DNA of 64,000 nt. It comes from Ignavibacteriota bacterium (lineage in GTDB: Bacteria > Bacteroidota > Ignavibacteria > UBA10030 > UBA6906). This document shows, one piece after another, positions 1-64,000 of this stretch. Every line of letters starts with the position of its first letter. Within the stretch, counting starts at the first letter, position 1. Below the pieces are notes generated by a model. The model worked only from the letters and a program-made list of their open reading frames with translations. It made no database searches and was not told where the DNA came from. Both the position numbers and the translations under genes were made by a program. The DNA lies in contig CAWJKM010000002.1 of the NCBI GenBank assembly GCA_963843525.1, positions 209,913 through 273,912 of the forward strand, given 5' to 3'.

Positions 1-94
1 TAACAAAAGCGACGCTGTATGGCAGCGATGGGCCATATTCGGCAAGCTGGTGGGGTGTTCCGTACAGGATGTTTTAGTCTCTTTGACCCTGGGG

Positions 95-135
95 GGTGAA
101 AAAGGTCCGGGCTTTGCGGGGGGCAAAGCCCGGAC
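95..135. other. GC-rich hairpin (13-bp stem gtccgggctttgc / gcaaagcccggac, loop gggg) in the 5' intergenic region; a T-run follows it on the minus strand
   Basis: Inverted repeat read directly from the sequence; possible terminator or structured element for a gene outside the window. Confidence 0.3.
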
Positions 136-211
136 TCGCTTGTCCCGGGGTGCAAATGTTGCGATTCATACCCGATTTCGACTAATTGTACACTGATCCG
201 ATCAAACGTCC

Positions 212-1096
212 ATGCAAAAAGTATCCTTCATAGCCGTCCTGTTCGCGTTTCTGGTGTTCGGGTGTCAGCACCCGACGGAAGTCCAGGTGCAACAGGACGA
301 CAAACCGGATCCGGTGGAAGTGACGCCGGTGCTTGTGCAGGATACGACGACATACCAGAGCCTTCTCGACTCTGCGGCCATTACTCCCGCCGATCAGTCA
401 CGTTTTGCCGCTTTCCTGCTGGTCTCCCGAATTCAGTACGATGCCGGCGGACAGGTTGTCACGACGACCACTTCGAATGTGCTCTTCACCGATCCTTTGC
501 GGCCGTTGCGCTTCAAGGGAAAGGTTTTCGGGTACTGGGGATTCAACATTGCCCCGAGTCTCGTGGCGCCGCTCACCATCAATGGAAACACGATGCGGCT
601 GATCCCGCACTGGATACGGGCTGAAAACGGCATGATGTTCCCCTTCGGCTGGGAGTATTACTGGGCGGCGACAGGTAACCCTCGATTCGACACTACGTAC
701 ACTTGGCAGAGCGTCACTGATACCGTCGGGGCCGTGAACGTGTCGATCCAGGCTCCCCCGCCCTTGACTGTCCTCGCACCGAAGGGAGGCGGGGTGTTCT
801 CGCGCAACGAGGGCCTGACACTGCATTGGACCGGAGGTGCGGGCGTAACGATTTACCTCAGTTCTCTTGATCGGATCACGAATCAAACGCGGCCGTTGGT
901 GATGTTCAAACCGCTCGGCAGTTCCGGGCGGGCTGTTATCCCCGCGAGCGTTCTCCAGGCGTTGCCGGACAAACGATATTTCGTTTTGACCTTTGTCCTT
1001 GCAAACCGGAGAGAGAACCCGAGCGTCGCGAGTTACAGCGGGAACATCCTTACGCAAGCCGCATCAGTGTACAACTGCTACGTCGAATTCCGGTAA
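212..1096 (+). CDS. hypothetical lipoprotein (294 aa)
   Basis: ORF with N-terminal signal peptide ending in lipobox-like FGC (MQKVSFIAVLFAFLVFGCQ); no recognisable catalytic motifs. Confidence 0.55.
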   Translation: MQKVSFIAVLFAFLVFGCQHPTEVQVQQDDKPDPVEVTPVLVQDTTTYQSLLDSAAITPADQSRFAAFLLVSRIQYDAGGQVVTTTTSNVLFTDPLRPLRFKGKVFGYWGFNIAPSLVAPLTINGNTMRLIPHWIRAENGMMFPFGWEYYWAATGNPRFDTTYTWQSVTDTVGAVNVSIQAPPPLTVLAPKGGGVFSRNEGLTLHWTGGAGVTIYLSSLDRITNQTRPLVMFKPLGSSGRAVIPASVLQALPDKRYFVLTFVLANRRENPSVASYSGNILTQAASVYNCYVEFR

Positions 1097-1203
1097 GGTT
1101 CCTTTTGGCGGGAAGACGATCCCAGGCACATACAGAATCCGAGCAGAATCGACCGCCATCCTTCCCGCGGATCGGGAGATCGGCCTCCGCCTGCGCGGGT
1201 CGG

Positions 1204-3189
1204 GTGGCCCGATATGTCGGCGATTCGTTCGTCGCGGTGATCTTGTTTTGTTCTTTCTCATTCAGCCAGGCTGTGTTTACTCCCCGGGAAATTTCTCTGG
1301 GCGCCGGCGTATCGTTTGTGAATGATGTCAGGGGCCTTGCCGCCAACCCCGCGGGGCTCCCGGGGATGCGGGATTGGGATGTTGAAGTCGTCAGCGCGGT
1401 GCCAAACCACGGGAGCGGATTCGTGTTCGATGGGGTGGCTGTCGGCAAACGGCTGTTTGACCGTCATGCGCTGGCGATACAGTATTCTCCGGCCACGGAG
1501 CTGGACTTCGTCCTCCCCTCAAGCGTGAAGTTCAGCGGAATCGATTTCTCGACCGACCGGACGATTACCTACAAGGAGCCGCTTGCGATTTCATATGGCG
1601 TCAGGCTTTCCAACGCTTTTTCGGTCGGGGTGGGAGGGCGGATGCGGTCGGAGGCGGTGAGCGAGCCGCAGCTCCAGTTCATTGACACGTCGGTCTCGGC
1701 ACTGCCAAATGAAGATAAGCGGACATCGTGGTTCCTCGACCTCGGTCTGAACTGGCAGCCGTCGAGGTTTTTCACCCTCTCTGCGTTGGCCAGGGGAATT
1801 CCGGTGGCCCCGGGCGGGGAATTGGAGCCTGAATTCAGACTCTATGAACTCCCACAGAAAACGACCTTCGAAGGCGGAATCGAATATTCTGCATCGGCAT
1901 CTCTCCGGGTGGCGCTGCAGGGGAGCTCAGCAGGGACAGGGGCAGTGGGAATGGAATGGATTCCGCTGCGGGATTTCAGCGTACGGGGGGCGGTCTACGC
2001 AGACCGGGACGAGTCACCGTTCGTGAATGCCATCGCTGTCGGCACGGGATGGATTGCGGGACCCCTTGAACTGGAGGTCTCGTATCTCCGGTTTGTGAAC
2101 CAGGCGAAACGCACGGGGACGATCCTTGCTTCTGAGCTCGCACACTCGGTTATCCATACCATCGGTATGAGTCCTTTTGCACCGGACCGTCTGAGTGTCG
2201 GCGTGAAAGTCTCCCTCGGGAACATCCACGTCCCGGTGATCAGGATTTTAGGGGTGGAGATGTCGGGCGCGATCTACCCGGTGATATCTCAGGAATTTGC
2301 CTACAGACCGGTCGGTAAAGTCCGTATTCAGAACATCGCCAGCACCACCGTGCAGGCAACGTCGTCGTTTTTCATCGACCAGTTGATGGACCATCCGACG
2401 GAGTCGGCGTCGGTCAAGTTGAATCCGGGAGAAGAGATGGACATTCCGCTGTTCGCGGTGTTCAACGACCATATTCAGAATGTCACCTCGGTGTCGGTGC
2501 GTGAGGGGACGGTGGTAGTGAGCGCAACGACGGTCGGCGGCGAAGACGATCGGTCACAGACGCGCGTTGTCATCCGGGGGAGGAATGACTGGGATGGGAA
2601 CGCCGAATCGCTCCGGTTTTTTGTGAAGCCCGAGAATGCCGATGTTCTCAGGACGACACGGGATATTTTGCTGGCGCAGCGATCGAGCTTTGAGGCCGTC
2701 TCGCCGGCGCTGCAGCTCTTCGAAAAGGCCCGGGCTCTCTTCAATGCGTTCGCAGGCAAGTTGGTGTATGTCAACGATCCGAAACTCAGCGCCGACTATG
2801 TCCAGTATCCTGACGAGACACTCCGCATCCGGGGGGGAGATTGTGATGACATGACCGTCTGTTTTTCTTCTCTCCTGGCGAGCGTCGGCATATCGACCGC
2901 GTTTGTCGATGTTGTCCCGCCGAAGCATCCGGAGGACAGTCATATTTATCTCATGTTTGATACGGGTCTTGACCCGCAATATGCGGACCAGATTTCTCCG
3001 AACCCGAAGCGGTACGTTATCAGGAAGAACACCGCCGGCAAGGAGACAGTCTGGATACCCGTGGAGTCTACGGTCATCATGAAGGGATTTGAAGATGCCT
3101 GGTCGACCGGAGCGCGGGAGTATTACGATGATGTGGAAGTCAATATGGGATTATCCCAGGGGTGGGTCAGAATTGTCGATGTGGATTAA
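1204..3189 (+). CDS. secreted transglutaminase-like domain protein with a beta-rich N-terminal domain
   Basis: C-terminal GGDCDDMTVCF motif typical of the transglutaminase-like cysteine-protease superfamily. The ORF track starts at 1105; a signal-peptide-like stretch (ARYVGDSFVAVILFCSFSFSQA) follows an in-frame GTG at 1204, so the start is uncertain. Confidence 0.6.
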   Translation: MARYVGDSFVAVILFCSFSFSQAVFTPREISLGAGVSFVNDVRGLAANPAGLPGMRDWDVEVVSAVPNHGSGFVFDGVAVGKRLFDRHALAIQYSPATELDFVLPSSVKFSGIDFSTDRTITYKEPLAISYGVRLSNAFSVGVGGRMRSEAVSEPQLQFIDTSVSALPNEDKRTSWFLDLGLNWQPSRFFTLSALARGIPVAPGGELEPEFRLYELPQKTTFEGGIEYSASASLRVALQGSSAGTGAVGMEWIPLRDFSVRGAVYADRDESPFVNAIAVGTGWIAGPLELEVSYLRFVNQAKRTGTILASELAHSVIHTIGMSPFAPDRLSVGVKVSLGNIHVPVIRILGVEMSGAIYPVISQEFAYRPVGKVRIQNIASTTVQATSSFFIDQLMDHPTESASVKLNPGEEMDIPLFAVFNDHIQNVTSVSVREGTVVVSATTVGGEDDRSQTRVVIRGRNDWDGNAESLRFFVKPENADVLRTTRDILLAQRSSFEAVSPALQLFEKARALFNAFAGKLVYVNDPKLSADYVQYPDETLRIRGGDCDDMTVCFSSLLASVGISTAFVDVVPPKHPEDSHIYLMFDTGLDPQYADQISPNPKRYVIRKNTAGKETVWIPVESTVIMKGFEDAWSTGAREYYDDVEVNMGLSQGWVRIVDVD

Positions 3190-3202
3190 TGGGGAACGTA
3201 TC

Positions 3203-3901
3203 ATGAAAACCTTGACCTTCTTATGTGCGATGGCGCTTCTTCCGGGCGCTGCGGCCGCGCAGGGAATCGCCGTTCAAAAAATCCAGGGCGATGTTCAGGT
3301 CCGGCACGGAGTGACAGAGCACTGGATGGCCGTGGCTGCGGGAGACATTTTGAAGCCGGACGATTCCATGAGGACGGGAGCGGACGGACGCGCCGAGATC
3401 GTTGCCGAGCGCGGCGGGATGCAAAAAAAGATCTCCCTCCCCTCGGAGGTGATCGTGGACATGGCGGACATCCGCGACCTGACCGCGGAAGAGCTCATGC
3501 TGAAGTTGACCATGGAACGCGTCCGTTCCTCACCGTATAAGTCCCGGGAGGATATTCCATCGCCCAATGCCGGTGTTGTGCATGGCGGGGACAAGGGGAC
3601 GGGTCCGGCGCTCCCTGCGAACGATCCCGTGCAGGGGACGATGCAATGGAACGGCGCACAGGTGCTGTTCGATAACGGATTCTATTCCACATGCGCGCTG
3701 AAAGGATTGGAGCTCTACCGACTCTATCCCGTAACCGCCAAAGATTACAGGCACCGCCTCATTGTCGCCGAGTCACTCGACCGCGCAAGCTTGCGCGGTG
3801 AGGCTCTCGCCGAGTACAACGCAATGCTTGGTCTTGAAGGGTTGACCCGGGCAGAGGTGGCGACAGTGAAGGAGGCAATGGCGGCTCTGCAGCAGCGTTG
3901 A
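3203..3901 (+). CDS. secreted FecR-domain protein
   Basis: Signal peptide MKTLTFLCAMALLPGAAAAQ, then QGDVQVRHG..W..GDILKPDDSMRTGADGRAEIV, which matches the FecR/DUF4974 fold pattern. ATG at 3203 lies inside the longer track ORF that begins at 3089. Confidence 0.55.
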   Translation: MKTLTFLCAMALLPGAAAAQGIAVQKIQGDVQVRHGVTEHWMAVAAGDILKPDDSMRTGADGRAEIVAERGGMQKKISLPSEVIVDMADIRDLTAEELMLKLTMERVRSSPYKSREDIPSPNAGVVHGGDKGTGPALPANDPVQGTMQWNGAQVLFDNGFYSTCALKGLELYRLYPVTAKDYRHRLIVAESLDRASLRGEALAEYNAMLGLEGLTRAEVATVKEAMAALQQR

Positions 3902-3935
3902 CTACACGCATACACCCTCCACAGCTCGAGACGAC

Positions 3936-4601
3936 ATGTTCATAGGTCATTATGCGGTGGCTCTGGCCGCGAAGAAGGCCACCCCGAAAACATCTCTCGG
4001 GCTGTTGTTCATTGCGGCACAATTCCTTGATTTGCTCTGGCCCCTCCTGGTCGTTTTCGGTGTGGAGCACGTCGGCATCGCACCGGCGACCGATCCATTC
4101 TTACGGCTGAATTTCCTCAGCTATCCTTTCTCCCACAGCTTGTTCGGCGCTTCCGTCTGGGCACTCGCGCTCGGAGGGCTCGTGGTTCTCTTCCGGAGGG
4201 ATATCGCTGAAGGGCTCATCATCGCAGGCTGTGTGATCAGCCATTGGATTCTGGACTTCTTTACGCATCGGCCGGACCTTCCCCTCACGTTTGAAGACCG
4301 GACAAAAGTGGGGCTGGGCCTATGGAATTCTGTTGCATGGACCATGCTGGTAGAGGTGGCGTTGTTTGCCGGCGGCGTGTACCTGTATCTTCAGGTCACA
4401 AAGGCGAAGGACAAGATCGGCGTGTACAGTTTCTGGGGCCTGATCGGCATTCTCTTCGTTATCTACGTCGCCAACATTTTCGGTCCCCCTCCCACCGATG
4501 CATCCCAGATCGGACTCCTTGCGAACGCAGCATGGGTATTTGTCGTGTGGGCGTTTTGGACGGACAGGCATCGCGCGGTAAAGGAGAAGAGTAGGAAGTA
4601 A
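3936..4601 (+). CDS. membrane-bound metal-dependent hydrolase-like protein (YdjM/DUF457-like)
   Basis: Multi-pass membrane protein starting MFIGHYAVALA with His-rich short loops (HWILDFFTHRPD). Confidence 0.4.
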   Translation: MFIGHYAVALAAKKATPKTSLGLLFIAAQFLDLLWPLLVVFGVEHVGIAPATDPFLRLNFLSYPFSHSLFGASVWALALGGLVVLFRRDIAEGLIIAGCVISHWILDFFTHRPDLPLTFEDRTKVGLGLWNSVAWTMLVEVALFAGGVYLYLQVTKAKDKIGVYSFWGLIGILFVIYVANIFGPPPTDASQIGLLANAAWVFVVWAFWTDRHRAVKEKSRK

Positions 4602-4674
4602 GAAGTAAGAAGTAAGAAGAAGGAAGTATGCGGTATGCAGTAGGCAGTAGGCAGAAAGAAGACAGACAGATGCG
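4591..4674 (+). repeat. degenerate heptanucleotide tandem repeat (TANGNAG-type, about 12 units) immediately 3' of the stop codon
   Basis: gtaagaa g|taagaag|taagaag|aaggaag|tatgcgg|tatgcag|taggcag|taggcag|aaagaag|acagaca|gatgcgg; 7-nt periodicity read by eye. Confidence 0.7.
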
Positions 4675-4685
4675 GCCTGGATGGG

Positions 4686-6284
4686 CTACATCGCTCCATC
4701 GGTTTCAAGCTTGTCAAAGGAGAAACCAAACAGTTTCGGGTTCTCCCCGATCACCGCCGCTGAAAAAATGTAGTACACATAGTCGTAGGTCTGGCGGGGG
4801 ATGCGATCGCGATAGGTCTGGAGGAGAGCCCAGAAATTCCGTTGCCTCGGGTTTTCCGGAAGTGCCCGGATCAGACTCCTGACCGCATTAGGCCCCCAGT
4901 TGTATGATGCCAGGACCAGCAATCCCGACGCCTGCGCTTCCGTGTCATAGATATCCCGGATGTATGCCGCCGCTGCCAGAGTCGACTTTTCCGCGAGGTG
5001 CCGTTCATCGCGTGGATCGGACCGCGCAATCTGCACAAGCGGCCCGGTCCTCAATCCGTACTGTATGGCTGTTGAAGGGATGAATTGCCACATCCCCTTG
5101 GCTATTCCAAATCTCGTGGGCGGTCCGCACAGGGTGGTGTCGAACCCGCTTTCCTGGAGCGCGAGATAGAAGAATTGCGGTGGGAGGTGCTCGTCGAGCA
5201 TGCTGTGGGTGATGAGACGGTCGTACCCCAATTCATGCGCGCGCTGAATGGAACTCGGAAGTCTGTCGGAGAGTCTCCACTCTCTGATGTAGCGTTCCAC
5301 CTCTTTGACGAATCCTTTCGGCATGTCGACCTCGCACTCTCCGAACAGGCGGGCCATCCTGTAAATCGTCAGGGTTTTTTCGTCAGAAGTCCCCTTGTAG
5401 ATGCCGAGCTCATCAACGTACTGGTCATAGCTTCTGTTCATCTGATTCAGTTTGTCCCAGTACCGGGACATCAATACACGTGCGGACGTGTCTCCCGATG
5501 CCTGGACTTCCCTTTCGAGGTTCCTGAATCCCAGTTCCAGCTCTTTCATCTGATAGAACACATCTTTCGCCTTTGTTTCGAGCTCCTGGTATTGCGTGTG
5601 CTTGTAATAGGCATAGGCGAACCCTACAAGTCCGACGACGGCGAGCACTGCAACGTACTTCCGGTATCTCTTCCTTTCGTATTTGCCTGCCCGTTCTATG
5701 AATTTCCTGACGAGTTCCTTGTGCTCCTCCACCGAGATGATGCGTGTTGACGCACGGATCACATTTCGCAATTGAGCGGGAAGACGCAATGCATGCCGGT
5801 GTTCATGTTCATCGACGGCCGGTCGTTCGATCCTGAATCCGAGGACAGGCCCCGATGGTCCCAAGCGCGCCGAAACTCCCGTGGCGAGGGGTGTTGCTTC
5901 GATGGCCTTTCCATCGAGATAGATCCCCTTTGAACCCTCAACCGTGCGCAGCCACCAGCAGTCGTCTTCGAAGACGACCTGTGCGTGATGCGGACTCACA
6001 TTATTGGATCCGATGGAAACGTCGCTGCGGGGATCGCTTCCGATCGAGAACGGTTTGTCGAACCGGAGAATGGTGGCGGGCGCACCCGGATGTTCCAGCG
6101 ACACGAAGACGATCGGCCGGTGTGTTGGCGCAGCGGTCTGCGGGCTATGATCCATGGGCGATGCTCCTGCAGACGGTTGCCGTGGGAGGGGTAGAAATGA
6201 ACCTGTCGAAAAATTAAGAATTGGGGGAGTAAGTCGCAAGAGAGGGAATATGCTTCGGATCGGGGACTGTTCCCTCGCACACAC
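4686..6284 (-). CDS. FHA-domain / transmembrane / SLT-domain lytic transglycosylase
   Basis: N-terminal FHA signature (FSIGSDPRSDVSIGSN...VSPHHAQVVFEDDCWWLRTVEGSKGIYLDG), one TM helix (VAVLAVVGLVGFAYAYY), C-terminal SLT motifs (ESGFD...IAKGMWQFIPSTA, ...ASYNWG). The true start may be the internal Met at about 6155. Confidence 0.7.
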   Translation of the reverse strand: MCAREQSPIRSIFPLLRLTPPILNFSTGSFLPLPRQPSAGASPMDHSPQTAAPTHRPIVFVSLEHPGAPATILRFDKPFSIGSDPRSDVSIGSNNVSPHHAQVVFEDDCWWLRTVEGSKGIYLDGKAIEATPLATGVSARLGPSGPVLGFRIERPAVDEHEHRHALRLPAQLRNVIRASTRIISVEEHKELVRKFIERAGKYERKRYRKYVAVLAVVGLVGFAYAYYKHTQYQELETKAKDVFYQMKELELGFRNLEREVQASGDTSARVLMSRYWDKLNQMNRSYDQYVDELGIYKGTSDEKTLTIYRMARLFGECEVDMPKGFVKEVERYIREWRLSDRLPSSIQRAHELGYDRLITHSMLDEHLPPQFFYLALQESGFDTTLCGPPTRFGIAKGMWQFIPSTAIQYGLRTGPLVQIARSDPRDERHLAEKSTLAAAAYIRDIYDTEAQASGLLVLASYNWGPNAVRSLIRALPENPRQRNFWALLQTYRDRIPRQTYDYVYYIFSAAVIGENPKLFGFSFDKLETDGAM

Positions 6285-6433
6285 ATGATTAACAATTCGC
6301 GAACTAATATTGACTACTGACGAGAGAAGCTGTACCTTGAAAATACGGAAAACCGTGCATTGGGTGCCGGAAGTGAGGAGCTCTTAAAGTCAATCATCCC
6401 GTCAACTTGCAGGGGAAACATCTTACGGGAAGA

Positions 6434-6483
6434 CGATGAAGTAAGCCGTATGCCGTAGGCAGTATGCAGATGGCGATAGCAGC
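6434..6483 (+). repeat. heptanucleotide tandem repeat (TANGNAG-type) in the divergent promoter region
   Basis: gatgaag|taagccg|tatgccg|taggcag|tatgcag|atggcga|tagcagc. Confidence 0.6.
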
Positions 6484-6675
6484 CTCCTTCGTATCTCCCA
6501 GTTCTGTACTTTGACAACCGAAGCCTTTTCATCGCGATGATGGAAAGGCTTTTGCGGTCTATGGGGTGACGATCGATGATAGTCAGCCGGGGGAGCACTG
6601 ACCAGATCATGACCTGGTCGCCAATTTCCTCACCGGGGCTTGTGTCTGTAAAAGATCAAAGCAAAGGATGTCATT

Positions 6676-7869
6676 ATGATGAAATATTTATGCTTGGTAC
6701 TCTTCCTGACCTTCAGCATTACTACCCCCTACGCCCAGGACTCGGCACGATCAAAGGGTTCCACCTCCGGGCATGACGAGAACGCCGGGGCCTTCGGATC
6801 AATTTCCATTTCATCGCAGCCCGGAGAAGCTGATGTCTACCTCGACAACGGAATGGTCGGGAGGACTCCTCTCTCTCTTGCGCGTTTTCCTGCGGGACAT
6901 CACACTCTGCAGGTAACAAAGGACGGTTACTGCGATTTCAACGATTCGCTGGACGTGGTAGCCGGGTCAGAAGTCACCCGCACAGTTCGGCTTGATAGCG
7001 CCTGTGGATTCGTCGTTCGGTCCATTCCTGATAGCGCGGCCGTCTACGTTCAGGACCTCTACATCGGCAAGACTCCGCTGACTATTAATATCCGGAAGCC
7101 AGGATGGGCCACCATCAAAATTTCAAAGCGCGACTACGCCCTGTATCAGAAGAATGTATTGTTGGAACCGGGAAGGACCGCCAATATTGACGCCCAGTTA
7201 TCAGCTCGTTTCGGAACATTCACCCTGGATTCTTATGCCAATGACATGGCGGTGTCCATCGACGGCACGCAGTACGATGGAGCGGCTCTGCACGAACAGA
7301 TGCTGCCGGCCGGCAATCATGACATAGTCATTCATCGCCCAGGTTCCACCGACAGCATTGCGCAATCAATCTTTCTCAGTATCGGTGAACAGAGTCGATG
7401 GGGTGTTCATTTCGGGAGGTTCACCATGAAACATTGCTTTCAATCCATGCTTCTCCCGGGATTGGGCCAGATGACTGACGGCGCGTTGCTCAAGGGTGTG
7501 GTGATGATGGCTGCCTTCGCTGCCTCTACCGCGTTCGCCGTCCTCGAGAGCAACGATTACACGGCGAAGGTTGACGATTTCAACAATGCCTACAACAATT
7601 ATAGACGACTCACCAACGAGGATGCGGCGAAGCAGGCAAGAGACGCATTAATTGACAAGCACAGTAGCCTCAACACCTCATTCAAATTGCGATCGGCTGG
7701 AATCATTGCGGCGTCGTCGATCTACATCTTTTCCGTTGTCGATGCGTTGCTCTTTCACACAAGGGAAAATGTCCTTGAACCCTTGTCATCGGAGGAATTG
7801 GGGCTCATTCACTCTTCCCTTGTTCTCTCCCCATCGGGCGGGCAGTGCACATTGACCATTTTCTTCTGA
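6676..7869 (+). CDS. PEGA domain-containing protein with signal peptide and C-terminal TM segment
   Basis: Repeated PEGA-like modules (ISISSQPGEADVYLDNGMVGRTPLSL; VRSIPDSAAVYVQDLYIGKTPL; FTLDSYANDMAVSIDGTQYDG). Confidence 0.6.
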   Translation: MMKYLCLVLFLTFSITTPYAQDSARSKGSTSGHDENAGAFGSISISSQPGEADVYLDNGMVGRTPLSLARFPAGHHTLQVTKDGYCDFNDSLDVVAGSEVTRTVRLDSACGFVVRSIPDSAAVYVQDLYIGKTPLTINIRKPGWATIKISKRDYALYQKNVLLEPGRTANIDAQLSARFGTFTLDSYANDMAVSIDGTQYDGAALHEQMLPAGNHDIVIHRPGSTDSIAQSIFLSIGEQSRWGVHFGRFTMKHCFQSMLLPGLGQMTDGALLKGVVMMAAFAASTAFAVLESNDYTAKVDDFNNAYNNYRRLTNEDAAKQARDALIDKHSSLNTSFKLRSAGIIAASSIYIFSVVDALLFHTRENVLEPLSSEELGLIHSSLVLSPSGGQCTLTIFF

Positions 7870-7885
7870 GGCTTGAGAGACTACA

Positions 7886-8302
7886 ATGAAAACCAATAAT
7901 CTGTGGAAAATGGCAATTGTCGGGATATCCGCTCTGATGGTCGTTTCATGCAAAAGTCCCGTAGAATTGAATCTCGACAACCCGCATGATCCCGACTCCG
8001 CCCTCTGGGTAGCGACGCGGCCCAGTATTAGCAGGGCGACACTGACGCCGGAGTATACGATCAATCTCCTCTGGATTTACGCGGACAAATATGCAGTATC
8101 GTTCAAGATCGAACGCCGCACGTACGGTACGAATACCTACGCCCTTCTCGGCACCGTAAGCGCTTCACCCGGGGGATACTACTATCAGTACGTGGATTCC
8201 TCTGCGATTCCAGCCGGCCATACTTATGCCTATCGCGTCGGTGTTGTTGGATCGGCGGGCGCAGTGACATATTCCTACGATTTTTTGGTTGATGTGTATT
8301 GA
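7886..8302 (+). CDS. small secreted lipoprotein, hypothetical
   Basis: Signal peptide with lipobox (MVVSCKSP); beta-rich sequence; no match to a known family. Confidence 0.45.
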   Translation: MKTNNLWKMAIVGISALMVVSCKSPVELNLDNPHDPDSALWVATRPSISRATLTPEYTINLLWIYADKYAVSFKIERRTYGTNTYALLGTVSASPGGYYYQYVDSSAIPAGHTYAYRVGVVGSAGAVTYSYDFLVDVY

Positions 8303-8413
8303 CTGCTTGCCGATCGATTCTCGGTGGTGATTTGGAAAAGTCCAGGGGGAAAGGAACCCAACAGCCGTAAGGGGCCTGATTTGTAAAATTGCCCAGAATT
8401 GCGCTTTTTATAG

Positions 8414-9877
<1,464 letters not shown>

Positions 9878-10196
9878 AACGATCCAGGTTCGCTGTGTGA
9901 GAGGCTCCCACTATGAGTCCAGAGAGTGAACCGTACATTTGTCCGCATTGCCGCAAGGACGTTCAACCGGACGATGATTTCTGCTCCCGTAAGACAAGTC
10001 CACTCTCCATGGGTAGTCCGGACTACACATTGTTCCGTGCGTCAGGGGAATATATGGCCACATCATCAATGAGTTCAAGCTCATGGTTCCCCTCCAGGAA
10101 GTCCTCCCGGCAAAAGAGAAGCTGCGCGAGCTGGAATTCCTGAAATAGTCGTGCCCCGTTCCTTATCGGCTTGCCACTTCACAGGGAAACACACCC

Positions 10197-10700
10197 GTGA
10201 TCCCACTTCATAACCCGCAGGACATTCGCATCATTCCCTACCGGTCGGAACTCCAACCGGCGTTCGAGCGGCTTAACCTTGGGTGGCTGAAGCAGTATGA
10301 CCTGTTGGAAGAGGAAGATCTGAAGTACCTCCATGATCCTGATCGGCACATCGTGCAACAGGGAGGACAAGTATTTTTCGCCCTTTCCGTGGAGGAGGTG
10401 GTCGGGACGTGTGCGGCCATACGGCTGAACGCATGCATCTTTGAGCTGGCAAAACTTGCCGTCGAACCGAACTTCCGACGACGCGGTCTGGGGCGTCTTC
10501 TCTCCGAGACGGTCATCTCGTTTGCACGACAGTCGGGTGCGACTCAGGTGGTCCTTACTTCAAACAGTGCGCTGAAAGAAGCGATCCTGCTTTACGAATC
10601 ACTCGGGTTCAATCACACCCCGATGCCGCCGGAAATACGATATCGTACGGCCAACGTGTATATGACCCGGGAGGTGGGGGAACGGAAAAATCATTCGTAG
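10197..10700 (+). CDS. GNAT family N-acetyltransferase
   Basis: Acetyl-CoA binding motif ...VEPNFRRRGLGRLLSE... Confidence 0.75.
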   Translation: MIPLHNPQDIRIIPYRSELQPAFERLNLGWLKQYDLLEEEDLKYLHDPDRHIVQQGGQVFFALSVEEVVGTCAAIRLNACIFELAKLAVEPNFRRRGLGRLLSETVISFARQSGATQVVLTSNSALKEAILLYESLGFNHTPMPPEIRYRTANVYMTREVGERKNHS

Positions 10701-10730
10701 GTCCATGCTCCCATTTCCCGGAAGGATGAA

Positions 10731-11687
10731 ATGGATCGAGGACTGGAAGGAAATCTTCGTCGACTCGTGACATGGTTGCTGAAGGGCGACCCTGCCATCC
10801 GCTGGCAGGTAATGCGCGACCTTCAGAGTGAACCCGAAGCCAAATGGATGGCAGAACAACGTCGTATCGCCGTCCAGGGATGGGGCGCTCGAATCCTCGC
10901 ACACCAGGATGAAGACGGCCGCTGGACACCCCGCTTCTATGGCCAGAAGTGGATCTCGACAACCTACGCGATGCTGTTGCTTCGTGATATGGGACTTGCC
11001 CATGACTACCGGGGTGCACGCAAAAGCTGTCTTCTCTTCCTGAATGAAGGACTGGGGGTCGATGGAGGAATCGTTCCTTCACGCTCATTTGGACGAAGCG
11101 AAGAGTGTGTCACCGGATTCGCTCTCAGGCTCCTCTCGTGGTTTCGGGTCGAGGACGAGCGCCGTGAGCGGGTCGTCGAATACTTGCTTCGCCGACAGAT
11201 GAGCGATGGCGGTTGGAACTGCCAGCGCTATCGGGGAGCGACCCATAGCTCGTTTCACACAACAATCAATGTGCTTGAAGGACTGCGAGATTACGTCGAT
11301 GCCTCCGGCCCTCGCTTGAAGGAGGTGCTGAAAGCGGAAGCACGGGCCCGCGAGTTCTTCCTCAGGCACCGTCTGTACTGCTCGCATAGAACAGGTACAG
11401 TTGCCAAAACCTCTTTTACACTATTCTCCTTCCCCCCGCGTTGGCATCATGACGTTTTGAGAACGCTGGACTACTTCAGGGCATCCAACAGTGAATATGA
11501 TGAACGTCTGGAAGATCCAGTCGGTTTGGTTCTGAACAAACGCCGCGATGACGGCACCTGGGCACTTCAAAACCGGCATCCAGGACGGACGTTTTTTGAA
11601 ATGGAACAGCCGGGAGCGGCGAGCCGGTGGAACACTCTGAGGGCGATGCGGGTGCTTGGATGGTGGGATAACGTCAGACTTAAATAA
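10731..11687 (+). CDS. alpha/alpha-toroid repeat protein with QW motifs (prenyltransferase or terpene-cyclase-like)
   Basis: Repeated Q..DG.W motifs (QDEDGRWTP, RQMSDGGWNCQRY, KRRDDGTWAL) characteristic of prenyltransferase beta-subunit and squalene-cyclase repeats. Confidence 0.5.
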   Translation: MDRGLEGNLRRLVTWLLKGDPAIRWQVMRDLQSEPEAKWMAEQRRIAVQGWGARILAHQDEDGRWTPRFYGQKWISTTYAMLLLRDMGLAHDYRGARKSCLLFLNEGLGVDGGIVPSRSFGRSEECVTGFALRLLSWFRVEDERRERVVEYLLRRQMSDGGWNCQRYRGATHSSFHTTINVLEGLRDYVDASGPRLKEVLKAEARAREFFLRHRLYCSHRTGTVAKTSFTLFSFPPRWHHDVLRTLDYFRASNSEYDERLEDPVGLVLNKRRDDGTWALQNRHPGRTFFEMEQPGAASRWNTLRAMRVLGWWDNVRLK

Positions 11688-11698
11688 GGCGTGGACTC

Positions 11699-12160
11699 GT
11701 GAACATCCTGGGAATTGGACCGCTGCTGGCCATCGTCGGCGGATCGGCCTTTGGAGTGCTCATCGTCGTCGAAACTCTCTTCGAACTTAGAATCGATCTC
11801 CCTTCACCATGGAGGGAAATCTCACTCCTGGTGGGTATTGGCCTCATTTTCATCGGTGTTATCCTCTGGGTTCTTTCGGCCATAGCGGTCGAGCGCGCTT
11901 TCAAGCACCATCGGTTGGAAACGGGAGGCGTTTATCGGCTTTGTCGAAACCCGTTATACGCAGCGTTTATCGTTTTCATCGTCCCGGGACTCGCGTTCGC
12001 GCTCTTCGATCCATTTGTTCTCCTTGTGTCGGTGGTGACCGGTGCTGCCTTCAAGCTCCGGATCGGGAAGGAAGAGGAGTTTCTTCAACGCGAGTATGGA
12101 GAAGAGTATACAAGATATGCCGAAAAGGTGGCACAACTCGTACCGTTTGTGAAAGTCTGA
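11699..12160 (+). CDS. isoprenylcysteine carboxyl methyltransferase (ICMT/PEMT) family membrane methyltransferase
   Basis: ETGGVYRLCRNPLYAA...EEEFLQREYGEEYTRY signature of the ICMT/phospholipid methyltransferase family. Confidence 0.75.
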   Translation: MNILGIGPLLAIVGGSAFGVLIVVETLFELRIDLPSPWREISLLVGIGLIFIGVILWVLSAIAVERAFKHHRLETGGVYRLCRNPLYAAFIVFIVPGLAFALFDPFVLLVSVVTGAAFKLRIGKEEEFLQREYGEEYTRYAEKVAQLVPFVKV

Positions 12161-12243
12161 TCGACTGCCCGACGGTTGTCCCACCGTTGCTGATATGGGT
12201 TCGAAGGAGTGCCTTCACCGCGAATGGAGACCAGAGGTGGCTG

Positions 12244-13284
12244 TTAGTCGAACCGGTACTTCCTGTAGGTCTGGACGCTTTCTTCGAGCACGACTTTCAG
12301 GAAGCCCATGAACGGCACGATGAAGAGCATTCCGATGATTCCGAAAAAATGTCCCGCAACAAGGATCCCCAGTGCTACCGCAACGGGGTGAAGGTCGACA
12401 CTCTTGCCGACCGCCATCGGCTGCACCAGGACATCGTCGATCAGTTTCAAGGCTCCAAAGACGATAATCACGGAGACCACACGGCTAATATCCCCCTGTT
12501 CAACAAGGACCGCGGCGACCGCTGCGGAGGCGCCCGCAATCGGACCGACAAACGGAATCAGGTTGGCGAGGCCGGCAAAGATTCCGATGAAGACAAAGTA
12601 GGGAACTCCCAGAATCCAGAGTGCAATCGTCGTCAAGGCCCCAAACACCAGCGCATCAATAAACTGTCCGCGGAGATAGTTGCCGAGCTGAACGTCCATC
12701 TTGTAGAGGAGGTCCATCGCGAATTCAAAATACCTGTTGGGCACCTGACCGATGAAGTAGCGTTTGATATGACTTCCGTCCTTCAGAAAAAAGAACATCA
12801 GAAACGGCGTCATGATCATCCCGATAGCGAAGGAAATCGAGCCTTCGAGAACGGCCCCCGGGATCCGCTCTGCAAATCCGATTTTGAGTCGATGGACCTC
12901 CGCGTTCAGGTCGATCCTCCCGAATCCGAGATAGTCGAACCGGTCATCGAGGAGAGCCTGGATGCTCGCGACTACTTTATGCGCCTGTCCGGAAGCGTTG
13001 CCGGTTTTCAATGCACGGATCTGTTCGATGGCAATGGGGGAGAGCAGGAACCACAGGAGGGCCACCGCCCCGACGACCGCGATGAGCAACAGACCGGCCG
13101 CGATCCCACGGTGTACCCCGCGGTATTCCAGTCTGGTGACGAGCGGGTTCAGGATATAGGAGAGCAGGACAGCAATGGCCACAATCTCCGCCACGCCGCC
13201 CACGTACAGGACAACGATGAGCAGGAGAATCGTGGTAAACAATGCCATCAACTGAAACGTATGTCGTCCCTGCGTTCCCTGCAT
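12244..13284 (-). CDS. AI-2E family transporter (PerM/YhhT-like)
   Basis: Multi-TM protein with the AI-2E motif NLIPFVGPIAGASAAV. The ORF extends to 13332, but the likely start is MQGTQG at about 13284. Confidence 0.8.
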   Translation of the reverse strand: MQGTQGRHTFQLMALFTTILLLIVVLYVGGVAEIVAIAVLLSYILNPLVTRLEYRGVHRGIAAGLLLIAVVGAVALLWFLLSPIAIEQIRALKTGNASGQAHKVVASIQALLDDRFDYLGFGRIDLNAEVHRLKIGFAERIPGAVLEGSISFAIGMIMTPFLMFFFLKDGSHIKRYFIGQVPNRYFEFAMDLLYKMDVQLGNYLRGQFIDALVFGALTTIALWILGVPYFVFIGIFAGLANLIPFVGPIAGASAAVAAVLVEQGDISRVVSVIIVFGALKLIDDVLVQPMAVGKSVDLHPVAVALGILVAGHFFGIIGMLFIVPFMGFLKVVLEESVQTYRKYRFD

Positions 13285-13291
13285 GCCGTCT

Positions 13292-13831
13292 TTACCGATC
13301 TTCTGATGTTTTGGCACGCTTGACGGAATCAAGTTCCACTGTCAGTGCGGTGACCCAATCGTCAGCCTGACGGAGCCGGCTGCCGATGTGGCGCGCGATA
13401 CGGAGAACAATTTTCAGCCCCAGGCGCGGATTGCGGTCGATAAGTTCGAACAGATCCGGCTGAAAGAATCCGAGCACGGTGCAGTTTGTCCTGGCGACTG
13501 CCGACGCTGATCGCGGGCCTTCGTCCAGGAGAGCCACCTCGCCGAAGAAATCGCCATCCTGCATTTCAAAGAGCTGTTGATTTTCAGGCTCTGATATGAT
13601 TGCAACCTTTCCTTCCTGGACGACGTACATGCCCATCCCCGGTTCACCCTGGCGGAAGATAATTTCGTCGGGAAGATAATCGCGCCGGTGGAGAATGCGA
13701 TCAACCGAGATGAGTTCTCTCCGGTTCAGATTTTGGAAGATAGGCACGCGGGCAAGAAGTGCAAGGTGGCTTGTTCTGCTTTGTCCGTCGTTGATGCGCG
13801 CGCCGAGGAGACGGGCCCATGGAGTAGTCAT
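13292..13831 (-). CDS. cyclic nucleotide-binding domain protein
   Basis: cNMP-binding beta-barrel signature (IIFRQGEPG..MYVVQEGKV...GDFFGEVALLDEGPRSASAVA). Confidence 0.75.
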   Translation of the reverse strand: MTTPWARLLGARINDGQSRTSHLALLARVPIFQNLNRRELISVDRILHRRDYLPDEIIFRQGEPGMGMYVVQEGKVAIISEPENQQLFEMQDGDFFGEVALLDEGPRSASAVARTNCTVLGFFQPDLFELIDRNPRLGLKIVLRIARHIGSRLRQADDWVTALTVELDSVKRAKTSEDR

Positions 13832-14110
13832 GGTGGAAGATCCTGGTTCGGTGGATGCGTTGGGCGTGACGGAGGGGGGAGATGCTGTTACTGTCGACCC
13901 CCGTCTATATAGCCGAAAAAGTGGAAGAAAATCAATTGATGCGGATGAAGTTTGAGTGGCGGGAACTGCTCGACGGCAGAGCTCCGAGAGTGGAGACCCG
14001 GGGTGTTTTCCCAGGCTTTTTTCACGTATCGTGAATTATCTCGCGAAAACGTGGCGCAAGAGGCTTGAATCCTGCGAAATCACTCTAATCACAAAAAGAA
14101 TCATGATCGT

Positions 14111-14605
14111 TTGAGGAAGCAAATGAATTCTTCAGAGCCACAACAGGGGAGGATATTGTGGGGCAGGGCGATTTTAAACGGACTCATGGCCTGGGCTATT
14201 GGATTTGTGCTGTACCTGATTCCCGGGCTTGTCGTGGGGTTCCGTATGGGATTTGATCTGGGTCCGAAACTGCAGGATAGCTCAGCGGTAAGCCAGCAGA
14301 TCGGTCAGACCGTATCTGCGATGTACCGCGAGAACGTTTATCTGATGGCAGCCTACATGGTTGTCATGGCGGTGCTGGTGTTCTGGCGCGCGCGCGCGAT
14401 CTCCCGAAAATCCCCGGGCAGAGCGGTCATCCATGGCGCAATTGTCGGTGCAGTCCCGGCGGTTATTGCAATTGTCTCGCTTGCTGCGGGGAAGGGAAAT
14501 TATCTCTCTGTCATTGAAGCGGTCGTCTACCTTCTCGTCGGGGCGCTCGCAGGAAACATGCGAAAGGATCAATCCGCTGTTCCCATGGAGCCTCCGGTGT
14601 TGTAA
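14111..14605 (+). CDS. hypothetical membrane protein
   Basis: Four predicted hydrophobic helices; no recognisable motif. Confidence 0.4.
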   Translation: MRKQMNSSEPQQGRILWGRAILNGLMAWAIGFVLYLIPGLVVGFRMGFDLGPKLQDSSAVSQQIGQTVSAMYRENVYLMAAYMVVMAVLVFWRARAISRKSPGRAVIHGAIVGAVPAVIAIVSLAAGKGNYLSVIEAVVYLLVGALAGNMRKDQSAVPMEPPVL

Positions 14606-14637
14606 GAGTCGACCCTTTCCGTCGTGCGTGCAGCACT

Positions 14638-14928
14638 TCACAATTTAATTGCATCGCCTTCACCAAACCATGATTCCGTGTCCCATCGGAACAAGAAGAA
14701 GAGCTGCCACCACCGGTGCTTTGTCTGGCCGTACCGGAAGCTCATCACCGCATCCGCCCCCCGACGTTTGGCCTTGTGAGAAAGTCTGGCTTTTACTTCC
14801 CCGAGGTTGGCATTCTGACGCGATATCTCGACACGGAGATGTTTGAGAACCGTCGCTCCCGGAATTCGTTCCTCCGTGAAGAAAACCTCGTTCAGAATCG
14901 TTCCGCTGACTCCGGCTCGTTGTTCCAT
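14638..14928 (-). CDS. YbjQ/UPF0145-like small protein
   Basis: FFTEERIPGATVLKHLRVEI ... RRGADAVM resembles the DUF74/YbjQ pattern; shares a TAATG stop/start overlap with the upstream gene. Confidence 0.45.
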   Translation of the reverse strand: MEQRAGVSGTILNEVFFTEERIPGATVLKHLRVEISRQNANLGEVKARLSHKAKRRGADAVMSFRYGQTKHRWWQLFFLFRWDTESWFGEGDAIKL

Positions 14929-15119
14929 TATTTATTCCGTTCAAATATGACGATGATTTCCTGACGTGCGCTCCCGACCGATGAAATATCGGCAGTGGCG
15001 ACACTGATGACGGCCCACCCCTGTTCAGCGTAAGAGTTGATGGCCGCTTCGAGCTTTTCCGGATCAAACTTGCCCCCGAAAAACCGGTCCTTCTGGGTCA
15101 TCACCTTGTATTCTTTCAT
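14928..15119 (-). CDS. DUF4177-like small protein
   Basis: MKEYKVMTQKDRFFGGKFDPEKLEAAINSYAEQGWAVISV matches the DUF4177 pattern. The internal ATG at 15119 was used; the track ORF extends to 15548. Confidence 0.5.
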   Translation of the reverse strand: MKEYKVMTQKDRFFGGKFDPEKLEAAINSYAEQGWAVISVATADISSVGSARQEIIVIFERNK

Positions 15120-15226
15120 CGCATCTCCCTGAGTGGTTAAGTGACAGTAAGACAGCTGGCGGGCTGGTCGTTCGCTGTTCGTTCCCGGCAGGGATGTCGC
15201 AGCAAGGCGCCCTGCAGATGGCTGGA

Positions 15227-15760
15227 TTATCCGGCATCGTAGGACCGGAGTTGCGAGGCGAGCAAAGCGCCGCCCCTGATGGTGGCAAGCAGGTAGATCG
15301 TGCCCGGGATTCCGAACCAAAACCAGAAGGTCTCCGGATACTCGAGGGATGCGCGAGCACCGAATGTCAGAACAACTATGACATACCCCGCGAGGAGGAA
15401 CGCGCACCCGGCCGCCAATGCGACAAGCATTCCTTTGACACGGTACAGGCGTTTTTTGATTCCGCGGGTCAACCAACTGACGGCGATTGCCGTTATGACC
15501 CCGACAATGCAGGACACCATCGACAACAGCAGCCCGAATATCGAACAAAGATACGCGAGCGTTATTCCGTTTTCAAGCAGTGTGGGCCAGAGAACAGCGG
15601 GGTCGGAAGCCCCTGCAATGAACAGCGATGATCTGACAATCGCATAGATCGCAAAACCGAAGGAGTAAACGAACGACAGTGCAACTCCCACCAGACAACC
15701 CGTTGTCGCGGCAGATTTGACGGTTGTCCCTCGAGGGGCTTGGAGTGACTGCGAGTTCAT
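15227..15760 (-). CDS. hypothetical membrane protein
   Basis: Hydrophobic, multi-TM protein; overlaps the upstream gene by 4 nt. Confidence 0.4.
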   Translation of the reverse strand: MNSQSLQAPRGTTVKSAATTGCLVGVALSFVYSFGFAIYAIVRSSLFIAGASDPAVLWPTLLENGITLAYLCSIFGLLLSMVSCIVGVITAIAVSWLTRGIKKRLYRVKGMLVALAAGCAFLLAGYVIVVLTFGARASLEYPETFWFWFGIPGTIYLLATIRGGALLASQLRSYDAG

Positions 15761-16371
15761 TGTCCGATTCTCCCCTCCGCCCGGGCCTTTACCCCCAGCA
15801 TCTCGCCGCTTTCCATGACAAAGTGTGCGGGCTCAAAAATCCCATAGTACAGCCAGCGGTTCATTCTTCCGGTTTCGACATCGGTTGAGGGATATCGCAC
15901 GATTAATCGTGTCGTCTCTGCACCGACCGGGATCAGCGCAAAAGTCCACCCTCCGAAACAGAGAGCTTGATCGGGGTAGAGCAACGTGACGGTGACCGTT
16001 GGACCCTTTTCCTGAAGGGACAGCCTGTCGCCCCGGTTGAGGGTCTGGTATTCCGGTTGGATCCGATCGGCGTTGTGCATATCTGCTGCGAAGAGGTTCT
16101 CGAGCCAGGTATAGCTGTAGAATCCTCCGCGGCGTTGTCCCATCTGGACGAGCCATTGCCACACAACGGATGGCGGCGCGTGAATGGTGATCGCCCGTGT
16201 GGACGTATTTGCGTTGGGGGGATAGAAAAAATCTCCCGGGAGGCCCAGGGCAATTTCGTCAGCGGTCGCCCCCCAACGCATATGGAGTGGCCGGACGTAC
16301 CAGAAGTACACGGAGATCCACACAGCTGAAGAGATGAGAAACGCCGCAACGATCCGTTGAAGGGTTTTCAT
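15757..16371 (-). CDS. SRPBCC-like protein with an N-terminal TM anchor
   Basis: TM helix followed by ...ITIHAPPSVVWQWLVQMGQRRGGFYSYTWLENL, which resembles the polyketide-cyclase/SRPBCC fold family. Confidence 0.4.
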   Translation of the reverse strand: MKTLQRIVAAFLISSAVWISVYFWYVRPLHMRWGATADEIALGLPGDFFYPPNANTSTRAITIHAPPSVVWQWLVQMGQRRGGFYSYTWLENLFAADMHNADRIQPEYQTLNRGDRLSLQEKGPTVTVTLLYPDQALCFGGWTFALIPVGAETTRLIVRYPSTDVETGRMNRWLYYGIFEPAHFVMESGEMLGVKARAEGRIGQ

Positions 16372-16411
16372 AGAGCAGGGATTAAAGAAGGATGCATTGA
16401 ACCCGGTTCCA

Positions 16412-17998
16412 TCATTCCTCGAGTATCCATCTCCTCGCGCGTTCCATTACCGCATCGACACCCGCCTGGTCGTTCTCCGGGGACTGCCGCACTTCAATAT
16501 CCGGCATGACGCCATGGTGATCCCCACTGTCCCCGTTGGCTCGCACAAAATAGGCGGAGGAGACTCCCACCAGTAACCGCGTGTTCGGCAAATCAAACGG
16601 ATAGACTTCCCCAAAGGCATTCGGAATGCCGCCCGTTTCCTCGCCGATGAGTGTTGCAAGGTGATAGTCGGCCACCGCGTTTGCCAGCATCATCGCGCTC
16701 GAGAAGGTTTTCGGGCCGATCAGGAAGCAGGTTTTTCCGCGGAAGCGCAAGGAGTTGGTATCCGGCGTTTCAGGGGCAGACGTATCGATGACGATCGCAC
16801 CGTCGTCCGCCCCCAAATACTTCCGTGCTTCTGCGCTCACCCAGGTGAGGGGCATCCAGCGGATCCACCACGGCAAATGCAGGCGGAGATACGTTTTGTA
16901 CTCGGCGCTCATCTTCCACTCCTTCCGTTGCGCGCTCCTGAACGATGAATCTGTCAGGAACGACAGAAGCGCATCTCCCAACCGTGAATCTCCTCCGCCG
17001 TTGTTCCGCAGATCGATAATCAGGCCGCGTGGAGGGTTGATCTGGAAACCTGCGAAGGTCGTCAACAGGAATTTGTTGAACCGATCGAAGTTTACCATCG
17101 CCCGGAAGTTGATGTATCCGATCTTCTCTCCGGTTCTTTCAAGCTGATAGGGAAGACCTGATCCCATCTCCTTCGCCAGGAGGGAATCCCGCCGCGTCAT
17201 CTCGGCGCGACTGACACCATCAATATGGCGGTTCGTCTGCTCCCGCGACCCGCGCAATTGAACAAGGAGTTCGTACGGCGGATCGATCCGGTGTAACCAG
17301 AGCAAGAGTTGCATCCAGCTCGCAACGCGGTGCTCCCTGTAGGATTTGCGTTCGCCACTGAAGCCCGCGAGGAACTGGCAGGCGAGAGAATCCATGGAGT
17401 AACCGTTGATCCTCACAATCCTGTCCCCCGGGACAAGCACAGTGACAGGATTGTAACACCGTGTAATGGTGACTCCCGTCTCCGATGAATAGTCGATAGC
17501 GAAGGGAAACAGGAGACCGCCGCCGGACTGGTAGGCCGAAAATTCTTCTGTCGGTGGAGAGACGCTTGTGTGGGCGTCTCCCACCAGTGCAGCCAGGGGG
17601 GCAACGCGCGTATAGAATGCGTCTCGCGTCAGCGGAGTGGTCAGGTCTCTTTTGATCCGCCAACGTGCGGAATCGATTCGGGATTTCGGCGTGGAGGCGT
17701 AGAGGTTTGGATGAACATCCTGCATGACTCGCACGAGACGGTCGACGTCGCGTCGCAACTCCTCAGGCGGGAACTCCTTTCCGAATTCCTCGGGGGAATA
17801 GGGTTGATGAACGCGGGGAGACTGGATCAACGACGCGCAACCCGCGAACAGGAGCATCAGAGCGGCGACGCTGCAGGAAGCGGCACACACCTTTAGATCC
17901 GGGCGGCTGCGCCGGCGATGCACAATGAATGGACGGAAGACAAACGCCGCGAAATTGCGGTCCAACGGGAAACAATTGTACGCCATGGGATACTCCAC
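16412..17998 (-). CDS. S41 family peptidase (tail-specific protease-like)
   Basis: LIIDLRNNGGGDS and GPKTFSSAMMLANA catalytic Ser/Lys regions. Confidence 0.8.
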   Translation of the reverse strand: MEYPMAYNCFPLDRNFAAFVFRPFIVHRRRSRPDLKVCAASCSVAALMLLFAGCASLIQSPRVHQPYSPEEFGKEFPPEELRRDVDRLVRVMQDVHPNLYASTPKSRIDSARWRIKRDLTTPLTRDAFYTRVAPLAALVGDAHTSVSPPTEEFSAYQSGGGLLFPFAIDYSSETGVTITRCYNPVTVLVPGDRIVRINGYSMDSLACQFLAGFSGERKSYREHRVASWMQLLLWLHRIDPPYELLVQLRGSREQTNRHIDGVSRAEMTRRDSLLAKEMGSGLPYQLERTGEKIGYINFRAMVNFDRFNKFLLTTFAGFQINPPRGLIIDLRNNGGGDSRLGDALLSFLTDSSFRSAQRKEWKMSAEYKTYLRLHLPWWIRWMPLTWVSAEARKYLGADDGAIVIDTSAPETPDTNSLRFRGKTCFLIGPKTFSSAMMLANAVADYHLATLIGEETGGIPNAFGEVYPFDLPNTRLLVGVSSAYFVRANGDSGDHHGVMPDIEVRQSPENDQAGVDAVMERARRWILEE

Positions 17999-18034
17999 GA
18001 ATCGTTGGACTATCCCCCGGGGGGTGAGTGTTCT

Positions 18035-19531
18035 CTATTTGAAGAGGTCCTCCACCTTCATCACCTTCACGTTTCCGACCTTGACCGGATACTTCTCGAT
18101 CACCTTGTCCTCTTTCAGGACGCTCTCCGGTTTCGGCGTCTTGTACGTGATCGGGCTCGGGGCGTCATTGAGGAGGGCCTGCTTCCAGGACTCCGCATCC
18201 TTTGTCACCACGGCGATCTCCATGTTGCCATAGTGGAAGTGCTTCCTGATCGCGGTATTGACTTCTTTGAGCGTCATCGACTTCAATGCGGTGCGATAAT
18301 TCTGAAGATGGCTCCCCTTGATGCCATAGAATCGATCGTCGAGAGCGTAGCCGAGGCGTTCCATCGTTGTCGGTGCGAAATGAAGGATGTACTTCGAAAG
18401 GAAACTGCGCGTAAGCTCGAACTCCTGTTGCGTCATGCCGTGGTCCACGAGATGCTTGTATTCGTGGAGTGCCGCGCGCAGGGCAAAAAAGCGTGTCTCG
18501 TTCGGCACGGGCCGGATCCAGATTTCAAAGATCTGTTGCCGGCGTGCGACGTTTTGCGGGGGTACGGTCCGCATTCCTCCGTTCGGAAAATGTTCGATAT
18601 ACGCATAATCACCGTAGTTGAGTCCCCGTTGTTCGCGGATCACCTGGTACAGGTGACTGCTCGAATTCCGGTGCTCCCCCAACCAGGAAGTGGCAAGGGC
18701 AAGCGGATACCAGTCTTTTTGTCCCCGCAGCACATCGAGGGGAAATCCGATGCTGATGGCGGTTGCCGGTGCATCCTTGTCTACCATGACCACATTGAAT
18801 CCCTTCTCTGCTTTCGGGGCGGGTTTCGGGGCGATAGGTGGCGTGCCCGGGGGAAGTTCCGCCAGATCTTTTTTGAGCATGTCGAGCAGTGCCTGATCAT
18901 AGCCGCCGCCCAACCCGATGACGACATTCCCTTCTGTGTAATACTTTCCATAAAATGCACGGACATCATCGAGCGTGATGCTCTTCACGCTGGATACCAG
19001 CCCCTCGTGAATATGTCCATACCCTGTTCCGGCAAAGATCGTGGTATACAAGAGCGCCTTCCCCAATTCTTCGTCGCTCGAATAGCGGAGTTGATTCTCC
19101 AGGTAATTGATCGCCTGGCTCTTCAGGCGGTCAAGATCATCCTGGTGGAAGGCGGGACGCAGGATGGCATCCATGAGAAGAGGGTAGTAGTCCTTCAAAT
19201 TGTCCTTGTGGACGCGTCCCGCGATTACCACCTGTTCGACGGACACCGAAGCGGAGTATGCCGCGGCAAGCGGATACAACCGGTCGAGAATATCCTCGTA
19301 GGAATTCTTCCGGGTCGCAGCGTCGGTGAGCATCCCCGCGGTGATGGCAGCAAGGCCTTCCTTTCCCGCCGGGTCGTTTTGTGACCCCGCCAGAAATTCA
19401 ATCTTGAAAGATATCGTGGGGTCGTTGGTGACCGGGAGCAACACAAATCGTGAGTTCGACACGACAGACCCTCCCTGAGAGATGGAAACTGCAAGGAAAA
19501 ACAGCGCGGTGAAACAGAGTCGGGTGTTCAT
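18035..19531 (-). CDS. M16 family peptidase, non-catalytic-type subunit
   Basis: M16 (insulinase) fold similarity and a signal peptide; lacks HxxEH; overlaps the upstream partner by 4 nt. Confidence 0.7.
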   Translation of the reverse strand: MNTRLCFTALFFLAVSISQGGSVVSNSRFVLLPVTNDPTISFKIEFLAGSQNDPAGKEGLAAITAGMLTDAATRKNSYEDILDRLYPLAAAYSASVSVEQVVIAGRVHKDNLKDYYPLLMDAILRPAFHQDDLDRLKSQAINYLENQLRYSSDEELGKALLYTTIFAGTGYGHIHEGLVSSVKSITLDDVRAFYGKYYTEGNVVIGLGGGYDQALLDMLKKDLAELPPGTPPIAPKPAPKAEKGFNVVMVDKDAPATAISIGFPLDVLRGQKDWYPLALATSWLGEHRNSSSHLYQVIREQRGLNYGDYAYIEHFPNGGMRTVPPQNVARRQQIFEIWIRPVPNETRFFALRAALHEYKHLVDHGMTQQEFELTRSFLSKYILHFAPTTMERLGYALDDRFYGIKGSHLQNYRTALKSMTLKEVNTAIRKHFHYGNMEIAVVTKDAESWKQALLNDAPSPITYKTPKPESVLKEDKVIEKYPVKVGNVKVMKVEDLFK

Positions 19532-20928
19532 TGGTGGGCTCCTTCCAGAACGACCACGGTTCTGTGTTCAGGCACAAAGAACAACTTCGCAGCGGCCATG
19601 ATATCGTCCGCCGTGATGCTCGCCATCTTCGTGTAGAGGGTGTCGATTGCTCCCAATCCGCCCGTCAGCGCCACGGTGCGGGCGACCCCGCCGGCGACGT
19701 GGTCCGGCGTGTCGAGGTGCATCAGAAAACCGTACTTCTGGCGCCGTTGAAGATCGTCCAGCCGCTTCGCATTGACCGGAGTTGTTTGATATTGGTGGAT
19801 GGTCTTGTAGACCTCATCGCGAACATAGGGGACGTCTTTTGCGTCCTTCACCATGGCGTAGATCTCGAAGAGGGGGACGTCGCGGTTCATGGGGATGGAT
19901 GACTGGATAAACTCCACCTTCTGCTCTTTGATATAGAGTTTCTTGTAAATCTCGCTTGTCTCCCCGAAGGCAAGATCACCGAGAAGCAGCGCCGCGACAT
20001 AGTCCGTGTTGGTCGGGTCAAATGCGTCCCCTTTGTAGGCAATATCGATGATCGGAAGAGTCTTGCCGGGGTAATTGATCTCGGCACTCCGTTCGCCCTG
20101 TTGCGGCGGTTCGGAGGTCACCTTCGGGGCCTGATAGCCGGGCTGCCAGTCTCCGTAGTATTTTGTAATAAGATCCATCGTCTTCGCTTCATCGAAATCC
20201 CCCGCAATGACGATGACCACATTGTCGGGCCTGTAGAATCGATGGAAAAAGGAAAGACTGTATTCATACTGTTCAGGCATGGCCTTGATGTCGGCCTCGA
20301 ATCCGATTGTCGTATGCTTGTAGGTGTGGACGTCGTAGGCGAGGTCCTGCATCTTCTCGTTCAATACCGCAAAGGGGCTGGTGATGCTCTTGCGATACTC
20401 GCCGTAGACCGCGCCCGCTTCGGTCTGGAACGCCGGCTTTGCATACGACAGGTGCTCAAAGCGATCGCTTTCCAGCTCGATCACCCTTGCGAGGTCTTCG
20501 CTGGCGAAGTTGAGGTGGAATGCAGTGTAATCGTCGGTGGTATAAGCATTTGCATCGGCGCCGATGGAGGTGATCAGGCTGTCATACACCCCCGCCGGAT
20601 ACTTCTCGGTGCCACGGAACATCATATGCTCGAAGAAATGAGCAAATCCCGATTTGCCCTTCTCAACCTCGTCACGGCTCCCCGTGCGGACGACGGAGTA
20701 GTAAGCCACGAGCCCGGGACTCTCCATGGGGATCATGATGACCCGGAGCCCATTGGGCAATACTTCAGTTCGATAGGAGTATGGAAAGATGGAATCAGTC
20801 ATTGCAGTACCTGCTCCAATGATGAGGAACAGCATCAGGATGATGCTGGTTCGAAGGGAAGACATAAGAGCGCTCCATCGTGAAAGGTTGGAATGTAGCA
20901 TTTCGATTGGTGAAACGGGTTGAAGCAA
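19528..20928 (-). CDS. M16 family zinc peptidase (insulinase/pitrilysin-like)
   Basis: Inverted zinc-binding motif GFAHFFEHMMFRGT; signal peptide. Confidence 0.85.
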   Translation of the reverse strand: MLQPVSPIEMLHSNLSRWSALMSSLRTSIILMLFLIIGAGTAMTDSIFPYSYRTEVLPNGLRVIMIPMESPGLVAYYSVVRTGSRDEVEKGKSGFAHFFEHMMFRGTEKYPAGVYDSLITSIGADANAYTTDDYTAFHLNFASEDLARVIELESDRFEHLSYAKPAFQTEAGAVYGEYRKSITSPFAVLNEKMQDLAYDVHTYKHTTIGFEADIKAMPEQYEYSLSFFHRFYRPDNVVIVIAGDFDEAKTMDLITKYYGDWQPGYQAPKVTSEPPQQGERSAEINYPGKTLPIIDIAYKGDAFDPTNTDYVAALLLGDLAFGETSEIYKKLYIKEQKVEFIQSSIPMNRDVPLFEIYAMVKDAKDVPYVRDEVYKTIHQYQTTPVNAKRLDDLQRRQKYGFLMHLDTPDHVAGGVARTVALTGGLGAIDTLYTKMASITADDIMAAAKLFFVPEHRTVVVLEGAHQ

Positions 20929-21921
20929 TCATCCGGCCAGGATGGCATCGATGGTCTTGATCTCCCCGGCAGAAAACTCCAGGGTCTTCAGCGCCGCGAC
21001 ATTCTCTTCAAGTTGTGATATTCGGCTGGCGCCGATGAGTGCCGACGTGACCTCCGGATTTCTGAGCACCCAGGCAATGGACATTTGGGCAAGGCTTTGT
21101 CCGCGCCGGCGCGCAATCTCATGCAACGCACGCACTTTTGAGAGCTTGTCTTCGGTCACCTGCTCCGCCTTGAGAAATCCGTGCGGCTTCGCCGCGCGCG
21201 AGTCGGCGGGAATGCCGTTGAGATAGCGGTTCGTCAGCAGTCCCTGTGCCAGGGGGGAGAAGACGATGCACCCGATGCCTTCGTTGCTGAGCACGCGCAA
21301 AAGGTCGGGCTCCACCCAGCGGTTGAACATATTGTACACCGGCTGGTGAATCAAGCAGGGCGTTCCCAGCGATCGGAGGATCCCGGAGGCGCGTGCTGTC
21401 GCTTCGGCGGAATAGTTCGATATCCCCGCATAGAGTGCCCGACCGCTCCGCACGGCGAAATCCAGTGCCATCATGGTCTCTTCGAGAGGAGTATCGGGAT
21501 CAGGTCTGTGGGAATAAAAGATGTCCACATAATCGACGCCCATGCGCTTCAGACTCTGGTCGAGGCTTGCGATGAGATATTTTCGCGATCCCCACTCGCC
21601 GTACGGCCCGGGCCACATAAGATATCCGGCCTTCGTGGAGAGGATCAGCTCATCGCGATGGGCGCGGAGATCATCCCGGAGAATTTTGCCGAACGTCTCC
21701 TCCGCAGACCCGGGAGGAGGACCGTAATTGTTTGCAAGGTCGATGTGCGTGATCCCAAGATCGAATGCACGGAGGACAATGGAGCGCGCGGTGGCATGGT
21801 CATCAACGCCGCCGAAATTATGCCAGAGTCCGAGCGATACTCCGGGGAGCTTGATCCCGCTTTTTCCGCATCGGCGATAGGGTATCGCGTCGTATCGATT
21901 CGAGAGAGCTGTATAAGCCAT
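20929..21921 (-). CDS. aldo/keto reductase (YghZ-like)
   Basis: AKR motifs ([12 protein letters not shown], ...[15 protein letters not shown]). Start taken at [10 protein letters not shown]; the track ORF extends to 22047. Confidence 0.85.
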
Positions 21922-22011
21922 ACACCCCGCCAGGATGTTAGTTGAAAGGAAAGTCGAGGAAGCGGTGCCCGGTGACCCGTCGCAAGAAACATACAGCGCA
22001 TCTCTCCCGCC

Positions 22012-22100
22012 CACAGCTTTCTGCATACTGCCTACAGCTTTCTGCATACTGCCTACAGCTTACTGCTTACTTTCTTCTTCCTTCTTCATACTTCATACTC
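22012..22100 (-). repeat. heptanucleotide tandem repeat (TANGNAG-type on the minus strand) between the rhomboid and AKR genes
   Basis: Reverse complement: tatgaag|tatgaag|aaggaag|aagaaag|taagcag|taagctg|taggcag|tatgcag|aaagctg|taggcag|tatgcag|aaagctg. Confidence 0.7.
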
Positions 22101-22106
22101 TCCGTA

Positions 22107-22865
22107 TCACCCCTGACTGAATCTGTCCAGAAACTCTCTTTCGTTCATTGTCAGCGAATCGGTTCCTTCACCGTGGAGCTTCTTCATAATCCTGTCGTAC
22201 TCTTCACGGTTGACTTCGTGGAGCTTATCGCGTTGAATGCCGGACCATCGCCGAAGATCCCAGGAGGACGGCGATGGCACACGCACTTCGTGCGGAATCA
22301 ATGTCTCGCGATGGCGCTTGTCCAGCCAACGGACGTATAGCCATCCTCCCGCAAAACCTCCGAGGTGGGCAAAGTGTGCGATATTGCCGCCCATCCCTCC
22401 GAACCCGCCAAAGAGCGACAGACCGGTCAGGATCAGCACAAACCATCTCGCCTCAACCGGGAGGACGCCCCAGATGTAGATCTGATCCCTCGGCCAGAAG
22501 TGAGCGTAGCCGATGAGGACTCCGAAGATCGCCCCGGACGCCCCGATAATTGCGGTGTACGGAGTGAAAATAAATGAAAGCAGGCCGCCCATCATTCCGC
22601 TCACGAAGTACAGAATGAGAAAGTGTTTCGCACCGATTTCGAGTTCCAGGCGCGGTCCGAAGAAATAGAGCCCGAGCATGTTGAAGAACAGATGCCAGAT
22701 GCCGCCATGGAGGAACATATAAGTAATGATCGTCCACGGCCTCGTGAGGATGTAGATCGGCACCAGCATGAACTGTTCCGTAAACCCCGGGACAGCGACG
22801 GAGATGACGTAAACGATGACATTGGCCGCAATGAGGCGGAAAGACCAGCTGGTCATAGATGACAT
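22107..22865 (-). CDS. rhomboid family intramembrane serine protease
   Basis: [10 protein letters not shown] (GxSG) and AHLGGFAGG (His) motifs in TM helices; hydrophilic C-terminal extension. Confidence 0.85.
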
Positions 22866-22887
22866 ATTCTGTAGCCCCGGTAATGAA

Positions 22888-23631
22888 TCATTTCTCCTCC
22901 AAAGTCTTCAGAAGTTCCGCTGCCTTCTGCTGGCGGGGGACATCGATGGCGACGCGAACGGGCAGCGTGAGAACCTTTTCCAGGGCCGCACGGGCGTCCC
23001 CGGGTCGCCCCATGTCAATATAAAGGACTCCCAGTTCGTAATAATGCCTCATTACCTCCGGCGCGATCGTGATTGCCTTATTCAGCGACTCTTCCGCTTC
23101 TTTGTATCCGCCTTGAGGGATTCCGCCGAAAAAGATTCCTGCCAGTCGGCGTTGGATCCAGCTGACGTTTCCCAGTGCCCGGAAGAGCGATCCCCTGATA
23201 GAGAGCGCAGCGTCATCCCGGGGATTGAGAGCGAGCGCCTTGCCGGTTTCCGCAAGGATTTCAAAGCTCAAATCGGTCTGGCGTTTCATGTCTGCGTCGA
23301 GCGCAAGATAACCGAGTGCCCCGGCAAGCCACGTGTGCCCCTCAGAGATCGTGGGATCCAGCGTGATGCATTGGCGGGCGTACTCTGCTCCTTTCTTGCA
23401 CAATTCCACCCGTCGTGCATCCCCAAAGGGTTCGCCGTAGCAAACATAGGCCCGCGCCAGCCTCCACAGAACCGAAGGATCGGCAGGGTTCGCATGAACG
23501 AACTCCTCATACGAGGTAATCGCGGCAGGGTAATCCATCCGGAGAAAGGCTTCGTCTGCAGCAGACAACGTTGCCGGAAGCCTGTCGCCACCCGCCATGA
23601 AAGGCAGGAGAAAAAGAGTTATTGCCAGCAA
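22888..23631 (-). CDS. TPR repeat protein, secreted
   Basis: Signal peptide plus several TPR-like 34-residue repeats (W..LA.AY...G....A). Confidence 0.6.
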   Translation of the reverse strand: MLAITLFLLPFMAGGDRLPATLSAADEAFLRMDYPAAITSYEEFVHANPADPSVLWRLARAYVCYGEPFGDARRVELCKKGAEYARQCITLDPTISEGHTWLAGALGYLALDADMKRQTDLSFEILAETGKALALNPRDDAALSIRGSLFRALGNVSWIQRRLAGIFFGGIPQGGYKEAEESLNKAITIAPEVMRHYYELGVLYIDMGRPGDARAALEKVLTLPVRVAIDVPRQQKAAELLKTLEEK

Positions 23632-23883
23632 TTCGCCTTCGCTTTCGTCCTTACTGCGTAAATTGTGTCAATCGGCCGCCAAAACCCCATGACCCGGCTC
23701 CGTTAATGACATAAATCCGGTGAATGTGCTAATCCCTGTGCGGGGAATCATTTGGAATCCAAGAGGTCCAGAGTGGCGAAACTTGGGGACTGTGGGCAAC
23801 TCAAATGGTAAGAGAAAAAGAGGAAAGAATAAACGCTTTCTGGGGACTTTCTTGACACAGAATTCTAATAATCCCCTAAATCT

Positions 23884-23940
23884 TCCGTTTTCCCCCCCTC
23901 TCCCCCTCTCCCCCTCCCCTCATCTCCCTTCTCCCCCCCG
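23884..23940 (+). repeat. C-rich low-complexity tract with about 7-nt periodicity (ctctccc-type heptads)
   Basis: ccccccctctccccctctcccctcccctcatctcccttctccccccc. Confidence 0.5.
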
Positions 23941-24028
23941 ACAATTCTTCATGAAAATTTAACTTCCCATCGTCCTCTTCATTTCGTATACTTTGATCCC
24001 GATGTAGGTAAGACACCCGGAGGCGAAA

Positions 24029-24859
24029 ATGTTGGTGGAAGAGAAGAAAATTGGATTCGATTATCAGCGGCGCTTAGACGGCAATTGCGGGCAACGTGCT
24101 CTCATGCATGCGCTGTTGATACTCGGACACCCTGTTTCGGAAGACGAGGCGCATCAGCTGACCGATCGGCCGCGATGGAAAACACGGCTCACTGGCACGG
24201 ACGAACGCCATATGAAACTTGGCGTCAGGCGGGCAGGGTTCAAGCCGTTGGCGCGGGTTTCATACGACCGGGCGGAAGCGCATCATGAAATCGACGCAAT
24301 GCTCGAAAGCAGTTTTCCCGTCATCATCTGCGTAGAAGATCAACAACATTGGGCCGTGCTTGCCGGAAAAGCCAGTTCGTCACAGTATTACTGGATCGAC
24401 TCCGCCGATGATGATCTTTATGGCACGTGGACCTGGACCGACATCGCAGACTGGATGGAAACCAACGGGGAGTATTACTTCATCGGGGTCGCACCGAAAA
24501 CGAAAGCGGACCGCCGCACCTCAGCCGTGCCCGATTTCTTCCGGATGTATCAGGGATTTGATGACGATGATCTTGCCGAATACTGGGGGTGGTATCTCGA
24601 GGACCTCCGGAAATGTTTCGATCTGCCGGAACACACGGCGGGCGCAATCAACGCCCGGGCGTTCTTCGAGAGGTATGGGAAGACGATCTACGACGCCTGC
24701 AAGGAGAGCTGTCGCTCCATTGACGAAGACCAGCTGCACTATGAATATGGGAATTACCGGAAAGTGGCGTTCGTGCATAACATGAGTGTCTCCCGTGAAC
24801 GCATCGAAGAAGCGATTGCGCGACTGACTTCGGCGGTGACGTTTACTGCAATGCTGTAG
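24029..24859 (+). CDS. standalone C39-like cysteine peptidase domain protein
   Basis: QRRLDGNCGQRALMHALLILG (Gln/Cys-Gly motif) and QQHWAVLAG (His motif) resemble peptidase C39/C39_2 catalytic motifs; no transporter domain. Confidence 0.4.
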   Translation: MLVEEKKIGFDYQRRLDGNCGQRALMHALLILGHPVSEDEAHQLTDRPRWKTRLTGTDERHMKLGVRRAGFKPLARVSYDRAEAHHEIDAMLESSFPVIICVEDQQHWAVLAGKASSSQYYWIDSADDDLYGTWTWTDIADWMETNGEYYFIGVAPKTKADRRTSAVPDFFRMYQGFDDDDLAEYWGWYLEDLRKCFDLPEHTAGAINARAFFERYGKTIYDACKESCRSIDEDQLHYEYGNYRKVAFVHNMSVSRERIEEAIARLTSAVTFTAML

Positions 24860-24955
24860 TCAGTTGACAGTATACAGTAAACGGTATACAGTATACGGTT
24901 AATAGTAATCAGCGGACAGGGAGTACGAATTACGATATATGATGTATGAAGACGG
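24855..24955 (+). repeat. heptanucleotide tandem repeat (TA.ACAG-type) just 3' of the stop codon
   Basis: tagtcag|ttgacag|tatacag|taaacgg|tatacag|tatacgg|ttaatag|taatcag|cggacag|ggagtac|gaattac|gatatat|gatgtat. Confidence 0.6.
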
Positions 24956-24976
24956 CTGCGCGGGTTGGGGTTGCGT

Positions 24977-25849
24977 TCACGCCGATTCTTTGACGACAGC
25001 GACAAGATCTTCCACCTTCCATTCGTTTCCCCGAAACACCTTCACGAGTTTTCCTTCCGGGTTGATGACCGCCGTCCGAAGATTATGGTCTATCAATCCT
25101 TCACTGGGTTCATAGGTGAGTCCAAAGCCATCCACAAACTTTCCGAGCGCGTTGCCCGCTGTATCAGGATCAGTTGCGAAGTCCCACACCGAAAAGTCCG
25201 CCCCGTAATTCATTCCGTATTGTCTGAGAACCGCCGGCCGGTCGAATGACGGGTCGAAGCTGATCGAAAGCAGATGCCAGCGTCCATTGAGTGCCTGGTC
25301 GGACTTCAGGATTCGCTGCAGGTCGGCGAACTGCTGACTCATCCTGATGCAGAAATCCGGCAGCGGACACCGGGTATAAATGAACGTCAGAACAAGGGTC
25401 TTCCCGCGGAAGGTGGAGACCTGTAACGGATTCCCGTCCTGGTTGACGAGTTTCAGGTCGGGAATTGTCTCACCGTCGCGATAGAGATGCTTGAATTCTA
25501 TCTCTTCGGGAGTCATCGCGTTCACGGTCTCGCCGCGTCGGAGAACCTGGATCGTCTCAAGCCAGCTTTCTGTTCGCGATACGGCCAGCGTGGCGCCGAT
25601 GGAATCGCCCACTGCGATCCTGTTCAGCAATGAAAGGTCTTTGATCTTAAACGGCATGGTCATTGCAGGCATGTAGTCGGGAATCGCCTCGTGCGACACC
25701 GTTACCCGGTGAGCAGTGGAATCGATGCCGACGACTTTGCCCCGGAGGGGGAACGTGACCATGTCGACGGGTTGTTTTTCCCTGGCGCAAGAGAAGAACA
25801 CACAGGAAATGAAAAGTGCGAGAGCGAGCGGGCGCATTGTGGGAATCAT
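24977..25849 (-). CDS. SCO1/SenC family copper chaperone-like lipoprotein
   Basis: Thioredoxin-like TFIYTRCPLPDFC and DHNLRTAVINPEG motifs, plus a Met-rich MTMPF segment. Start taken at the ATG that overlaps the barstar stop codon (ATGA). Confidence 0.75.
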   Translation of the reverse strand: MIPTMRPLALALFISCVFFSCAREKQPVDMVTFPLRGKVVGIDSTAHRVTVSHEAIPDYMPAMTMPFKIKDLSLLNRIAVGDSIGATLAVSRTESWLETIQVLRRGETVNAMTPEEIEFKHLYRDGETIPDLKLVNQDGNPLQVSTFRGKTLVLTFIYTRCPLPDFCIRMSQQFADLQRILKSDQALNGRWHLLSISFDPSFDRPAVLRQYGMNYGADFSVWDFATDPDTAGNALGKFVDGFGLTYEPSEGLIDHNLRTAVINPEGKLVKVFRGNEWKVEDLVAVVKESA

Positions 25850-26304
25850 CCAATTGTGAGGCCGGTGGCCCCGAGTCGTTGCCTTGTCGATGTCTCCCCT
25901 TCCGGCGTGCATTGAAAGATGACCCGTTCGAGCGGCGTCTCTTCGAGTTCATGGACCGTCTGGAGAATGGAGGCAAGAGTCCGGAGATCACCGTCATGAC
26001 GGGGGAGCAGATTGTCTGCATTTGTGATTACGAGAATCAGCTGCTCCGCGCCCAGCCATTCGAGATCGCCCAGACATTCTTCGAGGGCGTCCCAGTTGTC
26101 TCCGAAATAGTGGGGAAACTGAAGAGCGGCGGCGAATTCCTGAAACAGCCGTTCCCGCGTCTGGCATCGTTGTCCCCTGAGTATCCGCGCAGCCTTCCCG
26201 TTTCGTCCCTGTATTTCCGAAGTAAGATCGTCGATCTCACTTTCAGTGACGGCGAGAAGGTGGACCCACAGGGAGAGTCCTTCCAATTCAGTGTAAGTGA
26301 TCAC
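25846..26304 (-). CDS. barstar-family ribonuclease inhibitor
   Basis: ...LFQEFAAALQFPHYFGDNWDALEECL... is characteristic of barstar. Confidence 0.7.
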   Translation of the reverse strand: MITYTELEGLSLWVHLLAVTESEIDDLTSEIQGRNGKAARILRGQRCQTRERLFQEFAAALQFPHYFGDNWDALEECLGDLEWLGAEQLILVITNADNLLPRHDGDLRTLASILQTVHELEETPLERVIFQCTPEGETSTRQRLGATGLTIG

Positions 26305-26704
26305 GCGGTTTTGCCTCCGGCCTTCTCTTCAGATGAATGGGGGGAATCGGGCTCAATGTCCGGTAGTGATCAGCCGTATACCACCCCCGGTTTGTGTCGG
26401 TATCCACGACGATTCTCTCCGGACCCCGACTGACCCCTTTCTTCTTCGGGTGAACATCGTATTCCCGATACCGCCCCCGGGGAAGGCGGTGCTCACGGTT
26501 GTACCAGGGTGCTCCTCCGACATATCCTTCCGGCGCACGCCCGAAATCAACGACGTGGTTGTACACTTCCAGCACATGGCGGGGAACCGCTCCCGATTGT
26601 CGCTTCTCGAGCTTCATTTGTGGCGAAACCTTCGGCTGGGCGCTTCCAACCGTCAGCGACGCCGTGAGCAGAAGCGGGAGAGCAACGCGAAAAAAGAGTT
26701 TCAT
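26288..26704 (-). CDS. secreted ribonuclease of the barnase / RNase Sa (N1/T1-like microbial RNase) family
   Basis: Signal peptide MKLFFRVALPLLLTASLTVGSA; catalytic region YREYDV...GVSRGPERIVV...WYTADHYRTL. The internal ATG was used as start. Confidence 0.75.
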   Translation of the reverse strand: MKLFFRVALPLLLTASLTVGSAQPKVSPQMKLEKRQSGAVPRHVLEVYNHVVDFGRAPEGYVGGAPWYNREHRLPRGRYREYDVHPKKKGVSRGPERIVVDTDTNRGWYTADHYRTLSPIPPIHLKRRPEAKPRDHLH

Positions 26705-26774
26705 TGGCCAGCCATACGATTGAGGAAACATAAAGAGATATTGGATAAAATTCGAGTAGACCGGTGTCCTGTGA

Positions 26775-27539
26775 TCATTCCACTACTCTATACCGCAAGG
26801 CATACACCGATACCCAGAAGGCGGCCAGGAGAAACAACAGAAATCCTGCAGCCTCCAGAAACGGCTGTGTCGATTCGCCGCCAATAGTCGCAAAACGAAG
26901 AACGTCAGTATGCCATGTGAGGGGATTGAAATAGGATACGGTACGGAGCCACCCGGGCATGGAATCCACAGGGTAGAAGATGCTGCTGACGAACATGAGA
27001 ATGAAGTAGGCCGCGTTCAAGAAGGTATTGAACATGTCGTTCCGTCTGATACGCAGGGCAAAAAACGTAAGAAAGAAGAACCAGCCGGCGGTGCCGGCAA
27101 CGACGGCAAGAGCGAGCAGGCCGATTCGTTCCCAGAGGATGGTGATTTCCAGGAGCGTTGCACCGGCGAGCACGGTGATAGCCGCCTGGATGAGGGCCAT
27201 GAGGGCATTGAAACAGATTTTCCCGATCAGGAACTGACCCCGCGTCATCGGATAGGTAAGGAATTCGTAGAAGATGCCGTTATCGCGGTCCACGAAGAAT
27301 CCATAGGCGGTATTGATCGCGATGCCGAAGGAGGACATTGCTAGAACGCCCGGGAGAAAAAATGCGTTGTAGGAAATCCTTTCCGGCCCATGGATGAATC
27401 CCCCGCCAAGCGCGGCGTTGAACGAAAGACCAAAAAGAAGCAGATACGCCAGCGGCACCAAGAGATCGTAAAACAGCCAGGTCATGCTCGTGGTCCGGAT
27501 CTTGAATTCCCTGTACATGACGGCAAGGATCATGCTCAT
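26775..27539 (-). CDS. ABC-2 type transporter permease
   Basis: Six-TM ABC-2 topology; 4-nt overlap with the ATPase gene. Confidence 0.7.
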   Translation of the reverse strand: MSMILAVMYREFKIRTTSMTWLFYDLLVPLAYLLLFGLSFNAALGGGFIHGPERISYNAFFLPGVLAMSSFGIAINTAYGFFVDRDNGIFYEFLTYPMTRGQFLIGKICFNALMALIQAAITVLAGATLLEITILWERIGLLALAVVAGTAGWFFFLTFFALRIRRNDMFNTFLNAAYFILMFVSSIFYPVDSMPGWLRTVSYFNPLTWHTDVLRFATIGGESTQPFLEAAGFLLFLLAAFWVSVYALRYRVVE

Positions 27540-28522
27540 CGCGTATCCCTCCTTGCGCCGGATCCTCCGAGGATCTCCATATACGCATCCTCCAGAGTTG
27601 CGCCGCGGGTTTCCAGGGAGACCAGCGGATGATCGACCGCCACTTTTCCGATCAGGGAGAACACATCGGAGCGGCTCACCGGAACACTCAATGTCATGGT
27701 GTCGCGATTTCTGGAGATTTTGACGGGGGAGAGCGCGACAAACGCAGCGTAGGTCGCTTCGTCAAGCGACCGAAACGTAATACTGATATCGATGAGGTCT
27801 GAAACCTCCGAGGTGATCGCGGCGAGATCTCCGCATGCAACGATCTTCCCTCTGTCGACCAGGGCAATCGTGTCGCACAGCTCTTCGGCTTCTTGGAGGA
27901 TGTGTGTTGTGAGAAACACCGTTCTTCCCTTCTCCGCCTGTTCGCGAAATGCCTCAAGCGTCGAGCGTTTCGTGATCGGATCCATACCGGTCGTCGGCTC
28001 GTCGAGAAATACCACGGGGCTGTTGGACATATACGCCTTGGCAACCTGAACGCGTCTTTTTGCACCGCCGCTCATGTCAATGACTTTCTGGGTACGGTAT
28101 TCCTCCAGCCCGAAACGCGCCACCGCCTCGTCGATTTTGCGTTCGGCATCCTTCCTCGTGATGCCGTGAAACCGGGCAAAGGTGCGGAGATTGTCGTTCA
28201 CACTGAGGTAAATCTCCACGGCGTTCTCCTGGAGGACTGCGCAAATTCGGCGCCTCACTTCAAGAGGCGAGCGCGTAACGTCGAATCCCAGTACCGAGAC
28301 CTCGCCCGAAGTGGGAAGAATCAACGTCGTGAGTATGCGCAGGAGAGTAGTCTTCCCGGCACCGTTTCTTCCCAAGAGACCGAAGACCTCCCCCGCGCGG
28401 ACTTCAAGGTCGATTCCGTCGAGCGCGGGCACCGCCTTTGAGGTGTTCGCACGATAGGTTTTACGAAGATGTGAACACCGTATCGCCGCCTGATCTGTAT
28501 GCGCCATGATGTTCAGCTTCAA
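27536..28522 (-). CDS. ABC transporter ATP-binding protein
   Basis: Walker A GRNGAGKTT, signature LSGGAKRRV, Walker B VVFLDEPTTGMD. Confidence 0.9.
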   Translation of the reverse strand: MKLNIMAHTDQAAIRCSHLRKTYRANTSKAVPALDGIDLEVRAGEVFGLLGRNGAGKTTLLRILTTLILPTSGEVSVLGFDVTRSPLEVRRRICAVLQENAVEIYLSVNDNLRTFARFHGITRKDAERKIDEAVARFGLEEYRTQKVIDMSGGAKRRVQVAKAYMSNSPVVFLDEPTTGMDPITKRSTLEAFREQAEKGRTVFLTTHILQEAEELCDTIALVDRGKIVACGDLAAITSEVSDLIDISITFRSLDEATYAAFVALSPVKISRNRDTMTLSVPVSRSDVFSLIGKVAVDHPLVSLETRGATLEDAYMEILGGSGARRDTR

Positions 28523-28728
28523 GTCCTTTGCGTAACCGCTGAGTATTCAATAGAAGGCGTGGAAGTTCCCCGTAGAATATATGAATTTCGTAACATTTTC
28601 CCCAACTATCCGTATTTGATGAAAGAAAACCAGGAAACCGCGGGCATAGCTCCACTCAGGAATCGTCATTCCGAGGTGGTCATAGCTCGGAGGATAGCCA
28701 GGCAAAGCTCAACGACAAAGCAGATGTC

Positions 28729-30654
28729 ATGTTCCGCGCGGCATTCACAGGAACATTTATGAAACCCTCCCTCTCCATTGTGTTCTGTATCGTTTTCCTG
28801 AGCGCCCAGTCATGGGCAGGAGAACGCGATATTGTCTCCCTGCGCAACTTTGCTGACACCGAGCTCAAGTCGGCAGGGATAGAACTGTCCGTACCGACAA
28901 AAGTCCACATCGTTGCTCTCGGCGGGGGCGAAGAGGAGAGCTGGGGGTCCAATCCGAATACGATGTACGCCTACGGCTGGATCCTCAATGCGAAGACCCG
29001 CGAACTCGTGTGGGAGATGACGCGAGGAAACACGTCGGCGTCAGGCGATGACCGAAAATTCGACGGAGAAATCACGCTTGATCCGGGCGAATACGAGGTG
29101 TACTTCACGGCCTATGCCTTCGTGGAACACTCCGCGTTTTCGCATTTCCAGGTGAATATCGATCATCGGAATTCACCGCTCTTCAAGTCTCCCGACGAAT
29201 CGAAGAAGAATTTTTTTGGCTGGTTCAAAGACCTCTGGACCGGTGACATCAGCCGCGACTTTTACAAGCGTGCACCCCACTGGGGGATCGACCTTCTCAT
29301 CGACGAATCCTCCGCGTCCACCATCGGCAAGTTCACTCCGCCACTCGAATTTCCGAACACCGTCTCCCATGCCATCGGACTTGGGGATAACCAGTGTATC
29401 CGCATTGCCTTCGAACTCCAAAACGAGACCACCCTGCACGTCTATGCGCTTGGCGAACGCGGACGCGAAAATGAGCTCCCCGACGGCGGGTGGATCGAAG
29501 ATCTCTCTGACCGCCACAGGGTCTGGGAGATGAGCAGCTCTCCGCTGACCTACGCTGGCGGGGGGGCAAAAAATGTCAAGTTCCAGGGGGATATTCAGCT
29601 CCAGCGCGGTAAATATATCCTCTACTATATTTCGGACGACAGCCATTCCATGGACGATTGGAATACGGCGCCCCCGTTCGATCCGTTGAACTACGGGATT
29701 ACCATAACGATCCCTGAAGAGTCGGACCGGTCGAACTTCAAACAGATCCCGTACAACGACTACGAGAATGTCATCGTCAGCATTATTCGGCCGGGCGATG
29801 AAGAACACCACGCAGAAGGATTCACTCTCAAGGAGGATGCCGACATTCGCGTTCTGGCATTCGGCGAGCGGTCCAATGCCCGCAGGACGATGGCGGACTT
29901 CGGCCAAATCATCAACGCCCGGACCCGCGCAAAAGTCTGGACAATGGATGTCGAGAGAACGTATTACGGTGGAGGAGCGCCCAAGAACCGCTACATCGAC
30001 GAAATCGTCCACCTCCCGCGTGGAAGTTATGAGGTGTCTTATACGACCGACGATTCGCACAGCTATGACGATTGGAATGATGACCCGCCATTTGATCCGT
30101 CCCACTACGGCATCACCGTCATGGGTGTCGGCCCGAAATTCTCCCCATCGATCGTTGGAAAATACGTCGAGGAACGCGACAAGAGCATCATCTCGCAGAT
30201 TATTCATGCGGGAGATGATGAGGACAAGACCGAGCATTTCAGACTGAGCAAACCCACACGCATTCGCATCTATGCGATCGGTGAAGGGATGGGGCGGGAC
30301 ATGTACGATTACGGCTCCATCGAGAATGAGAAAACAGGTGACGTCGTATGGGAGATGACCTATCCCATGACTTTTTATGCAGGCGGAGCGAGGAAGAACA
30401 GGATGGTCAACACGACCATCATCCTTGAAAAAGGGGATTATGTTCTCCGTTGGAGGAGTGATGATTCGCATTCCTACGACGACTGGAACTCCGATCCTCC
30501 GGACGATCAGGACTACTGGGGTATCACACTCTTCCGGGATGAAGGGGAAGACTTTGCGCCGAAACTTGTTACCCCACCGGAGCCGCCTGAGAATCCCGAT
30601 ATTCCTTTGGTACCGCACAAGGGGCATCCTCTCCCCAAGCCACCGAAGCGTTGA
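28729..30654 (+). CDS. secreted protein built from four ~140-aa repeat modules of an uncharacterised type
   Basis: Signal peptide, then four modules each ending ...SDDSHS(M/Y)DDWN..PPFDP..YGIT...; the ends of the third and fourth modules are YTTDDSHSYDDWNDDPPFDPSHYGITV and WRSDDSHSYDDWNSDPPDDQDYWGITL. Confidence 0.6.
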   Translation: MFRAAFTGTFMKPSLSIVFCIVFLSAQSWAGERDIVSLRNFADTELKSAGIELSVPTKVHIVALGGGEEESWGSNPNTMYAYGWILNAKTRELVWEMTRGNTSASGDDRKFDGEITLDPGEYEVYFTAYAFVEHSAFSHFQVNIDHRNSPLFKSPDESKKNFFGWFKDLWTGDISRDFYKRAPHWGIDLLIDESSASTIGKFTPPLEFPNTVSHAIGLGDNQCIRIAFELQNETTLHVYALGERGRENELPDGGWIEDLSDRHRVWEMSSSPLTYAGGGAKNVKFQGDIQLQRGKYILYYISDDSHSMDDWNTAPPFDPLNYGITITIPEESDRSNFKQIPYNDYENVIVSIIRPGDEEHHAEGFTLKEDADIRVLAFGERSNARRTMADFGQIINARTRAKVWTMDVERTYYGGGAPKNRYIDEIVHLPRGSYEVSYTTDDSHSYDDWNDDPPFDPSHYGITVMGVGPKFSPSIVGKYVEERDKSIISQIIHAGDDEDKTEHFRLSKPTRIRIYAIGEGMGRDMYDYGSIENEKTGDVVWEMTYPMTFYAGGARKNRMVNTTIILEKGDYVLRWRSDDSHSYDDWNSDPPDDQDYWGITLFRDEGEDFAPKLVTPPEPPENPDIPLVPHKGHPLPKPPKR

Positions 30655-31015
30655 CACGGGATGAGAAGGCTTCCTTTGCCGCCGCGTTCCCCGGCGAAGG
30701 AAGTTATTGCATGGAGGTATCCCTTAACCCTCACATCCCCGATTCACAGATTTCCGGTCTCTCCTGGAGGTATTCATTGACATTCTTTTTTTCGGCATCT
30801 ATATTCTAGTACTCCACCCTACACCCGTTCTCTCCGTGGTACATGTCCGGTGACCTTCAACCGCAAGTGCAAGACCGCTCCGGCCGCGACTGTATCGCTG
30901 AACTGCGTCATCATCAACCTGCGTCCAACACGCCCAGCAAGCATGAAGACAAGAGGGATGTGTAATTCGGTCTTTTAGCCACCGCCGTCGGGAATACCAT
31001 AGGAACTGACCCATT

Positions 31016-32986
31016 ATGATAGAATCTCTCGTTGCGGTCCTGTTCATTGTCGGGCTCCTTTTTTTCCTTGCCTGGTTCATTCTCGGCTCGATCTACAGCA
31101 TCGGACCGACACAAGTAGGACTTGTTCGCAAGCGGTTTGGCAAGAAATTGCCCGGCGACAACCCGGTGGCCTTCAACGGCGAAGCCGGCTATCAGGCCGA
31201 ATTGCTGATGCCCGGACTCCGTTTCAAGTTTTCTCCCATCTTTGCGGTCACGAAGCACCCGTGGGTCCAGGTCCCGGCCGGCCAAATCGGTGTCGTCATC
31301 GCCCAGGTGGGCAAGCCTCTCCCGATCGGTGCGAAGTCGGCGGCCTACAAGAATGATTTCGGCAACTTCACGGATTTCCGGGCGTTCGTGAGCGGAGACG
31401 GTCAGAAAGGGGTGCAGCGTCCCGTCCTCGCCCCCGGCACTCTCGCGCCGATTCATCCCGTCGCGTTTCTGGTGATAACCAAGACGCTGGTGTATGGTGT
31501 GCCGGTCTCCGAAGAACTGCGACAACGGATGGACAAGAGTACCATGACCTGCGAGGCCTTCGGCCTCGACGTCCGGCAGCTCGACGTCACACGTATCGAA
31601 CCGCATGCGACGGAGGGAGGCAGAGTGCTCGACATGATCGGCGTCATCACAAGCCTTGAAGGGGATCCCCTTCCGGCCGGTGATATCGCAAGCCGTCTGG
31701 GTGCATTCGATGACATACGAGAAATGGAAGACGATGCGCGGCGGGCAGGTGCGCAGCCGCTCACCAATTCGAAACTGATTGAAACAATCCTCGGCAGCAA
31801 GAACGGCGAGCACAAGAGCTATCAGGATTTTCAGGCGTTCCTCGACAAGGGCGGGAGAATCGGCCTTCAGCATGATCCGTTGCTGTATGGCGCGTATAAC
31901 CTCAATCCTTTCCTTCTGCGCGTCGAGCAGGTGCCCATGCTTGTCGTCGAGCAGGGACAGGTGGCGGTCGTGAAATCCTATGTCGGCCTCCCGACGGAAG
32001 ACACATCGGGCGTCGAGTTCAAATTCGGGAGCCTGGTGCGTCCCGGTCACCGGGGCATCTGGGAGGAACCGCTCAGAACCGGAAAGTACACCATCAACCC
32101 GCGCATTTATCAGGCGGAGGTCGTCCCCACGTCCATCCTCAACCTGAACTGGTCGAAAGAGACGTCGGAAGCGCATAAGCTTGACGAACGGTTGACGGCC
32201 ATCGTGGCGAAGAGCCGCGAAGGATTCCAATTCAGTATCGACCTGCAGGTCCTCATCCATGTCCCCGACACGCAGGCCCCCCGCGTGATTTCCATGGTCG
32301 GGAGCATGAAAAACCTCGTCGACGAGGTGCTCCAGGCCGCAGTCGGGAATCTGTTCCGCGACAAACTGGGCGGGATGCCGGCAATCAAATTCATCGAGAC
32401 GCGCCAGATGGTTCAGGAAGAAGCGATGCAACACATCTCCCAACAGCTCGATAAGTATGAAGTGGAGACAAAAGGCGTCTACATTCAGGACGTCATTCTT
32501 CCACCGCAGCTGGTAAAGGTCCTGACCGAACGGGAAATCGCGAACCAGGAAGTCCAGACCTACAAAATGCAACAGACCGCACAGGAGCAGCGCATCGCCA
32601 CCGAAGCGGCAACCGGCAAGGCGGATATGCAGAAGCAGCTTGCACAGTCGGAAGTCGGCATTACGATCAAGAAGAACAACGCCGACGCGAGAGTGCAGGA
32701 AGCGCGCGGAGATTCGGAGTACGTAAAGCAGACCGGTACCGCCCAGGCAGACGTCATCCGCGCGCAGGGCGTCGCCAAAGCGGAGGGTTTCAAAGCCCAG
32801 AATGAGGCGATCGGTCAGACCGGCACCATGCTCGTCAACGTGGCGACAGTCCTCGCAGACAAGAACACGAAAGTCGTCCCCGATATCCTGGTGACAGGCG
32901 GGGGCGGTTCCATCGACGGACTTGCCGCGACGCTCACGAGGCTGTTTGCGGGAAAGACCACGGAGATTCAGAAAAAAGAGAAGTAA
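31016..32986 (+). CDS. flotillin-like SPFH/band-7 domain protein (YqiK-like)
   Basis: N-terminal TM helix, SPFH domain, then a long Q/A/E-rich coiled coil. Confidence 0.8.
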   Translation: MIESLVAVLFIVGLLFFLAWFILGSIYSIGPTQVGLVRKRFGKKLPGDNPVAFNGEAGYQAELLMPGLRFKFSPIFAVTKHPWVQVPAGQIGVVIAQVGKPLPIGAKSAAYKNDFGNFTDFRAFVSGDGQKGVQRPVLAPGTLAPIHPVAFLVITKTLVYGVPVSEELRQRMDKSTMTCEAFGLDVRQLDVTRIEPHATEGGRVLDMIGVITSLEGDPLPAGDIASRLGAFDDIREMEDDARRAGAQPLTNSKLIETILGSKNGEHKSYQDFQAFLDKGGRIGLQHDPLLYGAYNLNPFLLRVEQVPMLVVEQGQVAVVKSYVGLPTEDTSGVEFKFGSLVRPGHRGIWEEPLRTGKYTINPRIYQAEVVPTSILNLNWSKETSEAHKLDERLTAIVAKSREGFQFSIDLQVLIHVPDTQAPRVISMVGSMKNLVDEVLQAAVGNLFRDKLGGMPAIKFIETRQMVQEEAMQHISQQLDKYEVETKGVYIQDVILPPQLVKVLTEREIANQEVQTYKMQQTAQEQRIATEAATGKADMQKQLAQSEVGITIKKNNADARVQEARGDSEYVKQTGTAQADVIRAQGVAKAEGFKAQNEAIGQTGTMLVNVATVLADKNTKVVPDILVTGGGGSIDGLAATLTRLFAGKTTEIQKKEK

Positions 32987-33078
32987 CAGAGCAACCGGCG
33001 TACGCTCATCCCGAGGGAGACATTGACCGTCGCGGGCGGACGTTCTTACGATACAGACGAACCAGTGGGAGAACTTGC

Positions 33079-33288
33079 GTGAATATTACCGTAGAGAATT
33101 GGAAAGACATCGAACGTGAAATCAAAGAATCGGGCGTCCAGGAAACGATCTATGACGAACGAGGCTACCTGAAAACAATCATCTCGAAGAACGGGACGCG
33201 ATACGACTTGCCCGTGGAAGTGATTGCGCAGCTTGTCGATTCGGGAGCCGTCAAGTTCACGCTGGGCAGGCGGACACTGAACCGGTAG
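33079..33288 (+). CDS. small hypothetical protein (69 aa, GTG start)
   Basis: GGGAGA Shine-Dalgarno-like sequence 7 nt upstream; codon usage typical of the neighbourhood. Confidence 0.35.
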   Translation: MNITVENWKDIEREIKESGVQETIYDERGYLKTIISKNGTRYDLPVEVIAQLVDSGAVKFTLGRRTLNR

Positions 33289-33340
33289 GTCGTAAAGCTG
33301 TCTCCGGGCACCCCGTCGAATCATACACATCGAGGACAGC

Positions 33341-34057
33341 ATGATCGAGAGCCTTCGGTCGATTGCAAAGATGATTGATCATTCGTTGTTGCACCCCACT
33401 CTCACCGATCAGGAATTGCTCGATGGGTGCAGGATCGCGCATCAATCTGATGTCGCCTCGGTGTGCATCAAGCCGTATGCCGTGCCGCTTGCTGTTCAGG
33501 CCCTTGCTGAATCCGACGTTGCTGTCGGGACAGTAATAGGATTCCCCCATGGGAACAGCCGCCCCGACATCAAGCTCAAGGAAGCGGAACGTGCGCTGAC
33601 AGATGGCGCAACCGAGTTGGACATGGTGGTGAACATCGGGAAGGTTTTAGGTAATGACTGGCAGTACGTGAATGACGAAGTGCGACTGCTCAACGACCTT
33701 GCGGTGAGCCAGGGCATCATTCTTAAAGTCATCTTTGAAAACGATTTTCTGAACCGGGACGAAGACAAATTGCGGCTCTGCGGAATCTGCAACGAGAACC
33801 ATGTTGCATTCGCCAAGACTTCAACAGGATACGGGTTCGTCAAGCAGCCGGATGGGGCGTATCAATACAAAGGTGCAACGGATCATGACCTGACGTTGAT
33901 GCGGGGGGCATGTGATGCATCGGTTCAAATCAAAGCGGCGGGGGGGATTCGGACCCTGGACGATGTCTTGCGAGTCCGTGCGCTTGGGGTGACACGTGTG
34001 GGGGCGACGGCGACAGTGGCAATTCTGGCGGAAGCCAGGGAAAGAGGATATCGATAA
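33341..34057 (+). CDS. deoC: deoxyribose-phosphate aldolase
   Basis: Class I aldolase DeoC signature (IDHSLLHP..., VCIKPY, VIGFPHG, HVAFAKTSTGYG with the Schiff-base Lys). Confidence 0.88.
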   Translation: MIESLRSIAKMIDHSLLHPTLTDQELLDGCRIAHQSDVASVCIKPYAVPLAVQALAESDVAVGTVIGFPHGNSRPDIKLKEAERALTDGATELDMVVNIGKVLGNDWQYVNDEVRLLNDLAVSQGIILKVIFENDFLNRDEDKLRLCGICNENHVAFAKTSTGYGFVKQPDGAYQYKGATDHDLTLMRGACDASVQIKAAGGIRTLDDVLRVRALGVTRVGATATVAILAEARERGYR

Positions 34058-34122
34058 TTGCAGGGGGAAAGCTTCCGGAAGCGATAGCAATCACAGGGAG
34101 CACTATTCGGACAATTCCCGGA

Positions 34123-34470
34123 TTGGCATGGCTTGTCAAAACGCCGGCATTTCACGCAAGAGAGAGGGACCGCATGACAAAACAGCGGAAGGACCATGTT
34201 GTCGGAGTCGCGTGGTATCGTGCAGAACAATGGTCGGCCCTGAGAGAGTTCTGCGAGGATAGCGAAGAGATAGAATCCACACACGCAGCCTGGAAACGAG
34301 GAGCAGAAAAAGCGATGCGTGCTCTTCGCAGGGAAGGGCAGGCAGTGGAGCCGGTCGATTTCGATCTGGAGGAGTTCAAGGTGTGGTGCGCGGTAAACGG
34401 GACGAAACCGATCGGCGCGTCCCGGTCCGAGTTTACTGCACAGAAGCTGCGCGAAACCCGGGCGAAATGA
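34123..34470 (+). CDS. hypothetical protein
   Basis: ORF only; charged or helical sequence; the start may be the internal MTKQRK. Confidence 0.3.
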   Translation: MAWLVKTPAFHARERDRMTKQRKDHVVGVAWYRAEQWSALREFCEDSEEIESTHAAWKRGAEKAMRALRREGQAVEPVDFDLEEFKVWCAVNGTKPIGASRSEFTAQKLRETRAK

Positions 34471-34517
34471 CCCCACTCGGCATGGCCCCAGTTGGCTGAA
34501 GTGCAATAGGGAAAACT

Positions 34518-34770
34518 ATGGCAGGCTAGGCAACCAGAAATTCCCTCTGCGCAAGGCAAAAACATGGCAGGCTAGGCAACCAGAAATTCCCTCTGCGCAA
34601 AGCAAAATCATGGCAGCCTAGGCAACCAGAAATTCCCCCTGCGCAAGGCAAAAACATGGCAGCCTAGGCAACCAGAAATTCCCTCTGCGCAAAGCAAAAT
34701 CATGGCAGCCTAGGCAACCAGAAATTCCCTCTGCGCAAAGCAAAATCATGGCAGCCTAGGCAACCAGAGG
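34518..34770. repeat. 46-bp direct tandem repeat, 5.5 copies (atggcagSctaggcaaccagaaattccctctgcgcaaRgcaaaaWc)
   Basis: Units begin at 34518, 34564, 34610, 34656, 34702 and 34748 (partial); there are no spacers, so this is not a CRISPR array. Confidence 0.9.
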
Positions 34771-35218
34771 GAGGAAACTTGCCTCATTCTGTCGCGCTAC
34801 CCGCAAACGCGGTCTTCCGGGTAATCCTTGCGTGCCACCCTGTATTCAACGCCCCTGCGATCATTGGGAACCCAGCAAGATTCCGTAAGGATCGACCGGT
34901 CGGCGATCTCCCCGCTCTACCATTCTTCAAGAGCTCGCTTTGGATTTTGGGCTGAACACACCTTTCTCGGTCTTCTTGACATTACCCTCCACGCAGGTTA
35001 ATTTGAGATGCCAACGCCCCCTTTCCTGAACGAGGCGTCTTGACAAAACCCTGAAGGGAGAAAAATCTCTTCCGTCCGCCTCAGGAGGGGAGAGGTTTCT
35101 GCATTTTGGTGTCGGGTTACGAGCGCCCACCCCGGATCGTGCCGACGATCTGATCTTTCTCTCCCTCGCAGATGACCCCTGTGTGGCCGGTAATTACCAC
35201 TGACCAGAAAGCCTTCCC

Positions 35219-38071
35219 ATGACACCCCCGCGATCTCGCACAATCATTCTCGTCCAGTTCCTGCTCCTTGCCGCTGGTTGCGCCTCTGCGTTTGAGAAGC
35301 AATCCGACGGCGTCTTGTTTGAACTCACGAAACACAGACCAGCTGATCCACAATGGATGAAGGTCCAGGTGTGCACAGAAGACATCGTGCGGATCATCGC
35401 TTCGCCTGAGAAAGCATTCTCCAAACGTCCGAGTCTGATGGTCGAGAAAACGGCGAGGGAACCAGTGCCATGGACAGTGACCAGCCGCGACGGATTTGTC
35501 GATATCTCCACACCACGGATCACCGTGCGCGTTCAGCCGGAGAACGGGTCGGTGACGTTCTACGACTCGACCGGGCGGCTCCTGCTCCATGAAAAAGAGA
35601 GCGGCGGCAAGAGTATCAGCGCCGCAGATGTGATGGGAGAGAAGACGTTCCACATCCAGCAGCTGTTCGACTCCCCGCCGGATGAGGCGTTCTATGGTCT
35701 GGGGGGCAATCAAAACTCCATCATGAACTACAAGGGACATGACGTCGATCTGTACCAGCATAACATGGTTGAGGTGGTTCCCTTTCTCGTCTCGAACCGG
35801 AACTACGGAATCCTCTGGGACAACAACTCCCACATGAAACTTGGCGATATCAGGGAGTTTCAGCCCCTGTCCGTCCTGAGGCTCTTTGGGTCAGACAGTG
35901 TGGAAGGCGGCCTCACCGCTGAGTACTTCAGAGACTCCACGTTCAACTCTCTTTTTACTTCCCGCCGCGAATCAACGATCGACCATGAGTATACGGATGT
36001 CCACGATTCCCTCCCCGACGGATACCAGCAACATGTTGCCGCTGTTCGGTGGAGCGGCACAATCGCTGCCCGAACGACAGGGACGTATACGTTCAGGCTC
36101 TGTGGCAGCGGATACATCAAAATGTGGCTCGATGGCAAACTCGTTGCAGACTTCTGGCGTCAGAACTGGCTCCCGTGGACACATTTCCCTCGCCTCGCGA
36201 TGGAGGCAGGAAAAGCCTGCACCATCAAAATCGAGTGGATCCCTACCGGCGGTGCCATCAGCGTGAACTGCCTCGGCCCGGCAGACGACCTCTACAAGAA
36301 CAGTCTTTCCCTCTACTCGGAAGTGGCCGATCAGATCGACTACTATTTTGTCAGAGGAGACAACCTCGATCAGGTCATTCATGGGTACCGGCAGCTTACC
36401 GGCAAGGCACCAATGATGCCCCAATGGGCATTGGGTCTATGGCAGTCGCGCGAGCATTACGCATCGCAGGATGAAATTCTCTCTGTTGTCGGCGAATTCC
36501 GGAAGCGCAGCATCCCTCTCGATAACATTGTCCAGGACTGGTTCTATTGGAAAGAGGACAAATGGGGTGACCATGAGTTTGATCCGACACGGTATCCGGA
36601 CCCTGCAGCGATGATCCGAACGCTCCACGACGATCTGCACACTCACATCATGATTTCCGTCTGGGCGAAGTTCTATGTCGGGACCAGAAACTTCGAAGAG
36701 TTCCGGAAGAACGGGTGGCTGTACATGCGGAACGTCGAGAAGGGGCAGCGCGATTGGGTCGGCCCCGGGTATGTCTCGACGTTTTACGATCCGTATTCGG
36801 AGGGCGCGCGCGATCTTTTTTGGAAACAGGTGAACGAGAAGCTGTTCAGCAAAGGAATCGATGCATGGTGGTTGGATTGTACAGAACCCGACATTCAATC
36901 CAATCTCTCCCGGGAGGAGACAATCCTTCGCCAGGGCCCGACCGCTCTGGGATCGGCATCGCGCTACCTGAATTCCTTTTCCCTCATGCAGACGCGTGCG
37001 GTCTACGAAGGTCAACGCACGGTCAACCCGAATCAACGCGTGTTCATCCTGACCCGGTCGGCATTTGCCGGAACGCAACGCTATGCAGCGGCGACGTGGA
37101 GCGGCGACATCGCGGCCCGATGGTACGACATGAAGGCGCAAATTTCGTCAGGCTTGAATTTCACGCTCGCGGGTATTCCGTACTGGACCATGGACATCGG
37201 CGGGTTTGCTGTCGAAGCGCGGTATGAGCATCCGAACGCAGCAGACCTCGACGAATGGCGCGAACTGAACACGCGCTGGTTCCAATTCGGATCGTTCTGC
37301 CCCCTCTTCCGGGTGCACGGACAGTTTCCCTATCGCGAGATGTTCAATGTAGCCCCGGAAAACCACCCTGCATACCAGGCAATGCTTGCGTACGACCGGT
37401 TGCGATACCGGCTGATGCCGTATCTCTACTCCCTGGCGGGCATGGTCACGCGGAACGACTACACCATCATGCGCGCGCTCGTCATGGATTTCGGGAAGGA
37501 TACAAACGTCCTGGGCATCGGCGATCAGTTCATGTTCGGTCCCGCATTGCTTGTGAACCCGGTGACCGAATACAAAGCAAGAAGCCGGTCCGTCTATCTT
37601 CCCGGGACCGGCTGGTACGAGCTCCGGACGGGGAAACACATCGCCGGCGGACAGTCCATCACGGCCGAAGCTCCGTATTCCGATATCCCGCTCTTTGTGA
37701 AAGAGGGATCGATTATTCCATGCGGACCCGACATCCAGTACACGGCGCAAAAACCTGCCGACCCGATCCGGCTGTTCATCTACACCGGAGGCGACGGCGC
37801 ATTCACCCTCTATGAAGACGAAGGGGTGAATTACAACTACGAGAAGGGGTTGTTCTCGACGATTCCGCTCACGTACAGTGAGAAGAACCACATGCTGACG
37901 ATCGGGACGAGACAGGGGGAATTCCCGGGAATGCTTCGGAAAAGATCCTTCGATATCGTCTGGATTAGCGGGAGCAGGCCGTCCGGACTTGACTTCGCGT
38001 CCGCTCCGGATGCTACGATTGCCTATGATGGGACGCCGCAGTCTGTAGAAATGAAGTTCAAGTCGAGATAG
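35219..38071 (+). CDS. GH31 family glycoside hydrolase (alpha-glucosidase/alpha-xylosidase-like) with a PA14 insertion
   Basis: Signal peptide; PA14-like GTYTFRLCGSGYIKMWLDGKLV; GH31 catalytic region GIDAWWLDCTEPD; conserved GH31 C-terminal beta-sandwich. Confidence 0.85.
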   Translation: MTPPRSRTIILVQFLLLAAGCASAFEKQSDGVLFELTKHRPADPQWMKVQVCTEDIVRIIASPEKAFSKRPSLMVEKTAREPVPWTVTSRDGFVDISTPRITVRVQPENGSVTFYDSTGRLLLHEKESGGKSISAADVMGEKTFHIQQLFDSPPDEAFYGLGGNQNSIMNYKGHDVDLYQHNMVEVVPFLVSNRNYGILWDNNSHMKLGDIREFQPLSVLRLFGSDSVEGGLTAEYFRDSTFNSLFTSRRESTIDHEYTDVHDSLPDGYQQHVAAVRWSGTIAARTTGTYTFRLCGSGYIKMWLDGKLVADFWRQNWLPWTHFPRLAMEAGKACTIKIEWIPTGGAISVNCLGPADDLYKNSLSLYSEVADQIDYYFVRGDNLDQVIHGYRQLTGKAPMMPQWALGLWQSREHYASQDEILSVVGEFRKRSIPLDNIVQDWFYWKEDKWGDHEFDPTRYPDPAAMIRTLHDDLHTHIMISVWAKFYVGTRNFEEFRKNGWLYMRNVEKGQRDWVGPGYVSTFYDPYSEGARDLFWKQVNEKLFSKGIDAWWLDCTEPDIQSNLSREETILRQGPTALGSASRYLNSFSLMQTRAVYEGQRTVNPNQRVFILTRSAFAGTQRYAAATWSGDIAARWYDMKAQISSGLNFTLAGIPYWTMDIGGFAVEARYEHPNAADLDEWRELNTRWFQFGSFCPLFRVHGQFPYREMFNVAPENHPAYQAMLAYDRLRYRLMPYLYSLAGMVTRNDYTIMRALVMDFGKDTNVLGIGDQFMFGPALLVNPVTEYKARSRSVYLPGTGWYELRTGKHIAGGQSITAEAPYSDIPLFVKEGSIIPCGPDIQYTAQKPADPIRLFIYTGGDGAFTLYEDEGVNYNYEKGLFSTIPLTYSEKNHMLTIGTRQGEFPGMLRKRSFDIVWISGSRPSGLDFASAPDATIAYDGTPQSVEMKFKSR

Positions 38072-38119
38072 TTCCTGCACTTTTGCGACCCGTTTCACGG
38101 CACGATAAGGAAATTCACC

Positions 38120-40573
38120 ATGAACACATCACGAATCACCGCAGGACGATCTGCTGCCAGCTTCCTGGTCCTTTTCATTCTCACTTCACTGGCGGTCACA
38201 GGGTGCGTACCATCGCCTGCAACCAGGAAGGCAGAAGACTTCTGCAAAGATTGGAAGTTCATGCTCGGCGATCTCCCGGACGGTCAGCAACCGGGCCTGG
38301 ACGATTCTCAATGGCGGCAACTCAACCTGCCGCACGACTGGAGCATCGAAGGCGCGTTCAGTGAGAAGAACCCTGCCACGCCCGGCGGAGGAGCCCTGCC
38401 CGGCGGGATTGGCTGGTACAGGAAAGAATTCACAATGCCGGAGACCGAACGAGGGCGCCTGGCATTTGTGGATTTCGATGGGGTGTACAGAAACAGCAAG
38501 GTCTGGATCAACGGCCACTTCCTTGGCTTGCGGCCGTACGGCTACATCTCATTCCAGTACGAGCTGACGCCCTACCTGCATTACGGGAACGAAAAGAACG
38601 TCCTGGCCGTCAAGGTCGACAACTCAGAGCAACCGAATTCGCGCTGGTATTCCGGCTCGGGGATCTACCGCAAGGTCTGGCTGACCACAACGGCGAAGAC
38701 CCGTGTTGATCACTGGGGGACCTACGTCACGACCCCTGCGGTGACCGAACATGCCGCAACGGTGGCTCTCCGGACTCGCGTGCGCAACGCCGGGACAGAA
38801 GATCTCCCCGTCACGCTCAAGACCGTCATTCACGACAACAAGGGAAATGAAGTCGCACGCGCGGAGGTCAATGGCGTCGTGCCAAAGGATTCGGCGCGCT
38901 CGTTCGATCAGTCGCTCACGGTGGATAATCCGGTTTTCTGGTCGATCGAGCAGCCGGCCCTGTATCGTGCCGTCACGTTCGTCGAAGCCAACGGAGCGAC
39001 GATGGACCGGTATGATACGCCCTTCGGCATTCGTACCTTCGAGTTCGATCCCGCAAAAGGATTTTTTCTCAACGGTAAGCCGCTCAAAATCAAAGGCGTA
39101 TGCGATCATCATGATCTTGGATGCCTCGGCGCAGCCGTCAATACCCGCGCGATCGAACGTCAGCTCGAACTCCTCAAAGGAATGGGGGTCAATGCCATCA
39201 GGACTTCCCACAATCCTCCCGCACCGGAACTCCTCGACCTGTGCGACACCCTGGGGTTCATCGTGATGGACGAAGCCTTCGACATGTGGAAGAAAGGGAA
39301 GACCCCGTATGATTACTCATTGAACTGGGAGGAATGGCATCGCCGGGATTTAACCGATATGGTTCTGCGGGACAGGAACCATCCGAGCGTGTTCATCTGG
39401 AGCATCGGCAACGAAGTCATGGAACAGTGGGATCAGAAGGATAGCAGCGGGAGCGTTATCGCGCGCGAGCTCGCATCGATCGTGAAATCCCTGGATCCGA
39501 CCCGTCCTGTTACGGCCGCCTGCAATGAGCCGAATCCGCTGAACCCTCTCATCCGTTCGGGCGCCCTGGATTTGGTCGGTCTCAATTATCACATAGAGGG
39601 ATTCCCGACGTTCCCCACAACGTATCCGGGAAAGAAATTCATTGCGACGGAGACGACCTCGGCGCTGGAAACCCGCGGCTCCTACGATATGCCCTCCGAC
39701 AGCATACGACGCTGGCCGCTCCGCTGGGATCGCACGTTTCTCGACGGAAACCCGGACAATACCTGTTCGGCGTACGACAATTGCAGCACTCCGTGGGGGT
39801 CGACACACGAAGAAACCTGGAAGGTCATAAAGAAATATGACTTTCTCTCGGGAATGTTCATCTGGACCGGATTCGACTACCTGGGAGAACCTACTCCATA
39901 CGGCTGGCCATCCCGGAGTTCATATTTTGGGATCATCGACCTCGCGGGGTTTCCCAAGGATTCGTACTACATGTATCAAAGCGAGTGGACGGACAAACCC
40001 GTGCTTCACGTGTTCCCCCACTGGAACTGGAAGCCGGGACAAACGGTCGATGTATGGGCGTACACGAATTGTGAAGAGGTGGAGCTTTTTTTGAACGGGA
40101 AATCGCTCGGAACCAGAAAGAAGAGCGGAGATGAACTGCATCTGATGTGGCGGCTCACGTTTGTCCCGGGTACGTTGAAAGCGGTGGGACGTTCCGGCGG
40201 GAAGGAGGTTCTGGTCCGTGAAATCAAGACGGCGGGTGCTCCGGCAAAAATCGCGCTCGAGGCCGACCGGAGCGCGATCTCGTCAAACAGTGAAGATCTG
40301 TCGTTCGTCACTGCGAAGGTGCTGGATGCCGATGGCACGATGGTTCCCAACGCCGACAATCTGCTCCACTTCACCATTTCAGGGGCCGGTCAAATCGTCG
40401 GCGTCGACAACGGTCTTCAGACGAGTCACGAACCATTCAAGGCGACCGACCACAAGGCCTTCAACGGCCTTTGTCTCGCTGTGATACAATCCACGGAGAA
40501 ACCCGGGAGCATAACTCTCAAAGCAAGCGCCGATGGTCTGAAATCGTCGTCGATCGTGATCGAATCACGCTGA
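38120..40573 (+). CDS. GH2 family glycoside hydrolase (beta-galactosidase-like)
   Basis: GH2 N-terminal sugar-binding region (DWKFMLGD...W..LNLPHDWSIEG) and TIM-barrel region (NAIRTSHNPPAPELLDLCD, WSIGNE). Confidence 0.88.
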   Translation: MNTSRITAGRSAASFLVLFILTSLAVTGCVPSPATRKAEDFCKDWKFMLGDLPDGQQPGLDDSQWRQLNLPHDWSIEGAFSEKNPATPGGGALPGGIGWYRKEFTMPETERGRLAFVDFDGVYRNSKVWINGHFLGLRPYGYISFQYELTPYLHYGNEKNVLAVKVDNSEQPNSRWYSGSGIYRKVWLTTTAKTRVDHWGTYVTTPAVTEHAATVALRTRVRNAGTEDLPVTLKTVIHDNKGNEVARAEVNGVVPKDSARSFDQSLTVDNPVFWSIEQPALYRAVTFVEANGATMDRYDTPFGIRTFEFDPAKGFFLNGKPLKIKGVCDHHDLGCLGAAVNTRAIERQLELLKGMGVNAIRTSHNPPAPELLDLCDTLGFIVMDEAFDMWKKGKTPYDYSLNWEEWHRRDLTDMVLRDRNHPSVFIWSIGNEVMEQWDQKDSSGSVIARELASIVKSLDPTRPVTAACNEPNPLNPLIRSGALDLVGLNYHIEGFPTFPTTYPGKKFIATETTSALETRGSYDMPSDSIRRWPLRWDRTFLDGNPDNTCSAYDNCSTPWGSTHEETWKVIKKYDFLSGMFIWTGFDYLGEPTPYGWPSRSSYFGIIDLAGFPKDSYYMYQSEWTDKPVLHVFPHWNWKPGQTVDVWAYTNCEEVELFLNGKSLGTRKKSGDELHLMWRLTFVPGTLKAVGRSGGKEVLVREIKTAGAPAKIALEADRSAISSNSEDLSFVTAKVLDADGTMVPNADNLLHFTISGAGQIVGVDNGLQTSHEPFKATDHKAFNGLCLAVIQSTEKPGSITLKASADGLKSSSIVIESR

Positions 40574-40585
40574 GACGATGCACCG

Positions 40586-42460
40586 CTAGGACATTTTATA
40601 CAGAGCGTACGTTTTCCCCGGAACGACGACAGAGAGTGTGCCGTTTCGACTTGTCAGCGGGAGTTCTTTTCCAGCCAGCAGCGAGAGTTTCGGGGAATTC
40701 ATATTCACATCGAACGTTGCCTCCGCGGATTGTCCGGAGGGATTCAGGATGACCAGCACAATATCTGTATCTTTTGCCCGGGCGTAAATGAAGGGATACT
40801 TGCCTTTCTTCGCGAACAGCGGGACAAATTCGGCGTACGCTGCGAGGGCGGGTTCGGAATGCCTCAAGTGAATGAGTCGGCGCGTTCTGTTCAGGAGTGA
40901 ATCGGGGTCTTGTTCCTGCGGGGCCACGAGCGGGGCGTCGCCGGCAGGATCCACAGGCAGGTAGAGTTTCTCCGAAGGAGCAGTCGAAAATCCCAGGTTC
41001 TTTTCTTTGCTCCATTGCATGGGGGTCCGGGCACCGTTGCGTGGACGATACGCTCCTTCCACCTGCGGCCAATGCTCCGGCATTTGCCGCATGCCGATCT
41101 CGTTCCCATAGTAGATGAACGGCACACCGGGCATGGTCAACCCGAATGCGTAGATGATCTCGAGATCGTCGTCGTCTCTTCGATTTCCAAGCCTCGCGTT
41201 GTCGTGGTTGCCGAGGGGGAGAGAGATGTACCCTTTCCCGTGCGAGGGCTGATACTGTTCCATGAACTTTGTGAGAAAGAACGTGATGTCCCCTTTCCCG
41301 TCCTCGTCAAAATAGCTGTGCCCCTCGGAATAACCGTTGAGGATCCGCCAGCTCTCTTTCTGGAAGAGGTCGTTGTACCCTTCGAACCAATGGAAAAAAT
41401 CGGCATGGAAGCAGCCATTGAGCGCTGCGATGGGAGAGGACCATTCCGACACGATAAAGGCCTCCGGATATTCGTTATTCAGGATCTCCCGGATCTCATG
41501 CCAGAACTGAGTTGTCCCATCCCCGCGCATTGAGAAGAACTGTTGATTCCCTTCTATCCCGGAGGACTTCACGAGCGCTCCCGCCATGTCGGCGCGGAAT
41601 CCATCGGCGCCCATATTCATCCAGTATCGAAACACCTTCTTCATTTCTTCCCGCATCGCCAGCACATCCGGGTGGTCGATCGGCAGTTCCCATTTTTGCC
41701 CGGGGTCGGGAACGTCGAATCCATAATTCAATGCCGGTTCGCAATAATAGAAGTTCTGCATGTACTGTCCGTTCCTGGTTCCGTATCCTTTGATAAATGC
41801 CCCCTGAAATCGTTTCGGGGGATCCAGCCAGATATTGTCAGTCCAGATATACCAGTTCGATTGCTTGTTGGCATTCTGCTGTGCTGAGGCTTTGAACCAT
41901 GGATGGTCGATCGATGTATAGCTTGCGACAAAATCAAACAGAATTTTCAGACCGCGCTTGTGTGCTTCCGCGAAGAGGGTGCGAGCATCATCGTTCGTCC
42001 CATAGCGCGGCGCGACCGTGTAATAGTCGGAGATGTCATAACCCGCATCGCCGAATGGGGAAGTGAAAAACGGATTGATCCAGACCGCATCGACTCCCAG
42101 GCTCTTGATATAGTCAAGCTTCTGTATGATCCCCTGAAGGTCGCCTATCCCATCGCCGTTTGAGTCGTAGAAGGTTTGCGGGTACACCTGGTAGAATACA
42201 GCGTTATGAACCCATGATGGGCAATGGGGAGGAACAGAGAATTTTCCCGAAATCTTCCCCTCAGTCCATTCCGAGACAGGCCGGGTTTGTCCGGATCCGG
42301 AATCAGGCTCCGTCGCAAATAAACGAGGTATGGACGATTTCAAAGATTCGGCCGGGCTGAGATTGAAGAATCCGGCGCCGGCGGCAGCCGCGATGCTGCC
42401 GAGAAACATACGCCTGTCGCCTTTGTATCGTTTCATAGGTGGGGCTCCGTAGTCTTTCAT
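40586..42460 (-). CDS. GH13 family alpha-amylase/alpha-glucosidase with a Tat-like signal
   Basis: GVDAVWINPFF...GYDISDY, catalytic GADGFRADMAG, and a twin-arginine-like N-terminus (RRMFLGSIAAAAGAG). Confidence 0.88.
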   Translation of the reverse strand: MKDYGAPPMKRYKGDRRMFLGSIAAAAGAGFFNLSPAESLKSSIPRLFATEPDSGSGQTRPVSEWTEGKISGKFSVPPHCPSWVHNAVFYQVYPQTFYDSNGDGIGDLQGIIQKLDYIKSLGVDAVWINPFFTSPFGDAGYDISDYYTVAPRYGTNDDARTLFAEAHKRGLKILFDFVASYTSIDHPWFKASAQQNANKQSNWYIWTDNIWLDPPKRFQGAFIKGYGTRNGQYMQNFYYCEPALNYGFDVPDPGQKWELPIDHPDVLAMREEMKKVFRYWMNMGADGFRADMAGALVKSSGIEGNQQFFSMRGDGTTQFWHEIREILNNEYPEAFIVSEWSSPIAALNGCFHADFFHWFEGYNDLFQKESWRILNGYSEGHSYFDEDGKGDITFFLTKFMEQYQPSHGKGYISLPLGNHDNARLGNRRDDDDLEIIYAFGLTMPGVPFIYYGNEIGMRQMPEHWPQVEGAYRPRNGARTPMQWSKEKNLGFSTAPSEKLYLPVDPAGDAPLVAPQEQDPDSLLNRTRRLIHLRHSEPALAAYAEFVPLFAKKGKYPFIYARAKDTDIVLVILNPSGQSAEATFDVNMNSPKLSLLAGKELPLTSRNGTLSVVVPGKTYALYKMS

Positions 42461-42735
42461 ACGAGTGGAGAAACCTTGTCATGGGCGGAACGTGCGTCGG
42501 CATTTCGCAGGGTTGACCAGGCGACGTTCTTTCGACGGTATCAATATATATACCGGATTGTACACTTTCATGGAAAATCACCGGGTCGATTATGTGTAAA
42601 TTACACCAGAGAAGGAGGGACAGTCATCTCTGGAACACCGACCCGTGTCTCCTTTATCACGCGAAACTACATTAACCCTTTCAGTTTGTGAAAGGGGATT
42701 GCCTCGAACGATATAACATATGTGAGGAATAGAAG

Positions 42736-44448
42736 ATGAAAAGATCCCTGTTCATTCTTCCTCTGTTGCTTTTCTCGGTGGTAAACGGTTTGGGTCAAAC
42801 CGAACACATACGGTCAAGCGTGAGATCACAGAATGTTACCGAGGAATTTCCTCATCTGGAAAAACATGGTACGGCAACGCAACTGGTCGTCGAAGGGAAG
42901 CCGCTCCTCCTGATCGCCGGCGAGCTGCACAACTCTTCGTGCGGTGGCTTCGACTCTATGAGACCACTGTGGAAGAGACTGGCCGGGAAGAACCTGAACT
43001 CCGTCATCGCCACTGTATCCTGGGAGCTGATTGAGCCCTCCGAGGGAAATTTCGATTTCGCACTCGTGGACAGTGAGATCGCAGGAGCAAGAGAGGCGCA
43101 CTTGAAGCTGGTCCTCATCTGGTTCGCGAGCTGGAAGAATGCAGGTTCTGTCTATATCCCGTCATGGGTCAAAGAGAACTATAAAAAGTATCCCAGAGCT
43201 GAAGATGAATCCGGAAAGCCGCTGGAAATCCTGTCAACGTTTGGCGAAGCCTCCTGGAGAGCAGACGCCAGAGCATTTGCGGCGCTGATGCGTCATCTGA
43301 AAGAAGTTGACGGCAAGACACAAACCGTGGTCATGATACAGGTGGAAAATGAAGTGGGTTTGCTTGACTTTATGGGAAAGACCCCCGGCAATGCGCGACG
43401 GGATTTCAGTCCACCTGCCAATTCTGCCTACAATGGTCCTGTACCACAGCAATTGACGGACTACCTTGTCCAAAACAAAACTGTCTTGTTCCCCGAGCTC
43501 TACAAAGTGTGGGGAGCGAACGACTGCAAGACGTCTGGTTCATGGGAAGAGGTATTCGGCAAGAGCGAATTCAGGCCCGAGAAGGAAAACTGGCGGTACT
43601 ACTCCTTCTATACCGAAGAGCTCTTTTCGGCGTGGAATTACGCGAGCTACGTGGAAAAAGTCGTTGCAGCCGGAAAGAAGGAATATCCATTGCCGATGTA
43701 CGTGAACGCGTGGCTGAAACAACCCTTCAGCTATTGGCCGGGAAGGTATCCGTCGGGCGGGCCGCTGCCACAGGTCCTGGATGTTTGGCGGGCGGCCGCC
43801 CCATCGGTCGATTTCATCGCTCCTGATATTTATATTGATGAGTTCACGTGGGTATGTCAGGAGTACACCAGAAGCGGTAATCCCTTGTTTATCCCGGAAA
43901 CTCGAGGCGGAGAGGTGGGTGCCGCAAGGGCGTTTTATGCCTTCGGGGAATTTGATGCCGGATGTTTCTCCCCGTTTGGCATTGATGGCAATCGTTCCCC
44001 GGGAAACGACCCTCTGGATGAGAGCTATGCAGTGCTGCAAACCCTCTCCCCTCTTATTCTTGCGAACCAGGGGATGGGAACAATGAAAGGGATCCTGGTT
44101 GACACAGTATCGCCGGTCCAGCGCTTCGCATTGGGAGAGTATTGGATTGAAGCGAGGCTTGCAGGACCACAGGGACCGTCTGTTGCCGGCGGTCTTATCA
44201 TCCAAACAGCCCCCCAGGAATTCTTCGTGGCCGGCAGGGGGCTCGACATCTTCTTCATTTCCAACAGCGACTCCGGGCGCATCGGAGTAAAAGCAGTGGA
44301 TGAGGGAACTTTTGAAAAAGGCAAATGGGTTCCTGAGAGAAGATTGAATGGAGATGAAGTGCATGCGAGTACCTTCGACGGGACGGGGCCGAGACTTCCC
44401 GGTGACAGGGTGAGCATTCAGAAGATCTCGCTCTATTCTTATCGATGA
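42736..44448 (+). CDS. GH35-like glycoside hydrolase (putative beta-galactosidase-type TIM barrel)
   Basis: Signal peptide; LIAGELHNS...W..L...NLNSVIATVSWELIEPSEGNFDF and VVMIQVENEVG (catalytic-acid-like) resemble GH35. Confidence 0.6.
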   Translation: MKRSLFILPLLLFSVVNGLGQTEHIRSSVRSQNVTEEFPHLEKHGTATQLVVEGKPLLLIAGELHNSSCGGFDSMRPLWKRLAGKNLNSVIATVSWELIEPSEGNFDFALVDSEIAGAREAHLKLVLIWFASWKNAGSVYIPSWVKENYKKYPRAEDESGKPLEILSTFGEASWRADARAFAALMRHLKEVDGKTQTVVMIQVENEVGLLDFMGKTPGNARRDFSPPANSAYNGPVPQQLTDYLVQNKTVLFPELYKVWGANDCKTSGSWEEVFGKSEFRPEKENWRYYSFYTEELFSAWNYASYVEKVVAAGKKEYPLPMYVNAWLKQPFSYWPGRYPSGGPLPQVLDVWRAAAPSVDFIAPDIYIDEFTWVCQEYTRSGNPLFIPETRGGEVGAARAFYAFGEFDAGCFSPFGIDGNRSPGNDPLDESYAVLQTLSPLILANQGMGTMKGILVDTVSPVQRFALGEYWIEARLAGPQGPSVAGGLIIQTAPQEFFVAGRGLDIFFISNSDSGRIGVKAVDEGTFEKGKWVPERRLNGDEVHASTFDGTGPRLPGDRVSIQKISLYSYR

Positions 44449-44507
44449 AATCATGAGTGGAAGCTCTGGTAACTCTCAGACAGATGTTCAACAAGAAGTG
44501 GGAAGAC

Positions 44508-46910
44508 ATGAAATCCATACTCGCCAAACCGGCGGCCCTTGCGATAATCGTGGCAACAAGCTTTTCCGCAGCCACATACGACGCTGCCGCGTCGATTCTG
44601 TCATACAAACAAGATCTCCACGGAGTGACCTTCAAGTTGGACAAAGGCGTAATGGAGTTGAAGGTCTGCAAAGACGACATCATCGAGGTGAAGTACAGCA
44701 CCTTGCCGGCCTTCGCGGCGAAAACTTCGTTGGTGGTGACGAATGAATGGAAGACGCCGGCGAAGTTTCAGGTATCTGACCATGCGGGTCACATTGTCAT
44801 CTCCACAGCGAGGCTGAAAATCGACGTGGACAAGGCAACGAACGCCATCCAGTGCGCTGACGTCAAAGGCCACGTCATCCTGGCCGAGGCCGGCGCAGCG
44901 GGGAAGACCATGACGGCGGCGACCGTGGCAGGCATTGACACCTACACCTGCTCCACGGAATTCCTTTCACCCCAGGATGAAGCACTGTTCGGGCTGGGCT
45001 GCCACCCCGAGGATCCGATGGCAATGAACTACAAGGGAAGAGATCAGGACATGGCCATCAAGTACATGACGGGGGCAATCCCCGTCCTCCTGTCGACGAG
45101 AGGGTACGGGTTGATGTGGGACAACTATGCCGCTTCAAAGTTCTTTGGTGCGGAGGATGGCAACACCAAGTATAAATATGTATCGGAAAGCGGGACGATG
45201 GTCGATTACTATTTCTTCTATGGCCCGGATTTCGACCACATCATTGCACTCTATCGTGAGGCGACGGGGCAGGCTCCGATGTTTCCCCGATGGGCGTTTG
45301 GCCTCTTCCAGTCTCAGGACCGATACCAGAGCCAGGCGGAAGTCTTGTCGGTCGCACAGAACTACCGCAAAAATCAGATCCCTGTGGACTGTATTGTGCA
45401 GGATTGGTTCTATTGGGAGCCCGATGTGATCGGCTCCCATGTCATGTACCCGACCCGGTATCCGGATCCGAAGGCGATGGTGGACGAATTGCACAACGAC
45501 CATCTTCATGCGATGATCTCCATCTGGCCCGTCTTTGCGAAGGGGACAAACGACTACGAGGGGCTGAAGAATGCCGGCGGGCTGACCTCGATCACGTGGG
45601 ACAACGTGATGACACACACGTTTGACAACTATTATGACGCGCACAGTGCCCCTGCCCGCGATCTCTACTGGCAGCAGATCAGAGACAGCCTGATCGGCCG
45701 TTATGGCTGGGACGCAATTTGGGTCGACCAATGCGAGCCGGACAACGGCAGCCTTCTCGATGCGCGACGACAGGCCGACTTCGCGATTGGCAAGGGAATC
45801 GATTACTTCAATACGTACTCACTGATGCACACGACCGGGCTCTACCAGCATTGGAGAAAGGACGTCCCCGGGAAGCGCGCCTTCTTCCTCGCGCGCCAGG
45901 CCTTCGCAGGGCAACAGCGGAATGCTACGACCTTGTGGTCCTCTGATATCACCTGTACCTTCCAATCATTCAAAAATCAAGTCCCCCAGGGGATCAATGC
46001 CTGCGCATCAGGTATCCCGTACTGGACATCCGACATCGGCGGATATCATCTCAACTGGAAGGCACCCGATTGGTCGGCACCGGCAAATCGGGAGTTGTTC
46101 ACCCGATGGTTCGAGTTCGGAGCGTTCTGTCCCGTGTTCAGGATCCACGGGAAGGGAGAACGAGCCCTCTTCTCGAGCAACTGGGACGCAGACACGAAAG
46201 CAATTCTGTTGAAGTACGACAATCTGCGTTATCGCCTCATGCCGTATCTCTATTCGCTCTCGTGGAAAGTCACCCATGAGGCATACACCATGATGCGGGC
46301 TCTCTCGTTCGATTTTAGAAATGACCCATCGGTCTACAACATCAAAGACCAGTACATGTTCGGCCCGGCATTTCTTGTCAGCCCGGTAACCGACCAACTG
46401 TACACCCTGGAGGCAGAATTTCCTCCCCCGAAGACAAGAAAAGTATATCTTCCGAAATCGACCCGGTGGGTGGATTTCTGGAGCGGGTTGGTTCTCGAGG
46501 GCGGTCAGACCATCAACGCATTCGCCCCCATAGAAAAACTGCCTCTTTATGTCAAAGCCGGGTCCATTGTTCCTCTCGGGCCCTTCGAGCAATATGCCGC
46601 CGAGAAGCCTGCTGATCCGATAGAACTCCGGATCTATCCCGGGGCAAACGGACAGTTCACACTCTACGAAGACGAAAACGACAATTACGACTACGAGAAG
46701 GGCGAATACGCAACGATAAAGTTTACATGGGATGACGGTCAGAAGACTCTGACCATATCCGATCGAAAGGGTGAGTTCCCCGGAATGTTGAAGGAACGGA
46801 CGTTTAGTATAGTCGTAGTGGGGAGGGGACAGGGCGCTGGTGTGGAGATTTGCCCGCGACCGCTCAGGACTGTGAAATACAACGGTACCATGTTGAAAGT
46901 GAAGTTATGA
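44508..46910 (+). CDS. GH31 family glycoside hydrolase, paralog of 35219..38071 without PA14
   Basis: AIWVDQCEPD catalytic region. The C-terminal ...RKGEFPGMLKERTFSIVV is near-identical in pattern to the first GH31 (RQGEFPGMLRKRSFDIVW). ATG at 44508 with a signal peptide; the track ORF begins at GTG 44457. Confidence 0.85.
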   Translation: MKSILAKPAALAIIVATSFSAATYDAAASILSYKQDLHGVTFKLDKGVMELKVCKDDIIEVKYSTLPAFAAKTSLVVTNEWKTPAKFQVSDHAGHIVISTARLKIDVDKATNAIQCADVKGHVILAEAGAAGKTMTAATVAGIDTYTCSTEFLSPQDEALFGLGCHPEDPMAMNYKGRDQDMAIKYMTGAIPVLLSTRGYGLMWDNYAASKFFGAEDGNTKYKYVSESGTMVDYYFFYGPDFDHIIALYREATGQAPMFPRWAFGLFQSQDRYQSQAEVLSVAQNYRKNQIPVDCIVQDWFYWEPDVIGSHVMYPTRYPDPKAMVDELHNDHLHAMISIWPVFAKGTNDYEGLKNAGGLTSITWDNVMTHTFDNYYDAHSAPARDLYWQQIRDSLIGRYGWDAIWVDQCEPDNGSLLDARRQADFAIGKGIDYFNTYSLMHTTGLYQHWRKDVPGKRAFFLARQAFAGQQRNATTLWSSDITCTFQSFKNQVPQGINACASGIPYWTSDIGGYHLNWKAPDWSAPANRELFTRWFEFGAFCPVFRIHGKGERALFSSNWDADTKAILLKYDNLRYRLMPYLYSLSWKVTHEAYTMMRALSFDFRNDPSVYNIKDQYMFGPAFLVSPVTDQLYTLEAEFPPPKTRKVYLPKSTRWVDFWSGLVLEGGQTINAFAPIEKLPLYVKAGSIVPLGPFEQYAAEKPADPIELRIYPGANGQFTLYEDENDNYDYEKGEYATIKFTWDDGQKTLTISDRKGEFPGMLKERTFSIVVVGRGQGAGVEICPRPLRTVKYNGTMLKVKL

Positions 46911-47028
46911 CCTGCAGGGGACCCGACTTCATGAAATGTTCTTGATCTCATCGTTCGGAGGCACGGTCCCCCCGACAAATGTACTGTTGGGGGGACTGTC
47001 AATGCTGTTCCCCCGTAGAAGGCTCATC

Positions 47029-49545
47029 ATGAAATCCTGTCTCATCGTCCTTCTTGTCTCGATTCCACTCGTGCTGCTCGCGCAGTCTGAGGGCACGATT
47101 CGCGTGAACCAGCTCGGCTACTCCTGCACCTCGGTAAAGATTGCGGTTGCCCTCCTTCTCGGAAATTTCCCTGGTGTGGATCATTTCGAAGCCTGCGATG
47201 CGGTAACGGATTCGGTGTCGTTCCGGTCGGACCGGATCCAACCGTCGGGCCCCTATGGTTCATTCGGCCGGACGTTGCGTCTCGATTTCTCCAGGTTTGA
47301 ACGGCCGGGCGGCTACTACCTCCAGCTTGGAGGAGTCCGATCGCCGGTGTTCCGCATCGGAGATGACGTGTATGACGGGGCGGCGGACTTCCTGCTGCGC
47401 TATATGCGCGAACAGCGATCCGGGTTCAACCCCTACCTCCGGGATTCATGTCACACTCATGACGGTTATGTCATCTATCATCCGGGACATGATTCGGACC
47501 ATGTCGACGTTGTCGGCGGATGGCACGATGCATCCGATTATCTGCAGTATGTGACGACTTCCGCAACGGCAGTCTACCAGATGCTCTTTGCGTATCAGCA
47601 CCATCCGGAGGTGTTTGGAGACCGTTATCGCGCTGACGGGCTTCCTGGCGCAAACGGGACCCCGGACATCCTGGATGAAGCGGCGTGGGGATTACGCTGG
47701 CTTCTCAAAATGAATCCCGCACCCGGCGTGCTGTACAATCAGATTGCCGATGATCGCGATCACCAGGGATTCCGCCTCCCGACGGAAGACCCGGTGGACT
47801 ATGGCAAAGGGAAGGAGCGTCCGGTGTATTTCTGCACCGGGAAACCCCAGGGGCTCTTTCAGTATGCCAATCGCAGTACGGGCCTTGCTTCCACCGCGGG
47901 CAAGTTCGCTTCGGCATTTGCGCTCGGGGCTGAGCTGTTTGCACTCCGCGACACGGCGTTTGCACGTGTGCTCACAGACCGCGCGCGTTCGGCATATCTC
48001 AGCGGCAAAGAGCATCCCGGAGTCTGTCAGACTGCACCGTGCAAGTCACCTTACTTCTACGAGGAAGACAACTGGGTCGACGATATGGAGCTTGCAGCCG
48101 CGCAGCTTGCGAAGACCACCCGTGATACTGCATATCAGAAAGATGCGCGGTTGTACGGCCGGAAGGAAACCGTGAACCCGTGGATGGGGCAGAATGCCGT
48201 CCGTCACTATCAGTGGTACCCCTTCATCAACCTCGGACATGTGCGGCTCGCCGAGGAAGACCCGCGTGCAAGGAAGGAGTTCATTGCGTATCTCAAAGAA
48301 GGGATCGAGCGGGTCAGACAAAGAGCGGAACATCAACCATTCCGTCTTGGGATCCCTTTCATCTGGTGTTCGAACAATTACGTGAGCGCGTTCCTCACGC
48401 AGCTCCAGTTGTATCGATCGCTCACCGGCGACAACTCGTACGCGGAATTCGAAGCGGCCGCACGCGATTGGCTTTTCGGCTGCAACCCGTGGGGCACAAG
48501 CATGATCATCGGTCTCCCACGCGGAGGTGTGTCGCCAAAGGACCCCCATTCGGCTTTTTCGCACCTCTATGGCTATCACATCGATGGCGGGCTCGTGGAT
48601 GGGCCGGTGAACGCGTCGATCTTCAACGCATTAAAAGGAATCCAGCTCTCACACCCCGATCTGTTCGCGGCATACCAGGGAGATGTTGTCTATCACGACG
48701 ATTGGGGCGACTACTCGTCGAATGAGCCGACGATGGACGGGACGGCCGGTTTGACCATGGCTCTGGCAGCGCTGGAAGATCATGGGAAGTCCGGGATCAA
48801 ACGGAGGAGAATGATATTCGACGAGGGAGGGATCATCCGCGGAGATACGACGGAAAAGGTCATCCATATGGTCTTTTCCGGCCACGAATTTGCCGATGGA
48901 GGAAAAACGATAGCCCGGGTGCTGGAAAGACACCATGGGAAAGCATCGTTTTTCTTCACGGGTGGGTTCTACCGCGACCCAAGGAATTCAACACTCATAC
49001 AGCTTCTCAAACGGGATGGCCAGTACCTTGGGCCGCATTCCGACGGGCATCTTCTGTATGCGCCGTGGGACCGGCGTGATTCGACGCTTCTGACGGAGGC
49101 CCGATTTCAGGAGGATGTCCGGAAGAACTTTGCGGCAATGGCGCGCTGCGGTATACCAGCGGCACACGCCAGATGCTTTCTGCCGCCGTTCGAGTGGTAC
49201 AACCGGACAGTCTCGGACTGGGCGAAACGTCTTGGACTCACATTGATCGACTTCACCCCCGGGACATACTCCAATGCCGACTACACCACCCCTTCGATGG
49301 GAGCGAAGTATCTGTCCAGCGACAGCATTCTCACAAGGATTCTCCGGTACGAATCGACGCACCGATCAGGACTAAACGGCTGTATTCTTCTGATGCACGT
49401 CGGGACGGATCCGGAACGGACGGACAAGCTATACAACCGGATGGACGGGCTTTTGACGGCGCTGGAGCGCAGGGGATACCGGTTCGAGACTATTCGTCGA
49501 CTGGCGTCCACCGCTCCAGAAGCTGCTCCGGGATCCCATCGATGA
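47029..49545 (+). CDS. GH9 family glycoside hydrolase fused to a C-terminal polysaccharide deacetylase (CE4-like) domain
   Basis: CelD_N-like Ig domain (RVNQLGY), GH9 motif GGWHDASDYLQY, (alpha/alpha)6 barrel. C-terminal ~250 aa show the NodB-like pattern (HMVFSGHEFADGG...GKASFFFTGGF...GPHSDGHL). Confidence 0.7.
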   Translation: MKSCLIVLLVSIPLVLLAQSEGTIRVNQLGYSCTSVKIAVALLLGNFPGVDHFEACDAVTDSVSFRSDRIQPSGPYGSFGRTLRLDFSRFERPGGYYLQLGGVRSPVFRIGDDVYDGAADFLLRYMREQRSGFNPYLRDSCHTHDGYVIYHPGHDSDHVDVVGGWHDASDYLQYVTTSATAVYQMLFAYQHHPEVFGDRYRADGLPGANGTPDILDEAAWGLRWLLKMNPAPGVLYNQIADDRDHQGFRLPTEDPVDYGKGKERPVYFCTGKPQGLFQYANRSTGLASTAGKFASAFALGAELFALRDTAFARVLTDRARSAYLSGKEHPGVCQTAPCKSPYFYEEDNWVDDMELAAAQLAKTTRDTAYQKDARLYGRKETVNPWMGQNAVRHYQWYPFINLGHVRLAEEDPRARKEFIAYLKEGIERVRQRAEHQPFRLGIPFIWCSNNYVSAFLTQLQLYRSLTGDNSYAEFEAAARDWLFGCNPWGTSMIIGLPRGGVSPKDPHSAFSHLYGYHIDGGLVDGPVNASIFNALKGIQLSHPDLFAAYQGDVVYHDDWGDYSSNEPTMDGTAGLTMALAALEDHGKSGIKRRRMIFDEGGIIRGDTTEKVIHMVFSGHEFADGGKTIARVLERHHGKASFFFTGGFYRDPRNSTLIQLLKRDGQYLGPHSDGHLLYAPWDRRDSTLLTEARFQEDVRKNFAAMARCGIPAAHARCFLPPFEWYNRTVSDWAKRLGLTLIDFTPGTYSNADYTTPSMGAKYLSSDSILTRILRYESTHRSGLNGCILLMHVGTDPERTDKLYNRMDGLLTALERRGYRFETIRRLASTAPEAAPGSHR

Positions 49546-50524
49546 AGCGCGAAGGCTTCGAAAGGATCATGCCTGTCTCTCGGTCGTAGATGTTGATGGG
49601 GTAGGTTATGAAGAGATGTTCCTTCGCCCGGGTGCACGCGACATACATCAGCCTTCGTTCCTCCTCCAGCGCATCATCATCTGCCGCCGCCCGCGTGACC
49701 GGGAACCTCCCTTCGAGCGCGTACATGACGAACACCGTATTCCACTCCAACCCCTTCGCGCTGTGAATCGTGGAGAGGATGAGCTTCTCATCGTCGTTTC
49801 CCGGGTCGCTGATGTCGGTGACGCTCTCCGTCGCCGGCTCAAGCGCGAGATCGGTCAGGAGCGTCGACAGAGAACGATACCGTTCGGTGATCTGCTGGAA
49901 CATCTCCAGATCCTTTGCCCGCTTGTGATGATCATCGTACCGGAGCTTAAAAATCGGCTCGTAGTATTGGAGGAGTCGTTGGACACGGTCGGCCGGCATA
50001 AGATGATCCGGTGCGGCATCGTTCAACGCCTCGAAGAGCAGGGCGACTTTGTCCGGGTACGTGATCGCATTGCCTTTGACTGCCGGGAGCCGGCTCGATG
50101 CCGGAGTGCCGGGAGCGAGGCGTTTCGAAAGGATGTCGTTGAGAACCTTCTCCGCCGTGCGGGGTCCCACCCCTTCGACCAGGAGGAGGATACGGTTCCA
50201 TGCGACCGCGTCGCGGGGGTTCTCCAGGACGCGAAGATAGGAAACGATATCCTTGATGTGCGCCGTCTCCATGAGCTTCAATCCGCCGTACTTGACGAAG
50301 GGGATGTTTGCTTTCGTGAGTTCCACTTCGAGATCAAACGAGAGATAGCCCGATCGGAAGAGGACGGCGATGTCGGTCAGTGGAATCCCCTCTTCGCGAA
50401 GTTCGAGGACGCGCTGGACGATGAACCGCGACTGGATATTTTCCGTCTGCGTAGTCACAATGGCCGGCAGTTCACCGCCGGTCCTGTGTGTGTACAGCGC
50501 TTTCGAGAACTTGTGCCTGGTCAT
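49490..50524 (-). CDS. UvrD/PcrA-family helicase, C-terminal half (domains 2A/2B, motifs V-VI)
   Basis: ...DIAVLFRSGY...IPFVKYGG...ILSTIHSAKGLEWNTVFV...EEERRLMYVACTRAKEHLFITY. The ATG overlaps the stop of the upstream methyltransferase gene (ATGA). Confidence 0.8.
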   Translation of the reverse strand: MTRHKFSKALYTHRTGGELPAIVTTQTENIQSRFIVQRVLELREEGIPLTDIAVLFRSGYLSFDLEVELTKANIPFVKYGGLKLMETAHIKDIVSYLRVLENPRDAVAWNRILLLVEGVGPRTAEKVLNDILSKRLAPGTPASSRLPAVKGNAITYPDKVALLFEALNDAAPDHLMPADRVQRLLQYYEPIFKLRYDDHHKRAKDLEMFQQITERYRSLSTLLTDLALEPATESVTDISDPGNDDEKLILSTIHSAKGLEWNTVFVMYALEGRFPVTRAAADDDALEEERRLMYVACTRAKEHLFITYPINIYDRETGMILSKPSRFIDGIPEQLLERWTPVDE

Positions 50525-51402
50525 TCTTTTCCCTTGCTCCACGGGTCCTTCGCGGCAGGCGGGAAAGCATCCCGGATTCGGCGCACGTACTCCGGCGTGG
50601 TGCCGCAGCATCCGCCCACGAATATCGCCCCGAGATCGATCCAGCGCCCGGCGAACGCCGCATACTCTTCCGGCTCCACGTCGCACTGCATCGTTGCCTC
50701 CCGTTCCTCGCCCGGCATGCCCACGTTCGCGTACACGCCGAACGGGAGCGATGCGGCCTTCCGCAGCCGTTCGACCGCGCGGTCGATGATACGCGGAGAC
50801 ATACAGTTTATCGAAAGGGCGTACGGGTGATACGGTTCGACGCGGCGGACAGCCTCCTCAAGAGGTTTGCCGTCATACAGGTTCCCGCCGGCATCGCACA
50901 GAAAGCTCACGATGGTCGGAACGCCGGTGGACACGGCAGCTTTACACGCCGCTTCCGCCTCTCTGGACGTCCCCATGGTCTCCAGCAGCAGCATATCCAC
51001 ACCTGCCTCTGCCAATCGTTGTGCGTGGAGGGCGTGTTCCGCGGCCAGCGCATCATCGGGCGGGACACGCTCGGGATGGTAGCAGTCTTCGAGCGGCCCC
51101 ATCGAGCCGGCGATCTTCACTGTTCTTCCGGGGAAGGCATTCCGTGCCTCGTTGGCCAGTGCAACGGCTAATTGCGTCAGCTCGGCGGAGCGGTCTGGGA
51201 GCCCCGCGCGCCGGAACGTCCTGGGTGTCGTGCGGAAAGTGTTGGCGGTGATCAGATCAGCGCCGGCAGCGATGTACTCTTCATGGAGTGTGCGGACCAA
51301 TCCCGGGTCGTCAACCAACGCGTTTGCCGACCAGAGCGGCAGATTCGTGTTCGCGCCTCTTCGCGCGAGCTCGGTCCCGATTGCGCCGTCAAGGATGAAC
51401 AT
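50521..51402 (-). CDS. homocysteine S-methyltransferase domain protein (MmuM/BHMT-like)
   Basis: MFILDGAIGTEL...LWSA..., AGADLITANTF, and zinc-binding GGCCGTTPEY. The track ORF extends to 51453 through a repeat tract; start taken at MFILDG. Confidence 0.8.
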   Translation of the reverse strand: MFILDGAIGTELARRGANTNLPLWSANALVDDPGLVRTLHEEYIAAGADLITANTFRTTPRTFRRAGLPDRSAELTQLAVALANEARNAFPGRTVKIAGSMGPLEDCYHPERVPPDDALAAEHALHAQRLAEAGVDMLLLETMGTSREAEAACKAAVSTGVPTIVSFLCDAGGNLYDGKPLEEAVRRVEPYHPYALSINCMSPRIIDRAVERLRKAASLPFGVYANVGMPGEEREATMQCDVEPEEYAAFAGRWIDLGAIFVGGCCGTTPEYVRRIRDAFPPAAKDPWSKGKE

Positions 51403-51403
51403 C

Positions 51404-51495
51404 GCTCTCTCCCTTTCCCCCCGTCCCCAGTCCCCAAGTCTCCCAGTCCCCAAGTCCCCAAGTCTCCCACTCTCCCCCTCAGTCCCTCGCCCTTC
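51404..51495. repeat. C-rich 7-8-nt periodic repeat (gtcccca / agtctccca units) at the helicase-N / methyltransferase junction
   Basis: gtcccca gtcccca agtctccca gtcccca agtcccca agtctccca ... Confidence 0.6.
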
Positions 51496-52471
51496 GTATG
51501 ATCTCGTTTGTCAAATCCAGTATCGGCTGCGTGCTCCGGTAATTTTCTTCGAGCTTCACGATCTTGCATTCCGTGAATTGATCCGGGAATTCGAGAATAT
51601 TCCGTACCGTCGCGCCGCGGAAGCTGTAGATCGACTGTGCATCGTCTCCCACGACCATGAGGTTGCCATGATGTGAGGCGAGGAGCCGGACAATCTCGGC
51701 TTGAATCAGGTTCGTGTCCTGATATTCATCCACCATGATATATTTGTAGCGCTCACACACCGTCGTCCTGACCGACTCCACATCGCGGAGCAGTTTCCGG
51801 AGATACAGAAGGAGATCGTCGTAGTCCATCAGGTTATGCTGGGACTTGTACTCTTCGAACGCCTTCTGGAGGACGAGGATCTCTTCGAGATAATTCTCGT
51901 AATGGGGGTATTCCTCCTGGAGAATCTCACGCACGGGGCGGACGGTGTTGACGGCTTTGGAGAAGATGTCGTAGAGCGTCTGTTTGCGCGGGAAGCGTTT
52001 CTCCTTCGTGTCGAACTTGAAACGTGTCCGGAGAAGGTTCACGACGTCTTCTGCGTCGCCCTGATCGAGGATACTGAACGACGAATCGAATCCGATGAGC
52101 GACGCGTACTGGCGGAGGAGGAGGTTCGCAAAAGAGTGGAACGTCCCGCCGGCGACGTTTTCGCATCGGGCATCGAGGAGCATGGAGGCGCGGCGGAGCA
52201 TTTCCTGCGCCGCCCGCCGGGTAAACGTCAGGAGCAGAATCGCTTCCGGTTTAACTCCGAGTTCCACAAGATACGCAACCCGGTAGACGATGGTCCTGGT
52301 TTTCCCCGTTCCCGCACCGGCGATAATCAGGTGCGGACCATTGACAGATGACACAGCTTCGTACTGGGCCGGATTGAGCTGGTTCCGGTAGTCGATCTGA
52401 AACGTGTGTTGACCGGGAGACTCCGCAGCCGGTTCGGGGTACGGGGTCTTTTTGAGAAGGTATTTTTTCAT
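51479..52471 (-). CDS. UvrD/PcrA-family helicase, N-terminal half (domains 1A/1B, motifs Q, I-IV)
   Basis: LNPAQYEAV, Walker A AGAGTGKT, Walker B MVDEYQDTN, VGDDAQSIYSFRGA, NYRST. The ORF ends inside the repeat tract a few residues after motif IV. Confidence 0.8.
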   Translation of the reverse strand: MKKYLLKKTPYPEPAAESPGQHTFQIDYRNQLNPAQYEAVSSVNGPHLIIAGAGTGKTRTIVYRVAYLVELGVKPEAILLLTFTRRAAQEMLRRASMLLDARCENVAGGTFHSFANLLLRQYASLIGFDSSFSILDQGDAEDVVNLLRTRFKFDTKEKRFPRKQTLYDIFSKAVNTVRPVREILQEEYPHYENYLEEILVLQKAFEEYKSQHNLMDYDDLLLYLRKLLRDVESVRTTVCERYKYIMVDEYQDTNLIQAEIVRLLASHHGNLMVVGDDAQSIYSFRGATVRNILEFPDQFTECKIVKLEENYRSTQPILDLTNEIIRRARD

Positions 52472-52504
52472 GATCGGCGCATCACTGGCAGGGGAACTGC
52501 CAAT

Positions 52505-53518
52505 TCATAATTTCTTTGCAGGATATTCCTCGAGCGTATCGAGGATCCCCTCGATTGTCTTCGGCGAATTCCCTTCGGCGCGGTTGTTGACGTACACATA
52601 GAGTGTCTTCTTCTCTGCGACGCAGCGATGGACAGCTTCCACGATGCCCTCCCGCAGTTCCGGATTCTCCTCACGGATCCGGTCGTACGGTTTGAATGTC
52701 TGCACCGCCTGTTCATACGTCCTTCCCGGTTTGAGAAGGGCGCGGACGACGGAGAAGTCGGTGGTCAGCACGCCGGACACTTCCAGTTGCCGGATCACGG
52801 GCGGCATACGCGTCCAGTTGTTCAGCACATGGGCGACTCCGTGCGACCGGAGCATCGTGAGATAATTTTCCTTGAGGTACTCTGCATTCCGAATCTCCAC
52901 GGCGTACGAGTACCCCGGGGGGAGCTTTGACAGGAATTCTTCGAGGAGGTCGACGAACCGTTCATCGGTCAAACCCGAGTTGGGATAAAACGTCGAGAAC
53001 TCAAAGATAATCGCTCCGCGCTTGCTGTGGAGTGCGTCGAGCGGGCGAAGGAATGCGTCTTCGAAGAGGCGGGCATTGAGAAAGTCGGGATTTTCCGTGC
53101 CTGCCTGGGCTCCATAACGGGCGATGTTCGGATAGCGGCGTACCGTAATCCGGTCGGTCACTTTCAGGGCAAGGACGAATCCATCCGGCGTATCGTCATG
53201 GATGCGCTCCATTTTCTCGAGGTCGGGAAAGTCGTACAGGGCGAAGTCGGCGCAAACGGTCGGGAAGACCGTGGCATACTCCGCAAGGCACCCCTGTTCG
53301 AAGTTTCGCTGCGAGGAATATTTTTTGTTGTAGACCATCCCTCTCCACCCCGGGTACTTCCAGGAGGAGGACCCGAACAGAATTCCCCGCGAGGTCCATG
53401 CCGCCAGGCGGTTCCGGTTTTTTTCCACATACTCCGAGGAAGGGAACTTCGCTGTTTCGGGAAACAACGGGAGGGTCGCATCCTCCGGTTTTGGCTTCCT
53501 TGTTCTGGGCATAGTCAA
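52505..53518 (-). CDS. DUF72 (YecE-like) family protein
   Basis: ...SSSWKYPGWRGMVY...AEYATVFPTVCADFALYDFP... is typical of DUF72. Confidence 0.6.
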   Translation of the reverse strand: MTMPRTRKPKPEDATLPLFPETAKFPSSEYVEKNRNRLAAWTSRGILFGSSSWKYPGWRGMVYNKKYSSQRNFEQGCLAEYATVFPTVCADFALYDFPDLEKMERIHDDTPDGFVLALKVTDRITVRRYPNIARYGAQAGTENPDFLNARLFEDAFLRPLDALHSKRGAIIFEFSTFYPNSGLTDERFVDLLEEFLSKLPPGYSYAVEIRNAEYLKENYLTMLRSHGVAHVLNNWTRMPPVIRQLEVSGVLTTDFSVVRALLKPGRTYEQAVQTFKPYDRIREENPELREGIVEAVHRCVAEKKTLYVYVNNRAEGNSPKTIEGILDTLEEYPAKKL

Positions 53519-53542
53519 ATATACGAACGTCGAAGGCGAAAG

Positions 53543-53573
53543 AAAAAGTCCACGCTGCGTGGACTTTTTCTTT
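53543..53573. terminator. bidirectional Rho-independent terminator-like hairpin
   Basis: gaaaaaGTCCACGCtGCGTGGACtttttc: an 8-bp GC-rich stem flanked by an A-run and a T-run, between the membrane-protein gene and the DUF72 gene. Confidence 0.6.
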
Positions 53574-53603
53574 GTTACTCCATCGTTACCGTGTGCGCAC
53601 TAT

Positions 53604-54461
53604 TCAGCCGCCGACCTGGATTCCGGTGAGAATCACAAACACCGACCAGAGGATCCAGAGAGCGAAGACGAGGACCAGGATCTTGTTCAGATCTTTCCGG
53701 AAAAGGCGGGAGAGCCCGATGCTGACGACGACAAGGTCCCAGATGGTGAAGAAATTGACCTTGCTCAGTGCGACATCCAGCTTATTCTGCACAGAGAACC
53801 CGTTGAGGACAAAGAGCGCGAGATTGGGACCTGCGTGGAGGTGGTCGAAGGCGATCGCCATGATGGTTGTGACGATCGATTCCAGGCTCCCGATGAAGAA
53901 TGTGAGACCGACAATTTCCACCACTTTCATATAGGGTGCTGATACCTTCATCACCGTCCTTCCGAGCAGCCAGTAGACCAGGCAGACAAGGAAGAGGGCG
54001 ATGGGGGTCACGATCAGGAGCGCGCCGCCTGTGGTGATCATCATCCAGGGTGAAGCGGGGTCGGTGAACTTTTCCATCTGCTCGCGTGCCTGGTCGGCCT
54101 GTTCGGGAGTCATTTTCCCGCTCTGGATCGACTCCTGGAACCGCTGTTCCGTGGATTCGCGTATCTGGGTTCGTAACTGGTCGGCAAGCGACGGGTTCCG
54201 GAGCATCATCTGTGACATCCCGAACGAAACAACGATGAAGATGATGAGAGGAATGACCCAGTTCGAAGGAGTGGAAGCGGTATCCCGGACGTTGTCGAAG
54301 AGCTCCCCCGGTGAAGCGAAGACATTGGTCAGTTTTTCTGTGAAGGACATCGGCTTGACGGTGGATTCGCCTGTTGGCGTCGTGGTAGATAGGTCATCCA
54401 TGGATGGCTCCTTTGATGGTTGGGAACAGCCCAACGTAGCGAAAACCCCTTTGAGAATCAA
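53604..54461 (-). CDS. Yip1-like multi-pass membrane protein
   Basis: Hydrophilic N-terminal third followed by five or more TM helices. Confidence 0.4.
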   Translation of the reverse strand: MILKGVFATLGCSQPSKEPSMDDLSTTTPTGESTVKPMSFTEKLTNVFASPGELFDNVRDTASTPSNWVIPLIIFIVVSFGMSQMMLRNPSLADQLRTQIRESTEQRFQESIQSGKMTPEQADQAREQMEKFTDPASPWMMITTGGALLIVTPIALFLVCLVYWLLGRTVMKVSAPYMKVVEIVGLTFFIGSLESIVTTIMAIAFDHLHAGPNLALFVLNGFSVQNKLDVALSKVNFFTIWDLVVVSIGLSRLFRKDLNKILVLVFALWILWSVFVILTGIQVGG

Positions 54462-54497
54462 TGGGTTTTAGAGACGACATTTTTGACGTCTCCCCAC

Positions 54498-54526
54498 TTG
54501 ACAAGACGACAAATTTGTCGTATCGT
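54498..54526 (+). promoter_or_regulatory. sigma70-like promoter (TTGACA-17-TATCGT) with a perfect 14-bp palindrome CGACAAATTTGTCG in the spacer, upstream of dinB
   Basis: ttgaca at 54498-54503, 17-nt spacer, tatcgt at 54521-54526; palindrome at 54507-54520; read directly. Confidence 0.5.
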
Positions 54527-54556
54527 ACCTGTGAACTCACCCCCTGCCCCTCTCTT

Positions 54557-55714
54557 ATGACTCTCTTCATCCATCTTGATCTCGATTGCTTCTTCGCCGC
54601 CGTCGAGACCGTCCTGCATCCCGAACTTCGCGGTGTTCCGCTCTGTGTCGGGGGGCAGCGGGGAGGACGGGGGATTGTGACCTGTCCGAATTACGAGGCG
54701 CGCGCGTATGGTGTCCGGACGGCCATGTCGGTGCGTGCGGCGGAACAGCTCCTGCCGCGGGGCGCCGTGTTCCTCCGGGGGAACCATCACCTGTATGGTG
54801 AATATTCACGGCGTGTCATGACGGTTCTGGAATCGTTTACGCCCGAAGTGCGACAACGGAGCATCGATGAAGCGCTGATGGAAGTCGGGGGATGCCTTCA
54901 CTTCTGGGGCCACGATCCGGCCCGCATGGGGCAGGCGATCAAGGACCGGGTCCGTACGGAAACGGGCCTGACGATCTCCGCCGGTGTTGCGCCCAACCCC
55001 CTGTGCGCGAAGATCGCAGCCGGATGGCGTAAACCCGACGGTCTCGTGGTGATCCCTCATGGCGAAGTACAGGAATTCCTTGCGCCGTTGCCGGTGGACG
55101 TTGTGCCCGGAATCGGCAAAAAGACCGCGCCGCGTCTTGCCATGCACGGCATCCGGACAGTGAGTGATCTGATTGCCCGGCGGCCGCCCCGCGAGAGCTG
55201 GCTCGGTTCGCTGCTCCGGGGATTGCTTGATGAAACGGGAAGTTCAGGACGGCACGACGCTGATGCTGTTGAGCACTCGATCTCGCGCGACAGGACATTC
55301 GGTCAGGATACTGCCGACCGGGAACAGATCGAATCGACGCTCTTCCTGCTGACCGAGCGTTGCTGCAAAACCCTCCGGGTCGAGGGGCTCGCGGCATCGA
55401 CGGTGACCCTGAAGGTACGTTTCGCGGATTTCACCACCGTGCAGAAGCAGGAAACGCTGCCCGCGGCGGTGGTGAACGAAGAGCAGATCTTCGCGGCCGT
55501 CCTGCTGCTGCTGGGCGACCTTCTTCCGCCCTGGCGGTTTGTGCGTCTTGTCGGGGTGAAGGTGTCCCATCTTTCCCCGCTGGAAGGACAGCAACTCACA
55601 CTCGATGCCGGGACGTCGGAACGACTGCATGAGCTGCACCGCCGGGTGGATGCGCTGCAGGAACGGTTTGGAGAAGCGAGCGTGCGGTGGGGAAGAGGGG
55701 TGGGGACATTTTAA
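54557..55714 (+). CDS. dinB: DNA polymerase IV (Y-family)
   Basis: Y-family motifs (HLDLDCFFAAVE, SIDEA...) and length about 385 aa. Start taken at MTLFIHLD; the track ORF begins at 54461. Confidence 0.85.
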   Translation: MTLFIHLDLDCFFAAVETVLHPELRGVPLCVGGQRGGRGIVTCPNYEARAYGVRTAMSVRAAEQLLPRGAVFLRGNHHLYGEYSRRVMTVLESFTPEVRQRSIDEALMEVGGCLHFWGHDPARMGQAIKDRVRTETGLTISAGVAPNPLCAKIAAGWRKPDGLVVIPHGEVQEFLAPLPVDVVPGIGKKTAPRLAMHGIRTVSDLIARRPPRESWLGSLLRGLLDETGSSGRHDADAVEHSISRDRTFGQDTADREQIESTLFLLTERCCKTLRVEGLAASTVTLKVRFADFTTVQKQETLPAAVVNEEQIFAAVLLLLGDLLPPWRFVRLVGVKVSHLSPLEGQQLTLDAGTSERLHELHRRVDALQERFGEASVRWGRGVGTF

Positions 55715-55752
55715 ATTTTAGATTTTAGAATTTAGATTTTAGATTTTAGACT
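55710..55752 (+). repeat. TTTAGAT heptanucleotide tandem repeat (about 6 copies) immediately after the dinB stop
   Basis: tttaaat|tttagat|tttagaa|tttagat|tttagat|tttagac. Confidence 0.8.
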
Positions 55753-55929
55753 GGTTCAGGCGAGGTCATAGGGCACACCGTCATAAGCATGGGCTTCAGG
55801 CGCTCTGATTTAGGCGCGCCGTCATTGCCACGACCTTCAGGTCGTGGGCAAATTTCAAGAGGCGCTCTCTAACCAGTGAGGGGTTTTAACCCCCCTCAGT
55901 GGTTCTATCGACCAGTGTCCGATTGACTT

Positions 55930-56994
55930 TTGTCAATTGGTCTTTATCGGCGGCCATCTCCTCTGGAAGAGGGGAAGAGTGGTATCCCAATCCCCCGGCA
56001 ACGTGAAGAACAACTCGCGCTTCGATTTGCCGGACTTACGCTTGTTCACGAGAATCGAATATTATTGTGGACGGGTCTGAGGAGAAACCAGCGCACACTC
56101 GTCGGATCAAGGGAAGGGCGGATGCTTTCCGGTATTGCACAAAATATCTTCCCGTACGTCGGTGCGTGGGCACGGCATGGCGTCTTCATCGCGCTTGCGT
56201 CGGGGGATGCAGCGGCAAGAGGCGGACTGAATGACGGCGACGAGGCGGCGCTCTTCGGCGTGGCGCGGGTGGAGGTGCCGCCGTACGGAGCGGTGCCGCG
56301 TTCTTCACGCATCACCGCGGATGCCGTTGATGTGGTGATTGAAGATGAGACGCTGGTCTACCGCTTCCCGTACCATTACCCGGACCGCGCGCACCGGGGG
56401 GAAATGAACGCCGACTTCCTGAATCCGCAGCGTTTTCTCGATCGCGTGGCGCCGGTGCTTGACCTGTTCGGAGAACGGGCGCGATTGGTGATGCTGCGGC
56501 CGGCACCGCTCTACAGGACGGAGGAAATCGCGTTTGAGGAGATCCTGGAGCGTCTCGACCGGTTTCTCGCGCACCTGCCGGCGGCATACCGGTATGTGCT
56601 TGAACCGCCCGCTCCCATGGTTCTCCGGCGCGAGTATTTTGATTGTCTTCACGCACGGGGTGTGGTGCATATGTTCAGTGAGGGGGAAGCGCTCTTTCGA
56701 GCGTTGCCATCGGTGGGGGAACAGCTTTTCATCCCCGGGGCGGTCGCCCCACCGTTCTGCGTCGTGCGGAGCGGTTTTCCCGGGGAGATCCCCGGCATGC
56801 CGCATCGGCGGTTTGATGGAGCGCTCCGGAGACAGGGATGGTACGATGCGGTGTGCCGGTGTCTTGTTGAGCATCTGCCGGTGTATCTGTTTGTTGACGA
56901 CGGGACGAACCCTCTCGACTCGCTGATGGCGTTGATGGAAATGCTGAACGAGGACCTGGCGAAACGGTCGGTGCTGCGGCAGAACGCAGCCTAG
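55930..56994 (+). CDS. divergent DUF72-like protein (paralog of 52505..53518)
   Basis: The central and C-terminal regions align with the other DUF72 protein (ADFLNPQRFLDRVAPVLDLFGERARLVMLRPAPLY... versus PDFLNARLFEDAFLRPLDALHSKRGAIIFEFSTFY...). The N-terminus is degenerate and the start is uncertain. Confidence 0.5.
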   Translation: MSIGLYRRPSPLEEGKSGIPIPRQREEQLALRFAGLTLVHENRILLWTGLRRNQRTLVGSREGRMLSGIAQNIFPYVGAWARHGVFIALASGDAAARGGLNDGDEAALFGVARVEVPPYGAVPRSSRITADAVDVVIEDETLVYRFPYHYPDRAHRGEMNADFLNPQRFLDRVAPVLDLFGERARLVMLRPAPLYRTEEIAFEEILERLDRFLAHLPAAYRYVLEPPAPMVLRREYFDCLHARGVVHMFSEGEALFRALPSVGEQLFIPGAVAPPFCVVRSGFPGEIPGMPHRRFDGALRRQGWYDAVCRCLVEHLPVYLFVDDGTNPLDSLMALMEMLNEDLAKRSVLRQNAA

Positions 56995-57002
56995 AAATTT
57001 TA

Positions 57003-57365
57003 CTGTAGGTCGGGTCGCTGACCCGACCAATTCAGACGGGAGACACTGCATGGCCGGCGGGACGGGTCTGGCGACCCGTCCTACAAATGGACACTCTGTA
57101 GGTCGGGTCGCTGACCCGACCAATTCAGACGGGAGACACTGCGTAGCCGGCGGGACGGGTCTGGCGACCCGTCCTACAAATGGGCACTCTGTAGGTCGGG
57201 TCGCTGACCCGACCATCTCAGACGGGAGACACTGCGTAGCCGGCGGGACGGGTCTGGCGACCCGTCCTACAAATGGACACTCTGTAGGTCGGGTCGCTGA
57301 CCCGACCATCTCAGACGGGAGACACTGCGTAGCCGGCGGGACGGGTCTGGCGACCCGTCCTACAG
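57003..57365. repeat. 93-bp tandem repeat, about 3.9 copies, each unit carrying two perfect 9-bp-stem hairpins (REP/BIME-like)
   Basis: Units begin at 57003, 57096, 57189 and 57283. Hairpins are GGTCGGGTCgctGACCCGACC and GGACGGGTCtggcGACCCGTCC. The array sits directly 5' of a RAYT-like transposase remnant. Confidence 0.85.
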
Positions 57366-57389
57366 ATCTTCGTACGTACCCATTGACAA

Positions 57390-57622
57390 ACATACTTTCT
57401 TCGTTCAAGAAGTACACTGCTCGACGAGCAAATAAGCTGCTCAGCCGTCAGGGAGCATTCTGGCAAGATGAATCATACGACCATCTCATCCGCGCCGGGG
57501 AAGAGCTTGAACGGACGATGTGGTACGTAGTGAACAATCCCGTGAAAGCGAAACTCGCAAAGGAATGGCAGGACTGGGAATACACGTACGTGAAGCCAGA
57601 CCTTCTGAATTTCGCTTTTTGA
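57390..57622 (+). pseudogene. truncated REP-associated tyrosine transposase (RAYT, IS200-like Y1 transposase): C-terminal ~80 aa only
   Basis: ...FKKYTARRANKLLSRQGAFWQDESYDHLIRAGEELERTMWYVVNNPVKAKLAKEWQDWEYTYV matches the RAYT C-terminus (Y..NPV catalytic Tyr region). The HUH N-terminal half is absent, and the upstream part of the track ORF (57050-57389) is just a translation of the REP array. Confidence 0.65.
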
Positions 57623-57644
57623 ATTTGGAGTTGGATTTTGGCCT

Positions 57645-58349
57645 ATGACTTCCTCCGTCTCTCTTCGCCCCTCCACCGCAGTGCCATATGCGGCGCTCGT
57701 CAGTCAGTTCCATGCCGAGCCGCACGGCAAGCTCTATTGCCTGCATGGCGACGCGCTGGCGTTCCGCGTCGCCCTTTCGGCCGCATCGCAGGCAATCCTG
57801 CGCGGGATGACGGTCGCGCTGGTGGACGGAGCCAACAGGTTTGATGCGTATTTCATCGCGGAATTTGCGCGCCACGTCGAGATGCGGGGCGGGCCGCCGC
57901 CGGGCGAATTGCTCAACCGGATCTTCGTGTCGCGCGCCTTCACCTGCTACCAGATGGAGGCGGTGGTGACGGAACGGCTTCCAAAATTTCTCGACAGAAC
58001 GGGCGCCAGGGTCGCGGTGCTTTTTGGACCGCTCGATACGTTCTACGACGACCAGGCCCCGTTCTTCGAAGTGAAAGCGGGCGTCGGACGGATGATCGAG
58101 GCACTCCAACGGTTGCGGGAGCACCAGATCGGCGTGCTTGTCGCTTCGCAGGATGTGCGCCTTGCCTCCGGGGAACGGAGCAGCCTCTTTCCGCGCTTCG
58201 CCGCGGCGATGGACGGTGTCTATACGGTGGAGCAACAGGAGGGCAAGCTCCTGATGCATGCTCAGGCTGCTCCGGTCATGAAACCGCCGCGGCGGGTCAA
58301 TAACCACACACCGCTCCGGATTCATGAGAGGAGTACCGGAAAGCTCTGA
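57645..58349 (+). CDS. RecA-fold protein without a Walker A motif (ImuA/SulA-like)
   Basis: RecA-like strand/helix pattern (...GMTVALVDGANRFD..., LNRIFVSRAFTCYQMEAVV, ARVAVLFGPLD) with no GxxxxGK[ST]. Its stop overlaps the next start (TGATG). Confidence 0.4.
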   Translation: MTSSVSLRPSTAVPYAALVSQFHAEPHGKLYCLHGDALAFRVALSAASQAILRGMTVALVDGANRFDAYFIAEFARHVEMRGGPPPGELLNRIFVSRAFTCYQMEAVVTERLPKFLDRTGARVAVLFGPLDTFYDDQAPFFEVKAGVGRMIEALQRLREHQIGVLVASQDVRLASGERSSLFPRFAAAMDGVYTVEQQEGKLLMHAQAAPVMKPPRRVNNHTPLRIHERSTGKL

Positions 58350-58666
58350 TGACACAAGACGTCGAACGACGAGGAGACGCTATGGGACGTACAGTGCCGA
58401 CATTCACGATGGTGCTCCAGCAGGAGATCGATAGCTGGGGAAAATTCCGGCGTGCGCTGCGGAAGGAAGACCAGGATGCGATGGACGATCTCTTCCGGTC
58501 CGCCCAGTTGCAGCTTGCCGGCAGTGCGTATGCGGCACGGCCGATTCCGTTCGAAAGCATCGCCATGGCCATGCTGATCGCGCAGCAGCGCCGCATCAGT
58601 GAGCTTGAACGCCGGCTGTCAAAAGAGGAACAGCGCGTGAGCCTTGTTACCACAGATCGTCCCTGA
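58349..58666 (+). CDS. small hypothetical protein (105 aa) in an operon between the RecA-fold protein and PolB
   Basis: Translationally coupled ORF; predicted C-terminal coiled-coil (AQQRRISELERRLSKEEQR). Confidence 0.4.
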   Translation: MTQDVERRGDAMGRTVPTFTMVLQQEIDSWGKFRRALRKEDQDAMDDLFRSAQLQLAGSAYAARPIPFESIAMAMLIAQQRRISELERRLSKEEQRVSLVTTDRP

Positions 58667-58727
58667 GCGAAGGACATGGCTCCATGGTTGATGATCAACC
58701 GACAAGTGAATTGAAGATGGTGGTAGC

Positions 58728-61058
58728 ATGACCGGCTGGCTCTTTGATCTCTATCCTTCTCCGCGCGGCATCACGATCTGGCTGATGGACAATGACGGAC
58801 GCAAATACCGCTGCACCCACCCGTTCGTCCCCTCGTTCTATCTGCATGTCGATCGCGCGGGCGCGGAACGTGCGGCGAAGATTGTCGAACGCTTCCCCTT
58901 CCGGGTGTCGTTCCACGCCGACCGCCGGCGGGAGATCTATACGGATGAGGAGTGGGAGGTCTACCGCGTCGATGTGCACGATACGTTGCACTTCAAACAG
59001 GTGGTCCAGGCGCTCGAACGGCATTTCCCGCATTTCGTGTTCTTCGATTCCGATATTGCGGTCCAACAGCTGTTCCTCTACACCAGCGGATTGTTCCCGC
59101 TCGCGTTCGGCGACTACACCCTTGATGAGGAGGGGACGCTGCTCCGGTGGGATCTCCGTGACGTGTACGACGCGATGGACTATACGCTTCCTCCGCTGGT
59201 GATGATGACGCTGAAGAACAAACCCGATTTCGTCTCGACGAAACACCGGAAGAGCTTTCAGCTGGAGGTGACCTACGACGGATCGACGTACGCGCTGGAG
59301 CACCATGACCCGGCGGAGATCCTGCACGCCCTCGAGCGTCACCTCACCCGGTGCGATCCGGACATCATCATGACGGAGCATGGCGATGCGATTCTCCTCC
59401 CCCTTCTGACGCGTCTTTCGGCGGAGGAGAAGGTGCCGGTGTCGTTCAACCGTGACGTTTCGGTGGGATACAACACGTCCAAAGCGTCGAGCTATTTCTC
59501 GTACGGGAAGATCGTGCATAAGGAAGGCGCGTTTGAACTCGCCGGGCGCTGGCACCTCGATCTGGAAAACTCCTTCATGATGAGCGAAGCGAGCCTGGAC
59601 GGCGTGGTGGAGATTGCGCGGCTGACACAGCTGCCTGTCCAGCACCAGTCACGCGCGACCATCGGCTCCGCCCTCTCTTCAATGCAGCTCTCCTGGGCGG
59701 AGCGCCACGGCTATCTCATCCCCGCGAAGAAGCGGGAGCCGGAGGAATTCAAGACCGCGAGCACGCTGCTGCTCGCCGACCGCGGCGGCGTGATTTTTCA
59801 GCCGCTCCTGGGGTTCCATGAGGAAGTGGCGGAACTCGACTTCGTCTCGATGTATCCGACGATCATGGTGGAACACAACGTATCGCCCGAAACGGTCAAC
59901 TGCCGGTGCTGCCACAACGCACGCGTTCCCGAGCTCGGGTACACGATCTGCGAACGCAGGGAGGGGATCGTCCCTGCAACGCTCCGGACGGTTGTCCGGC
60001 GACGAGGCATATATAAGAAAAAGAAGAAAGCGCTCAAAGCGGCGAACGATCCCTCCTGGATGCTGTTCGACCGACGTCAGAATGCCCTGAAATGGATGCT
60101 GGTCACCTGCTTCGGCTACCTCGGCTACAAGAATGCGCGGTTCGGCCGCATCGAGGCGCACGAAACAGTCAATGCGTTTTCCCGCGATGCAATCCTCCAC
60201 GCGAAGGAAGCAGCGGAAGCGCAGGGGTATCAGTTCATCCATGCCATCGTCGACTGCATGTGGATCAAGAAGCCGGGAGCGACACAGGCCGACTATGAAC
60301 GGCTGGCCGTGCAGATCAGTGAAGAGGTTGGCATCGACCTGTCGCTCGAAGGGATCTACTCCTGGATCCTCTTCCCTTCCTCGAAAATCGATCCCCTTCT
60401 GCCGACCGCGAATCGCTATGTCGGCTGGTACAAAAACAACGAAATCAAGATCCGCGGCATCGAAGTGCGCAGAAGGGATACGCCGGTCTTTATCAAACGC
60501 ATGCAGGGAGAGCTGCTGAAACTGATGGGTGAGGCGAAAAGCGTCAGCGGCATCGAAACCATGGTCCCGCTGCTTGTGGCTAAGGCAGGGGAGTTTGTGG
60601 GGATACTTCGCAAGGGCAGGGCGGATCCGCTGGAACTGGTGATCCACTGCCATCTCCTGCGTGAACCAGAAGAGTATACCACCAATACCGTCAATGCTTC
60701 CGCCGCCAAAGCCCTTGCAGAGGCGGGCATTCATCTTGCCGCGGGGGAAATGGTGGACTATGTCGTCGTGGATGCCACAGGGAAAAGGCGTCCCGAAAAG
60801 GCCCGCCCGATGGCACTGTATGCGCTGGAGGATGGCTACGACATTGAATTCTATACGAAACTTGCTCTGAAAGCGATAGAAACGCTCTTGCTGCCGTTCG
60901 GTTACCCGGTGTCCCGTCTTGCGCAAATCTTTCATGTGAATGCGGGAAAGCCCGAACGCGGGAGAAAACGCACCGATACCGGCCAGCTGTCGCTGTTTGA
61001 ACTCCACGATTCCATCACCCAGAAGATCGCTTTCGACAAGGAACAGTTCGCACCGTGA
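58728..61058 (+). CDS. family-B DNA polymerase (Pol II-like) with a degenerate 3'-5' exonuclease motif I and an altered motif C
   Basis: Motif A LDFVSMYPTIM; motif B region ALKWMLVTCFGYLGYKN; motif C region EAQGYQFIHAIVDCMW (YGDTDS replaced by HAIVDC). The Exo I DxE region aligns to VMMTLKNK. Confidence 0.8.
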   Translation: MTGWLFDLYPSPRGITIWLMDNDGRKYRCTHPFVPSFYLHVDRAGAERAAKIVERFPFRVSFHADRRREIYTDEEWEVYRVDVHDTLHFKQVVQALERHFPHFVFFDSDIAVQQLFLYTSGLFPLAFGDYTLDEEGTLLRWDLRDVYDAMDYTLPPLVMMTLKNKPDFVSTKHRKSFQLEVTYDGSTYALEHHDPAEILHALERHLTRCDPDIIMTEHGDAILLPLLTRLSAEEKVPVSFNRDVSVGYNTSKASSYFSYGKIVHKEGAFELAGRWHLDLENSFMMSEASLDGVVEIARLTQLPVQHQSRATIGSALSSMQLSWAERHGYLIPAKKREPEEFKTASTLLLADRGGVIFQPLLGFHEEVAELDFVSMYPTIMVEHNVSPETVNCRCCHNARVPELGYTICERREGIVPATLRTVVRRRGIYKKKKKALKAANDPSWMLFDRRQNALKWMLVTCFGYLGYKNARFGRIEAHETVNAFSRDAILHAKEAAEAQGYQFIHAIVDCMWIKKPGATQADYERLAVQISEEVGIDLSLEGIYSWILFPSSKIDPLLPTANRYVGWYKNNEIKIRGIEVRRRDTPVFIKRMQGELLKLMGEAKSVSGIETMVPLLVAKAGEFVGILRKGRADPLELVIHCHLLREPEEYTTNTVNASAAKALAEAGIHLAAGEMVDYVVVDATGKRRPEKARPMALYALEDGYDIEFYTKLALKAIETLLLPFGYPVSRLAQIFHVNAGKPERGRKRTDTGQLSLFELHDSITQKIAFDKEQFAP

Positions 61059-61128
61059 GGTTGTTCGATCCGTACCACACAGCTGTCCACCACCCACTAC
61101 CATCACTCACTACACCACGGAGGTTCTC

Positions 61129-61740
61129 ATGCGTATCACCGCGGGAAAGTTGGTTCCGTCTCTCATCCTCGCGCTTGTCCTGGCCGTCCCATCCGTTCTC
61201 GCACAGGAAAAACAGGGAGATGCGGCCATGCAGGAAATGATGAAGAAATGGCAGGAGGCGATGACACCCGGCGCGCCGCACAAGGCGCTGGCCGGTCTCG
61301 AAGGCGAATGGAATGCCGAAGTGAAATCGTGGATGAACGGTCCCGATGCTCCTCCTTCCGTATCCCAGGGAAAATGCACCATGAAAATGGTTTTCGGCGG
61401 CCGGTATCTGGAGCAGGAATTCACCAGCGAGATGATGAATATGCCGTTCAGCGGAATGGGATTCACCGGCTACGACAATGTCAACAAGAAATATGTCGGC
61501 TTCTGGATCGACAACATGAGCACCGGGATGTCGACGATGGAAGGCTCCATGACTCCGGCGGGCGATGTCCTCACGATGTACGGAAAGATGGACGACGTCA
61601 CCACCGGGGAACACGGGAAGACCATGAAGTACGTGACCAAAATGGAAGGGCCGGACAAGCAGGTCTTCGCGGTGTACGACCTGTCTATGGATGATGCAAA
61701 ATCCAAGATGATGGAGATCGTCTACACACGCAGGAAGTAG
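61129..61740 (+). CDS. DUF1579-like secreted protein
   Basis: Signal peptide (LVLAVPSVLAQE); GGAGG Shine-Dalgarno 7 nt upstream; Met-rich beta protein. Confidence 0.5.
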   Translation: MRITAGKLVPSLILALVLAVPSVLAQEKQGDAAMQEMMKKWQEAMTPGAPHKALAGLEGEWNAEVKSWMNGPDAPPSVSQGKCTMKMVFGGRYLEQEFTSEMMNMPFSGMGFTGYDNVNKKYVGFWIDNMSTGMSTMEGSMTPAGDVLTMYGKMDDVTTGEHGKTMKYVTKMEGPDKQVFAVYDLSMDDAKSKMMEIVYTRRK

Positions 61741-61841
61741 GACCGGAACATCGTCGAAGACAGTTGCGCGCACTGGAGACACGGGCATCACCCGGTTGGT
61801 GATGCCCGTCGAGTGTGATCCATCCCGGTGCGTTTCCCCCT

Positions 61842-63309
61842 CTACCGCAAATCATAGCGCAGGAATGCACCCATCGCACCCGCAAACGCAAAAAGGGTCA
61901 ATGCGATGATAATTCCCGCAGGCGGGACCACGGTGGAATAGATCCGCCGGCCGGGCGGCGCCGGCGGGGAATAGTGAGGCATGTCGCTGACATCCAGTGT
62001 TCCGCGTTGTCGCGGCGCGCTGAACTTGAACCCCGAGTTCGAATCGAAGGTGATGCGCATCCCTCCCGTTCCTCCCGCCTCTTTCTGTTTGCGTTCGGTG
62101 TACGCCGTGAATTCCCGGCGATAGTCCCGCATACTGTTTTCATAGCGGTCCTTCATGTCCGGATCGGTGCCGGACAGCGTCATCGCTGCAATCTGGTATG
62201 CCGAGGCGGGAGAAAACAGAGCCAGTGTGAAACCCAGATCCTGCTGTTGCGCCCTCCGGAGACGCCAATCTTCCTCCAACCGGCGACCCTCCGCTTCGAT
62301 CGTGGCCTGGACCGTCTTGCGCAGAGCGTCGTCTTCATCCGCCCATTTGGACAATTGGGAATCGCGGTATGACTCCCGATCCTCTTCCTTCATTGAGGCC
62401 ATTCCCCGTCCGCGGTCACGCCAGCGGGCGATGGAAGACGTGTTAAACGCCTCCCACTGGTCTTTTGCATAGGCATCCCGTTGCCCTTCCACCTCGTCGT
62501 AGCTGGGAACCGGGAGCGCGAGAGAAGCGACCATCATACCTGCCCTCGGGATGACCAGCACGAACACGATCCACGCGGCGAGACAAAAGAGAAACGACAT
62601 GCCGGAGCGCTGCGTCGAGGCGGAAATGAGAATTCCGAGCGCAAGGAAGAATAGGAATAACAACAGAGATAATCCCAGGAGGGTAACCAAGCGACCCCAA
62701 TCCGAACCCGACAGGGGCACACCCTCCAGAACCACCAGCAGTAACCCCAGGAGGACGGCAAGGGAGAGGGGAAAAACGAGCCCGAACGTTGTCCCGACGA
62801 ATTTTGCGGCGACGTACTGGACGCGCGAGACGGAATTCGAGAACGTCAGGGCCAGCGTCCCCTGCTCGCGCTCGCCATTGACCGCATCGTAGGTAAAGAG
62901 GATCGCAAACAGGGAAAGCACCACTGTTGACGATGAATGCAAAATCGGCCGACCGGAAGAGTGCAAAGAGAGGATTGTCCGAATAGGTGCTGTTTTGAAG
63001 ATTCACCGGTTCCTGATCGTTGATGGGCGAAAAGCGGCCGACGTCGTTTGCGACGCCTGCCACAAACACCTGGAGAGGGTCGGGCTGACGGAAAGCCGTC
63101 ATGCTGACGTTTCGCCATGATGCTTCGTGGGCCATCTGGTCTGCAGCAAGAGAACGCGCCGCTTCCATCCGTCGGACCGCGTTGTTGTAGTCGGTAATCC
63201 CTGCCTGGATGCTGAGGACGATGAGAAGCGCGGCAACAAGGAAGGTCGCGAGAAATTTCGGACTGACCAGAATACTCTTGAGTTCTTTCCGAAGGATGAG
63301 CGAAAACAT
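61842..63309 (-). pseudogene. ABC-2/DUF3526-like transporter permease carrying an apparent frameshift
   Basis: Two overlapping ORFs (62443..63309 N-terminal part; 61842..62966 C-terminal part) form one contiguous permease if a 1-nt shift is assumed near 62940-62960 (frame A ...DFAFIVNSG; frame B ...VVLSLFAILFTYDAV). Confidence 0.5.
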
Positions 63310-63399
63310 AGAGTCCTCGACACTGATTACGTATGGACAATTCTCCGGGATCGGAGTCGGCCTACAGTCTCTGCGGGAATCCTCACGGCAGAGACTTCT

Positions 63400-64000
63400 T
63401 TACCGGACGTCATACCGCAAGAACCGCCAGAGAGCCAGCGAGAAAAAAAGGGCGTTAAGGAGCACCAGAAGTCCGAGATCGAGCGCTGCATCGCCGATGA
63501 CGGCAGGGAAATCCCGTGGCTGGTATTCAAACACCGGCAATTCATAGGGATCAATTGGCGTTGGCGTTTTATTGTCGTCGGCGTGTCTGAAAATGATCAT
63601 TGCGCCGCCGGGGTTCATTCCGGTCTTGGCCATCATGAAATTGCCGAACGCCTGCTGGTATGCCTTCGCCGAGCGGAGAAAATTGCTTTCGAGCTCGAGC
63701 GACGTCCCGGCCAGCGTACTTGCGGCCAGGGAGAACATCGTCGTGGGGGAGAATCGGGCAAGGCCCAGCGCCAACGCCTGCTGTGCGGCAAGCCCGTTCT
63801 GTCGTTGTTCGTTGAGTCGGGCCGAGAGCTCCCGCATTTTCTTGTCGCGTTCATCGGCGAGTGTGCCCATGAATGATTGGAACTCCTTCATCATCGAATC
63901 GGGATTCCCGACGGAAGTCGGCTTGAACAGTGCGGTGCGTTCGCGATCCTCGGCAAACAGCTGCATATTCAACCGCGTCTTTTGCGCGGCAATATCGTCG
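63400..64000 (-). CDS. ABC-2/DUF3526-like permease paralog, C-terminal part only (gene continues beyond the window end)
   Basis: C-terminal ...LALWRFLRYDVR parallels ...GAMGAFLRYDLR of the neighbouring permease; the ORF is open at the window edge. Confidence 0.5.
   Translation of the reverse strand, partial: DDIAAQKTRLNMQLFAEDRERTALFKPTSVGNPDSMMKEFQSFMGTLADERDKKMRELSARLNEQRQNGLAAQQALALGLARFSPTTMFSLAASTLAGTSLELESNFLRSAKAYQQAFGNFMMAKTGMNPGGAMIIFRHADDNKTPTPIDPYELPVFEYQPRDFPAVIGDAALDLGLLVLLNALFFSLALWRFLRYDVR

Follow-up and report, generated by a model that had tools for sequence, protein, structure and literature searches.

To our knowledge, the heptanucleotide repeats of bacteria have been known for decades, but neither their function nor the way in which they arise is agreed upon. 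The first, those of cyanobacteria, are said to have been reported in 1990, and their units are CCCCAGT, TTGGTCA and CAACAGT. They are termed short tandemly repeated repetitive sequences, or STRR (Mazel et al. 1990, as cited in PMC4692102). [quoted passage not shown] Going by these passages, a 7-nt periodicity in non-coding DNA is not unusual, contrary to what a sequence-only reading of the DNA studied here had held.

The GGGAATC repeats of Xanthomonas and the GGGGA(C/T)T repeats of Nostoc PCC 7120 are degenerate, dispersed and mostly intergenic, with genome-specific units; their length and sequence vary between related genomes, and they form convergent inverted pairs (PMC4692102). Their stop-codon-hugging polarity is already published (Rehm et al. 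2015, PMC4692102), the gap on the 5' ORF side of the Xanthomonas repeats averaging 28 nt against 160 nt. By inspection, GGGAATC contains no stop codon in either orientation. The TAACTGA repeats of Beggiatoaceae, Cyanobacteria and some Bacteroidetes are also intergenic and are mixed with related heptamers (MacGregor 2015, PMC4679880). Their spread across phyla is patchy, close relatives often have no array in the same spacer, and indels occur in 7-nt steps (PMC4679880). Overlap with stop codons, length variation in 7-nt steps and a slippage hypothesis are all part of what has been published on heptamers (PMC4692102, PMC4679880).

The DNA analysed here is a 64,000-nt stretch (the window) from the genome of an uncultured member of the Bacteroidota, and it carries six such arrays. 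They fall into a class that has been described before, the intergenic heptanucleotide simple-sequence repeats (LSSR/STRR-like): 7-nt units stand head to tail in non-coding DNA, form a dispersed family, vary between relatives and mostly lie on the stop side of genes. They match the LSSR of prokaryotes in unit length, in being longer than chance allows and in non-coding position, and nothing contradicts their membership. They resemble the GGGAATC and GGGGA(C/T)T repeats in degeneracy, dispersal, mostly intergenic position, genome-specific units and variation between related genomes, and convergent inverted pairs are also formed by AGTAGGC-type arrays in other genomes. They differ in that arrays 1-5 are rich in A, G and T and incapable of forming G-quadruplexes, in that the main units carry stop codons, in the host and in showing no four-unit preference. 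With the TAACTGA repeats they share the intergenic position, the admixture of related heptamers and the patchy cross-phylum spread that includes Bacteroidetes, and the polarity agrees when those repeats are read as TCAGTTA. In the Beggiatoaceae genome BOGUAY, however, TAACTGA lies just upstream of start codons (PMC4679880), whereas the window arrays lie just downstream of stops, and identity with the TAACTGA repeat was rejected as TAACTGA is absent from both strands of the window. Cyanobacterial STRR are tandem intergenic heptamers too; here the host is not cyanobacterial and arrays 1-5 have other units. STRR in the strict sense, a feature of heterocystous cyanobacteria, was likewise rejected, CCCCAGT being confined to array 6 and neither TTGGTCA nor CAACAGT occurring in tandem in the window. 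The present arrays add a new host lineage, uncultured Bacteroidota, and the unit family AGTAGGC, AGTAAGA, which we did not meet in print in the literature searched.

Period-7 arrays in the window

The sequence-only reading had listed four loci with heptanucleotide repeats, and all four are confirmed to carry period-7 arrays. Tandem Repeats Finder placed them at 4590-4661, 6436-6469, 22009-22099 and 24867-24899 of the window. A lag-match scan of the window at a threshold of at least 24/35 matches returned four regions at period 7 (4576-4672, 22014-22103, 24851-24909 and 55695-55761), two at period 8 and none at periods 2-6 and 9-13, while block shuffling gave a mean of 0.015 regions at period 7. 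A threshold of 22/35 added 6428-6482 and 24908-24952, with a null of 0.22. Lag-7 identity at loci 1-4 was 0.75, 0.55, 0.71 and 0.63, compared with 0.15-0.30 at lags 6 and 8, and it ranged from 0.55 to 0.81 across the arrays. The periodicity is therefore significant against shuffled sequence at the scale of the window, which was a check that the earlier reading had proposed. Its period of 7 stands, although the word "strict" does not, since the units are degenerate. Its "7-50 copies" was too generous at the upper end: the unit counts of loci 1-4 are about 12, 7, 13 and 13, with only six or seven clear units in locus 4, so that the maximum is near 13. Two further arrays of the window, at 55707-55755 and 51408-51484 (7/8-nt), had been missed.

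Array 1 (4590-4673, plus strand) consists of 12 units and fills the 84-nt spacer between two convergent genes. The upstream gene (3936-4601, plus strand) encodes a membrane protein of 221 aa that matches YdjM weakly, and the opposing gene (4686-6155, minus strand) encodes a 489-aa protein with FHA and SLT transglycosylase domains that is 100% identical to a MAG protein (P0121). The units run AGTAGGA, AGTAAGA (three times), AGAAGGA, AGTATGC, GGTATGC, AGTAGGC (twice), AGAAAGA, AGACAGA and CAGATGC, and the TAA stop of the upstream gene sits within unit 2. The array is 79% purine, with stop codons in all three sense frames and none in antisense. Array 2 (6438-6486, plus strand) is located in the 520-nt spacer between the same FHA-SLT gene (minus strand) and a divergent PEGA gene (plus strand). 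Its roughly seven degenerate units begin GCCGTAT, GCCGTAG, GCAGTAT, GCAGATG, and with a lag-7 identity of 0.55 it is the weakest of the set; no real gene precedes it, and only a 32-codon ORF terminates inside.

Array 3 (22009-22099, minus strand) has 13 units and lies between a rhomboid protease gene (22107-22865, minus strand) and an aldo/keto reductase gene (20929-21921, minus strand; the 330-aa form also seen in relatives). On the minus strand its first part reads AGTATGA (twice), AGAAGGA, AGAAGAA and AGTAAGC (twice), and its second part is two copies of the block TGTAGGC, AGTATGC, AGAAAGC followed by TGTGGGC, giving a 21-nt higher-order repeat with 92% matches. The array starts 7 nt after the TGA stop of the rhomboid gene, with the first AGTATGA unit at 9 nt, and leaves about 88 nt to the reductase start; all three sense frames contain stops, and the antisense frames none. 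Array 4 (24862-24952, plus strand) lies between convergent genes, 2 nt after the TAG stop of a gene for a 276-aa protein of unknown family (24029-24859, plus strand) and facing a CusF/SCO1 gene (24977-25912, minus strand). Its core (24862-24903, lag-7 identity 0.71) reads AGTTGAC, AGTATAC, AGTAAAC, GGTATAC, AGTATAC, GGTTAAT, AGTAATC and passes into a degenerate tail.

Array 5 (55707-55755, plus strand) is a sevenfold AGATTTT repeat with 91% matches, in which the order is ATTTTAA, ATTTTAG (twice), AATTTAG and ATTTTAG (twice). Its first unit contains the TAA stop of a Y-family (impB/mucB/samB) DNA polymerase gene (54461-55714, plus strand). Array 6 (51408-51484, minus strand) is G-rich and alternates between 7 and 8 nt, with GGGGACT, GGGGACTT and GGGAGACTT as units of STRR1/GGGGAYT type, which we equate with the STRR1 unit CCCCAGT or with CCCCAAGT, an 8-nt variant of it. 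The TGA stop of a 330-aa ORF (51479-52471, minus strand), whose sole domain is the N-terminal one of UvrD helicase, falls within the array, and about 5 nt separate the array's end from the assigned start codon of the next gene (50521-51402). Array 6 matches twice, as a motif only, the sequence pattern of G-quadruplex-forming GGGGAYT repeats (at least four runs of three or more G with short loops), and arrays 1-5 have no G-runs. All six arrays are outside coding sequence, overlapping at most the last codons or the stop codon of a gene. The closest proteins to those encoded in the window are from Bacteroidota MAGs.

Arrays 1-3 share one unit family (AGTAGGC/AGTATGC/AGTAAGA), of which array 4 (AGTATAC) is a more distant variant. 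Three successive TANGNAG units with at most two mismatches gave 17 in-phase matches, all within loci 1-3, where 0.02 would be expected by chance. The TANGNAG family of the earlier reading is thus sound for loci 1-3 and only loosely related to locus 4. Identical sub-blocks are common to the loci, as had been claimed: GTAKGCAGTAKGCAG was found five times (loci 1, 2 and 3) compared with 0.00 expected, and GAAGAAGGAAG twice (loci 1 and 3) compared with 0.04. The proposal that the loci are degenerate heptanucleotide tandem repeats, dispersed as a family through intergenic DNA, holds. Recent block duplications are visible as the perfect threefold AGTAAGA of array 1, the 21-nt repeat (92%) of array 3 and a 14-nt repeat in array 4.

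The arrays fold weakly (z-scores mostly -0.2 to -1.8), an Rfam search returned no match for them, and no inverted partner or palindrome was found at any window array. Counts of intrinsic terminators (a G+C-rich hairpin plus a U-tract) in the window were no higher than in shuffles, and none fell inside an array. This agrees with the earlier statement that neither hairpins or terminators nor codon structure explains the repeats. REP/BIME/REPIN elements are similar in being intergenic, at gene 3' ends and in having a GTAG motif, and AGTAGGC arrays in other genomes occur as inverted pairs; the window arrays, in contrast, are contiguous 7-nt units without palindrome or inverted partner rather than hairpins of 20-40 nt, and this class was rejected. 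A CRISPR array was rejected because the units are 7 nt and contiguous, not repeats of 23-50 nt with unique spacers, and a phase-variation repeat because five of the six arrays lie downstream of stops, with only array 2 in a divergent promoter region. Elsewhere in the window, at 57003-57364, are four REP-like doublets, hairpins with GTAGG heads.

Placement at gene ends and turnover between genomes

Five of the six arrays begin between -25 and +10 nt from the stop of the upstream gene and are on its coding strand. Random placement would achieve this for 2.9% of arrays, so that P is about 1e-7 for five of six. The positional enrichment at stop codons that the earlier reading had suggested looking for is therefore present in the window, and its observation that three of four loci start right after an upstream stop is true of loci 1, 3 and 4, and of arrays 5 and 6 as well. 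Arrays 1, 3, 4 and 5 have sense stops in all three frames; array 6 has a single stop.

A scan of genome contigs gave at least 120 stretches with similar arrays, a figure of breadth and not of frequency. Isolate genomes such as those of Mesorhizobium, Maribacter and Vibrio have them, and cultured carriers among the matches listed were Mesorhizobium loti DSM 2626, Maribacter polysiphoniae and Aurantibacter aestuarii. In the fetched loci of other genomes, 202 of 260 period-7 arrays were within two mismatches of AGTAGGC. The 58 arrays with three or more mismatches contained AGT or ACT in 14 cases (15.0 expected) and CAGT in two (2.6 expected); an AGT/CAGT anchor shared by all heptamer families was rejected, there being no enrichment over expectation. 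For AGTAGGC arrays across many phyla, the gap on the 5' side was the smaller in 64/81, with medians of 3.5 nt and 73.5 nt. The array's own TAG ends the upstream ORF in 30/83 sense cases, 4 or 11 nt in. TCAGTTA arrays show the same polarity in an orientation without stop codons. Inverted pairs occurred solely as AGTAGGC...GCCTACT (34 to 0 and 33 to 0), with the same unit type in both arms and with loops that are unrelated at orthologous sites, and no preference for four units was visible in AGTAGGC arrays. The placement rules of the G-rich heptamers therefore also apply to a non-G4 family across many phyla, which extends the published evidence and argues against G-quadruplex formation as their general explanation.

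Arrays were also kept across related phage-like contigs. The loci on viral contigs were clustered before counting, since 23 of 47 AGTAGGC loci formed one related family, as did 70 of 107 TAACTGA loci; raw counts were for this reason discarded as proof of unit preference. After clustering, AGTAGGC was represented by 21 clusters, TAACTGA by 28 and three composition-matched permutations of AGTAGGC by 3, 7 and 2, making AGTAGGC 3-10 times commoner than the controls. With regard to the decay of unit identity from 5' to 3', the 3' tail was slightly longer in genome loci, and this was absent in viral loci.

The spacers of the window were compared with those of relatives at 83-88% protein identity. 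The C-termini of the rhomboid and of the 276-aa protein (TFTAML before the stop) are conserved in relatives, and the arrays begin past the conserved stop. The rhomboid-reductase spacer is 185 nt with its array in the window; in two relatives (L317, L318) it measures about 96 nt and contains an array that is collinear but diverged. It has no array in three others (75 nt in L001, 14 nt in L004, 56 nt in L319), and in L003 it is 242 nt and holds a different palindromic element. The relatives' spacers are thus unrelated, absent or occupied by a diverged array, and presence, length and unit content differ both among relatives and among related viral contigs. At the spacers of arrays 1 and 2, relatives L314 and L315 showed no synteny. 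A Logan assembly of run ERR12037368 has the same gene pair around array 2 with a spacer of 523 nt instead of 520 nt, a 3-nt difference in start codon.

Possible origins of the arrays

We hold with moderate confidence that the arrays are repeats of STRR/LSSR type that grew by slippage of a stop-adjacent seed at sites tolerant of insertions. The starting point would have been the tandem duplication of a 7-nt seed at or beside a stop codon, and slipped-strand mispairing or unequal exchange of blocks of one, two or three units would have led to growth, shrinkage and diversification, with point mutation adding to unit diversity. Tolerance of insertions just past stop codons would account for accumulation there. 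As units carry TAA, TAG or TGA in sense and none in antisense, an array could abut or supply a stop and the protein would not be lengthened. Transcription of the arrays is probable and would yield 3' tails that are rich in purines and lack structure, and an essential sequence-specific function at these loci seems unlikely. Neutral slippage nevertheless leaves two observations unexplained, the strong polarity (64/81; inverted pairs 34 to 0 and 33 to 0) and the excess of AGTAGGC over its permutations (21 clusters compared with 3, 7 and 2). The TCAGTTA polarity in a stop-free orientation means that the argument from stop-codon tolerance is not general, and persistence at orthologous spacers, at about 15% protein divergence, and in related phage-like contigs hints at maintenance.

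Alternatively, the arrays may serve as cis-elements with a function at the boundaries of genes, either as multivalent platforms to which an RNA- or DNA-binding protein attaches or as transcript-end elements with an influence on how 3' ends form, how stable the mRNA is, how well genes are insulated from convergent transcription or how strongly the next gene is expressed. We regard this as a minority view that could be right. The polar placement by ORF ends in the window and across phyla, the unit preference common to very distant phyla and phage-like contigs, the retention of arrays at orthologous spacers and the exclusively convergent pairs with one unit type in both arms are all consistent with it. 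In Nostoc constructs, a recO promoter reporter changed in activity when heptamer repeats were deleted (bioRxiv 10.1101/2022.06.06.494920), and binders of the S1, Csp or CsrA type have been suggested for TAACTGA repeats (PMC4679880). Against this, equally diverged relatives do without arrays in these spacers and show no visible effect, and in the window the units are highly degenerate in sequence, number and order; there is no conserved structure, Rfam family or known binder, and the adjoining genes are of unrelated function. A bolder version, which we think distinctly improbable, is that AGTAGGC arrays are cross-phylum, partly phage-borne gene-boundary elements with a selected unit and a fixed polarity, read by a conserved protein or written by a conserved enzymatic step and not produced by passive slippage. 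The purine-rich array may then follow the stop, its complement precede the start and pairs be convergent only. If true, this would open a way to explain STRR and heptamer repeats in general.

That each sense frame of arrays 1, 3, 4 and 5 contains a stop (and no antisense frame of arrays 1 and 3 does), and that the array's own TAG ends the upstream ORF in 30/83 sense cases elsewhere, would suit a three-frame translational fail-safe, in which at least three copies of a stop-bearing 7-nt unit catch read-through or frameshifted ribosomes. We give this little credence: there is but one stop in array 6, array 2 does not follow a gene, and up to 13 units are present where three suffice. Three-frame stops as the general cause of the polarity were rejected, because TCAGTTA arrays hug stops in their stop-free orientation and GGGAATC arrays, without stops either way, have equal polarity nonetheless. 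A footprint of a sequence-specific enzymatic or mobile process, rather than of general slippage, is harder still to credit. It might involve GTAG-type nicking and rejoining by a REP-associated tyrosine transposase (RAYT), or stuttering of a primase or polymerase at CAGT. In favour of such a process, in which the link to RAYT biology would be a putative one, the dominant units here contain GTAG(G), the doublets at 57003-57364 have GTAGG heads, the AGTAGGC arrays elsewhere are REPIN-like inverted pairs and the unit preference spans phyla. However, no transposase was among the window ORFs tested, the loops of paired arrays are unrelated at orthologous sites, the AGT/CAGT anchor is not enriched (14 compared with 15 expected) and other well-known heptamer families have no GTAG. 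Chance low-complexity sequence or an assembly artefact can be practically dismissed. The source is a metagenome-assembled genome, in which repeats can be mis-assembled, but four to six regions were observed compared with 0.015 to 0.22 in shuffles, the arrays (49-91 nt) are below typical read length, the independent assembly of ERR12037368 has a matching array 2 spacer length, and Mesorhizobium, Maribacter and Vibrio isolates have similar arrays.

For annotation, the six spacers are best described as hypervariable simple repeats; terminators, small RNAs and small genes are not what they hold. Opposite-strand ORFs that run across the arrays, such as 6314-6610 and 21942-22340, are spurious.

Period-7 arrays at stop codons

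Tandem Repeats Finder placed period-7 arrays in the window at 4590-4661, 6436-6469, 22009-22099 and 24867-24899. With 24/35 matches required, a lag-match scan gave four period-7 regions (4576-4672, 22014-22103, 24851-24909 and 55695-55761) against a mean of 0.015 in 200 block shuffles, so the periodicity described in the sequence-only reading stands well clear of shuffled sequence. The same scan found two regions of period 8 and none of periods 2-6 or 9-13 in the window. When the threshold was lowered to 22/35, locus 2 (6428-6482) and, in locus 4, the tail at 24908-24952 were picked up as well, with 0.22 regions expected. At loci 1-4, here arrays 1-4 (4590-4673, plus strand; 6438-6486, plus; 22009-22099, minus; 24862-24952, plus), lag-7 identity was 0.75, 0.55, 0.71 and 0.63, compared with 0.15-0.30 at lags 6 and 8. 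Two further arrays were detected: array 5, seven copies of AGATTTT (55707-55755, plus), and array 6, a G-rich 7/8-nt repeat of GGGGACT and GGGGACTT (51408-51484, minus).

The proposed TANGNAG family was borne out by 17 matches to three consecutive units (up to two mismatches), all in register and all within loci 1-3 (0.02 expected). Shared sub-blocks were likewise recovered, with GTAKGCAGTAKGCAG occurring five times across loci 1, 2 and 3 (0.00 expected) and GAAGAAGGAAG twice (0.04 expected). Locus 4 had been assigned to this family, but its unit, AGTATAC, is outside the consensus. Up to 50 copies had been claimed; the arrays contain approximately 12, 7, 13 and 13 units. The 7-nt repeat is real and statistically solid, and its original description is correct except for copy number and the supposed rarity of such repeats, discussed below.

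Gene calls were based on ORF maps and Pfam matches. Array 1 fills the whole 84-nt spacer between the convergent genes of a 221-aa membrane protein and an FHA-SLT protein, and contains the TAA stop of the former. Array 2 lies in a 520-nt divergent spacer, where the sole ORF ending inside it has 32 codons. Array 3 begins 7 nt past the stop codon that closes a rhomboid protease gene (its first clear unit is at 9 nt) and ends ~88 nt before a co-directional aldo/keto reductase gene. Array 4 starts 2 nt past the TAG of a gene encoding a 276-aa protein, which converges with a CusF/SCO1 gene. A Y-family DNA polymerase gene has its TAA stop within the first unit of array 5. The TGA of a 330-aa ORF is overlapped by array 6, which ends ~5 nt short of the start assigned to a co-directional homocysteine S-methyltransferase gene. 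Five of the six arrays thus start between -25 and +10 nt from a same-strand gene stop. A random position in the 7.2 kb of intergenic DNA would do so in 2.9% of cases, giving P ~1e-7 for at least five of six. This enrichment agrees with the earlier claim that arrays begin at the upstream gene's stop in the sense orientation, which holds for loci 1, 3 and 4. The sense strands of arrays 1 and 3 are 73-79% purine and carry stop codons in all three frames; the other strand has none.

The 330-aa ORF (51479-52471, minus), whose TGA is in the first unit of array 6, matches only the N-terminal domain of UvrD helicase. No C-terminal helicase domain follows downstream, and the ORF may be a truncated gene. 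Genes for the Y-family polymerase, a family B DNA polymerase and a DUF72 protein are nearby.

Nothing points to the arrays being RNA or terminator elements, in keeping with the original view that terminator hairpins do not explain them. Terminator-like sites were no more frequent than in shuffles, no inverted partners of the window arrays were found, and an Rfam search gave no match. RNA folds were weak (z -0.2 to -1.8) except that of array 3 (z -2.9). Separately, a hairpin with a 13-bp stem (AAGCCTTTTCATC / GATGGAAAGGCTT) followed by TTTG is located at 6521-6551 on the plus strand, ~40 nt downstream of array 2. It had no Rfam match; an unannotated short transcript of the divergent spacer could terminate at it.

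Array turnover among related genomes

The FHA-SLT protein has a 100% identical counterpart, P0121, on a 525-kb contig whose MAG carries the label Bacteroidota bacterium. Synteny around arrays 3 and 4 was found in relatives whose rhomboid proteins are 83-88% identical. The C-termini of the rhomboid and of the 276-aa protein (TFTAML*) are conserved in these relatives, and the arrays start past those stops. The rhomboid-reductase spacer is 185 nt in the window, with array 3. In the related loci L317 and L318 it is ~96 nt and holds an array of about nine units of the array 3 family, collinear with array 3 over approximately seven units. It is 75 nt in L001, 56 nt in L319 and 14 nt in L004, all without an array, and 242 nt in L003, with copies of an unrelated palindromic element. 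Past the 276-aa gene, the spacer measures 117 nt in the window and 4 nt in L001, and its L003 counterpart contains a GGGGACTT-type array that starts 13 nt past the true SCO1 stop. An isocitrate/isopropylmalate dehydrogenase-family gene of L315 (Pfam Iso_dh) has an AGTAGAC/AGTGGAC array starting at its stop. The differences among spacers show that arrays come and go, and can persist with turnover of their units while keeping the position rule.

Two other features of these regions were observed. SCO1/CusF of L003 (4920-5900) was called at 250 aa, its frame being lost ~75 codons before the conserved C-terminus, which reflects a frameshift or else an error of assembly. A C-rich 8-nt repeat (CCCCCTCT, ~5.6 copies) occupies 23881-23937 between a TPR gene and the 276-aa gene, at a position where L001 and L003 have a ~700-aa gene that the window does not.

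Heptamer arrays across phyla and in viral contigs

The arrays had been regarded as unusual, but heptanucleotide repeats are the most over-represented long simple-sequence repeats (LSSRs) in many bacterial genomes, with polymerase slippage as their proposed cause, according to the summaries of Mrazek 2007 in PMC4679880 and PMC4692102. TAACTGA arrays occur in Beggiatoaceae, Cyanobacteria and five Bacteroidetes, show 7-nt indels and are often missing from the same spacer of the closest relative (MacGregor, PMC4679880). GGGAATC arrays of Xanthomonas (89-93% intergenic) and GGGGAYT arrays of Nostoc lie far nearer their 5' neighbouring ORF (in Xanthomonas, 28 nt versus 160 nt on average), and arrays often form pairs of convergent orientation (Rehm et al., PMC4692102). 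Deletion of heptamer repeats is reported to change recO reporter activity in Nostoc (preprint, bioRxiv 10.1101/2022.06.06.494920). The window arrays agree with these published repeats in every tested feature. They belong to the known heptamer-repeat class and would be recognised at once by a specialist as STRR- or LSSR-like; their novelty lies in the host lineage and in the unit family, AGTAGGCAGTAGGC not being found in print in the literature searched. By itself, the window offers no way into the unsolved problem of heptamer-repeat function.

The regularities of AGTAGGC arrays across phyla are a more interesting lead. Species-representative genomes scanned for GTAKGCAGTAKGCAGTAKGCAG gave at least 120 stretches, with ~0.5 expected by chance on our own estimate from the collection size. 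Among the matches listed, hosts included Acidobacteriota, Bacteroidota, Planctomycetota, Verrucomicrobia, Chloroflexia, one cyanobacterium, Mesorhizobium, Vibrio and others; 118 of 120 loci were mutually unrelated, and 202 of 260 period-7 arrays were within two mismatches of AGTAGGC. For the 116 AGTAGGC-type arrays among these matches, in 64 of 81 cases the 5' end in the AGTAGGC orientation was the one closer to an ORF (p = 1e-7), stops on the sense strand were at a median gap of 3.5 nt versus 73.5 nt for those on the antisense strand (p = 5e-8), and co-directional placements were 30 sense versus 16 antisense. Opposite-orientation pairs within 250 nt were always AGTAGGC...GCCTACT (34 to 0 at the genome loci listed; 33 to 0 at viral loci). 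A mixed array of AGTAAGA and AGTAGGC, the unit combination of window array 1, was seen in a Verrucomicrobia MAG from Guaymas Basin (L022, 3753-3868).

In related phage-like viral contigs, we compared an orthologous spacer between two co-directional genes, which we take to be terminase and portal. L145 (1980-2140), L156 and L165 have inverted AGTAGGC pairs of differing copy number, L144 is arranged alike with AGTAGGG units, the array in L127 is a direct one, and L152, L159 and L164 have none. The two arms of a pair always match in unit type (AGTAGGC or AGTAGGG), which differs between contigs. Perfect three-unit runs, counted after clustering related viral contigs, occurred in 28 independent clusters for TAACTGA, 21 for AGTAGGC, 13 for AGTAAGA and 5 for CCCCAGT. 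Permutations with the base composition of AGTAGGC gave 7 (AGATGGC), 3 (AGGTAGC) and 2 (AAGTGGC), which suggests a unit preference, as judged from just these three controls.

Origin of the arrays and other repeats

We consider it probable that the arrays arise when a 7-nt seed at or beside a stop codon is duplicated by slipped-strand mispairing, and would then grow and shrink in blocks of one, two or three units. A perfect (AGTAAGA)x3, a 14-nt repeat and a 21-nt higher-order repeat are direct traces of such block expansion and contraction. Arrays may persist because the first nucleotides past a stop codon tolerate insertions, and since AGTAGGC-family units supply sense stops the protein would not be lengthened. 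We infer that slippage generates the arrays, that they are transcribed and that they have no sequence-specific role. Polarity, exclusive pair order, unit preference and retention at orthologous sites lie outside the reach of neutral slippage, and these four features keep alive the idea of a functional cis-element, which we hold to be rather unlikely. The stops themselves could act as a three-frame fail-safe, but TCAGTTA and GGGAATC have the same polarity without stops, so this is not a general rule and is improbable. Even less credible is a writer that acts sequence-specifically, for example a REP-type transposase, for which the evidence is the GTAG motif and the GTAGG-headed, REP-like hairpins at 57003-57364; the window ORFs tested included no transposase. 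That the arrays are an artefact is very unlikely, the least probable reading of all.

The 57003-57364 cluster lies directly after the TAG stop of an ORF at 55930-56994 and consists of 3.9 copies of a 93-bp unit at 97% identity. Each unit contains two of the REP-like, GTAGG-headed hairpins in inverted orientation (GTAGGTCGGGTC...GACCCGACC and GTAGGACGGGTC...GACCCGTCC), an arrangement like that of BIME or REPIN clusters. At 34512-34768 there are 5.6 copies of a 46-bp unit (95% identity) with GGTTGCCTAGGCTGCC as palindromic core. Four copies of this core are also present in the L003 rhomboid-reductase spacer (10751-10992), so the element is REP- or MITE-like and dispersed in this lineage.

Follow-up and report, generated by a model that had tools for sequence, protein, structure and literature searches.

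The array of 46-bp direct repeats found upstream of a GH31 gene in the analysed window (the whole stretch of 64,000 nucleotides, to which coordinates refer unless another sequence is named) is most likely an ordinary bacterial minisatellite and not a regulatory device. More specifically, we hold it probable, though well short of certain, that it is a lineage-private intergenic minisatellite (VNTR), the copy number of which changes by slippage or unequal exchange. Like minisatellites and VNTRs in general, it is made of a head-to-tail unit in the 10-100-bp range without spacers, and it is intergenic and non-coding. A minisatellite was among the options offered by the initial annotation and is the one that we favour, since the locus was found in a single lineage, its copies or structure vary between near-identical assemblies, and no other copies were detected.

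Structure of the array and anatomy of its unit

Tandem Repeats Finder delimited the array at 34512-34768, with a period of 46, 5.6 copies, 95% matches, 0% indels and a score of 449. The limits given by the initial annotation, 34518-34770, differ from these by a few bases. Five full units, with no strand assigned, start at 34512, 34558, 34604, 34650 and 34696, and a terminal partial unit of 27 bp occupies 34742-34768. The start-to-start spacing of the units was exactly 46 in a repeat search, and a 38-nt core pattern allowing up to 3 mismatches gave five matches, all of them in the array, versus none in 100 shuffles. The initial description of a tandem 46-bp direct repeat without spacers was thus confirmed by Tandem Repeats Finder, the exact spacings and the shuffle test. 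A CRISPR array was ruled out, as the units abut without unique spacers. Among the full units, five columns differ (positions 5, 6, 14, 35 and 44, in the register from 34512), and not three as previously counted. The GC content of the array is 51%. Since 46 is not divisible by 3 and a TAG in each unit shuts all frames within three units, the array is non-coding, and a coding repeat could be discarded.

The mini-ORF ATG GCA GGC TAG, which had been attributed to every unit, is present in units 1-2, while units 3-6 read ATG GCA GCC TAG. It belongs to the core palindrome described below, and no Shine-Dalgarno sequence was found for it. By our estimate, chance alone would yield roughly 0.1 such combinations of an ATG and a stop within three codons for each unit and strand.

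The junctions between units are of two linked types, J1 (...AAGGC/AAAAAC...) and J2 (...AAAGC/AAAATC...), which follow one another in the order J1 J2 J1 J2 J2. This order indicates a partial 92-bp higher order in the array and suggests that the latter probably grew by a 92-bp duplication and then by a 46-bp one.

Each unit contains a 19-bp core, TGGCAGSCTAGGCAACCAG, of which the first copy is at 34519-34537 and the others start at 34565, 34611, 34657, 34703 and 34749. In every unit, this core (TGGCWGSCTAGGCAACCAG; TGGCAGCCTAGGCAACCA; TGGCAGCCTAGGCAACCAG) holds an 18-bp palindrome, imperfect and with CCTAGG in its middle. The unit has another dyad centre, TGCGCA, at 34548-34553 and again at 34594, 34640, 34686 and 34732; neither the core nor this second centre was assigned a strand. 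The two centres are separated by 23 bp, which is exactly half the period. When the 46-bp unit is read as a cycle, 15 of its 23 position pairs are Watson-Crick symmetric around the two dyad centres, a value reached by 1 of 5000 shuffles when the maximum over all centres was taken (P about 2e-4). The quasi-palindromic symmetry of the unit is therefore unexpected for random DNA. Of the eight mismatched pairs, four consist of A.C on the plus strand, which read as G.U on the minus strand. CAGAGGGA (34765-34772), located at the 3' edge of the array, is the inverted complement of TCCCTCTG, which is present in every full unit, and the sequence to the right of the array resembles the first half of the spacer in inverted and diverged form.

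As a result of the dyad symmetry of the unit, the whole array folds as one long imperfect hairpin, with z-scores of -2.5 (plus strand) and -5.2 (minus strand) when folded as RNA, and of -2.7 and -4.4, respectively, when folded as DNA. Single 46-bp units folded no more strongly than shuffles (z +0.2 to +1.3). The difference between the strands follows from the A+C-rich composition of the plus strand (A16 C14 G9 T7 per unit) and was not taken as evidence for an RNA. Searches of Rfam identified no family at gathering score. In E-value mode, they returned only MIR2670, a plant miRNA hairpin, on the minus strand, with 28.7 bits versus a gathering score of 117; this match was dismissed as spurious and reflects the hairpin. 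The earlier proposal of a riboregulator did not hold up, since no Rfam family was recognised and single units fold like shuffles.

We found neither a sigma-70-type promoter nor a terminator-like site within the array, and no Bacteroidetes-type TAnnTTTG on the plus strand of the intergenic region. Near-matches to the latter on the minus strand of this region all carry a mismatch, and none is directed at a gene. The sigma-54 consensus has GG and GC 12 nt apart, start to start. In TGGCAGCCTAGGCAA this distance is 10 nt, so that the TGGCA...GCAA arrangement of the unit, as read from the sequence, has a spacing unfit for sigma-54, and this candidate was rejected. The view of the array as a tandem promoter was abandoned on the strength of these three results.

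Genomic context and other repeats of the window

The array lies, as initially described, between a small gene (34174-34470, plus strand) and the GH31 gene (35219-38071, plus strand). The small gene encodes a protein of 98 aa (counted from its ATG), and its stop codon precedes the array by 41 bp. The protein matches phrog_4753, the function of which is not known, with an E-value of 3.5e-14. It had no match in PDB, Pfam, NCBIfam or PADLOC, no DNA-binding signature or domain was recognised in it, and its AlphaFold model (pLDDT 58) is too poor for use. Homologues of the gene are very scarce, a search of 5.8 billion proteins having yielded only two clusters. Weak relatives are present in Burkholderia phage Bcep176 (gp17, encoded in its early region) and on a Bosea megaplasmid, where the ORF is unannotated. 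A homologue sharing 65% identity with it (L007) shows no array in the following 106 bp. The 98-aa gene may be a mobile gene of the 'moron' type. On the other side of the array, a TTG-initiated ORF of 58 aa (34779-34955) starts 10 bp past its end and has a Shine-Dalgarno-like GGGAGG at 34770-34775; this ORF has no family match and is not called in the related assembly.

The 450 bp that separate the array from the GH31 gene (34769-35218) are 100% identical in L003 (GCA_049587695.1, contig JBAVEK010000094.1), a MAG with the gene order of the window. This segment shows no similarity to the regions upstream of GH31 orthologues and contains no remnant of UxuA or LacI. More broadly, tblastn detected in the window no remnants of the UxuA, LacI, MFS and TBDR genes that flank GH31 in relatives. 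A terminator-like hairpin followed by a T-run is present at 35133-35152 on the plus strand, 66 bp before the GH31 start codon. It is a weak signal, one site having been found versus 1.5 expected in shuffles; if functional, the hairpin would separate GH31 from read-through coming from the array.

The GH31 protein is alpha-xylosidase-like and carries a PA14 insert (Pfam PF01055, E 2.7e-96). Its N-terminus, MTPPRSRTIILVQFLLLAAGC, looks like a lipoprotein signal peptide. A public protein identical to it, P0001 (904 aa), begins 46 codons past 35219 (35219-35356) and is recorded on a contig of 525,531 bp. The 950-aa form, as found in the sister MAG, opens with a lipoprotein-type signal peptide (…LLLAAGC), and the shorter public start is probably a mis-call. 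Look-ups with the 950-aa and the 904-aa forms of the window's own protein retrieved no exact record. The GH31 gene is followed by genes for a GH2 enzyme, an alpha-amylase (minus strand), a DUF5597/GH35-like protein, a second GH31 and a GH9, and the term 'CAZyme island' used in the initial annotation is therefore correct.

Upstream genes encode a DeoC-like aldolase, a 69-aa ORF, an SPFH/Band-7 protein and a 641-aa protein without known function. Elsewhere, the window carries chromosomal housekeeping genes (ProRS, M16 and S41 peptidases, DinB, PolB and UvrD). There is no regulator, Rep or Par gene beside the array, and no ParA, ParB, ParM or ParR domain was detected in the scanned ORFs of the window or in the gene table of L003. 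A barstar/barnase-type ribonuclease pair (PF01337, PF00545) is found at about 25846-26704 (766-1624 in L003), where it adjoins an ABC-2 transporter, 8 kb upstream of the array. Relatives have a LacI-family regulator between the alpha-amylase and DUF5597 genes (L001 17223-18326) and another one upstream of GH31. Both were missing from the window, including from 42461-42735, when searched with tblastn.

The window contains several other repeats. A 93-bp unit is repeated 3.9 times in tandem at 57003-57364, with 97% matches. It comprises two perfect GC-rich hairpins in inverted orientation with GTAG heads, GTAGGTCGGGTCGCTGACCCGACC and, on the other strand, GTAGGACGGGTCGCCAGACCCGTCC, which identifies the array as a cluster of REP doublets (REPIN-like). 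An ORF at 57050-57622 shows, in residues 112-178 (57380-57622), only the C-terminal half of NCBIfam NF047646, the REP-associated tyrosine transposase (E 2e-14). Since only this half is present and lies directly 3' of the array, the RAYT gene appears to be truncated or overrun by its own REP array. The REPs of the 93-bp array were found nowhere else in the window.

Short intergenic arrays with units of 7-8 bp are present at 4590-4661, 6436-6479, 22009-22099, 24867-24899, 23894-23937, 51408-51480 and 55708-55750. A single heptamer family (AGTAAGM, AGTATGC, GCAGTAT and their complements) accounts for several of them, and the array at 6439-6479 shows 83% complementarity to that at 22032-22072. Other units are CCCCAGTC-like, CCCCCTCT and ATTTTAG. 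The heptamer arrays are similar to the STRR heptamers known from cyanobacteria, and their presence in a Bacteroidota MAG appears to be uncommon.

Occurrence of the unit and variation among assemblies

No second locus was found for the unit, the half-unit or the core in the 64-kb window or in any of the fetched loci. The exact 26-mer was absent from the contigs of species-representative genomes and from JGI metagenome contigs. A search of genome and metagenome contigs with a periodic two-core pattern retrieved a Streptomyces 16-bp repeat and seven metagenome arrays, all of which were set aside as unrelated arrays sharing only a 12-mer with the core. The Streptomyces repeat, CTAGGCAACCAGACGG x 4 at 2842-2901 of L004 (Streptomyces sp. 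NPDC005963), contains the 12-mer CTAGGCAACCAG. We regard this match to the core as one of chance, as periodic patterns would catch any tandem array with that word. Viral contigs gave no match to the periodic core pattern, and the whole intergenic region gave none against plasmids and phages by blastn.

The GH31 orthologues with 76-80% amino acid identity (L001, L002, L019 and L020) have a UxuA or xylose-isomerase-like gene upstream. In these four loci the 46-mer is absent, the perfect palindrome TGGTTGCCTAGGCAACCA has no match even when 4 mismatches are allowed, and nothing is similar to window 34471-35218. Since GH31 orthologues are thus preceded by other genes, without array or core, the array is not a conserved operator of the operon. 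When searched for in these 64 kb of the genome and in relatives, as the initial annotation had envisaged, the 46-mer turned up nowhere else, be it in the window, the fetched loci or the collections. As far as the collections reach, this is the outcome (a unit without further occurrences) that the annotation had named as speaking against its proposals. The array therefore appears to be private to one locus of one species-level lineage of uncultured Bacteroidota.

The comparison with L003 revealed a difference in copy number. The two sequences differ by 22 SNPs in 22,734 flanking bases (99.9% identity), with no indel outside the array, and their GH31 proteins are identical at 948 of 950 positions. 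The array of L003 has 2.6 copies versus 5.6 in the window, an exact difference of 138 bp, or three units. It consists of exactly units 1 and 2 and the terminal partial unit, without novel junction. A single slippage or unequal-exchange event between identical cores would explain this difference. A de Bruijn collapse would also explain the 2.6 copies, since the junction of units 2 and 3 equals that of units 5 and 6 over >55 nt. Copy number seems, from these sequences, to differ between near-identical genomes, with the reservation that L003, which is probably a short-read assembly, may be collapsed at this point. The L003 contig ends at about window 57084, i.e. inside the 93-bp array, as deduced by coordinate arithmetic.

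Short-read contigs from other samples (L005, L006 and L017) end just before or inside the 46-bp array; L005 stops 28 bp past the stop codon of the 98-aa gene. The Logan contig of ERR12037368 apparently ends at the array as well, the 98-aa gene being the last gene listed. Such contig breaks are usual for a tandem repeat longer than the k-mer of the assembler. A search with the GH31 N-terminus for the right-side contigs of other strains retrieved nothing above 65% identity.

L006, which is 97.5% identical to the window over 806 bp, has a different structure. It reads TGGCAGGCTAGGCAACCAG - AAAATGAGGAAATTCG - TGGCTGCCTAGGCAACCAG - GG before the contig ends. Instead of the 46-bp unit, it has two copies of the 19-bp core, 35 bp apart and separated by another spacer, of 16 nt. 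The second core, TGGCTGCCTAGGCAACCA, is 1 mismatch away from a perfect palindrome. The core is the only part of the unit that is also kept in L006, and would represent the older, shared part of the locus. Whatever the true state of L003, the different structure of L006 indicates that the locus is structurally polymorphic within the species. As to the variation among strains that the initial annotation had proposed to look for, the copy numbers of 5.6 and 2.6 are open to collapse in L003, while the structure of L006 is truly different.

Interpretation and comparison with known repeat systems

The formation of the minisatellite may be envisaged as follows. A segment of about 46 bp with a pre-existing palindromic motif of 18-19 bp would have been duplicated head to tail, with one step of 92 bp and one of 46 bp as a minimum. 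The number of copies would then shift by slipped-strand mispairing or unequal exchange between near-identical units, a mechanism that we infer. The dyad symmetry of the unit would allow displaced strands to fold back, which should favour slippage. We also infer that, in all likelihood, the array serves no function that depends on its sequence; it would mainly add length to the non-coding stretch that separates the GH31-GH2 operon from the 98-aa gene. There are many other intergenic tandem arrays in the same 64-kb window and almost none in the L001 and L002 loci, which suggests that this genome readily tolerates or generates tandem arrays. The locus would be a good marker for strain typing in an uncultured Bacteroidota species, though its practical value is small. 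It also illustrates how tandem repeats break or collapse short-read metagenome assemblies, the only contig that crosses it being three units shorter.

We considered the possibility that the array has a function, since the symmetry of its unit and the conservation of the core in L006 might both stem from a structured transcript or from a site to which a protein binds. If proteins were bound, the six 18-bp palindromes (TGGCAGCCTAGGCAACCA) at 46-bp spacing would be sites for a dimeric protein, and the array would act as an operator or decoy for GH31-GH2 or as a sopC-like centromere. There is indeed a palindrome in each unit, with a second dyad centre 23 bp off; the core is kept twice in L006 despite the changed spacer, the second copy being a nearly perfect palindrome; and the layout, with an array starting 41 bp after a small gene, is like that of sopC. 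Yet no ParA/ParB-type, Rep or transcription-factor gene adjoins the array, and the 98-aa neighbour shows no DNA-binding signature and has no usable model (pLDDT 58). Furthermore, the core recurs neither in the other CAZyme intergenic regions of the window nor upstream of the orthologous operons, and the context is chromosomal, with ProRS, DinB, PolB and UvrD on a contig recorded at 525 kb. Finally, a spacing of 46 bp corresponds to 4.4 helical turns, so that successive sites would face different sides of the helix. Taken together, these points make a binding-site array improbable in our estimate. A bolder variant, to which we give somewhat less credence still, is that a six-site palindrome array was recruited with the rare phage-family 98-aa gene and serves as a chromosomal sopC-like centromere, a silencer or a titration array. 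If this were true, its copy number would tune the xyloside-utilisation operon, or the array would mark a boundary of acquired DNA. If the core does bind a protein, the locus would be a chromosomal sopC-like tandem operator beside a polysaccharide-utilisation operon; nothing that we found requires such an interpretation.

Three other readings each appear less likely than an array of binding sites. The copy number might alter the distance between GH31-GH2 and a promoter, or the read-through into them, resulting in heritable, strain-variable expression of xyloside-degrading genes; the promoter would be located within the array or belong to the 98-aa gene. The array does precede the GH31-GH2 operon on the same strand, its copies apparently vary between 99.9%-identical genomes, and there are other bacteria in which transcription is known to be modulated by intergenic tandem repeats (e.g. 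PMC5179023). We nevertheless regard such a contingency spacer as unlikely, since the array ends 450 bp before the start codon with a terminator-like hairpin in between, no promoter consensus is found in or beside it, units of 46 bp far exceed classical phase-variation repeats, and the difference in copy number may be an assembly artefact.

The array might also be a degenerate REP/BIME-like cluster, i.e. alternating inverted half-units of about 23 bp once mobilised by a RAYT. The quasi-palindromic unit indeed allows the array to be read as alternating inverted half-units, as in BIME-2, and the RAYT remnant and the 93-bp REP-doublet array indicate that the genome has hosted such elements. The 46-bp unit is however unlike the REP of the 93-bp array, it has no GTAG-type head, no stable hairpin and no dispersed copy in the 64 kb or in the collections, and it is located 22 kb from the RAYT remnant, all of which renders this origin very unlikely. 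No more credible is a structured RNA transcribed from the minus strand. This antisense transcript would form a long imperfect hairpin of about 120 bp, open to processing by RNase III or to action on the mRNA of the 98-aa gene. The stronger fold of the whole array on the minus strand (z -5.2 versus -2.5), the conversion of 4 of the 8 symmetry mismatches to G.U on that strand and the weak Rfam match to a miRNA precursor are in line with it. Against it, the asymmetry is expected from the A+C-rich plus strand, the minus strand shows neither an evident gene nor an evident promoter, any tandem quasi-palindromic array folds in this manner, and the 2.6-copy and L006 variants would lose the structure.

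The minisatellite can be compared with several known systems. Iterons are repeats of about 17-22 bp at about 22-bp spacing, found beside a rep gene with an AT-rich region and DnaA boxes. The array resembles them as a series of direct repeats that could bind a protein, but it has no rep gene, AT-rich region or DnaA boxes. The suggestion of an iteron-like array made in the initial annotation was rejected on account of the missing rep gene, the chromosomal context, the period of 46 bp and the GC content.

Another system is sopC of plasmid F, in which a 43-bp repeat occurs 12 times in tandem. Each of these copies contains an inverted repeat to which SopB binds, and sopC sits just downstream of the gene for this binding protein. 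The two arrays have in common a similar unit length (43 versus 46 bp), a tandem arrangement without spacers, an inverted repeat per unit and a position directly downstream of a gene. They differ in that ours has no ParA/SopA-type ATPase or ParB/SopB-type protein nearby and is chromosomal rather than on a plasmid. A partition centromere was rejected for want of partner genes in the vicinity, although the units are in tandem and contain an inverted repeat.

The BIME-2 of enterobacteria are extragenic clusters of palindromic units in alternating orientation and with variable copy number. REPs are characterised by a GTAG-type head, a stable stem-loop, tens to hundreds of dispersed copies and an association with a RAYT. 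The 46-bp array resembles them, and the 93-bp array of REP doublets, as an extragenic palindromic cluster with alternating orientation and apparently variable copies. None of the four REP traits is found in the 46-bp unit, and the lack of a GTAG head, of a stable single-unit hairpin and of dispersed copies in the 64 kb and the collections speaks against its membership of this class.

MIRUs form a family that is dispersed over about 40 loci per genome, whereas the 46-bp unit was found at one locus; its quasi-palindromic nature was counted as another difference. Some MIRUs carry small ORFs. An interspersed unit of the MIRU type was rejected, no second locus having been found in the 64-kb window or the fetched loci; as the unit is not interspersed, the array is a VNTR but does not represent a MIRU-like family. 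Its organisation is nonetheless like that of the MIRU-VNTR loci of Mycobacterium tuberculosis, where units of tens of bp are arranged head to tail, for the most part in intergenic positions between co-oriented genes (PMC3635867). The likeness would extend to copies that vary among close strains and that short reads fail to span (PMC3635867), the variation resting here on one short-read assembly. Intergenic bacterial minisatellites with copy-number variation, which short reads fail to span, are an established class, as exemplified by the MIRU loci (PMC3635867).

Follow-up and report, generated by a model that had tools for sequence, protein, structure and literature searches.

A UvrD/PcrA-type helicase of Ignavibacteriota is encoded by two half-genes which, in the genome analysed here, enclose a complete homocysteine S-methyltransferase gene. 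The reading that we favour, with a probability of about 0.7, is that an SF1A helicase came to consist of two polypeptides through an old gene fission, and that the gap between the half-genes later took up passenger genes, the MmuM-like methyltransferase being the one found here. The layout is real and common to a whole group of Ignavibacteriota. That the two halves make up a genuine, functional two-polypeptide helicase, one of the possibilities raised by a first-pass annotation of this DNA, is strongly supported at the sequence level because of their conservation, their intact motifs and their dN/dS values.

The window, i.e. the whole 64,000-nucleotide stretch of DNA that was analysed, carries the block on its minus strand. 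ORFs and translations give the order N-half, complete methyltransferase, C-half, and a DUF72 gene lies upstream:

52505-53518, minus strand: DUF72 gene (PF01904, 3.8e-31), directly upstream, 33 nt before the N-half start
52471-51479, minus strand: helicase N-half, 330 aa (PF00580, 1.4e-75; PcrA model positions 3-296)
51403-51478, minus strand: spacer from the N-half stop to the methyltransferase start, 76 nt, 8-nt tandem repeat
51402-50521, minus strand: homocysteine S-methyltransferase gene, 293 aa, starting MFILDG (PF02574, 2.3e-68)
50521-50524, minus strand: ATGA overlap of the methyltransferase stop (TGA, 50523-50521) and the C-half start (ATG, 50524-50522)
50524-49490, minus strand: helicase C-half, 344 aa (PF13361, 2.7e-48; PcrA model positions 299-638)

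The first-pass annotation had described a bisected helicase gene with a full methyltransferase gene between its parts, and the ORFs, Pfam and the PcrA model place each of these elements where it had been drawn. The halves are separated by 954 nt, the complete 882-nt gene included. The annotation was right to put the methyltransferase in a different frame from the halves; the halves themselves share one reading frame, their starts being 1947 nt apart, and the methyltransferase stands alone in another. The overlap of the methyltransferase stop with the C-half ATG, also described there, is read directly in the sequence at 50524-50521. The same -4 overlap is found in L001, L004 and L008, and it suggests translational coupling of the C-half to the methyltransferase. 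A longer C-half ORF with a GTG start (398 aa) finds no support, as relatives carry stops just upstream of the ATG. DUF72 precedes the N-half in L001-L004, L006, L008-L010, L034, L043 and L086-L089, a synteny that holds throughout the methyltransferase-bearing sub-clade, and it probably belongs to the same transcription unit as the N-half. Promoter and terminator predictions inside the block were no more numerous than in shuffled controls.

The annotation had also considered an assembly artefact, i.e. a chimeric join, to which the repeat at one junction might have pointed. This reading is refuted. The whole block recurs with 3 substitutions and no indels in an NCBI MAG contig and in the Logan assembly of SRR28023524, and all three assemblies, which are independent, align collinearly along 9.3-9.5 kb at 99.8-99.9% identity. 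Furthermore, eleven genomes of relatives and some 14 metagenome contigs have the methyltransferase gene beside a helicase half, in the same orientation, and the order N-half, methyltransferase, C-half is kept wherever both sides are on the contig.

We then read the helicase motifs from the translations. The N-half comprises domains 1A and 1B and the first helix of domain 2A, and ends with ...NEIIRRARD*. It carries motifs Q, I (AGAGTGKT), Ia, Ib, II (DEYQD), III (GDDAQSIY) and IV (NYRST), and aligns to PcrA 11-301 and UvrD 8-298. The C-half protein begins MTRHKFSKALYT, contains the remainder of domain 2A and domain 2B with motifs V (LSTIHSAKGLEW; STIHSAKGLE read) and VI (VACTRAK), and aligns to PcrA 309-648 and UvrD 303-643. 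Translations and PcrA alignments thus give a full set of motifs Q, I, Ia, II, III, IV, V and VI, shared out between two chains. The same motifs and Pfam domains characterize the UvrD/PcrA/Rep SF1A helicases, which are single chains of about 650-730 aa. In contrast, PF00580 and PF13361 are found here on separate polypeptides, and no single polypeptide contains both RecA-like domains. The N-half and C-half scored 276.9 and 167.9 bits against the NCBIfam PcrA model TIGR01073 (cut-off 911), 222.6 and 157.4 bits against UvrD TIGR01075 (cut-off 1144), and 220.8 and 129.7 bits against Rep TIGR01074 (cut-off 951). Because these scores fall far under the equivalog cut-offs, the split helicase belongs, by profile comparison, to a UvrD-like paralogue family distinct from PcrA and UvrD. 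An anti-phage defence helicase (Gabija GajB or DRT-associated) was also considered and rejected: the best PADLOC match, at 226.7 bits, was generic and lower than the 276.9 bits of PcrA, and neither a GajA nor a reverse transcriptase partner gene adjoins the helicase halves, which are flanked by DUF72, the methyltransferase and a GH9 gene. Half-length proteins make up all of the best 120 homologues found for either half (327-364 aa for the N-half, 341-374 aa for the C-half).

The break is located after motif IV, at about residue 303 of PcrA or 300 of UvrD, and all 45 split loci are cut at the same residue (within 1). Intact relatives read ...RARE|KYTK..., the break falling between E and K, and the window reads ...RARD* and MTRH-KFSK... 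at its two ends. The N-half stops 20 residues past NYRS, at the ancestral E/D, and the C-half adds just MTRH. Alignment to intact relatives therefore shows about 4 residues gained and 0 lost, and the earlier impression that about 5 residues were unaccounted for has to be abandoned. A first mixed alignment (A1), of the fused N- and C-halves with half-length homologues, was discarded, MAFFT having placed N-halves on the C-half at 20-24% identity, and the structure was modelled on an intact orthologue instead. The AlphaFold (AF2) model of this clade member, P0391, has a pLDDT of 82 and a TM score of 0.80-0.82 to DNA-bound UvrD/PcrA. It adopts the four-subdomain 1A/1B/2A/2B fold of UvrD/PcrA/Rep helicases, as modelled on the intact protein and not on the two chains of the window. 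The break (E327|K328) lies in this model in a coil (324-343), between a helix (312-323) and a strand (344-348).

Orthologous loci were compared, as the first-pass annotation had suggested. The same break is present at 45 of 78 determinable species-level loci, and the gene is intact at 33 (L056 is counted as intact, its initial 'SPLIT' call being an anchoring artefact). The split forms all group together in a single clade (100% bootstrap). Short representatives outside this clade were considered as further split genes and, apart from P0127, turned out to be contig-end fragments or frameshifted reads. The methyltransferase was found only in one sub-clade nested within the split clade; 34 related species-level loci have the same break without a methyltransferase beside the N-half or between the halves. 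In the other split sub-clades, the half-genes are separated by a spacer of 0-316 nt, an EEP-like lipoprotein gene or two small ORFs, the N-half is followed by pdxH, or the halves are unlinked. In a relative, one of these two small ORFs is located on the upstream side of the N-half. The 'insert' thus ranges from 0 nt to 13.8 kb. The upper value comes from a genome where the C-half lies 13.8 kb downstream of the N-half and methyltransferase, with an efflux pump and thrABC between them on the opposite strand, so that the halves must work in trans. They are unlinked in L002, L003, L011, L013, L019, L043/L081 and L094; the N-half has no nearby C-half in the first five of these, and the C-half was located for L043/L081. 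The intact lineage L022 (P0391-P0396, 66-67% identity) branches within the split clade, with 84-92% bootstrap (NJ only). Such nesting, which weighs against our favoured reading, requires either a re-fusion or several parallel fissions, and one re-fusion is likely.

The split is older than the methyltransferase, since 34 split loci lack this gene and since it is restricted to a nested sub-clade. The proposal in the first-pass annotation that insertion of the methyltransferase created the split is therefore not supported. A broader version can be formulated, in which this gene or an earlier EEP-like lipoprotein gene split the helicase, the short-gap relatives being deletion derivatives and the methyltransferase being either the original insert or a replacement of it. 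Several features of the loci would fit such a history. Insert-bearing forms share the junction style E* ... M-x-R-H-K-Y across branches (clade A, L012, L023, L026), with the N-half ending exactly at the ancestral E codon and M-x-R-H preceding KY in the C-half; the EEP-like inserts on two non-sister branches are homologous; and most loci have stop/start overlaps on either side of the insert. However, the confinement of the methyltransferase to one nested sub-clade prevents it from being the original cause, the locus shows no mobile-element gene, recombinase or flanking direct repeat, and the 23 short-gap loci can be explained without any insert. We consider insertion before fission unlikely.

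A rather unlikely variant makes the cut site more than a passive operon junction. It could be a recurrent gene-capture site, as three or more unrelated sets of cargo genes (the methyltransferase, the EEP-like lipoprotein gene and the two small ORFs) are found there with precise stop/start overlaps, or a structural 'perforation line': if the ancestral gene was intact as in L022, independent cuts were made at the same residue at least four times. If either were true, this helicase would be a two-piece motor of unusual plasticity whose function is nevertheless conserved, with passengers exploiting translational coupling.

Both halves are under strong purifying selection, with dN/dS of 0.01-0.09 (0.05-0.07 for intact orthologues). 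Gene interruption in a MAG usually signals a pseudogene, and one might see here a helicase inactivated by insertion, with decaying ORFs. These dN/dS values, obtained with dS near saturation, together with the absence of internal stops in the 45 species-level split loci and the existence of hundreds of half-length homologues, effectively refute this interpretation. The halves could also have become independent proteins, the N-half being for instance an ATPase or DNA binder and the C-half an accessory factor, as might be suggested by their own start and stop codons and by their unlinking in the genomes listed above. We regard this as quite improbable: in each pair the two halves have almost the same dN, even where they are unlinked or 13.8 kb apart, and all motifs of a single composite ATP site are kept, divided between the chains. 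ATP hydrolysis by SF1 helicases needs motif VI from domain 2A, which is carried by the C-half. The equal purifying selection on the two halves and the complementary division of motifs would rather suggest that the chains reassemble into an active enzyme. In the PDB, the chain lists of 2PJR (548+95 aa) and 1QHH (167+273+169 aa) show PcrA in more than one piece. These entries may correspond to a backbone-broken PcrA that stays assembled and would, by analogy, provide a supporting precedent.

The split helicase is a further example of a known phenomenon, the split gene. In phage Aeh1, nrdA is split by the homing endonuclease gene mobE ('genes in pieces'), and the two NrdA polypeptides reassemble non-covalently, with a few new residues at the cut ends (Crona et al. 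2011, PMC3045599). The helicase is likewise an essential-type enzyme encoded by two genes with another between them, with only about 4 residues (MTRH) added at the cut, and its reassembly would probably also be non-covalent. In contrast to Aeh1, the insert is a metabolic methyltransferase, other ordinary genes or nothing, and not a mobile endonuclease, and the split gene is carried on the chromosome of free-living bacteria and has been conserved throughout a large clade. No homing-endonuclease gene was found between the helicase halves: the insert of the window matches PF02574 only, and those of relatives are EEP-like, PNPOx or without a Pfam hit.

Split inteins, ribosomal bypass or frameshifting, or RNA splicing might rejoin the halves into a full-length helicase after transcription or translation. 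In the known 'fractured genes', split inteins flank a free-standing endonuclease gene (Dassa et al. 2009, PMC2677866), the host gene being in two ORFs with an unrelated gene between them as in our case, and the two helicase ORFs overlap by 1-4 nt in some short-gap relatives. Here, however, the ends ...RARD* and MTRHK leave no room for intein halves, and neither Pfam nor the junction alignment revealed an N-intein or C-intein at the helicase junction, so that no trans-splicing is possible. The halves are also separated by a whole 882-nt gene that is read in another frame, and in one genome by 13.8 kb. An Rfam search of the region, spacers included, gave no riboswitch, intron or other RNA family, its sole hit being sub-threshold and located elsewhere. 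Rejoining is therefore hardly credible.

Reverse gyrase is another helicase-containing enzyme naturally encoded as two polypeptides, in Nanoarchaeum equitans and Methanopyrus kandleri (reviewed in PMC8185306). The cut in the N. equitans enzyme parts the helicase from the topoisomerase module, whereas here it lies inside the RecA-like domain 2A, so that the ATP site must be assembled from two chains. Programmed DNA-rearrangement elements such as sigK skin, nifD and fdxN interrupt genes with inserted DNA in the same orientation, as is the case for the helicase gene. In contrast to these, the helicase halves have their own starts and stops, conserved as such, and their separation varies widely between relatives. 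An excisable element was rejected, with no recombinase ORF in the insert and no direct repeat bracketing the two junctions. A full-text literature search found no report of a naturally split UvrD-family helicase, which is absence of evidence only.

The methyltransferase matches PF02574 end to end (profile positions 2-282 of 283, 2.3e-68). In the homocysteine S-methyltransferase family, the INC... and GGCC motifs contain the zinc-binding cysteines, and these are present in the translation (ALSINCMSP and VGGCCGTTP), in agreement with the first-pass description of a full protein of about 293 aa with an intact GGCCGT zinc site. The label 'MmuM-type' given there stands for the family and fails for the MmuM equivalog: because the NF007020 score (184.5 bits) is under the curated cut-off of 215, the profile evidence supports a family-level call only, and no methyl donor is assigned. 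The methyltransferase dN/dS is 0.10-0.16, and its orthologues with at least 50% identity are nearly all located between or beside helicase halves. It appears to be a functional gene in its own right that did not cause the split.

The 76-nt spacer contains a repeat which had been described as C-rich and heptad-like, with the N-half ORF stopping inside it. A repeat is indeed found at the junction and does resemble the other intergenic repeats of the window, but its period is 8 nt and it begins at the N-half stop codon, filling the spacer up to the methyltransferase start. About 6-8 copies of a CCCCAAGT-like unit were detected at 51417-51480 (repeat family D1, spacing 8), and TRF reported arrays at 51408-51476. 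Repeat D5, the sole repeat touching a junction in the direct-repeat check, was attributed to chance, its mate lying inside the methyltransferase gene. The sense strand of the spacer is G-rich (GGGGACTT-like) with ten G-runs of at least 3, and its G4-aware minimum free energy is -30.2 versus -16.2 kcal/mol, which predicts an RNA G-quadruplex. Most relatives are without the 76-nt spacer, and their N-half stop overlaps the methyltransferase start (TGATG/TAATG).

In our favoured scenario of an old fission with later passengers, a fission in one Ignavibacteriota lineage would have cut the helicase within a coil that follows shortly after motif IV. The chain encoded by the N-half would bring the ATP-binding and DNA-binding motifs Q to IV, and that encoded by the C-half motifs V and VI with the arginine finger. 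Held together non-covalently, the two chains would restore the ATPase cleft and work as a single helicase. The space between the half-genes would be a permissive operon junction occupied by different passengers in different sub-lineages, that of the window's sub-clade being the homocysteine S-methyltransferase. DUF72, N-half, methyltransferase and C-half would then form one apparent transcription unit, in which the ATGA overlap may couple C-half translation to methyltransferase translation.

The Ignavibacteriota helicase would thus be a natural, evolutionarily validated two-chain UvrD/PcrA-type motor with its ATP site across two polypeptides, the cut being inside a domain and not between domains. 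It may be of use for studies of domain communication in SF1 helicases and for the design of split-helicase tools. Caution is required in annotation, with hundreds of half-length ORFs labelled 'ATP-dependent helicase' or liable to be mistaken for pseudogenes. In terms of genome evolution, this family would illustrate a fission kept across a large clade, after which genes were gained at the junction, halves lost their linkage and one re-fusion probably took place.

A UvrD/PcrA-type helicase gene cut in two by a complete methyltransferase gene had been described in the first-pass annotation, and this observation as a whole was confirmed by three ORFs, their Pfam matches and a stop/start overlap:

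52471-51479, minus strand: helicase N-half ORF, 330 aa (PF00580, 1.4e-75)
76 nt directly after the N-half: spacer between N-half and methyltransferase
51402-50521, minus strand: homocysteine S-methyltransferase ORF, 293 aa from MFILDG (PF02574, 2.3e-68, profile positions 2-282 of 283)
50524-49490, minus strand: helicase C-half ORF, 344 aa (PF13361, 2.7e-48)

The C-half ATG (50524-50522) shares bases with the methyltransferase TGA (50523-50521). The two halves abut on the NCBIfam PcrA model (positions 3-296 and 299-638, respectively), and in structure alignments PcrA 301 and UvrD 298 correspond to N-half residue 326, UvrD 303 and PcrA 309 to C-half residues 5-8. The bisection is therefore clean, as claimed. 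The methyltransferase does lie between the halves, with the correction that N-half and C-half share one reading frame. It is a complete PF02574 gene, but its designation as MmuM-type holds at family level only, the score of 184.5 bits falling short of the equivalog cut-off (215). The helicase scores far under the NCBIfam PcrA, UvrD and Rep equivalog cut-offs, and is therefore a UvrD-like paralogue. At its 3′ end (49490-49545) the C-half overlaps by 56 nt the convergent end of an 869-aa GH9/polysaccharide deacetylase gene (46936-49545, plus strand), an overlap also present in the gene calls of two related loci, L082 and L083.

An assembly artefact, the alternative initially considered, can be ruled out. 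The exact N-half protein is also encoded on an NCBI MAG contig (JBAVEK010000094.1, GCA_049587695.1) and in the Logan assembly of SRR28023524; each stays collinear with the window for 9.3-9.5 kb (identity 99.8-99.9%). Both contain identical called genes (330, 293 and 344 aa, with the 4-nt overlap), and their N-to-C block differs from that of the window by 3 substitutions and 0 indels.

The split is a character of a whole clade. Each half has only half-length proteins among its best 120 database homologues, 327-364 aa for the N-half (73-100% identity) and 341-374 aa for the C-half, while representatives outside the split group (50% clustering) are mostly single-chain proteins of 640-750 aa. Eighty loci from species-representative genomes were fetched and classified by junction state; this comparison with orthologues, proposed in the first-pass annotation, separated intact loci from split relatives in which the same break is common:

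Intact single ORF: 33 of 80 (Omnitrophota, Planctomycetes-labelled MAGs, Kryptonium, Kapaibacterium, Chlorobiota, one Ignavibacterium, and L022)
Split, gap of -4 to 316 nt between halves: 23 of 80
Split, methyltransferase between halves: 9 of 80
N-half and methyltransferase, C-half far away or off contig: 2 of 80
Split by other genes: 6 of 80
N-half with the same end point, C-half absent within 2-6 kb: 5 of 80
Cut by contig ends: 2 of 80

The alignment across the junction leaves no ambiguity. The sequence is NEIIxRAREKYTKVLYT in intact proteins; in the window clade it is RAR[DE], stop, then M[TK]RHK[FY]; in the short-gap clade it is ILKRG with a variable tail of 3-30 aa, stop, then MYYKELYT. 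Another related protein, P0127 (341 aa, sharing only 50% identity with the N-half of the window), stops about 19 residues past NELIDQA and may represent an independent split at the equivalent site in a different lineage of the family, or a frameshift error.

In a neighbour-joining tree of concatenated halves (100 bootstraps), all split forms grouped in one clade and the methyltransferase-bearing loci in one sub-clade inside it, both with 100% support. The intact L022 and its relatives P0391-P0396 were nested among the split forms, with bootstrap values of 92% and 84% (in neighbour-joining trees only). This nesting is explained most parsimoniously by one fission and one later re-fusion, or it may reflect parallel fission of several lineages at one residue. 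Nor is fission necessarily the first event: an insertion may have come before the split, because a lipoprotein-like insert with a weak EEP match occurs on two branches and the junction style E-stop...MxRHKY is common to insert-bearing forms.

The proposal that insertion of the methyltransferase produced a split, two-polypeptide helicase stands only in part: the split is conserved, with intact motifs and low dN/dS, but the methyltransferase is confined to the nested sub-clade. In a metagenome contig scan, its orthologues of at least 50% identity almost always adjoined helicase halves, whereas homologues of at most 47% identity lay in unrelated contexts, which indicates a single capture into the junction. 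The methyltransferase thus appears to be a passenger gene. Most methyltransferase loci have overlapping stop/starts at both borders (TGATG and ATGA), the repeat-filled spacer of about 76 nt being found only in the window and L001. Other junctions hold a homologous lipoprotein-like gene of 264-294 aa, the EEP-like insert (L014, L015, L023, L026, L038), or a pyridoxamine-phosphate oxidase gene after the N-half (L011, L013, L019). The L012 junction contains two small ORFs, one of which, a 189-aa HExxH membrane-protein gene (7340-7909), has a homologue of 47% identity upstream of the N-half in L014 (5496-5888), which suggests that genes were shuffled locally into the junction.

Domain searches of the block and of relatives' inserts gave no intein, endonuclease or recombinase, and no direct repeats bracket the helicase junctions. 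The N-to-C block contains no Rfam family and no excess of promoters or terminators. PADLOC defence-helicase matches were generic and scored below the match to PcrA. The spacer RNA carries ten G-runs (predicted MFE -30.2 kcal/mol with a G-quadruplex versus -16.2 without); a regulatory role would be speculative.

The junction repeat (51408-51480), first described as heptad-like, has a period of 8 nt, and its first copy touches the stop codon of the N-half. Similar tandem arrays, built of 7-8 nt units, are scattered between genes across the whole window (4590-4661, 6436-6469, 22009-22099, 23894-23937, 24867-24899 and 55708-55750). Most are heptamers of AGTAnGn or AGTATAC type, and they are reminiscent of the STRR heptamers of cyanobacteria, for example CCCCAGT. 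Heptamers of the same kind fill the N/C spacers of L016, L017, L021, L024, L028, L029 and L033, frequently with an inverted copy trailing the array, a layout that could form a hairpin. The unit at 22009, AGCTTTCTGCATACT, is present in the L001 spacer. Two longer repeats were observed: a 46-nt unit at 34512-34768 (5.6 copies, 95% identity, apparently intergenic), rejected as a CRISPR since unique spacers are absent, and a 93-nt unit at 57003-57364 (3.9 copies, 97% identity), each copy of which contains a pair of GC-rich palindromes, GGTCGGGTCGCTGACCCGACC and GGGACGGGTCTGGCGACCCGTCC.

The position of the cut was located on a structure model of P0391, an intact clade member (663 aa, 67% identical to the fused window halves; mean pLDDT 82, pTM 0.75; TM 0.80-0.82 against DNA-bound UvrD and PcrA). 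The break falls at E327|K328, downstream of NYRS (307-310). DSSP assigns a helix to 312-323, coil to 324-343 and a strand to 344-348; the cut therefore lies in a long coil, four residues past the motif IV helix, and the N-chain contributes the helix that opens the second RecA-like domain. Such an interlock could aid chain association. PcrA is present in the PDB as separate chains (2PJR, 548+95 aa; 1QHH, 167+273+169 aa), a precedent suggesting that a backbone-broken PcrA can stay assembled.

Helicase function is, as judged from sequence, retained across the two halves. No canonical motif is absent, Q, I, Ia, II, III and IV being on the N-half and V and VI on the C-half. Pairwise dN/dS (Nei-Gojobori) was 0.01-0.09 for both halves in all pairs tested, with almost equal dN for the two halves within each pair, matching the intact orthologues L071 and L074 (0.05-0.07). 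The methyltransferase is likewise constrained (0.10-0.16). Halves that are no longer neighbours gave 0.067 (L002/L003) and 0.093 (L081/L034). In GCA_040756745.1 (contig JBFLYO010000040.1, L043/L081), the C-half lies 13.8 kb from the N-half and methyltransferase on the same strand, beyond a fucosidase-like gene, an RND efflux operon and opposite-strand thrA-thrB-thrC; because of this distance, the halves must presumably act in trans. These aspartate-family amino-acid genes separate the methyltransferase from the C-half, which thrA directly adjoins, possibly by coincidence. Metagenome contig L094 carries the methyltransferase and C-half without an N-half, and L091 the methyltransferase alone.

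No earlier account of a split UvrD-type helicase turned up in our literature search. Non-covalent reassembly would make the window helicase resemble the product of nrdA in phage Aeh1, a gene that mobE divides (PMC3045599); the window helicase differs in having no mobile endonuclease, in being chromosomal and clade-wide, and in that the motor itself is cut. 'Fractured genes' with split inteins are a close analogue (PMC2677866), and so are the naturally split reverse gyrases of N. equitans and M. kandleri (PMC8185306). The window helicase belongs to this known class of fissioned genes.

Follow-up and report, generated by a model that had tools for sequence, protein, structure and literature searches.

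The question raised by this locus is whether a perfect palindrome embedded in the promoter of dinB serves as the operator of a DNA-damage response and, if so, which repressor would occupy it. The palindrome belongs to a 64-kb stretch of Ignavibacteriota DNA with a GC content of 56%, which was analysed as a whole and is referred to below as the window. A preliminary description of this DNA had proposed an operator-in-promoter arrangement typical of repressor control of a damage gene, to be recognized either by a lineage-specific LexA or by a different repressor. Here, we addressed how the palindrome is built into its promoter, whether the same block recurs in relatives and beside which genes, and which protein is the best candidate for binding to it.

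The dinB promoter and its gene environment

The promoter is exactly the one that had been proposed, TTGACA and TATCGT being separated by 17 nt (positions 54497-54526 read cTTGACAagACGACAAATTTGTCGTATCGT) and matching 10 of the 12 consensus positions of sigma-70-type hexamers; a scan of 2.5 kb gave two promoter-like sites, this one included, where 0.7 would be expected. The palindrome ACGACAAATTTGTCGT, hereafter O1, begins 2 nt past the -35 hexamer, and its final T doubles as the opening base of the -10 element, so that it fills the spacer and overlaps the -10 as had been noticed. The perfection of its symmetry was also correctly perceived, but its length was given as 14 bp instead of 16 bp, and a second copy, the imperfect ACGACATTTTTGACGT (O2), which forms part of a 21-nt direct repeat and precedes O1 by 32 bp, was missed. 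O1 and O2 are the sole matches to the 16-mer with three or fewer mismatches in the 64 kb (chance expectation 0.31), two or more such matches being obtained in 4 of 100 shuffles of the window, and a scan of the window with a position weight matrix (PWM) detected no further site scoring comparably to this pair (Table 1).

A perfect palindrome by itself is unexceptional in the window: 11 palindromes of at least 14 bp (4.1 expected) and 6 of at least 16 bp (0.98 expected from shuffling) were counted, the other five of the longer class being situated at 3782, 5962, 31658, 32313 and 50771. The significance of O1 is derived not from the perfection of its symmetry, but from its placement, its paired copy and its conservation across genomes.

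Table 1. Predicted promoter and operator elements and the neighbouring genes, in window coordinates
Feature	Position	Strand	Basis of assignment
-35 hexamer TTGACA, promoter of the dinB operon	54498-54503	+	read from sequence
-10 hexamer TATCGT	54521-54526	+	promoter scan, conserved AT in relatives
Predicted primary operator O1, perfect 16-bp palindrome	54506-54521	both	palindrome and cross-genome conservation
Predicted secondary operator O2, imperfect copy	54474-54489	both	mismatch search, repeat, PWM
dinB, DNA polymerase IV, first gene downstream of O1	54557-55714	+	Pfam IMS, IMS_HHH, IMS_C; NCBIfam Pol IV
Divergent DUF72-like gene (orf354)	55930-56994	+	weak DUF72 match (E=0.012), BLAST link to DUF72 paralogue, synteny
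RadA/RecA-fold protein without canonical Walker A (ImuA-like)	57645-58349	+	family profile, orthologues under operator
Conserved 94-aa protein	58382-58666	+	always between RadA-like gene and polB
B-family DNA polymerase (polB), last gene of the cassette	58728-61058	+	Pfam DNA_pol_B
Yip1/YknW-family membrane protein gene, divergent from dinB	53604-54401	-	Pfam Yip1; ATG 54401 as in public 265-aa gene call
Putative yip1 promoter, TTGATT and TACGTT, 17-nt spacer	54461-54456 and 54438-54433	-	read from sequence
DUF72 gene downstream of yip1	52505-53518	-	Pfam DUF72, synteny
UvrD-type helicase, split	49496-52471	-	beyond DUF72 gene

Attribution of the promoter to dinB was borne out by its product (385 aa), which contains IMS domains (E=6e-42) and is recognized as DNA polymerase IV by NF002677 at its cut-off. 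The start of the gene was assigned to the ATG at 54557 (MTLFIHLDLDCFF) since homologues begin at the equivalent position, the N-terminus aligning with those encoded in the related loci L135 and L137; the ORF start set mechanically at 54461, by which the operator would become coding sequence, was rejected on this ground. Further downstream follow the DUF72-like gene, the RadA-like gene, the gene for the 94-aa protein and polB, and because L126 and L137 carry the same order from dinB to polB, these five genes are suggested to constitute one operon, split in the window by a REP/RAYT insertion between the DUF72-like and RadA-like genes that is absent from both these relatives. Within the insertion, a REP-like tandem array with units of approximately 90 bp (about 56990-57622) runs into a remnant ORF, the C-terminus of which (FWQDESYDHLIR) looks RAYT-like by reading and matched no family.

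The profile of the RadA-like family matches RadA/Rad51 structures of the PDB at E=9e-5, and the 94-aa protein retains 53-88% identity across loci; neither of the two reached any Pfam or NCBIfam family at cut-off, one weak match to a 13-residue repeat falling below it. A long minus-strand ORF at 57486-58355, together with similar ORFs in GC-rich loci, was rejected as an antisense artefact over the RadA-like gene. In its logic the cassette of RadA-like, 94-aa and polB genes (57645-61058) resembles imuA-imuB-dnaE2, and it is found under the operator in many relatives. The window also encodes a protein combining PEGA and DUF5683, a rhomboid protein with DUF6576 and many glycoside hydrolases, a gene content that points to the FCB group.

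On the opposite side, the same region had been taken for the divergent promoter of the Yip1-like gene. The divergent gene is indeed present, but it appears to possess a conserved promoter of its own, read 12 nt beyond O2 and recurring in L050 and L137, and since this promoter is separate and lies beyond O2, co-regulation of yip1 by the two operators is at most possible. Past the DUF72 gene that follows yip1, the UvrD-type helicase is divided into an N-terminal half (51482-52471) and a UvrD_C half (49496-50560), both on the minus strand, with a complete homocysteine S-methyltransferase gene (50527-51402, minus strand) in between; the order of N-half, methyltransferase and C-half is kept in L050/L127 and L137.

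Recurrence of the operator block among relatives

The exact 16-mer was searched in reference genomes represented by one genome per species, which yielded at least 120 matches, to be regarded as a sample; among those listed, 62 of the at least 120 fall well within ORFs of unrelated taxa, a result to be expected by chance. Seven of the matches listed come from metagenome-assembled genomes (MAGs) labelled Ignavibacteriae, Ignavibacteriales or Bacteroidota (L003, L005, L040, L050, L064, L067 and L107), and all seven are positioned directly upstream of dinB, polB, the RadA-like gene or yip1. In these loci and in the window, that is in eight genome loci, the block cTTGAC(A/T)-2nt-ACGACAAATTTGTCGT-AT is identical, the GC content ranging from 37 to 63% and the flanks of the block being unalignable; when six dinB promoters were aligned, the segment from the -35 element through the start of the -10 was the sole invariant block. 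It had been stated beforehand that a palindrome unique to this locus would speak against an operator and that recA, lexA, uvrA and imuA-like genes are the places to look for further copies. The block was found at dinB and polB of relatives as well, and an identical one stands upstream of their genes for the ImuA-like RadA-fold protein and for a LexA-like S24 protein.

A metagenome scan with TTGACNNN joined to the 16-mer retrieved 27 contigs, in every one of which the site adjoins dinB, polB, the RadA-like cassette, a DUF72 gene, a radical-SAM gene or the S24 regulator gene. The operator was observed directly upstream of RadA-like orthologues in L040, L050, L067, L123, L128, L139, L142 and L144, and 24-37 nt upstream of polB in L003, L064 and L107. 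Invariance of the 24-bp block among the loci retrieved by pattern is given by construction; this bias does not extend to the c that precedes and the AT that follows the block, nor to the second site or the gene content. The AT following O1, which was part of no search pattern, is nearly invariant in 32 unique promoters, and the register of -35, O1 and -10 is conserved across 36 promoters. A second site is located exactly at -32, -31, +31 or +32 bp from O1 in 32 of 36 distinct promoters, being upstream in those of dinB, RadA-like and DUF72 genes and downstream in those of polB.

Loci retrieved by means of the regulator protein described below are unbiased with respect to the DNA pattern, and in them the centre of O1 is variable. 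Intergenic regions were read for six of ten such contigs (within L148-L155), representing four distinct sequences, and all of them display the same -35/O1/-10/O2 layout with TTGAC(A/T) 2 nt before O1, which occurs there as ACGACATTTATGTCGT, ACGACATAAATGTCGT and ACGACATTTATGTCAT, i.e., according to the pattern ACGACA-WWWW-TGTC(G/A)T. From these variants the consensus ACGACA-WWWW-TGTCGT was therefore deduced.

Two side observations concern the gene content. At L145 (2784-3796) an operator-bearing promoter precedes a radical-SAM gene with a CxxxCxxC motif, and a radical-SAM gene was also reported in the LexA regulon of Balneolaeota (PMC7739468). DUF72 paralogues recur in the putative regulon after yip1, after dinB and as the divergent partner of the regulator gene (both DUF72 genes of Table 1; L121, L125, L132, L136, L147 and L148-L155), hinting at some role of DUF72 in the response to DNA damage.

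On this comparative evidence, which supports both operator function and the content of the regulon, the palindrome of the dinB promoter is a real and strongly conserved predicted repressor site, and the block conserved in relatives favours the repressor control of a damage gene that had been proposed from the operator-in-promoter geometry. It is hardly credible that the palindrome is instead a product of chance, a replication iteron, a recombination site or the end of a mobile element, given that over 30 diverged promoters maintain its register with -35 and -10, that the genes downstream of it invariably belong to the same DNA-repair families, and that a partner site is found at a fixed distance of 31-32 bp. 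The thought of such an element is fed by the six perfect palindromes of at least 16 bp counted in the window, by the REP array situated 2.5 kb from the site, and by two viral contigs (L165, 207-279; L168, 3554-3614) in which three copies or near copies of the 16-mer, 22-33 bp apart, are clustered in AT-rich DNA with no regulon gene near them. The REP units, however, differ in sequence from the palindrome, and a search of 54200-54800 against Rfam matched no RNA family. As to the viral clusters, they could be iterons or phage operators of the same specificity; because they occur without regulon genes, the 16-mer is not exclusive to the regulon.

A candidate regulator with XRE and S24 domains

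No transcription-factor candidate for the operators is encoded within the 64-kb window. In relatives, a gene for a 216-aa protein combining an XRE-type HTH with an S24 domain (XRE-S24) is found on the far side of the operators, in divergent orientation, in 8 of 27 contigs retrieved by pattern and in all 10 retrieved by protein, its start codon being about 10 nt beyond O2; this gene is absent from the window and presumably present elsewhere in the window's own genome. The protein matches HTH_3/Phage_CI_repr over residues 5-70 (HTH_3 E=7e-9) and Peptidase_S24 over residues 97-208 (E=5e-26), the closest solved structures by sequence being P22 C2 (N-terminal domain, E=1e-5) and LexA (C-terminal domain, E=2e-14). 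The alignment shows invariant equivalents of the E. coli LexA residues Gly85, Ser119 and Lys156, with VPAG in place of VAAG, and the Ala-Gly bond is kept in all homologues but one, that of L141, which has Gly-Gly. Residues 31-42, which form the recognition-helix stretch TRTLQRWEKGEQ of the N-terminal domain, show no variation among 18 homologues other than at a single Gly, itself nearly invariant, and this constancy matches that of the operator half-site. The AlphaFold2 model, built from a shallow alignment, is of too low confidence (pLDDT 54) to be of use.

At E<=1e-10 the family comprises 793 proteins; the best 120 of these 793 share no less than 77% identity with the query, originate from MAGs of Ignavibacteriae and Bacteroidota and are named XRE-family regulator, S24 peptidase or LexA. 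A divergent DUF72 gene stands beside the regulator gene in 10 of 10 protein-retrieved contigs, and the order DUF72 / regulator / DUF1015 / aminotransferase recurs across contigs, with genes for TonB receptors and polyphosphate kinase as further conserved neighbours. Assignment of XRE-S24 as a CI/C2 repressor of a prophage was rejected in view of this conserved chromosomal synteny and of the lack of phage genes within +/-10 kb of the regulator gene in the protein-retrieved contigs examined. In L141 the regulator gene is divergent from a RadA-like cassette, the same as that of the window. A conserved promoter of the form TTGACA-17-TAnnnT, identified by reading, is embedded in the DUF72 leader and directed towards the regulator gene; relative to the predicted start site, O1 would begin at about +8 of the regulator transcript, and O1 and O2 together would span about +8 to +62. 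With operators so positioned at its own promoter, the regulator would presumably be subjected to autoregulation.

The putative regulon, including dinB, polB, the ImuA-like gene, a helicase and a radical-SAM gene, has a content typical of LexA regulons, and LexA motifs are known to diverge widely (PMC8565304); both points would suit a lineage-specific LexA box bound by a canonical winged-helix LexA whose gene lies elsewhere in these genomes. We hold this to be very unlikely. None of the operators was found to have a canonical LexA gene nearby, and the S24 protein that is linked to them fails the canonical LexA model: TIGR00498 matches it over residues 72-215 only and scores 76.9 bits, below the cut-off of 110.95, and the N-terminus of the protein is HTH_3 and not the winged helix PF01726. 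Besides, ACGACA-N4-TGTCGT matches none of the LexA-type motifs with which it was compared (those in PMC8565304 and PMC7739468 and other known boxes), in line with the first impression that it fits none of the familiar classes of LexA box. The initial choice between a lineage-specific LexA and a different repressor thus finds support and a candidate, an XRE-type HTH fused to S24 that is not a canonical LexA.

Several occurrences of the 16-mer outside the repair-gene setting bear on another alternative, namely that the operators are real but bound by some other factor, such as a small XRE protein or a HicB-type antitoxin, XRE-S24 being just a member of the regulon. In L023 (Psychroserpens, Flavobacteriia) the exact 16-mer at 4647-4662, preceded by TTGACAAC, is found 53 nt upstream of a gene for an 81-aa XRE HTH protein, and in L092 (a Bacteroidia MAG) that at 5834-5849 is found 9 nt upstream of another 81-aa XRE HTH gene; the L023 protein is 39% identical over 36 residues to the N-terminal domain of the 216-aa regulator and shares with it R-(T/S)-(I/L)-Q-R in the recognition helix. 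In the IMG/VR contigs L158/L177 and L159/L169 (GC about 40%) the 16-mer precedes hicA-hicB toxin-antitoxin operons whose HicB carries an HTH. Together with the lack of a candidate regulator in the window, these cases lend the alternative some weight, yet we consider it rather improbable. Repeated linkage to the operators is seen for no DNA-binding gene other than that of XRE-S24, whose recognition helix is as invariant as the half-site, and the promoters of hicA-hicB retain the -35/-10 register with a second site 32-33 bp away; this -35/O1/-10 plus O2 geometry, shared with repair genes, fits regulon membership better than a separate regulator. The hicA-hicB operons may be SOS-controlled toxin-antitoxin modules, or their sites may be bound by HicB itself.

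Linkage of its gene to the operators strongly suggests XRE-S24 as the binding protein, and we regard it as probable that O1 and O2 are operators of an SOS-type regulon in an Ignavibacteria-related lineage, the repressor of which would be this 216-aa dimeric protein with an XRE/P22-C2-type HTH and a LexA-type S24 domain. According to the mechanism proposed, a repressor dimer on O1 would fill the space between -35 and -10 of the dinB promoter and exclude RNA polymerase, and a second dimer, bound to O2 at a distance of three helical turns, would be exposed on the same face of DNA, cooperative binding being probable. Upon DNA damage, RecA filaments would stimulate self-cleavage of the repressor at Ala-Gly, the repressor would leave DNA, and derepression would permit transcription through dinB and the DUF72-like, RadA-like, 94-aa and B-family polymerase genes. 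In this scheme it is DNA binding, cooperativity, RecA-dependent cleavage and damage induction that we infer.

A broader proposal, to which we assign even chances, is that the SOS response of Ignavibacteria is run by an independently assembled repressor, a P22-C2-type HTH joined to a LexA-type S24 domain, on ACGACA-N4-TGTCGT operators set out in obligate pairs, with three helical turns between the members. The core target of this repressor would be an undescribed translesion cassette (RadA-fold protein without canonical Walker A, 94-aa protein and B-family polymerase), a functional counterpart of imuA-imuB-dnaE2, and several DUF72 paralogues would belong to the regulon, which, if true, would imply a role for DUF72 in DNA repair. 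A text search of the literature for GACAAATTTGTC returned only unrelated papers, for example on GraR of S. aureus, and no description of an Ignavibacteria SOS system or of the motif was found in the searchable literature. Mapping of the SOS response has proceeded one phylum at a time, and to this map the locus would contribute an operator, a candidate regulator and a regulon for Ignavibacteria. It would also provide a further example in which the role of LexA has passed to an S24 protein equipped with a phage-type HTH, bearing on how often the SOS network was rebuilt by convergent evolution, and it flags DUF72, RadA-like and 94-aa proteins and the bacterial B-family polymerase as putatively damage-inducible, giving leads for families without a known role.

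Relation to known repressors of the S24 type

With canonical LexA and the SOS box the proposed system shares its whole logic (a self-cleaving S24 repressor, an operator placed over the promoter, autoregulation and a translesion/repair regulon), all of which is deduced here from sequence. The differences concern the DNA-binding part, a multi-helical XRE HTH instead of the PF01726 winged helix, and the operators, which here are obligate pairs 31-32 bp apart. As in many imuA-imuB-dnaE2 cassettes, the regulator gene is sometimes divergent from the mutagenesis cassette, in our set in L141. Lambdoid repressors (lambda CI, P22 C2, 434) are built according to the same two-domain plan and likewise use a 16-bp operator with half-sites one helical turn apart, paired operators suggesting cooperative dimers in the present system too; operator spacing in lambda is about 24 bp, compared with 31-32 bp here. 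Unlike the genes of lambdoid repressors, that of XRE-S24 is located in chromosomal synteny with housekeeping genes, and its putative targets are repair genes of the host.

Non-LexA proteins of the S24 family co-opted as regulators of the DNA-damage response are exemplified by HdiR and UmuDAb. FddR of Francisella is also a non-LexA S24-family damage regulator, which controls itself and a divergent gene as a self-contained unit (PMC13148647); it recognizes GTG-N11-CAC and belongs to another lineage, whereas the regulon proposed here is larger, with dinB, the polB cassette, DUF72 and radical-SAM genes distributed over many promoters. The motif of Balneolaeota LexA (PMC7739468) differs from ACGACA-N4-TGTCGT as well.

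The non-canonical LexA of Bacteroidetes, a neighbouring lineage of the FCB group, follows the same plan, an S24 domain with Ala-Gly and a Ser-Lys dyad fused to the phage-type HTH PF01381, and it is autoregulated and controls dinB and other translesion genes through palindromic operators (PMC8565304). Its motif is GGA-N5-TCC or CTAA-N5-TTAG with a 5-bp spacer, against ACGACA-N4-TGTCGT with an even 4-bp centre here, and the Bacteroidetes proteins have a C-terminal helical extension, whereas the 216-aa regulator ends with the S24 domain. In BLASTP comparison with Bacteroidetes sequences taken from the supplement of PMC8565304, the S24 domain was 27% identical (30 bits) to the P. actiniarum protein, as against 36% (69 bits) to E. 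coli LexA, and it gave no match to the non-canonical LexA of S. agarivorans. For the Bacteroidetes family itself no BLASTP homologues were reported outside Bacteroidetes, Ignavibacteria being unmentioned (PMC8565304, Sanchez-Osuna et al. 2021). By BLASTP, motif and extension the candidate regulator does not group with this family, and the predicted system is a member neither of it nor of the FddR group, though these two resemble it most closely.
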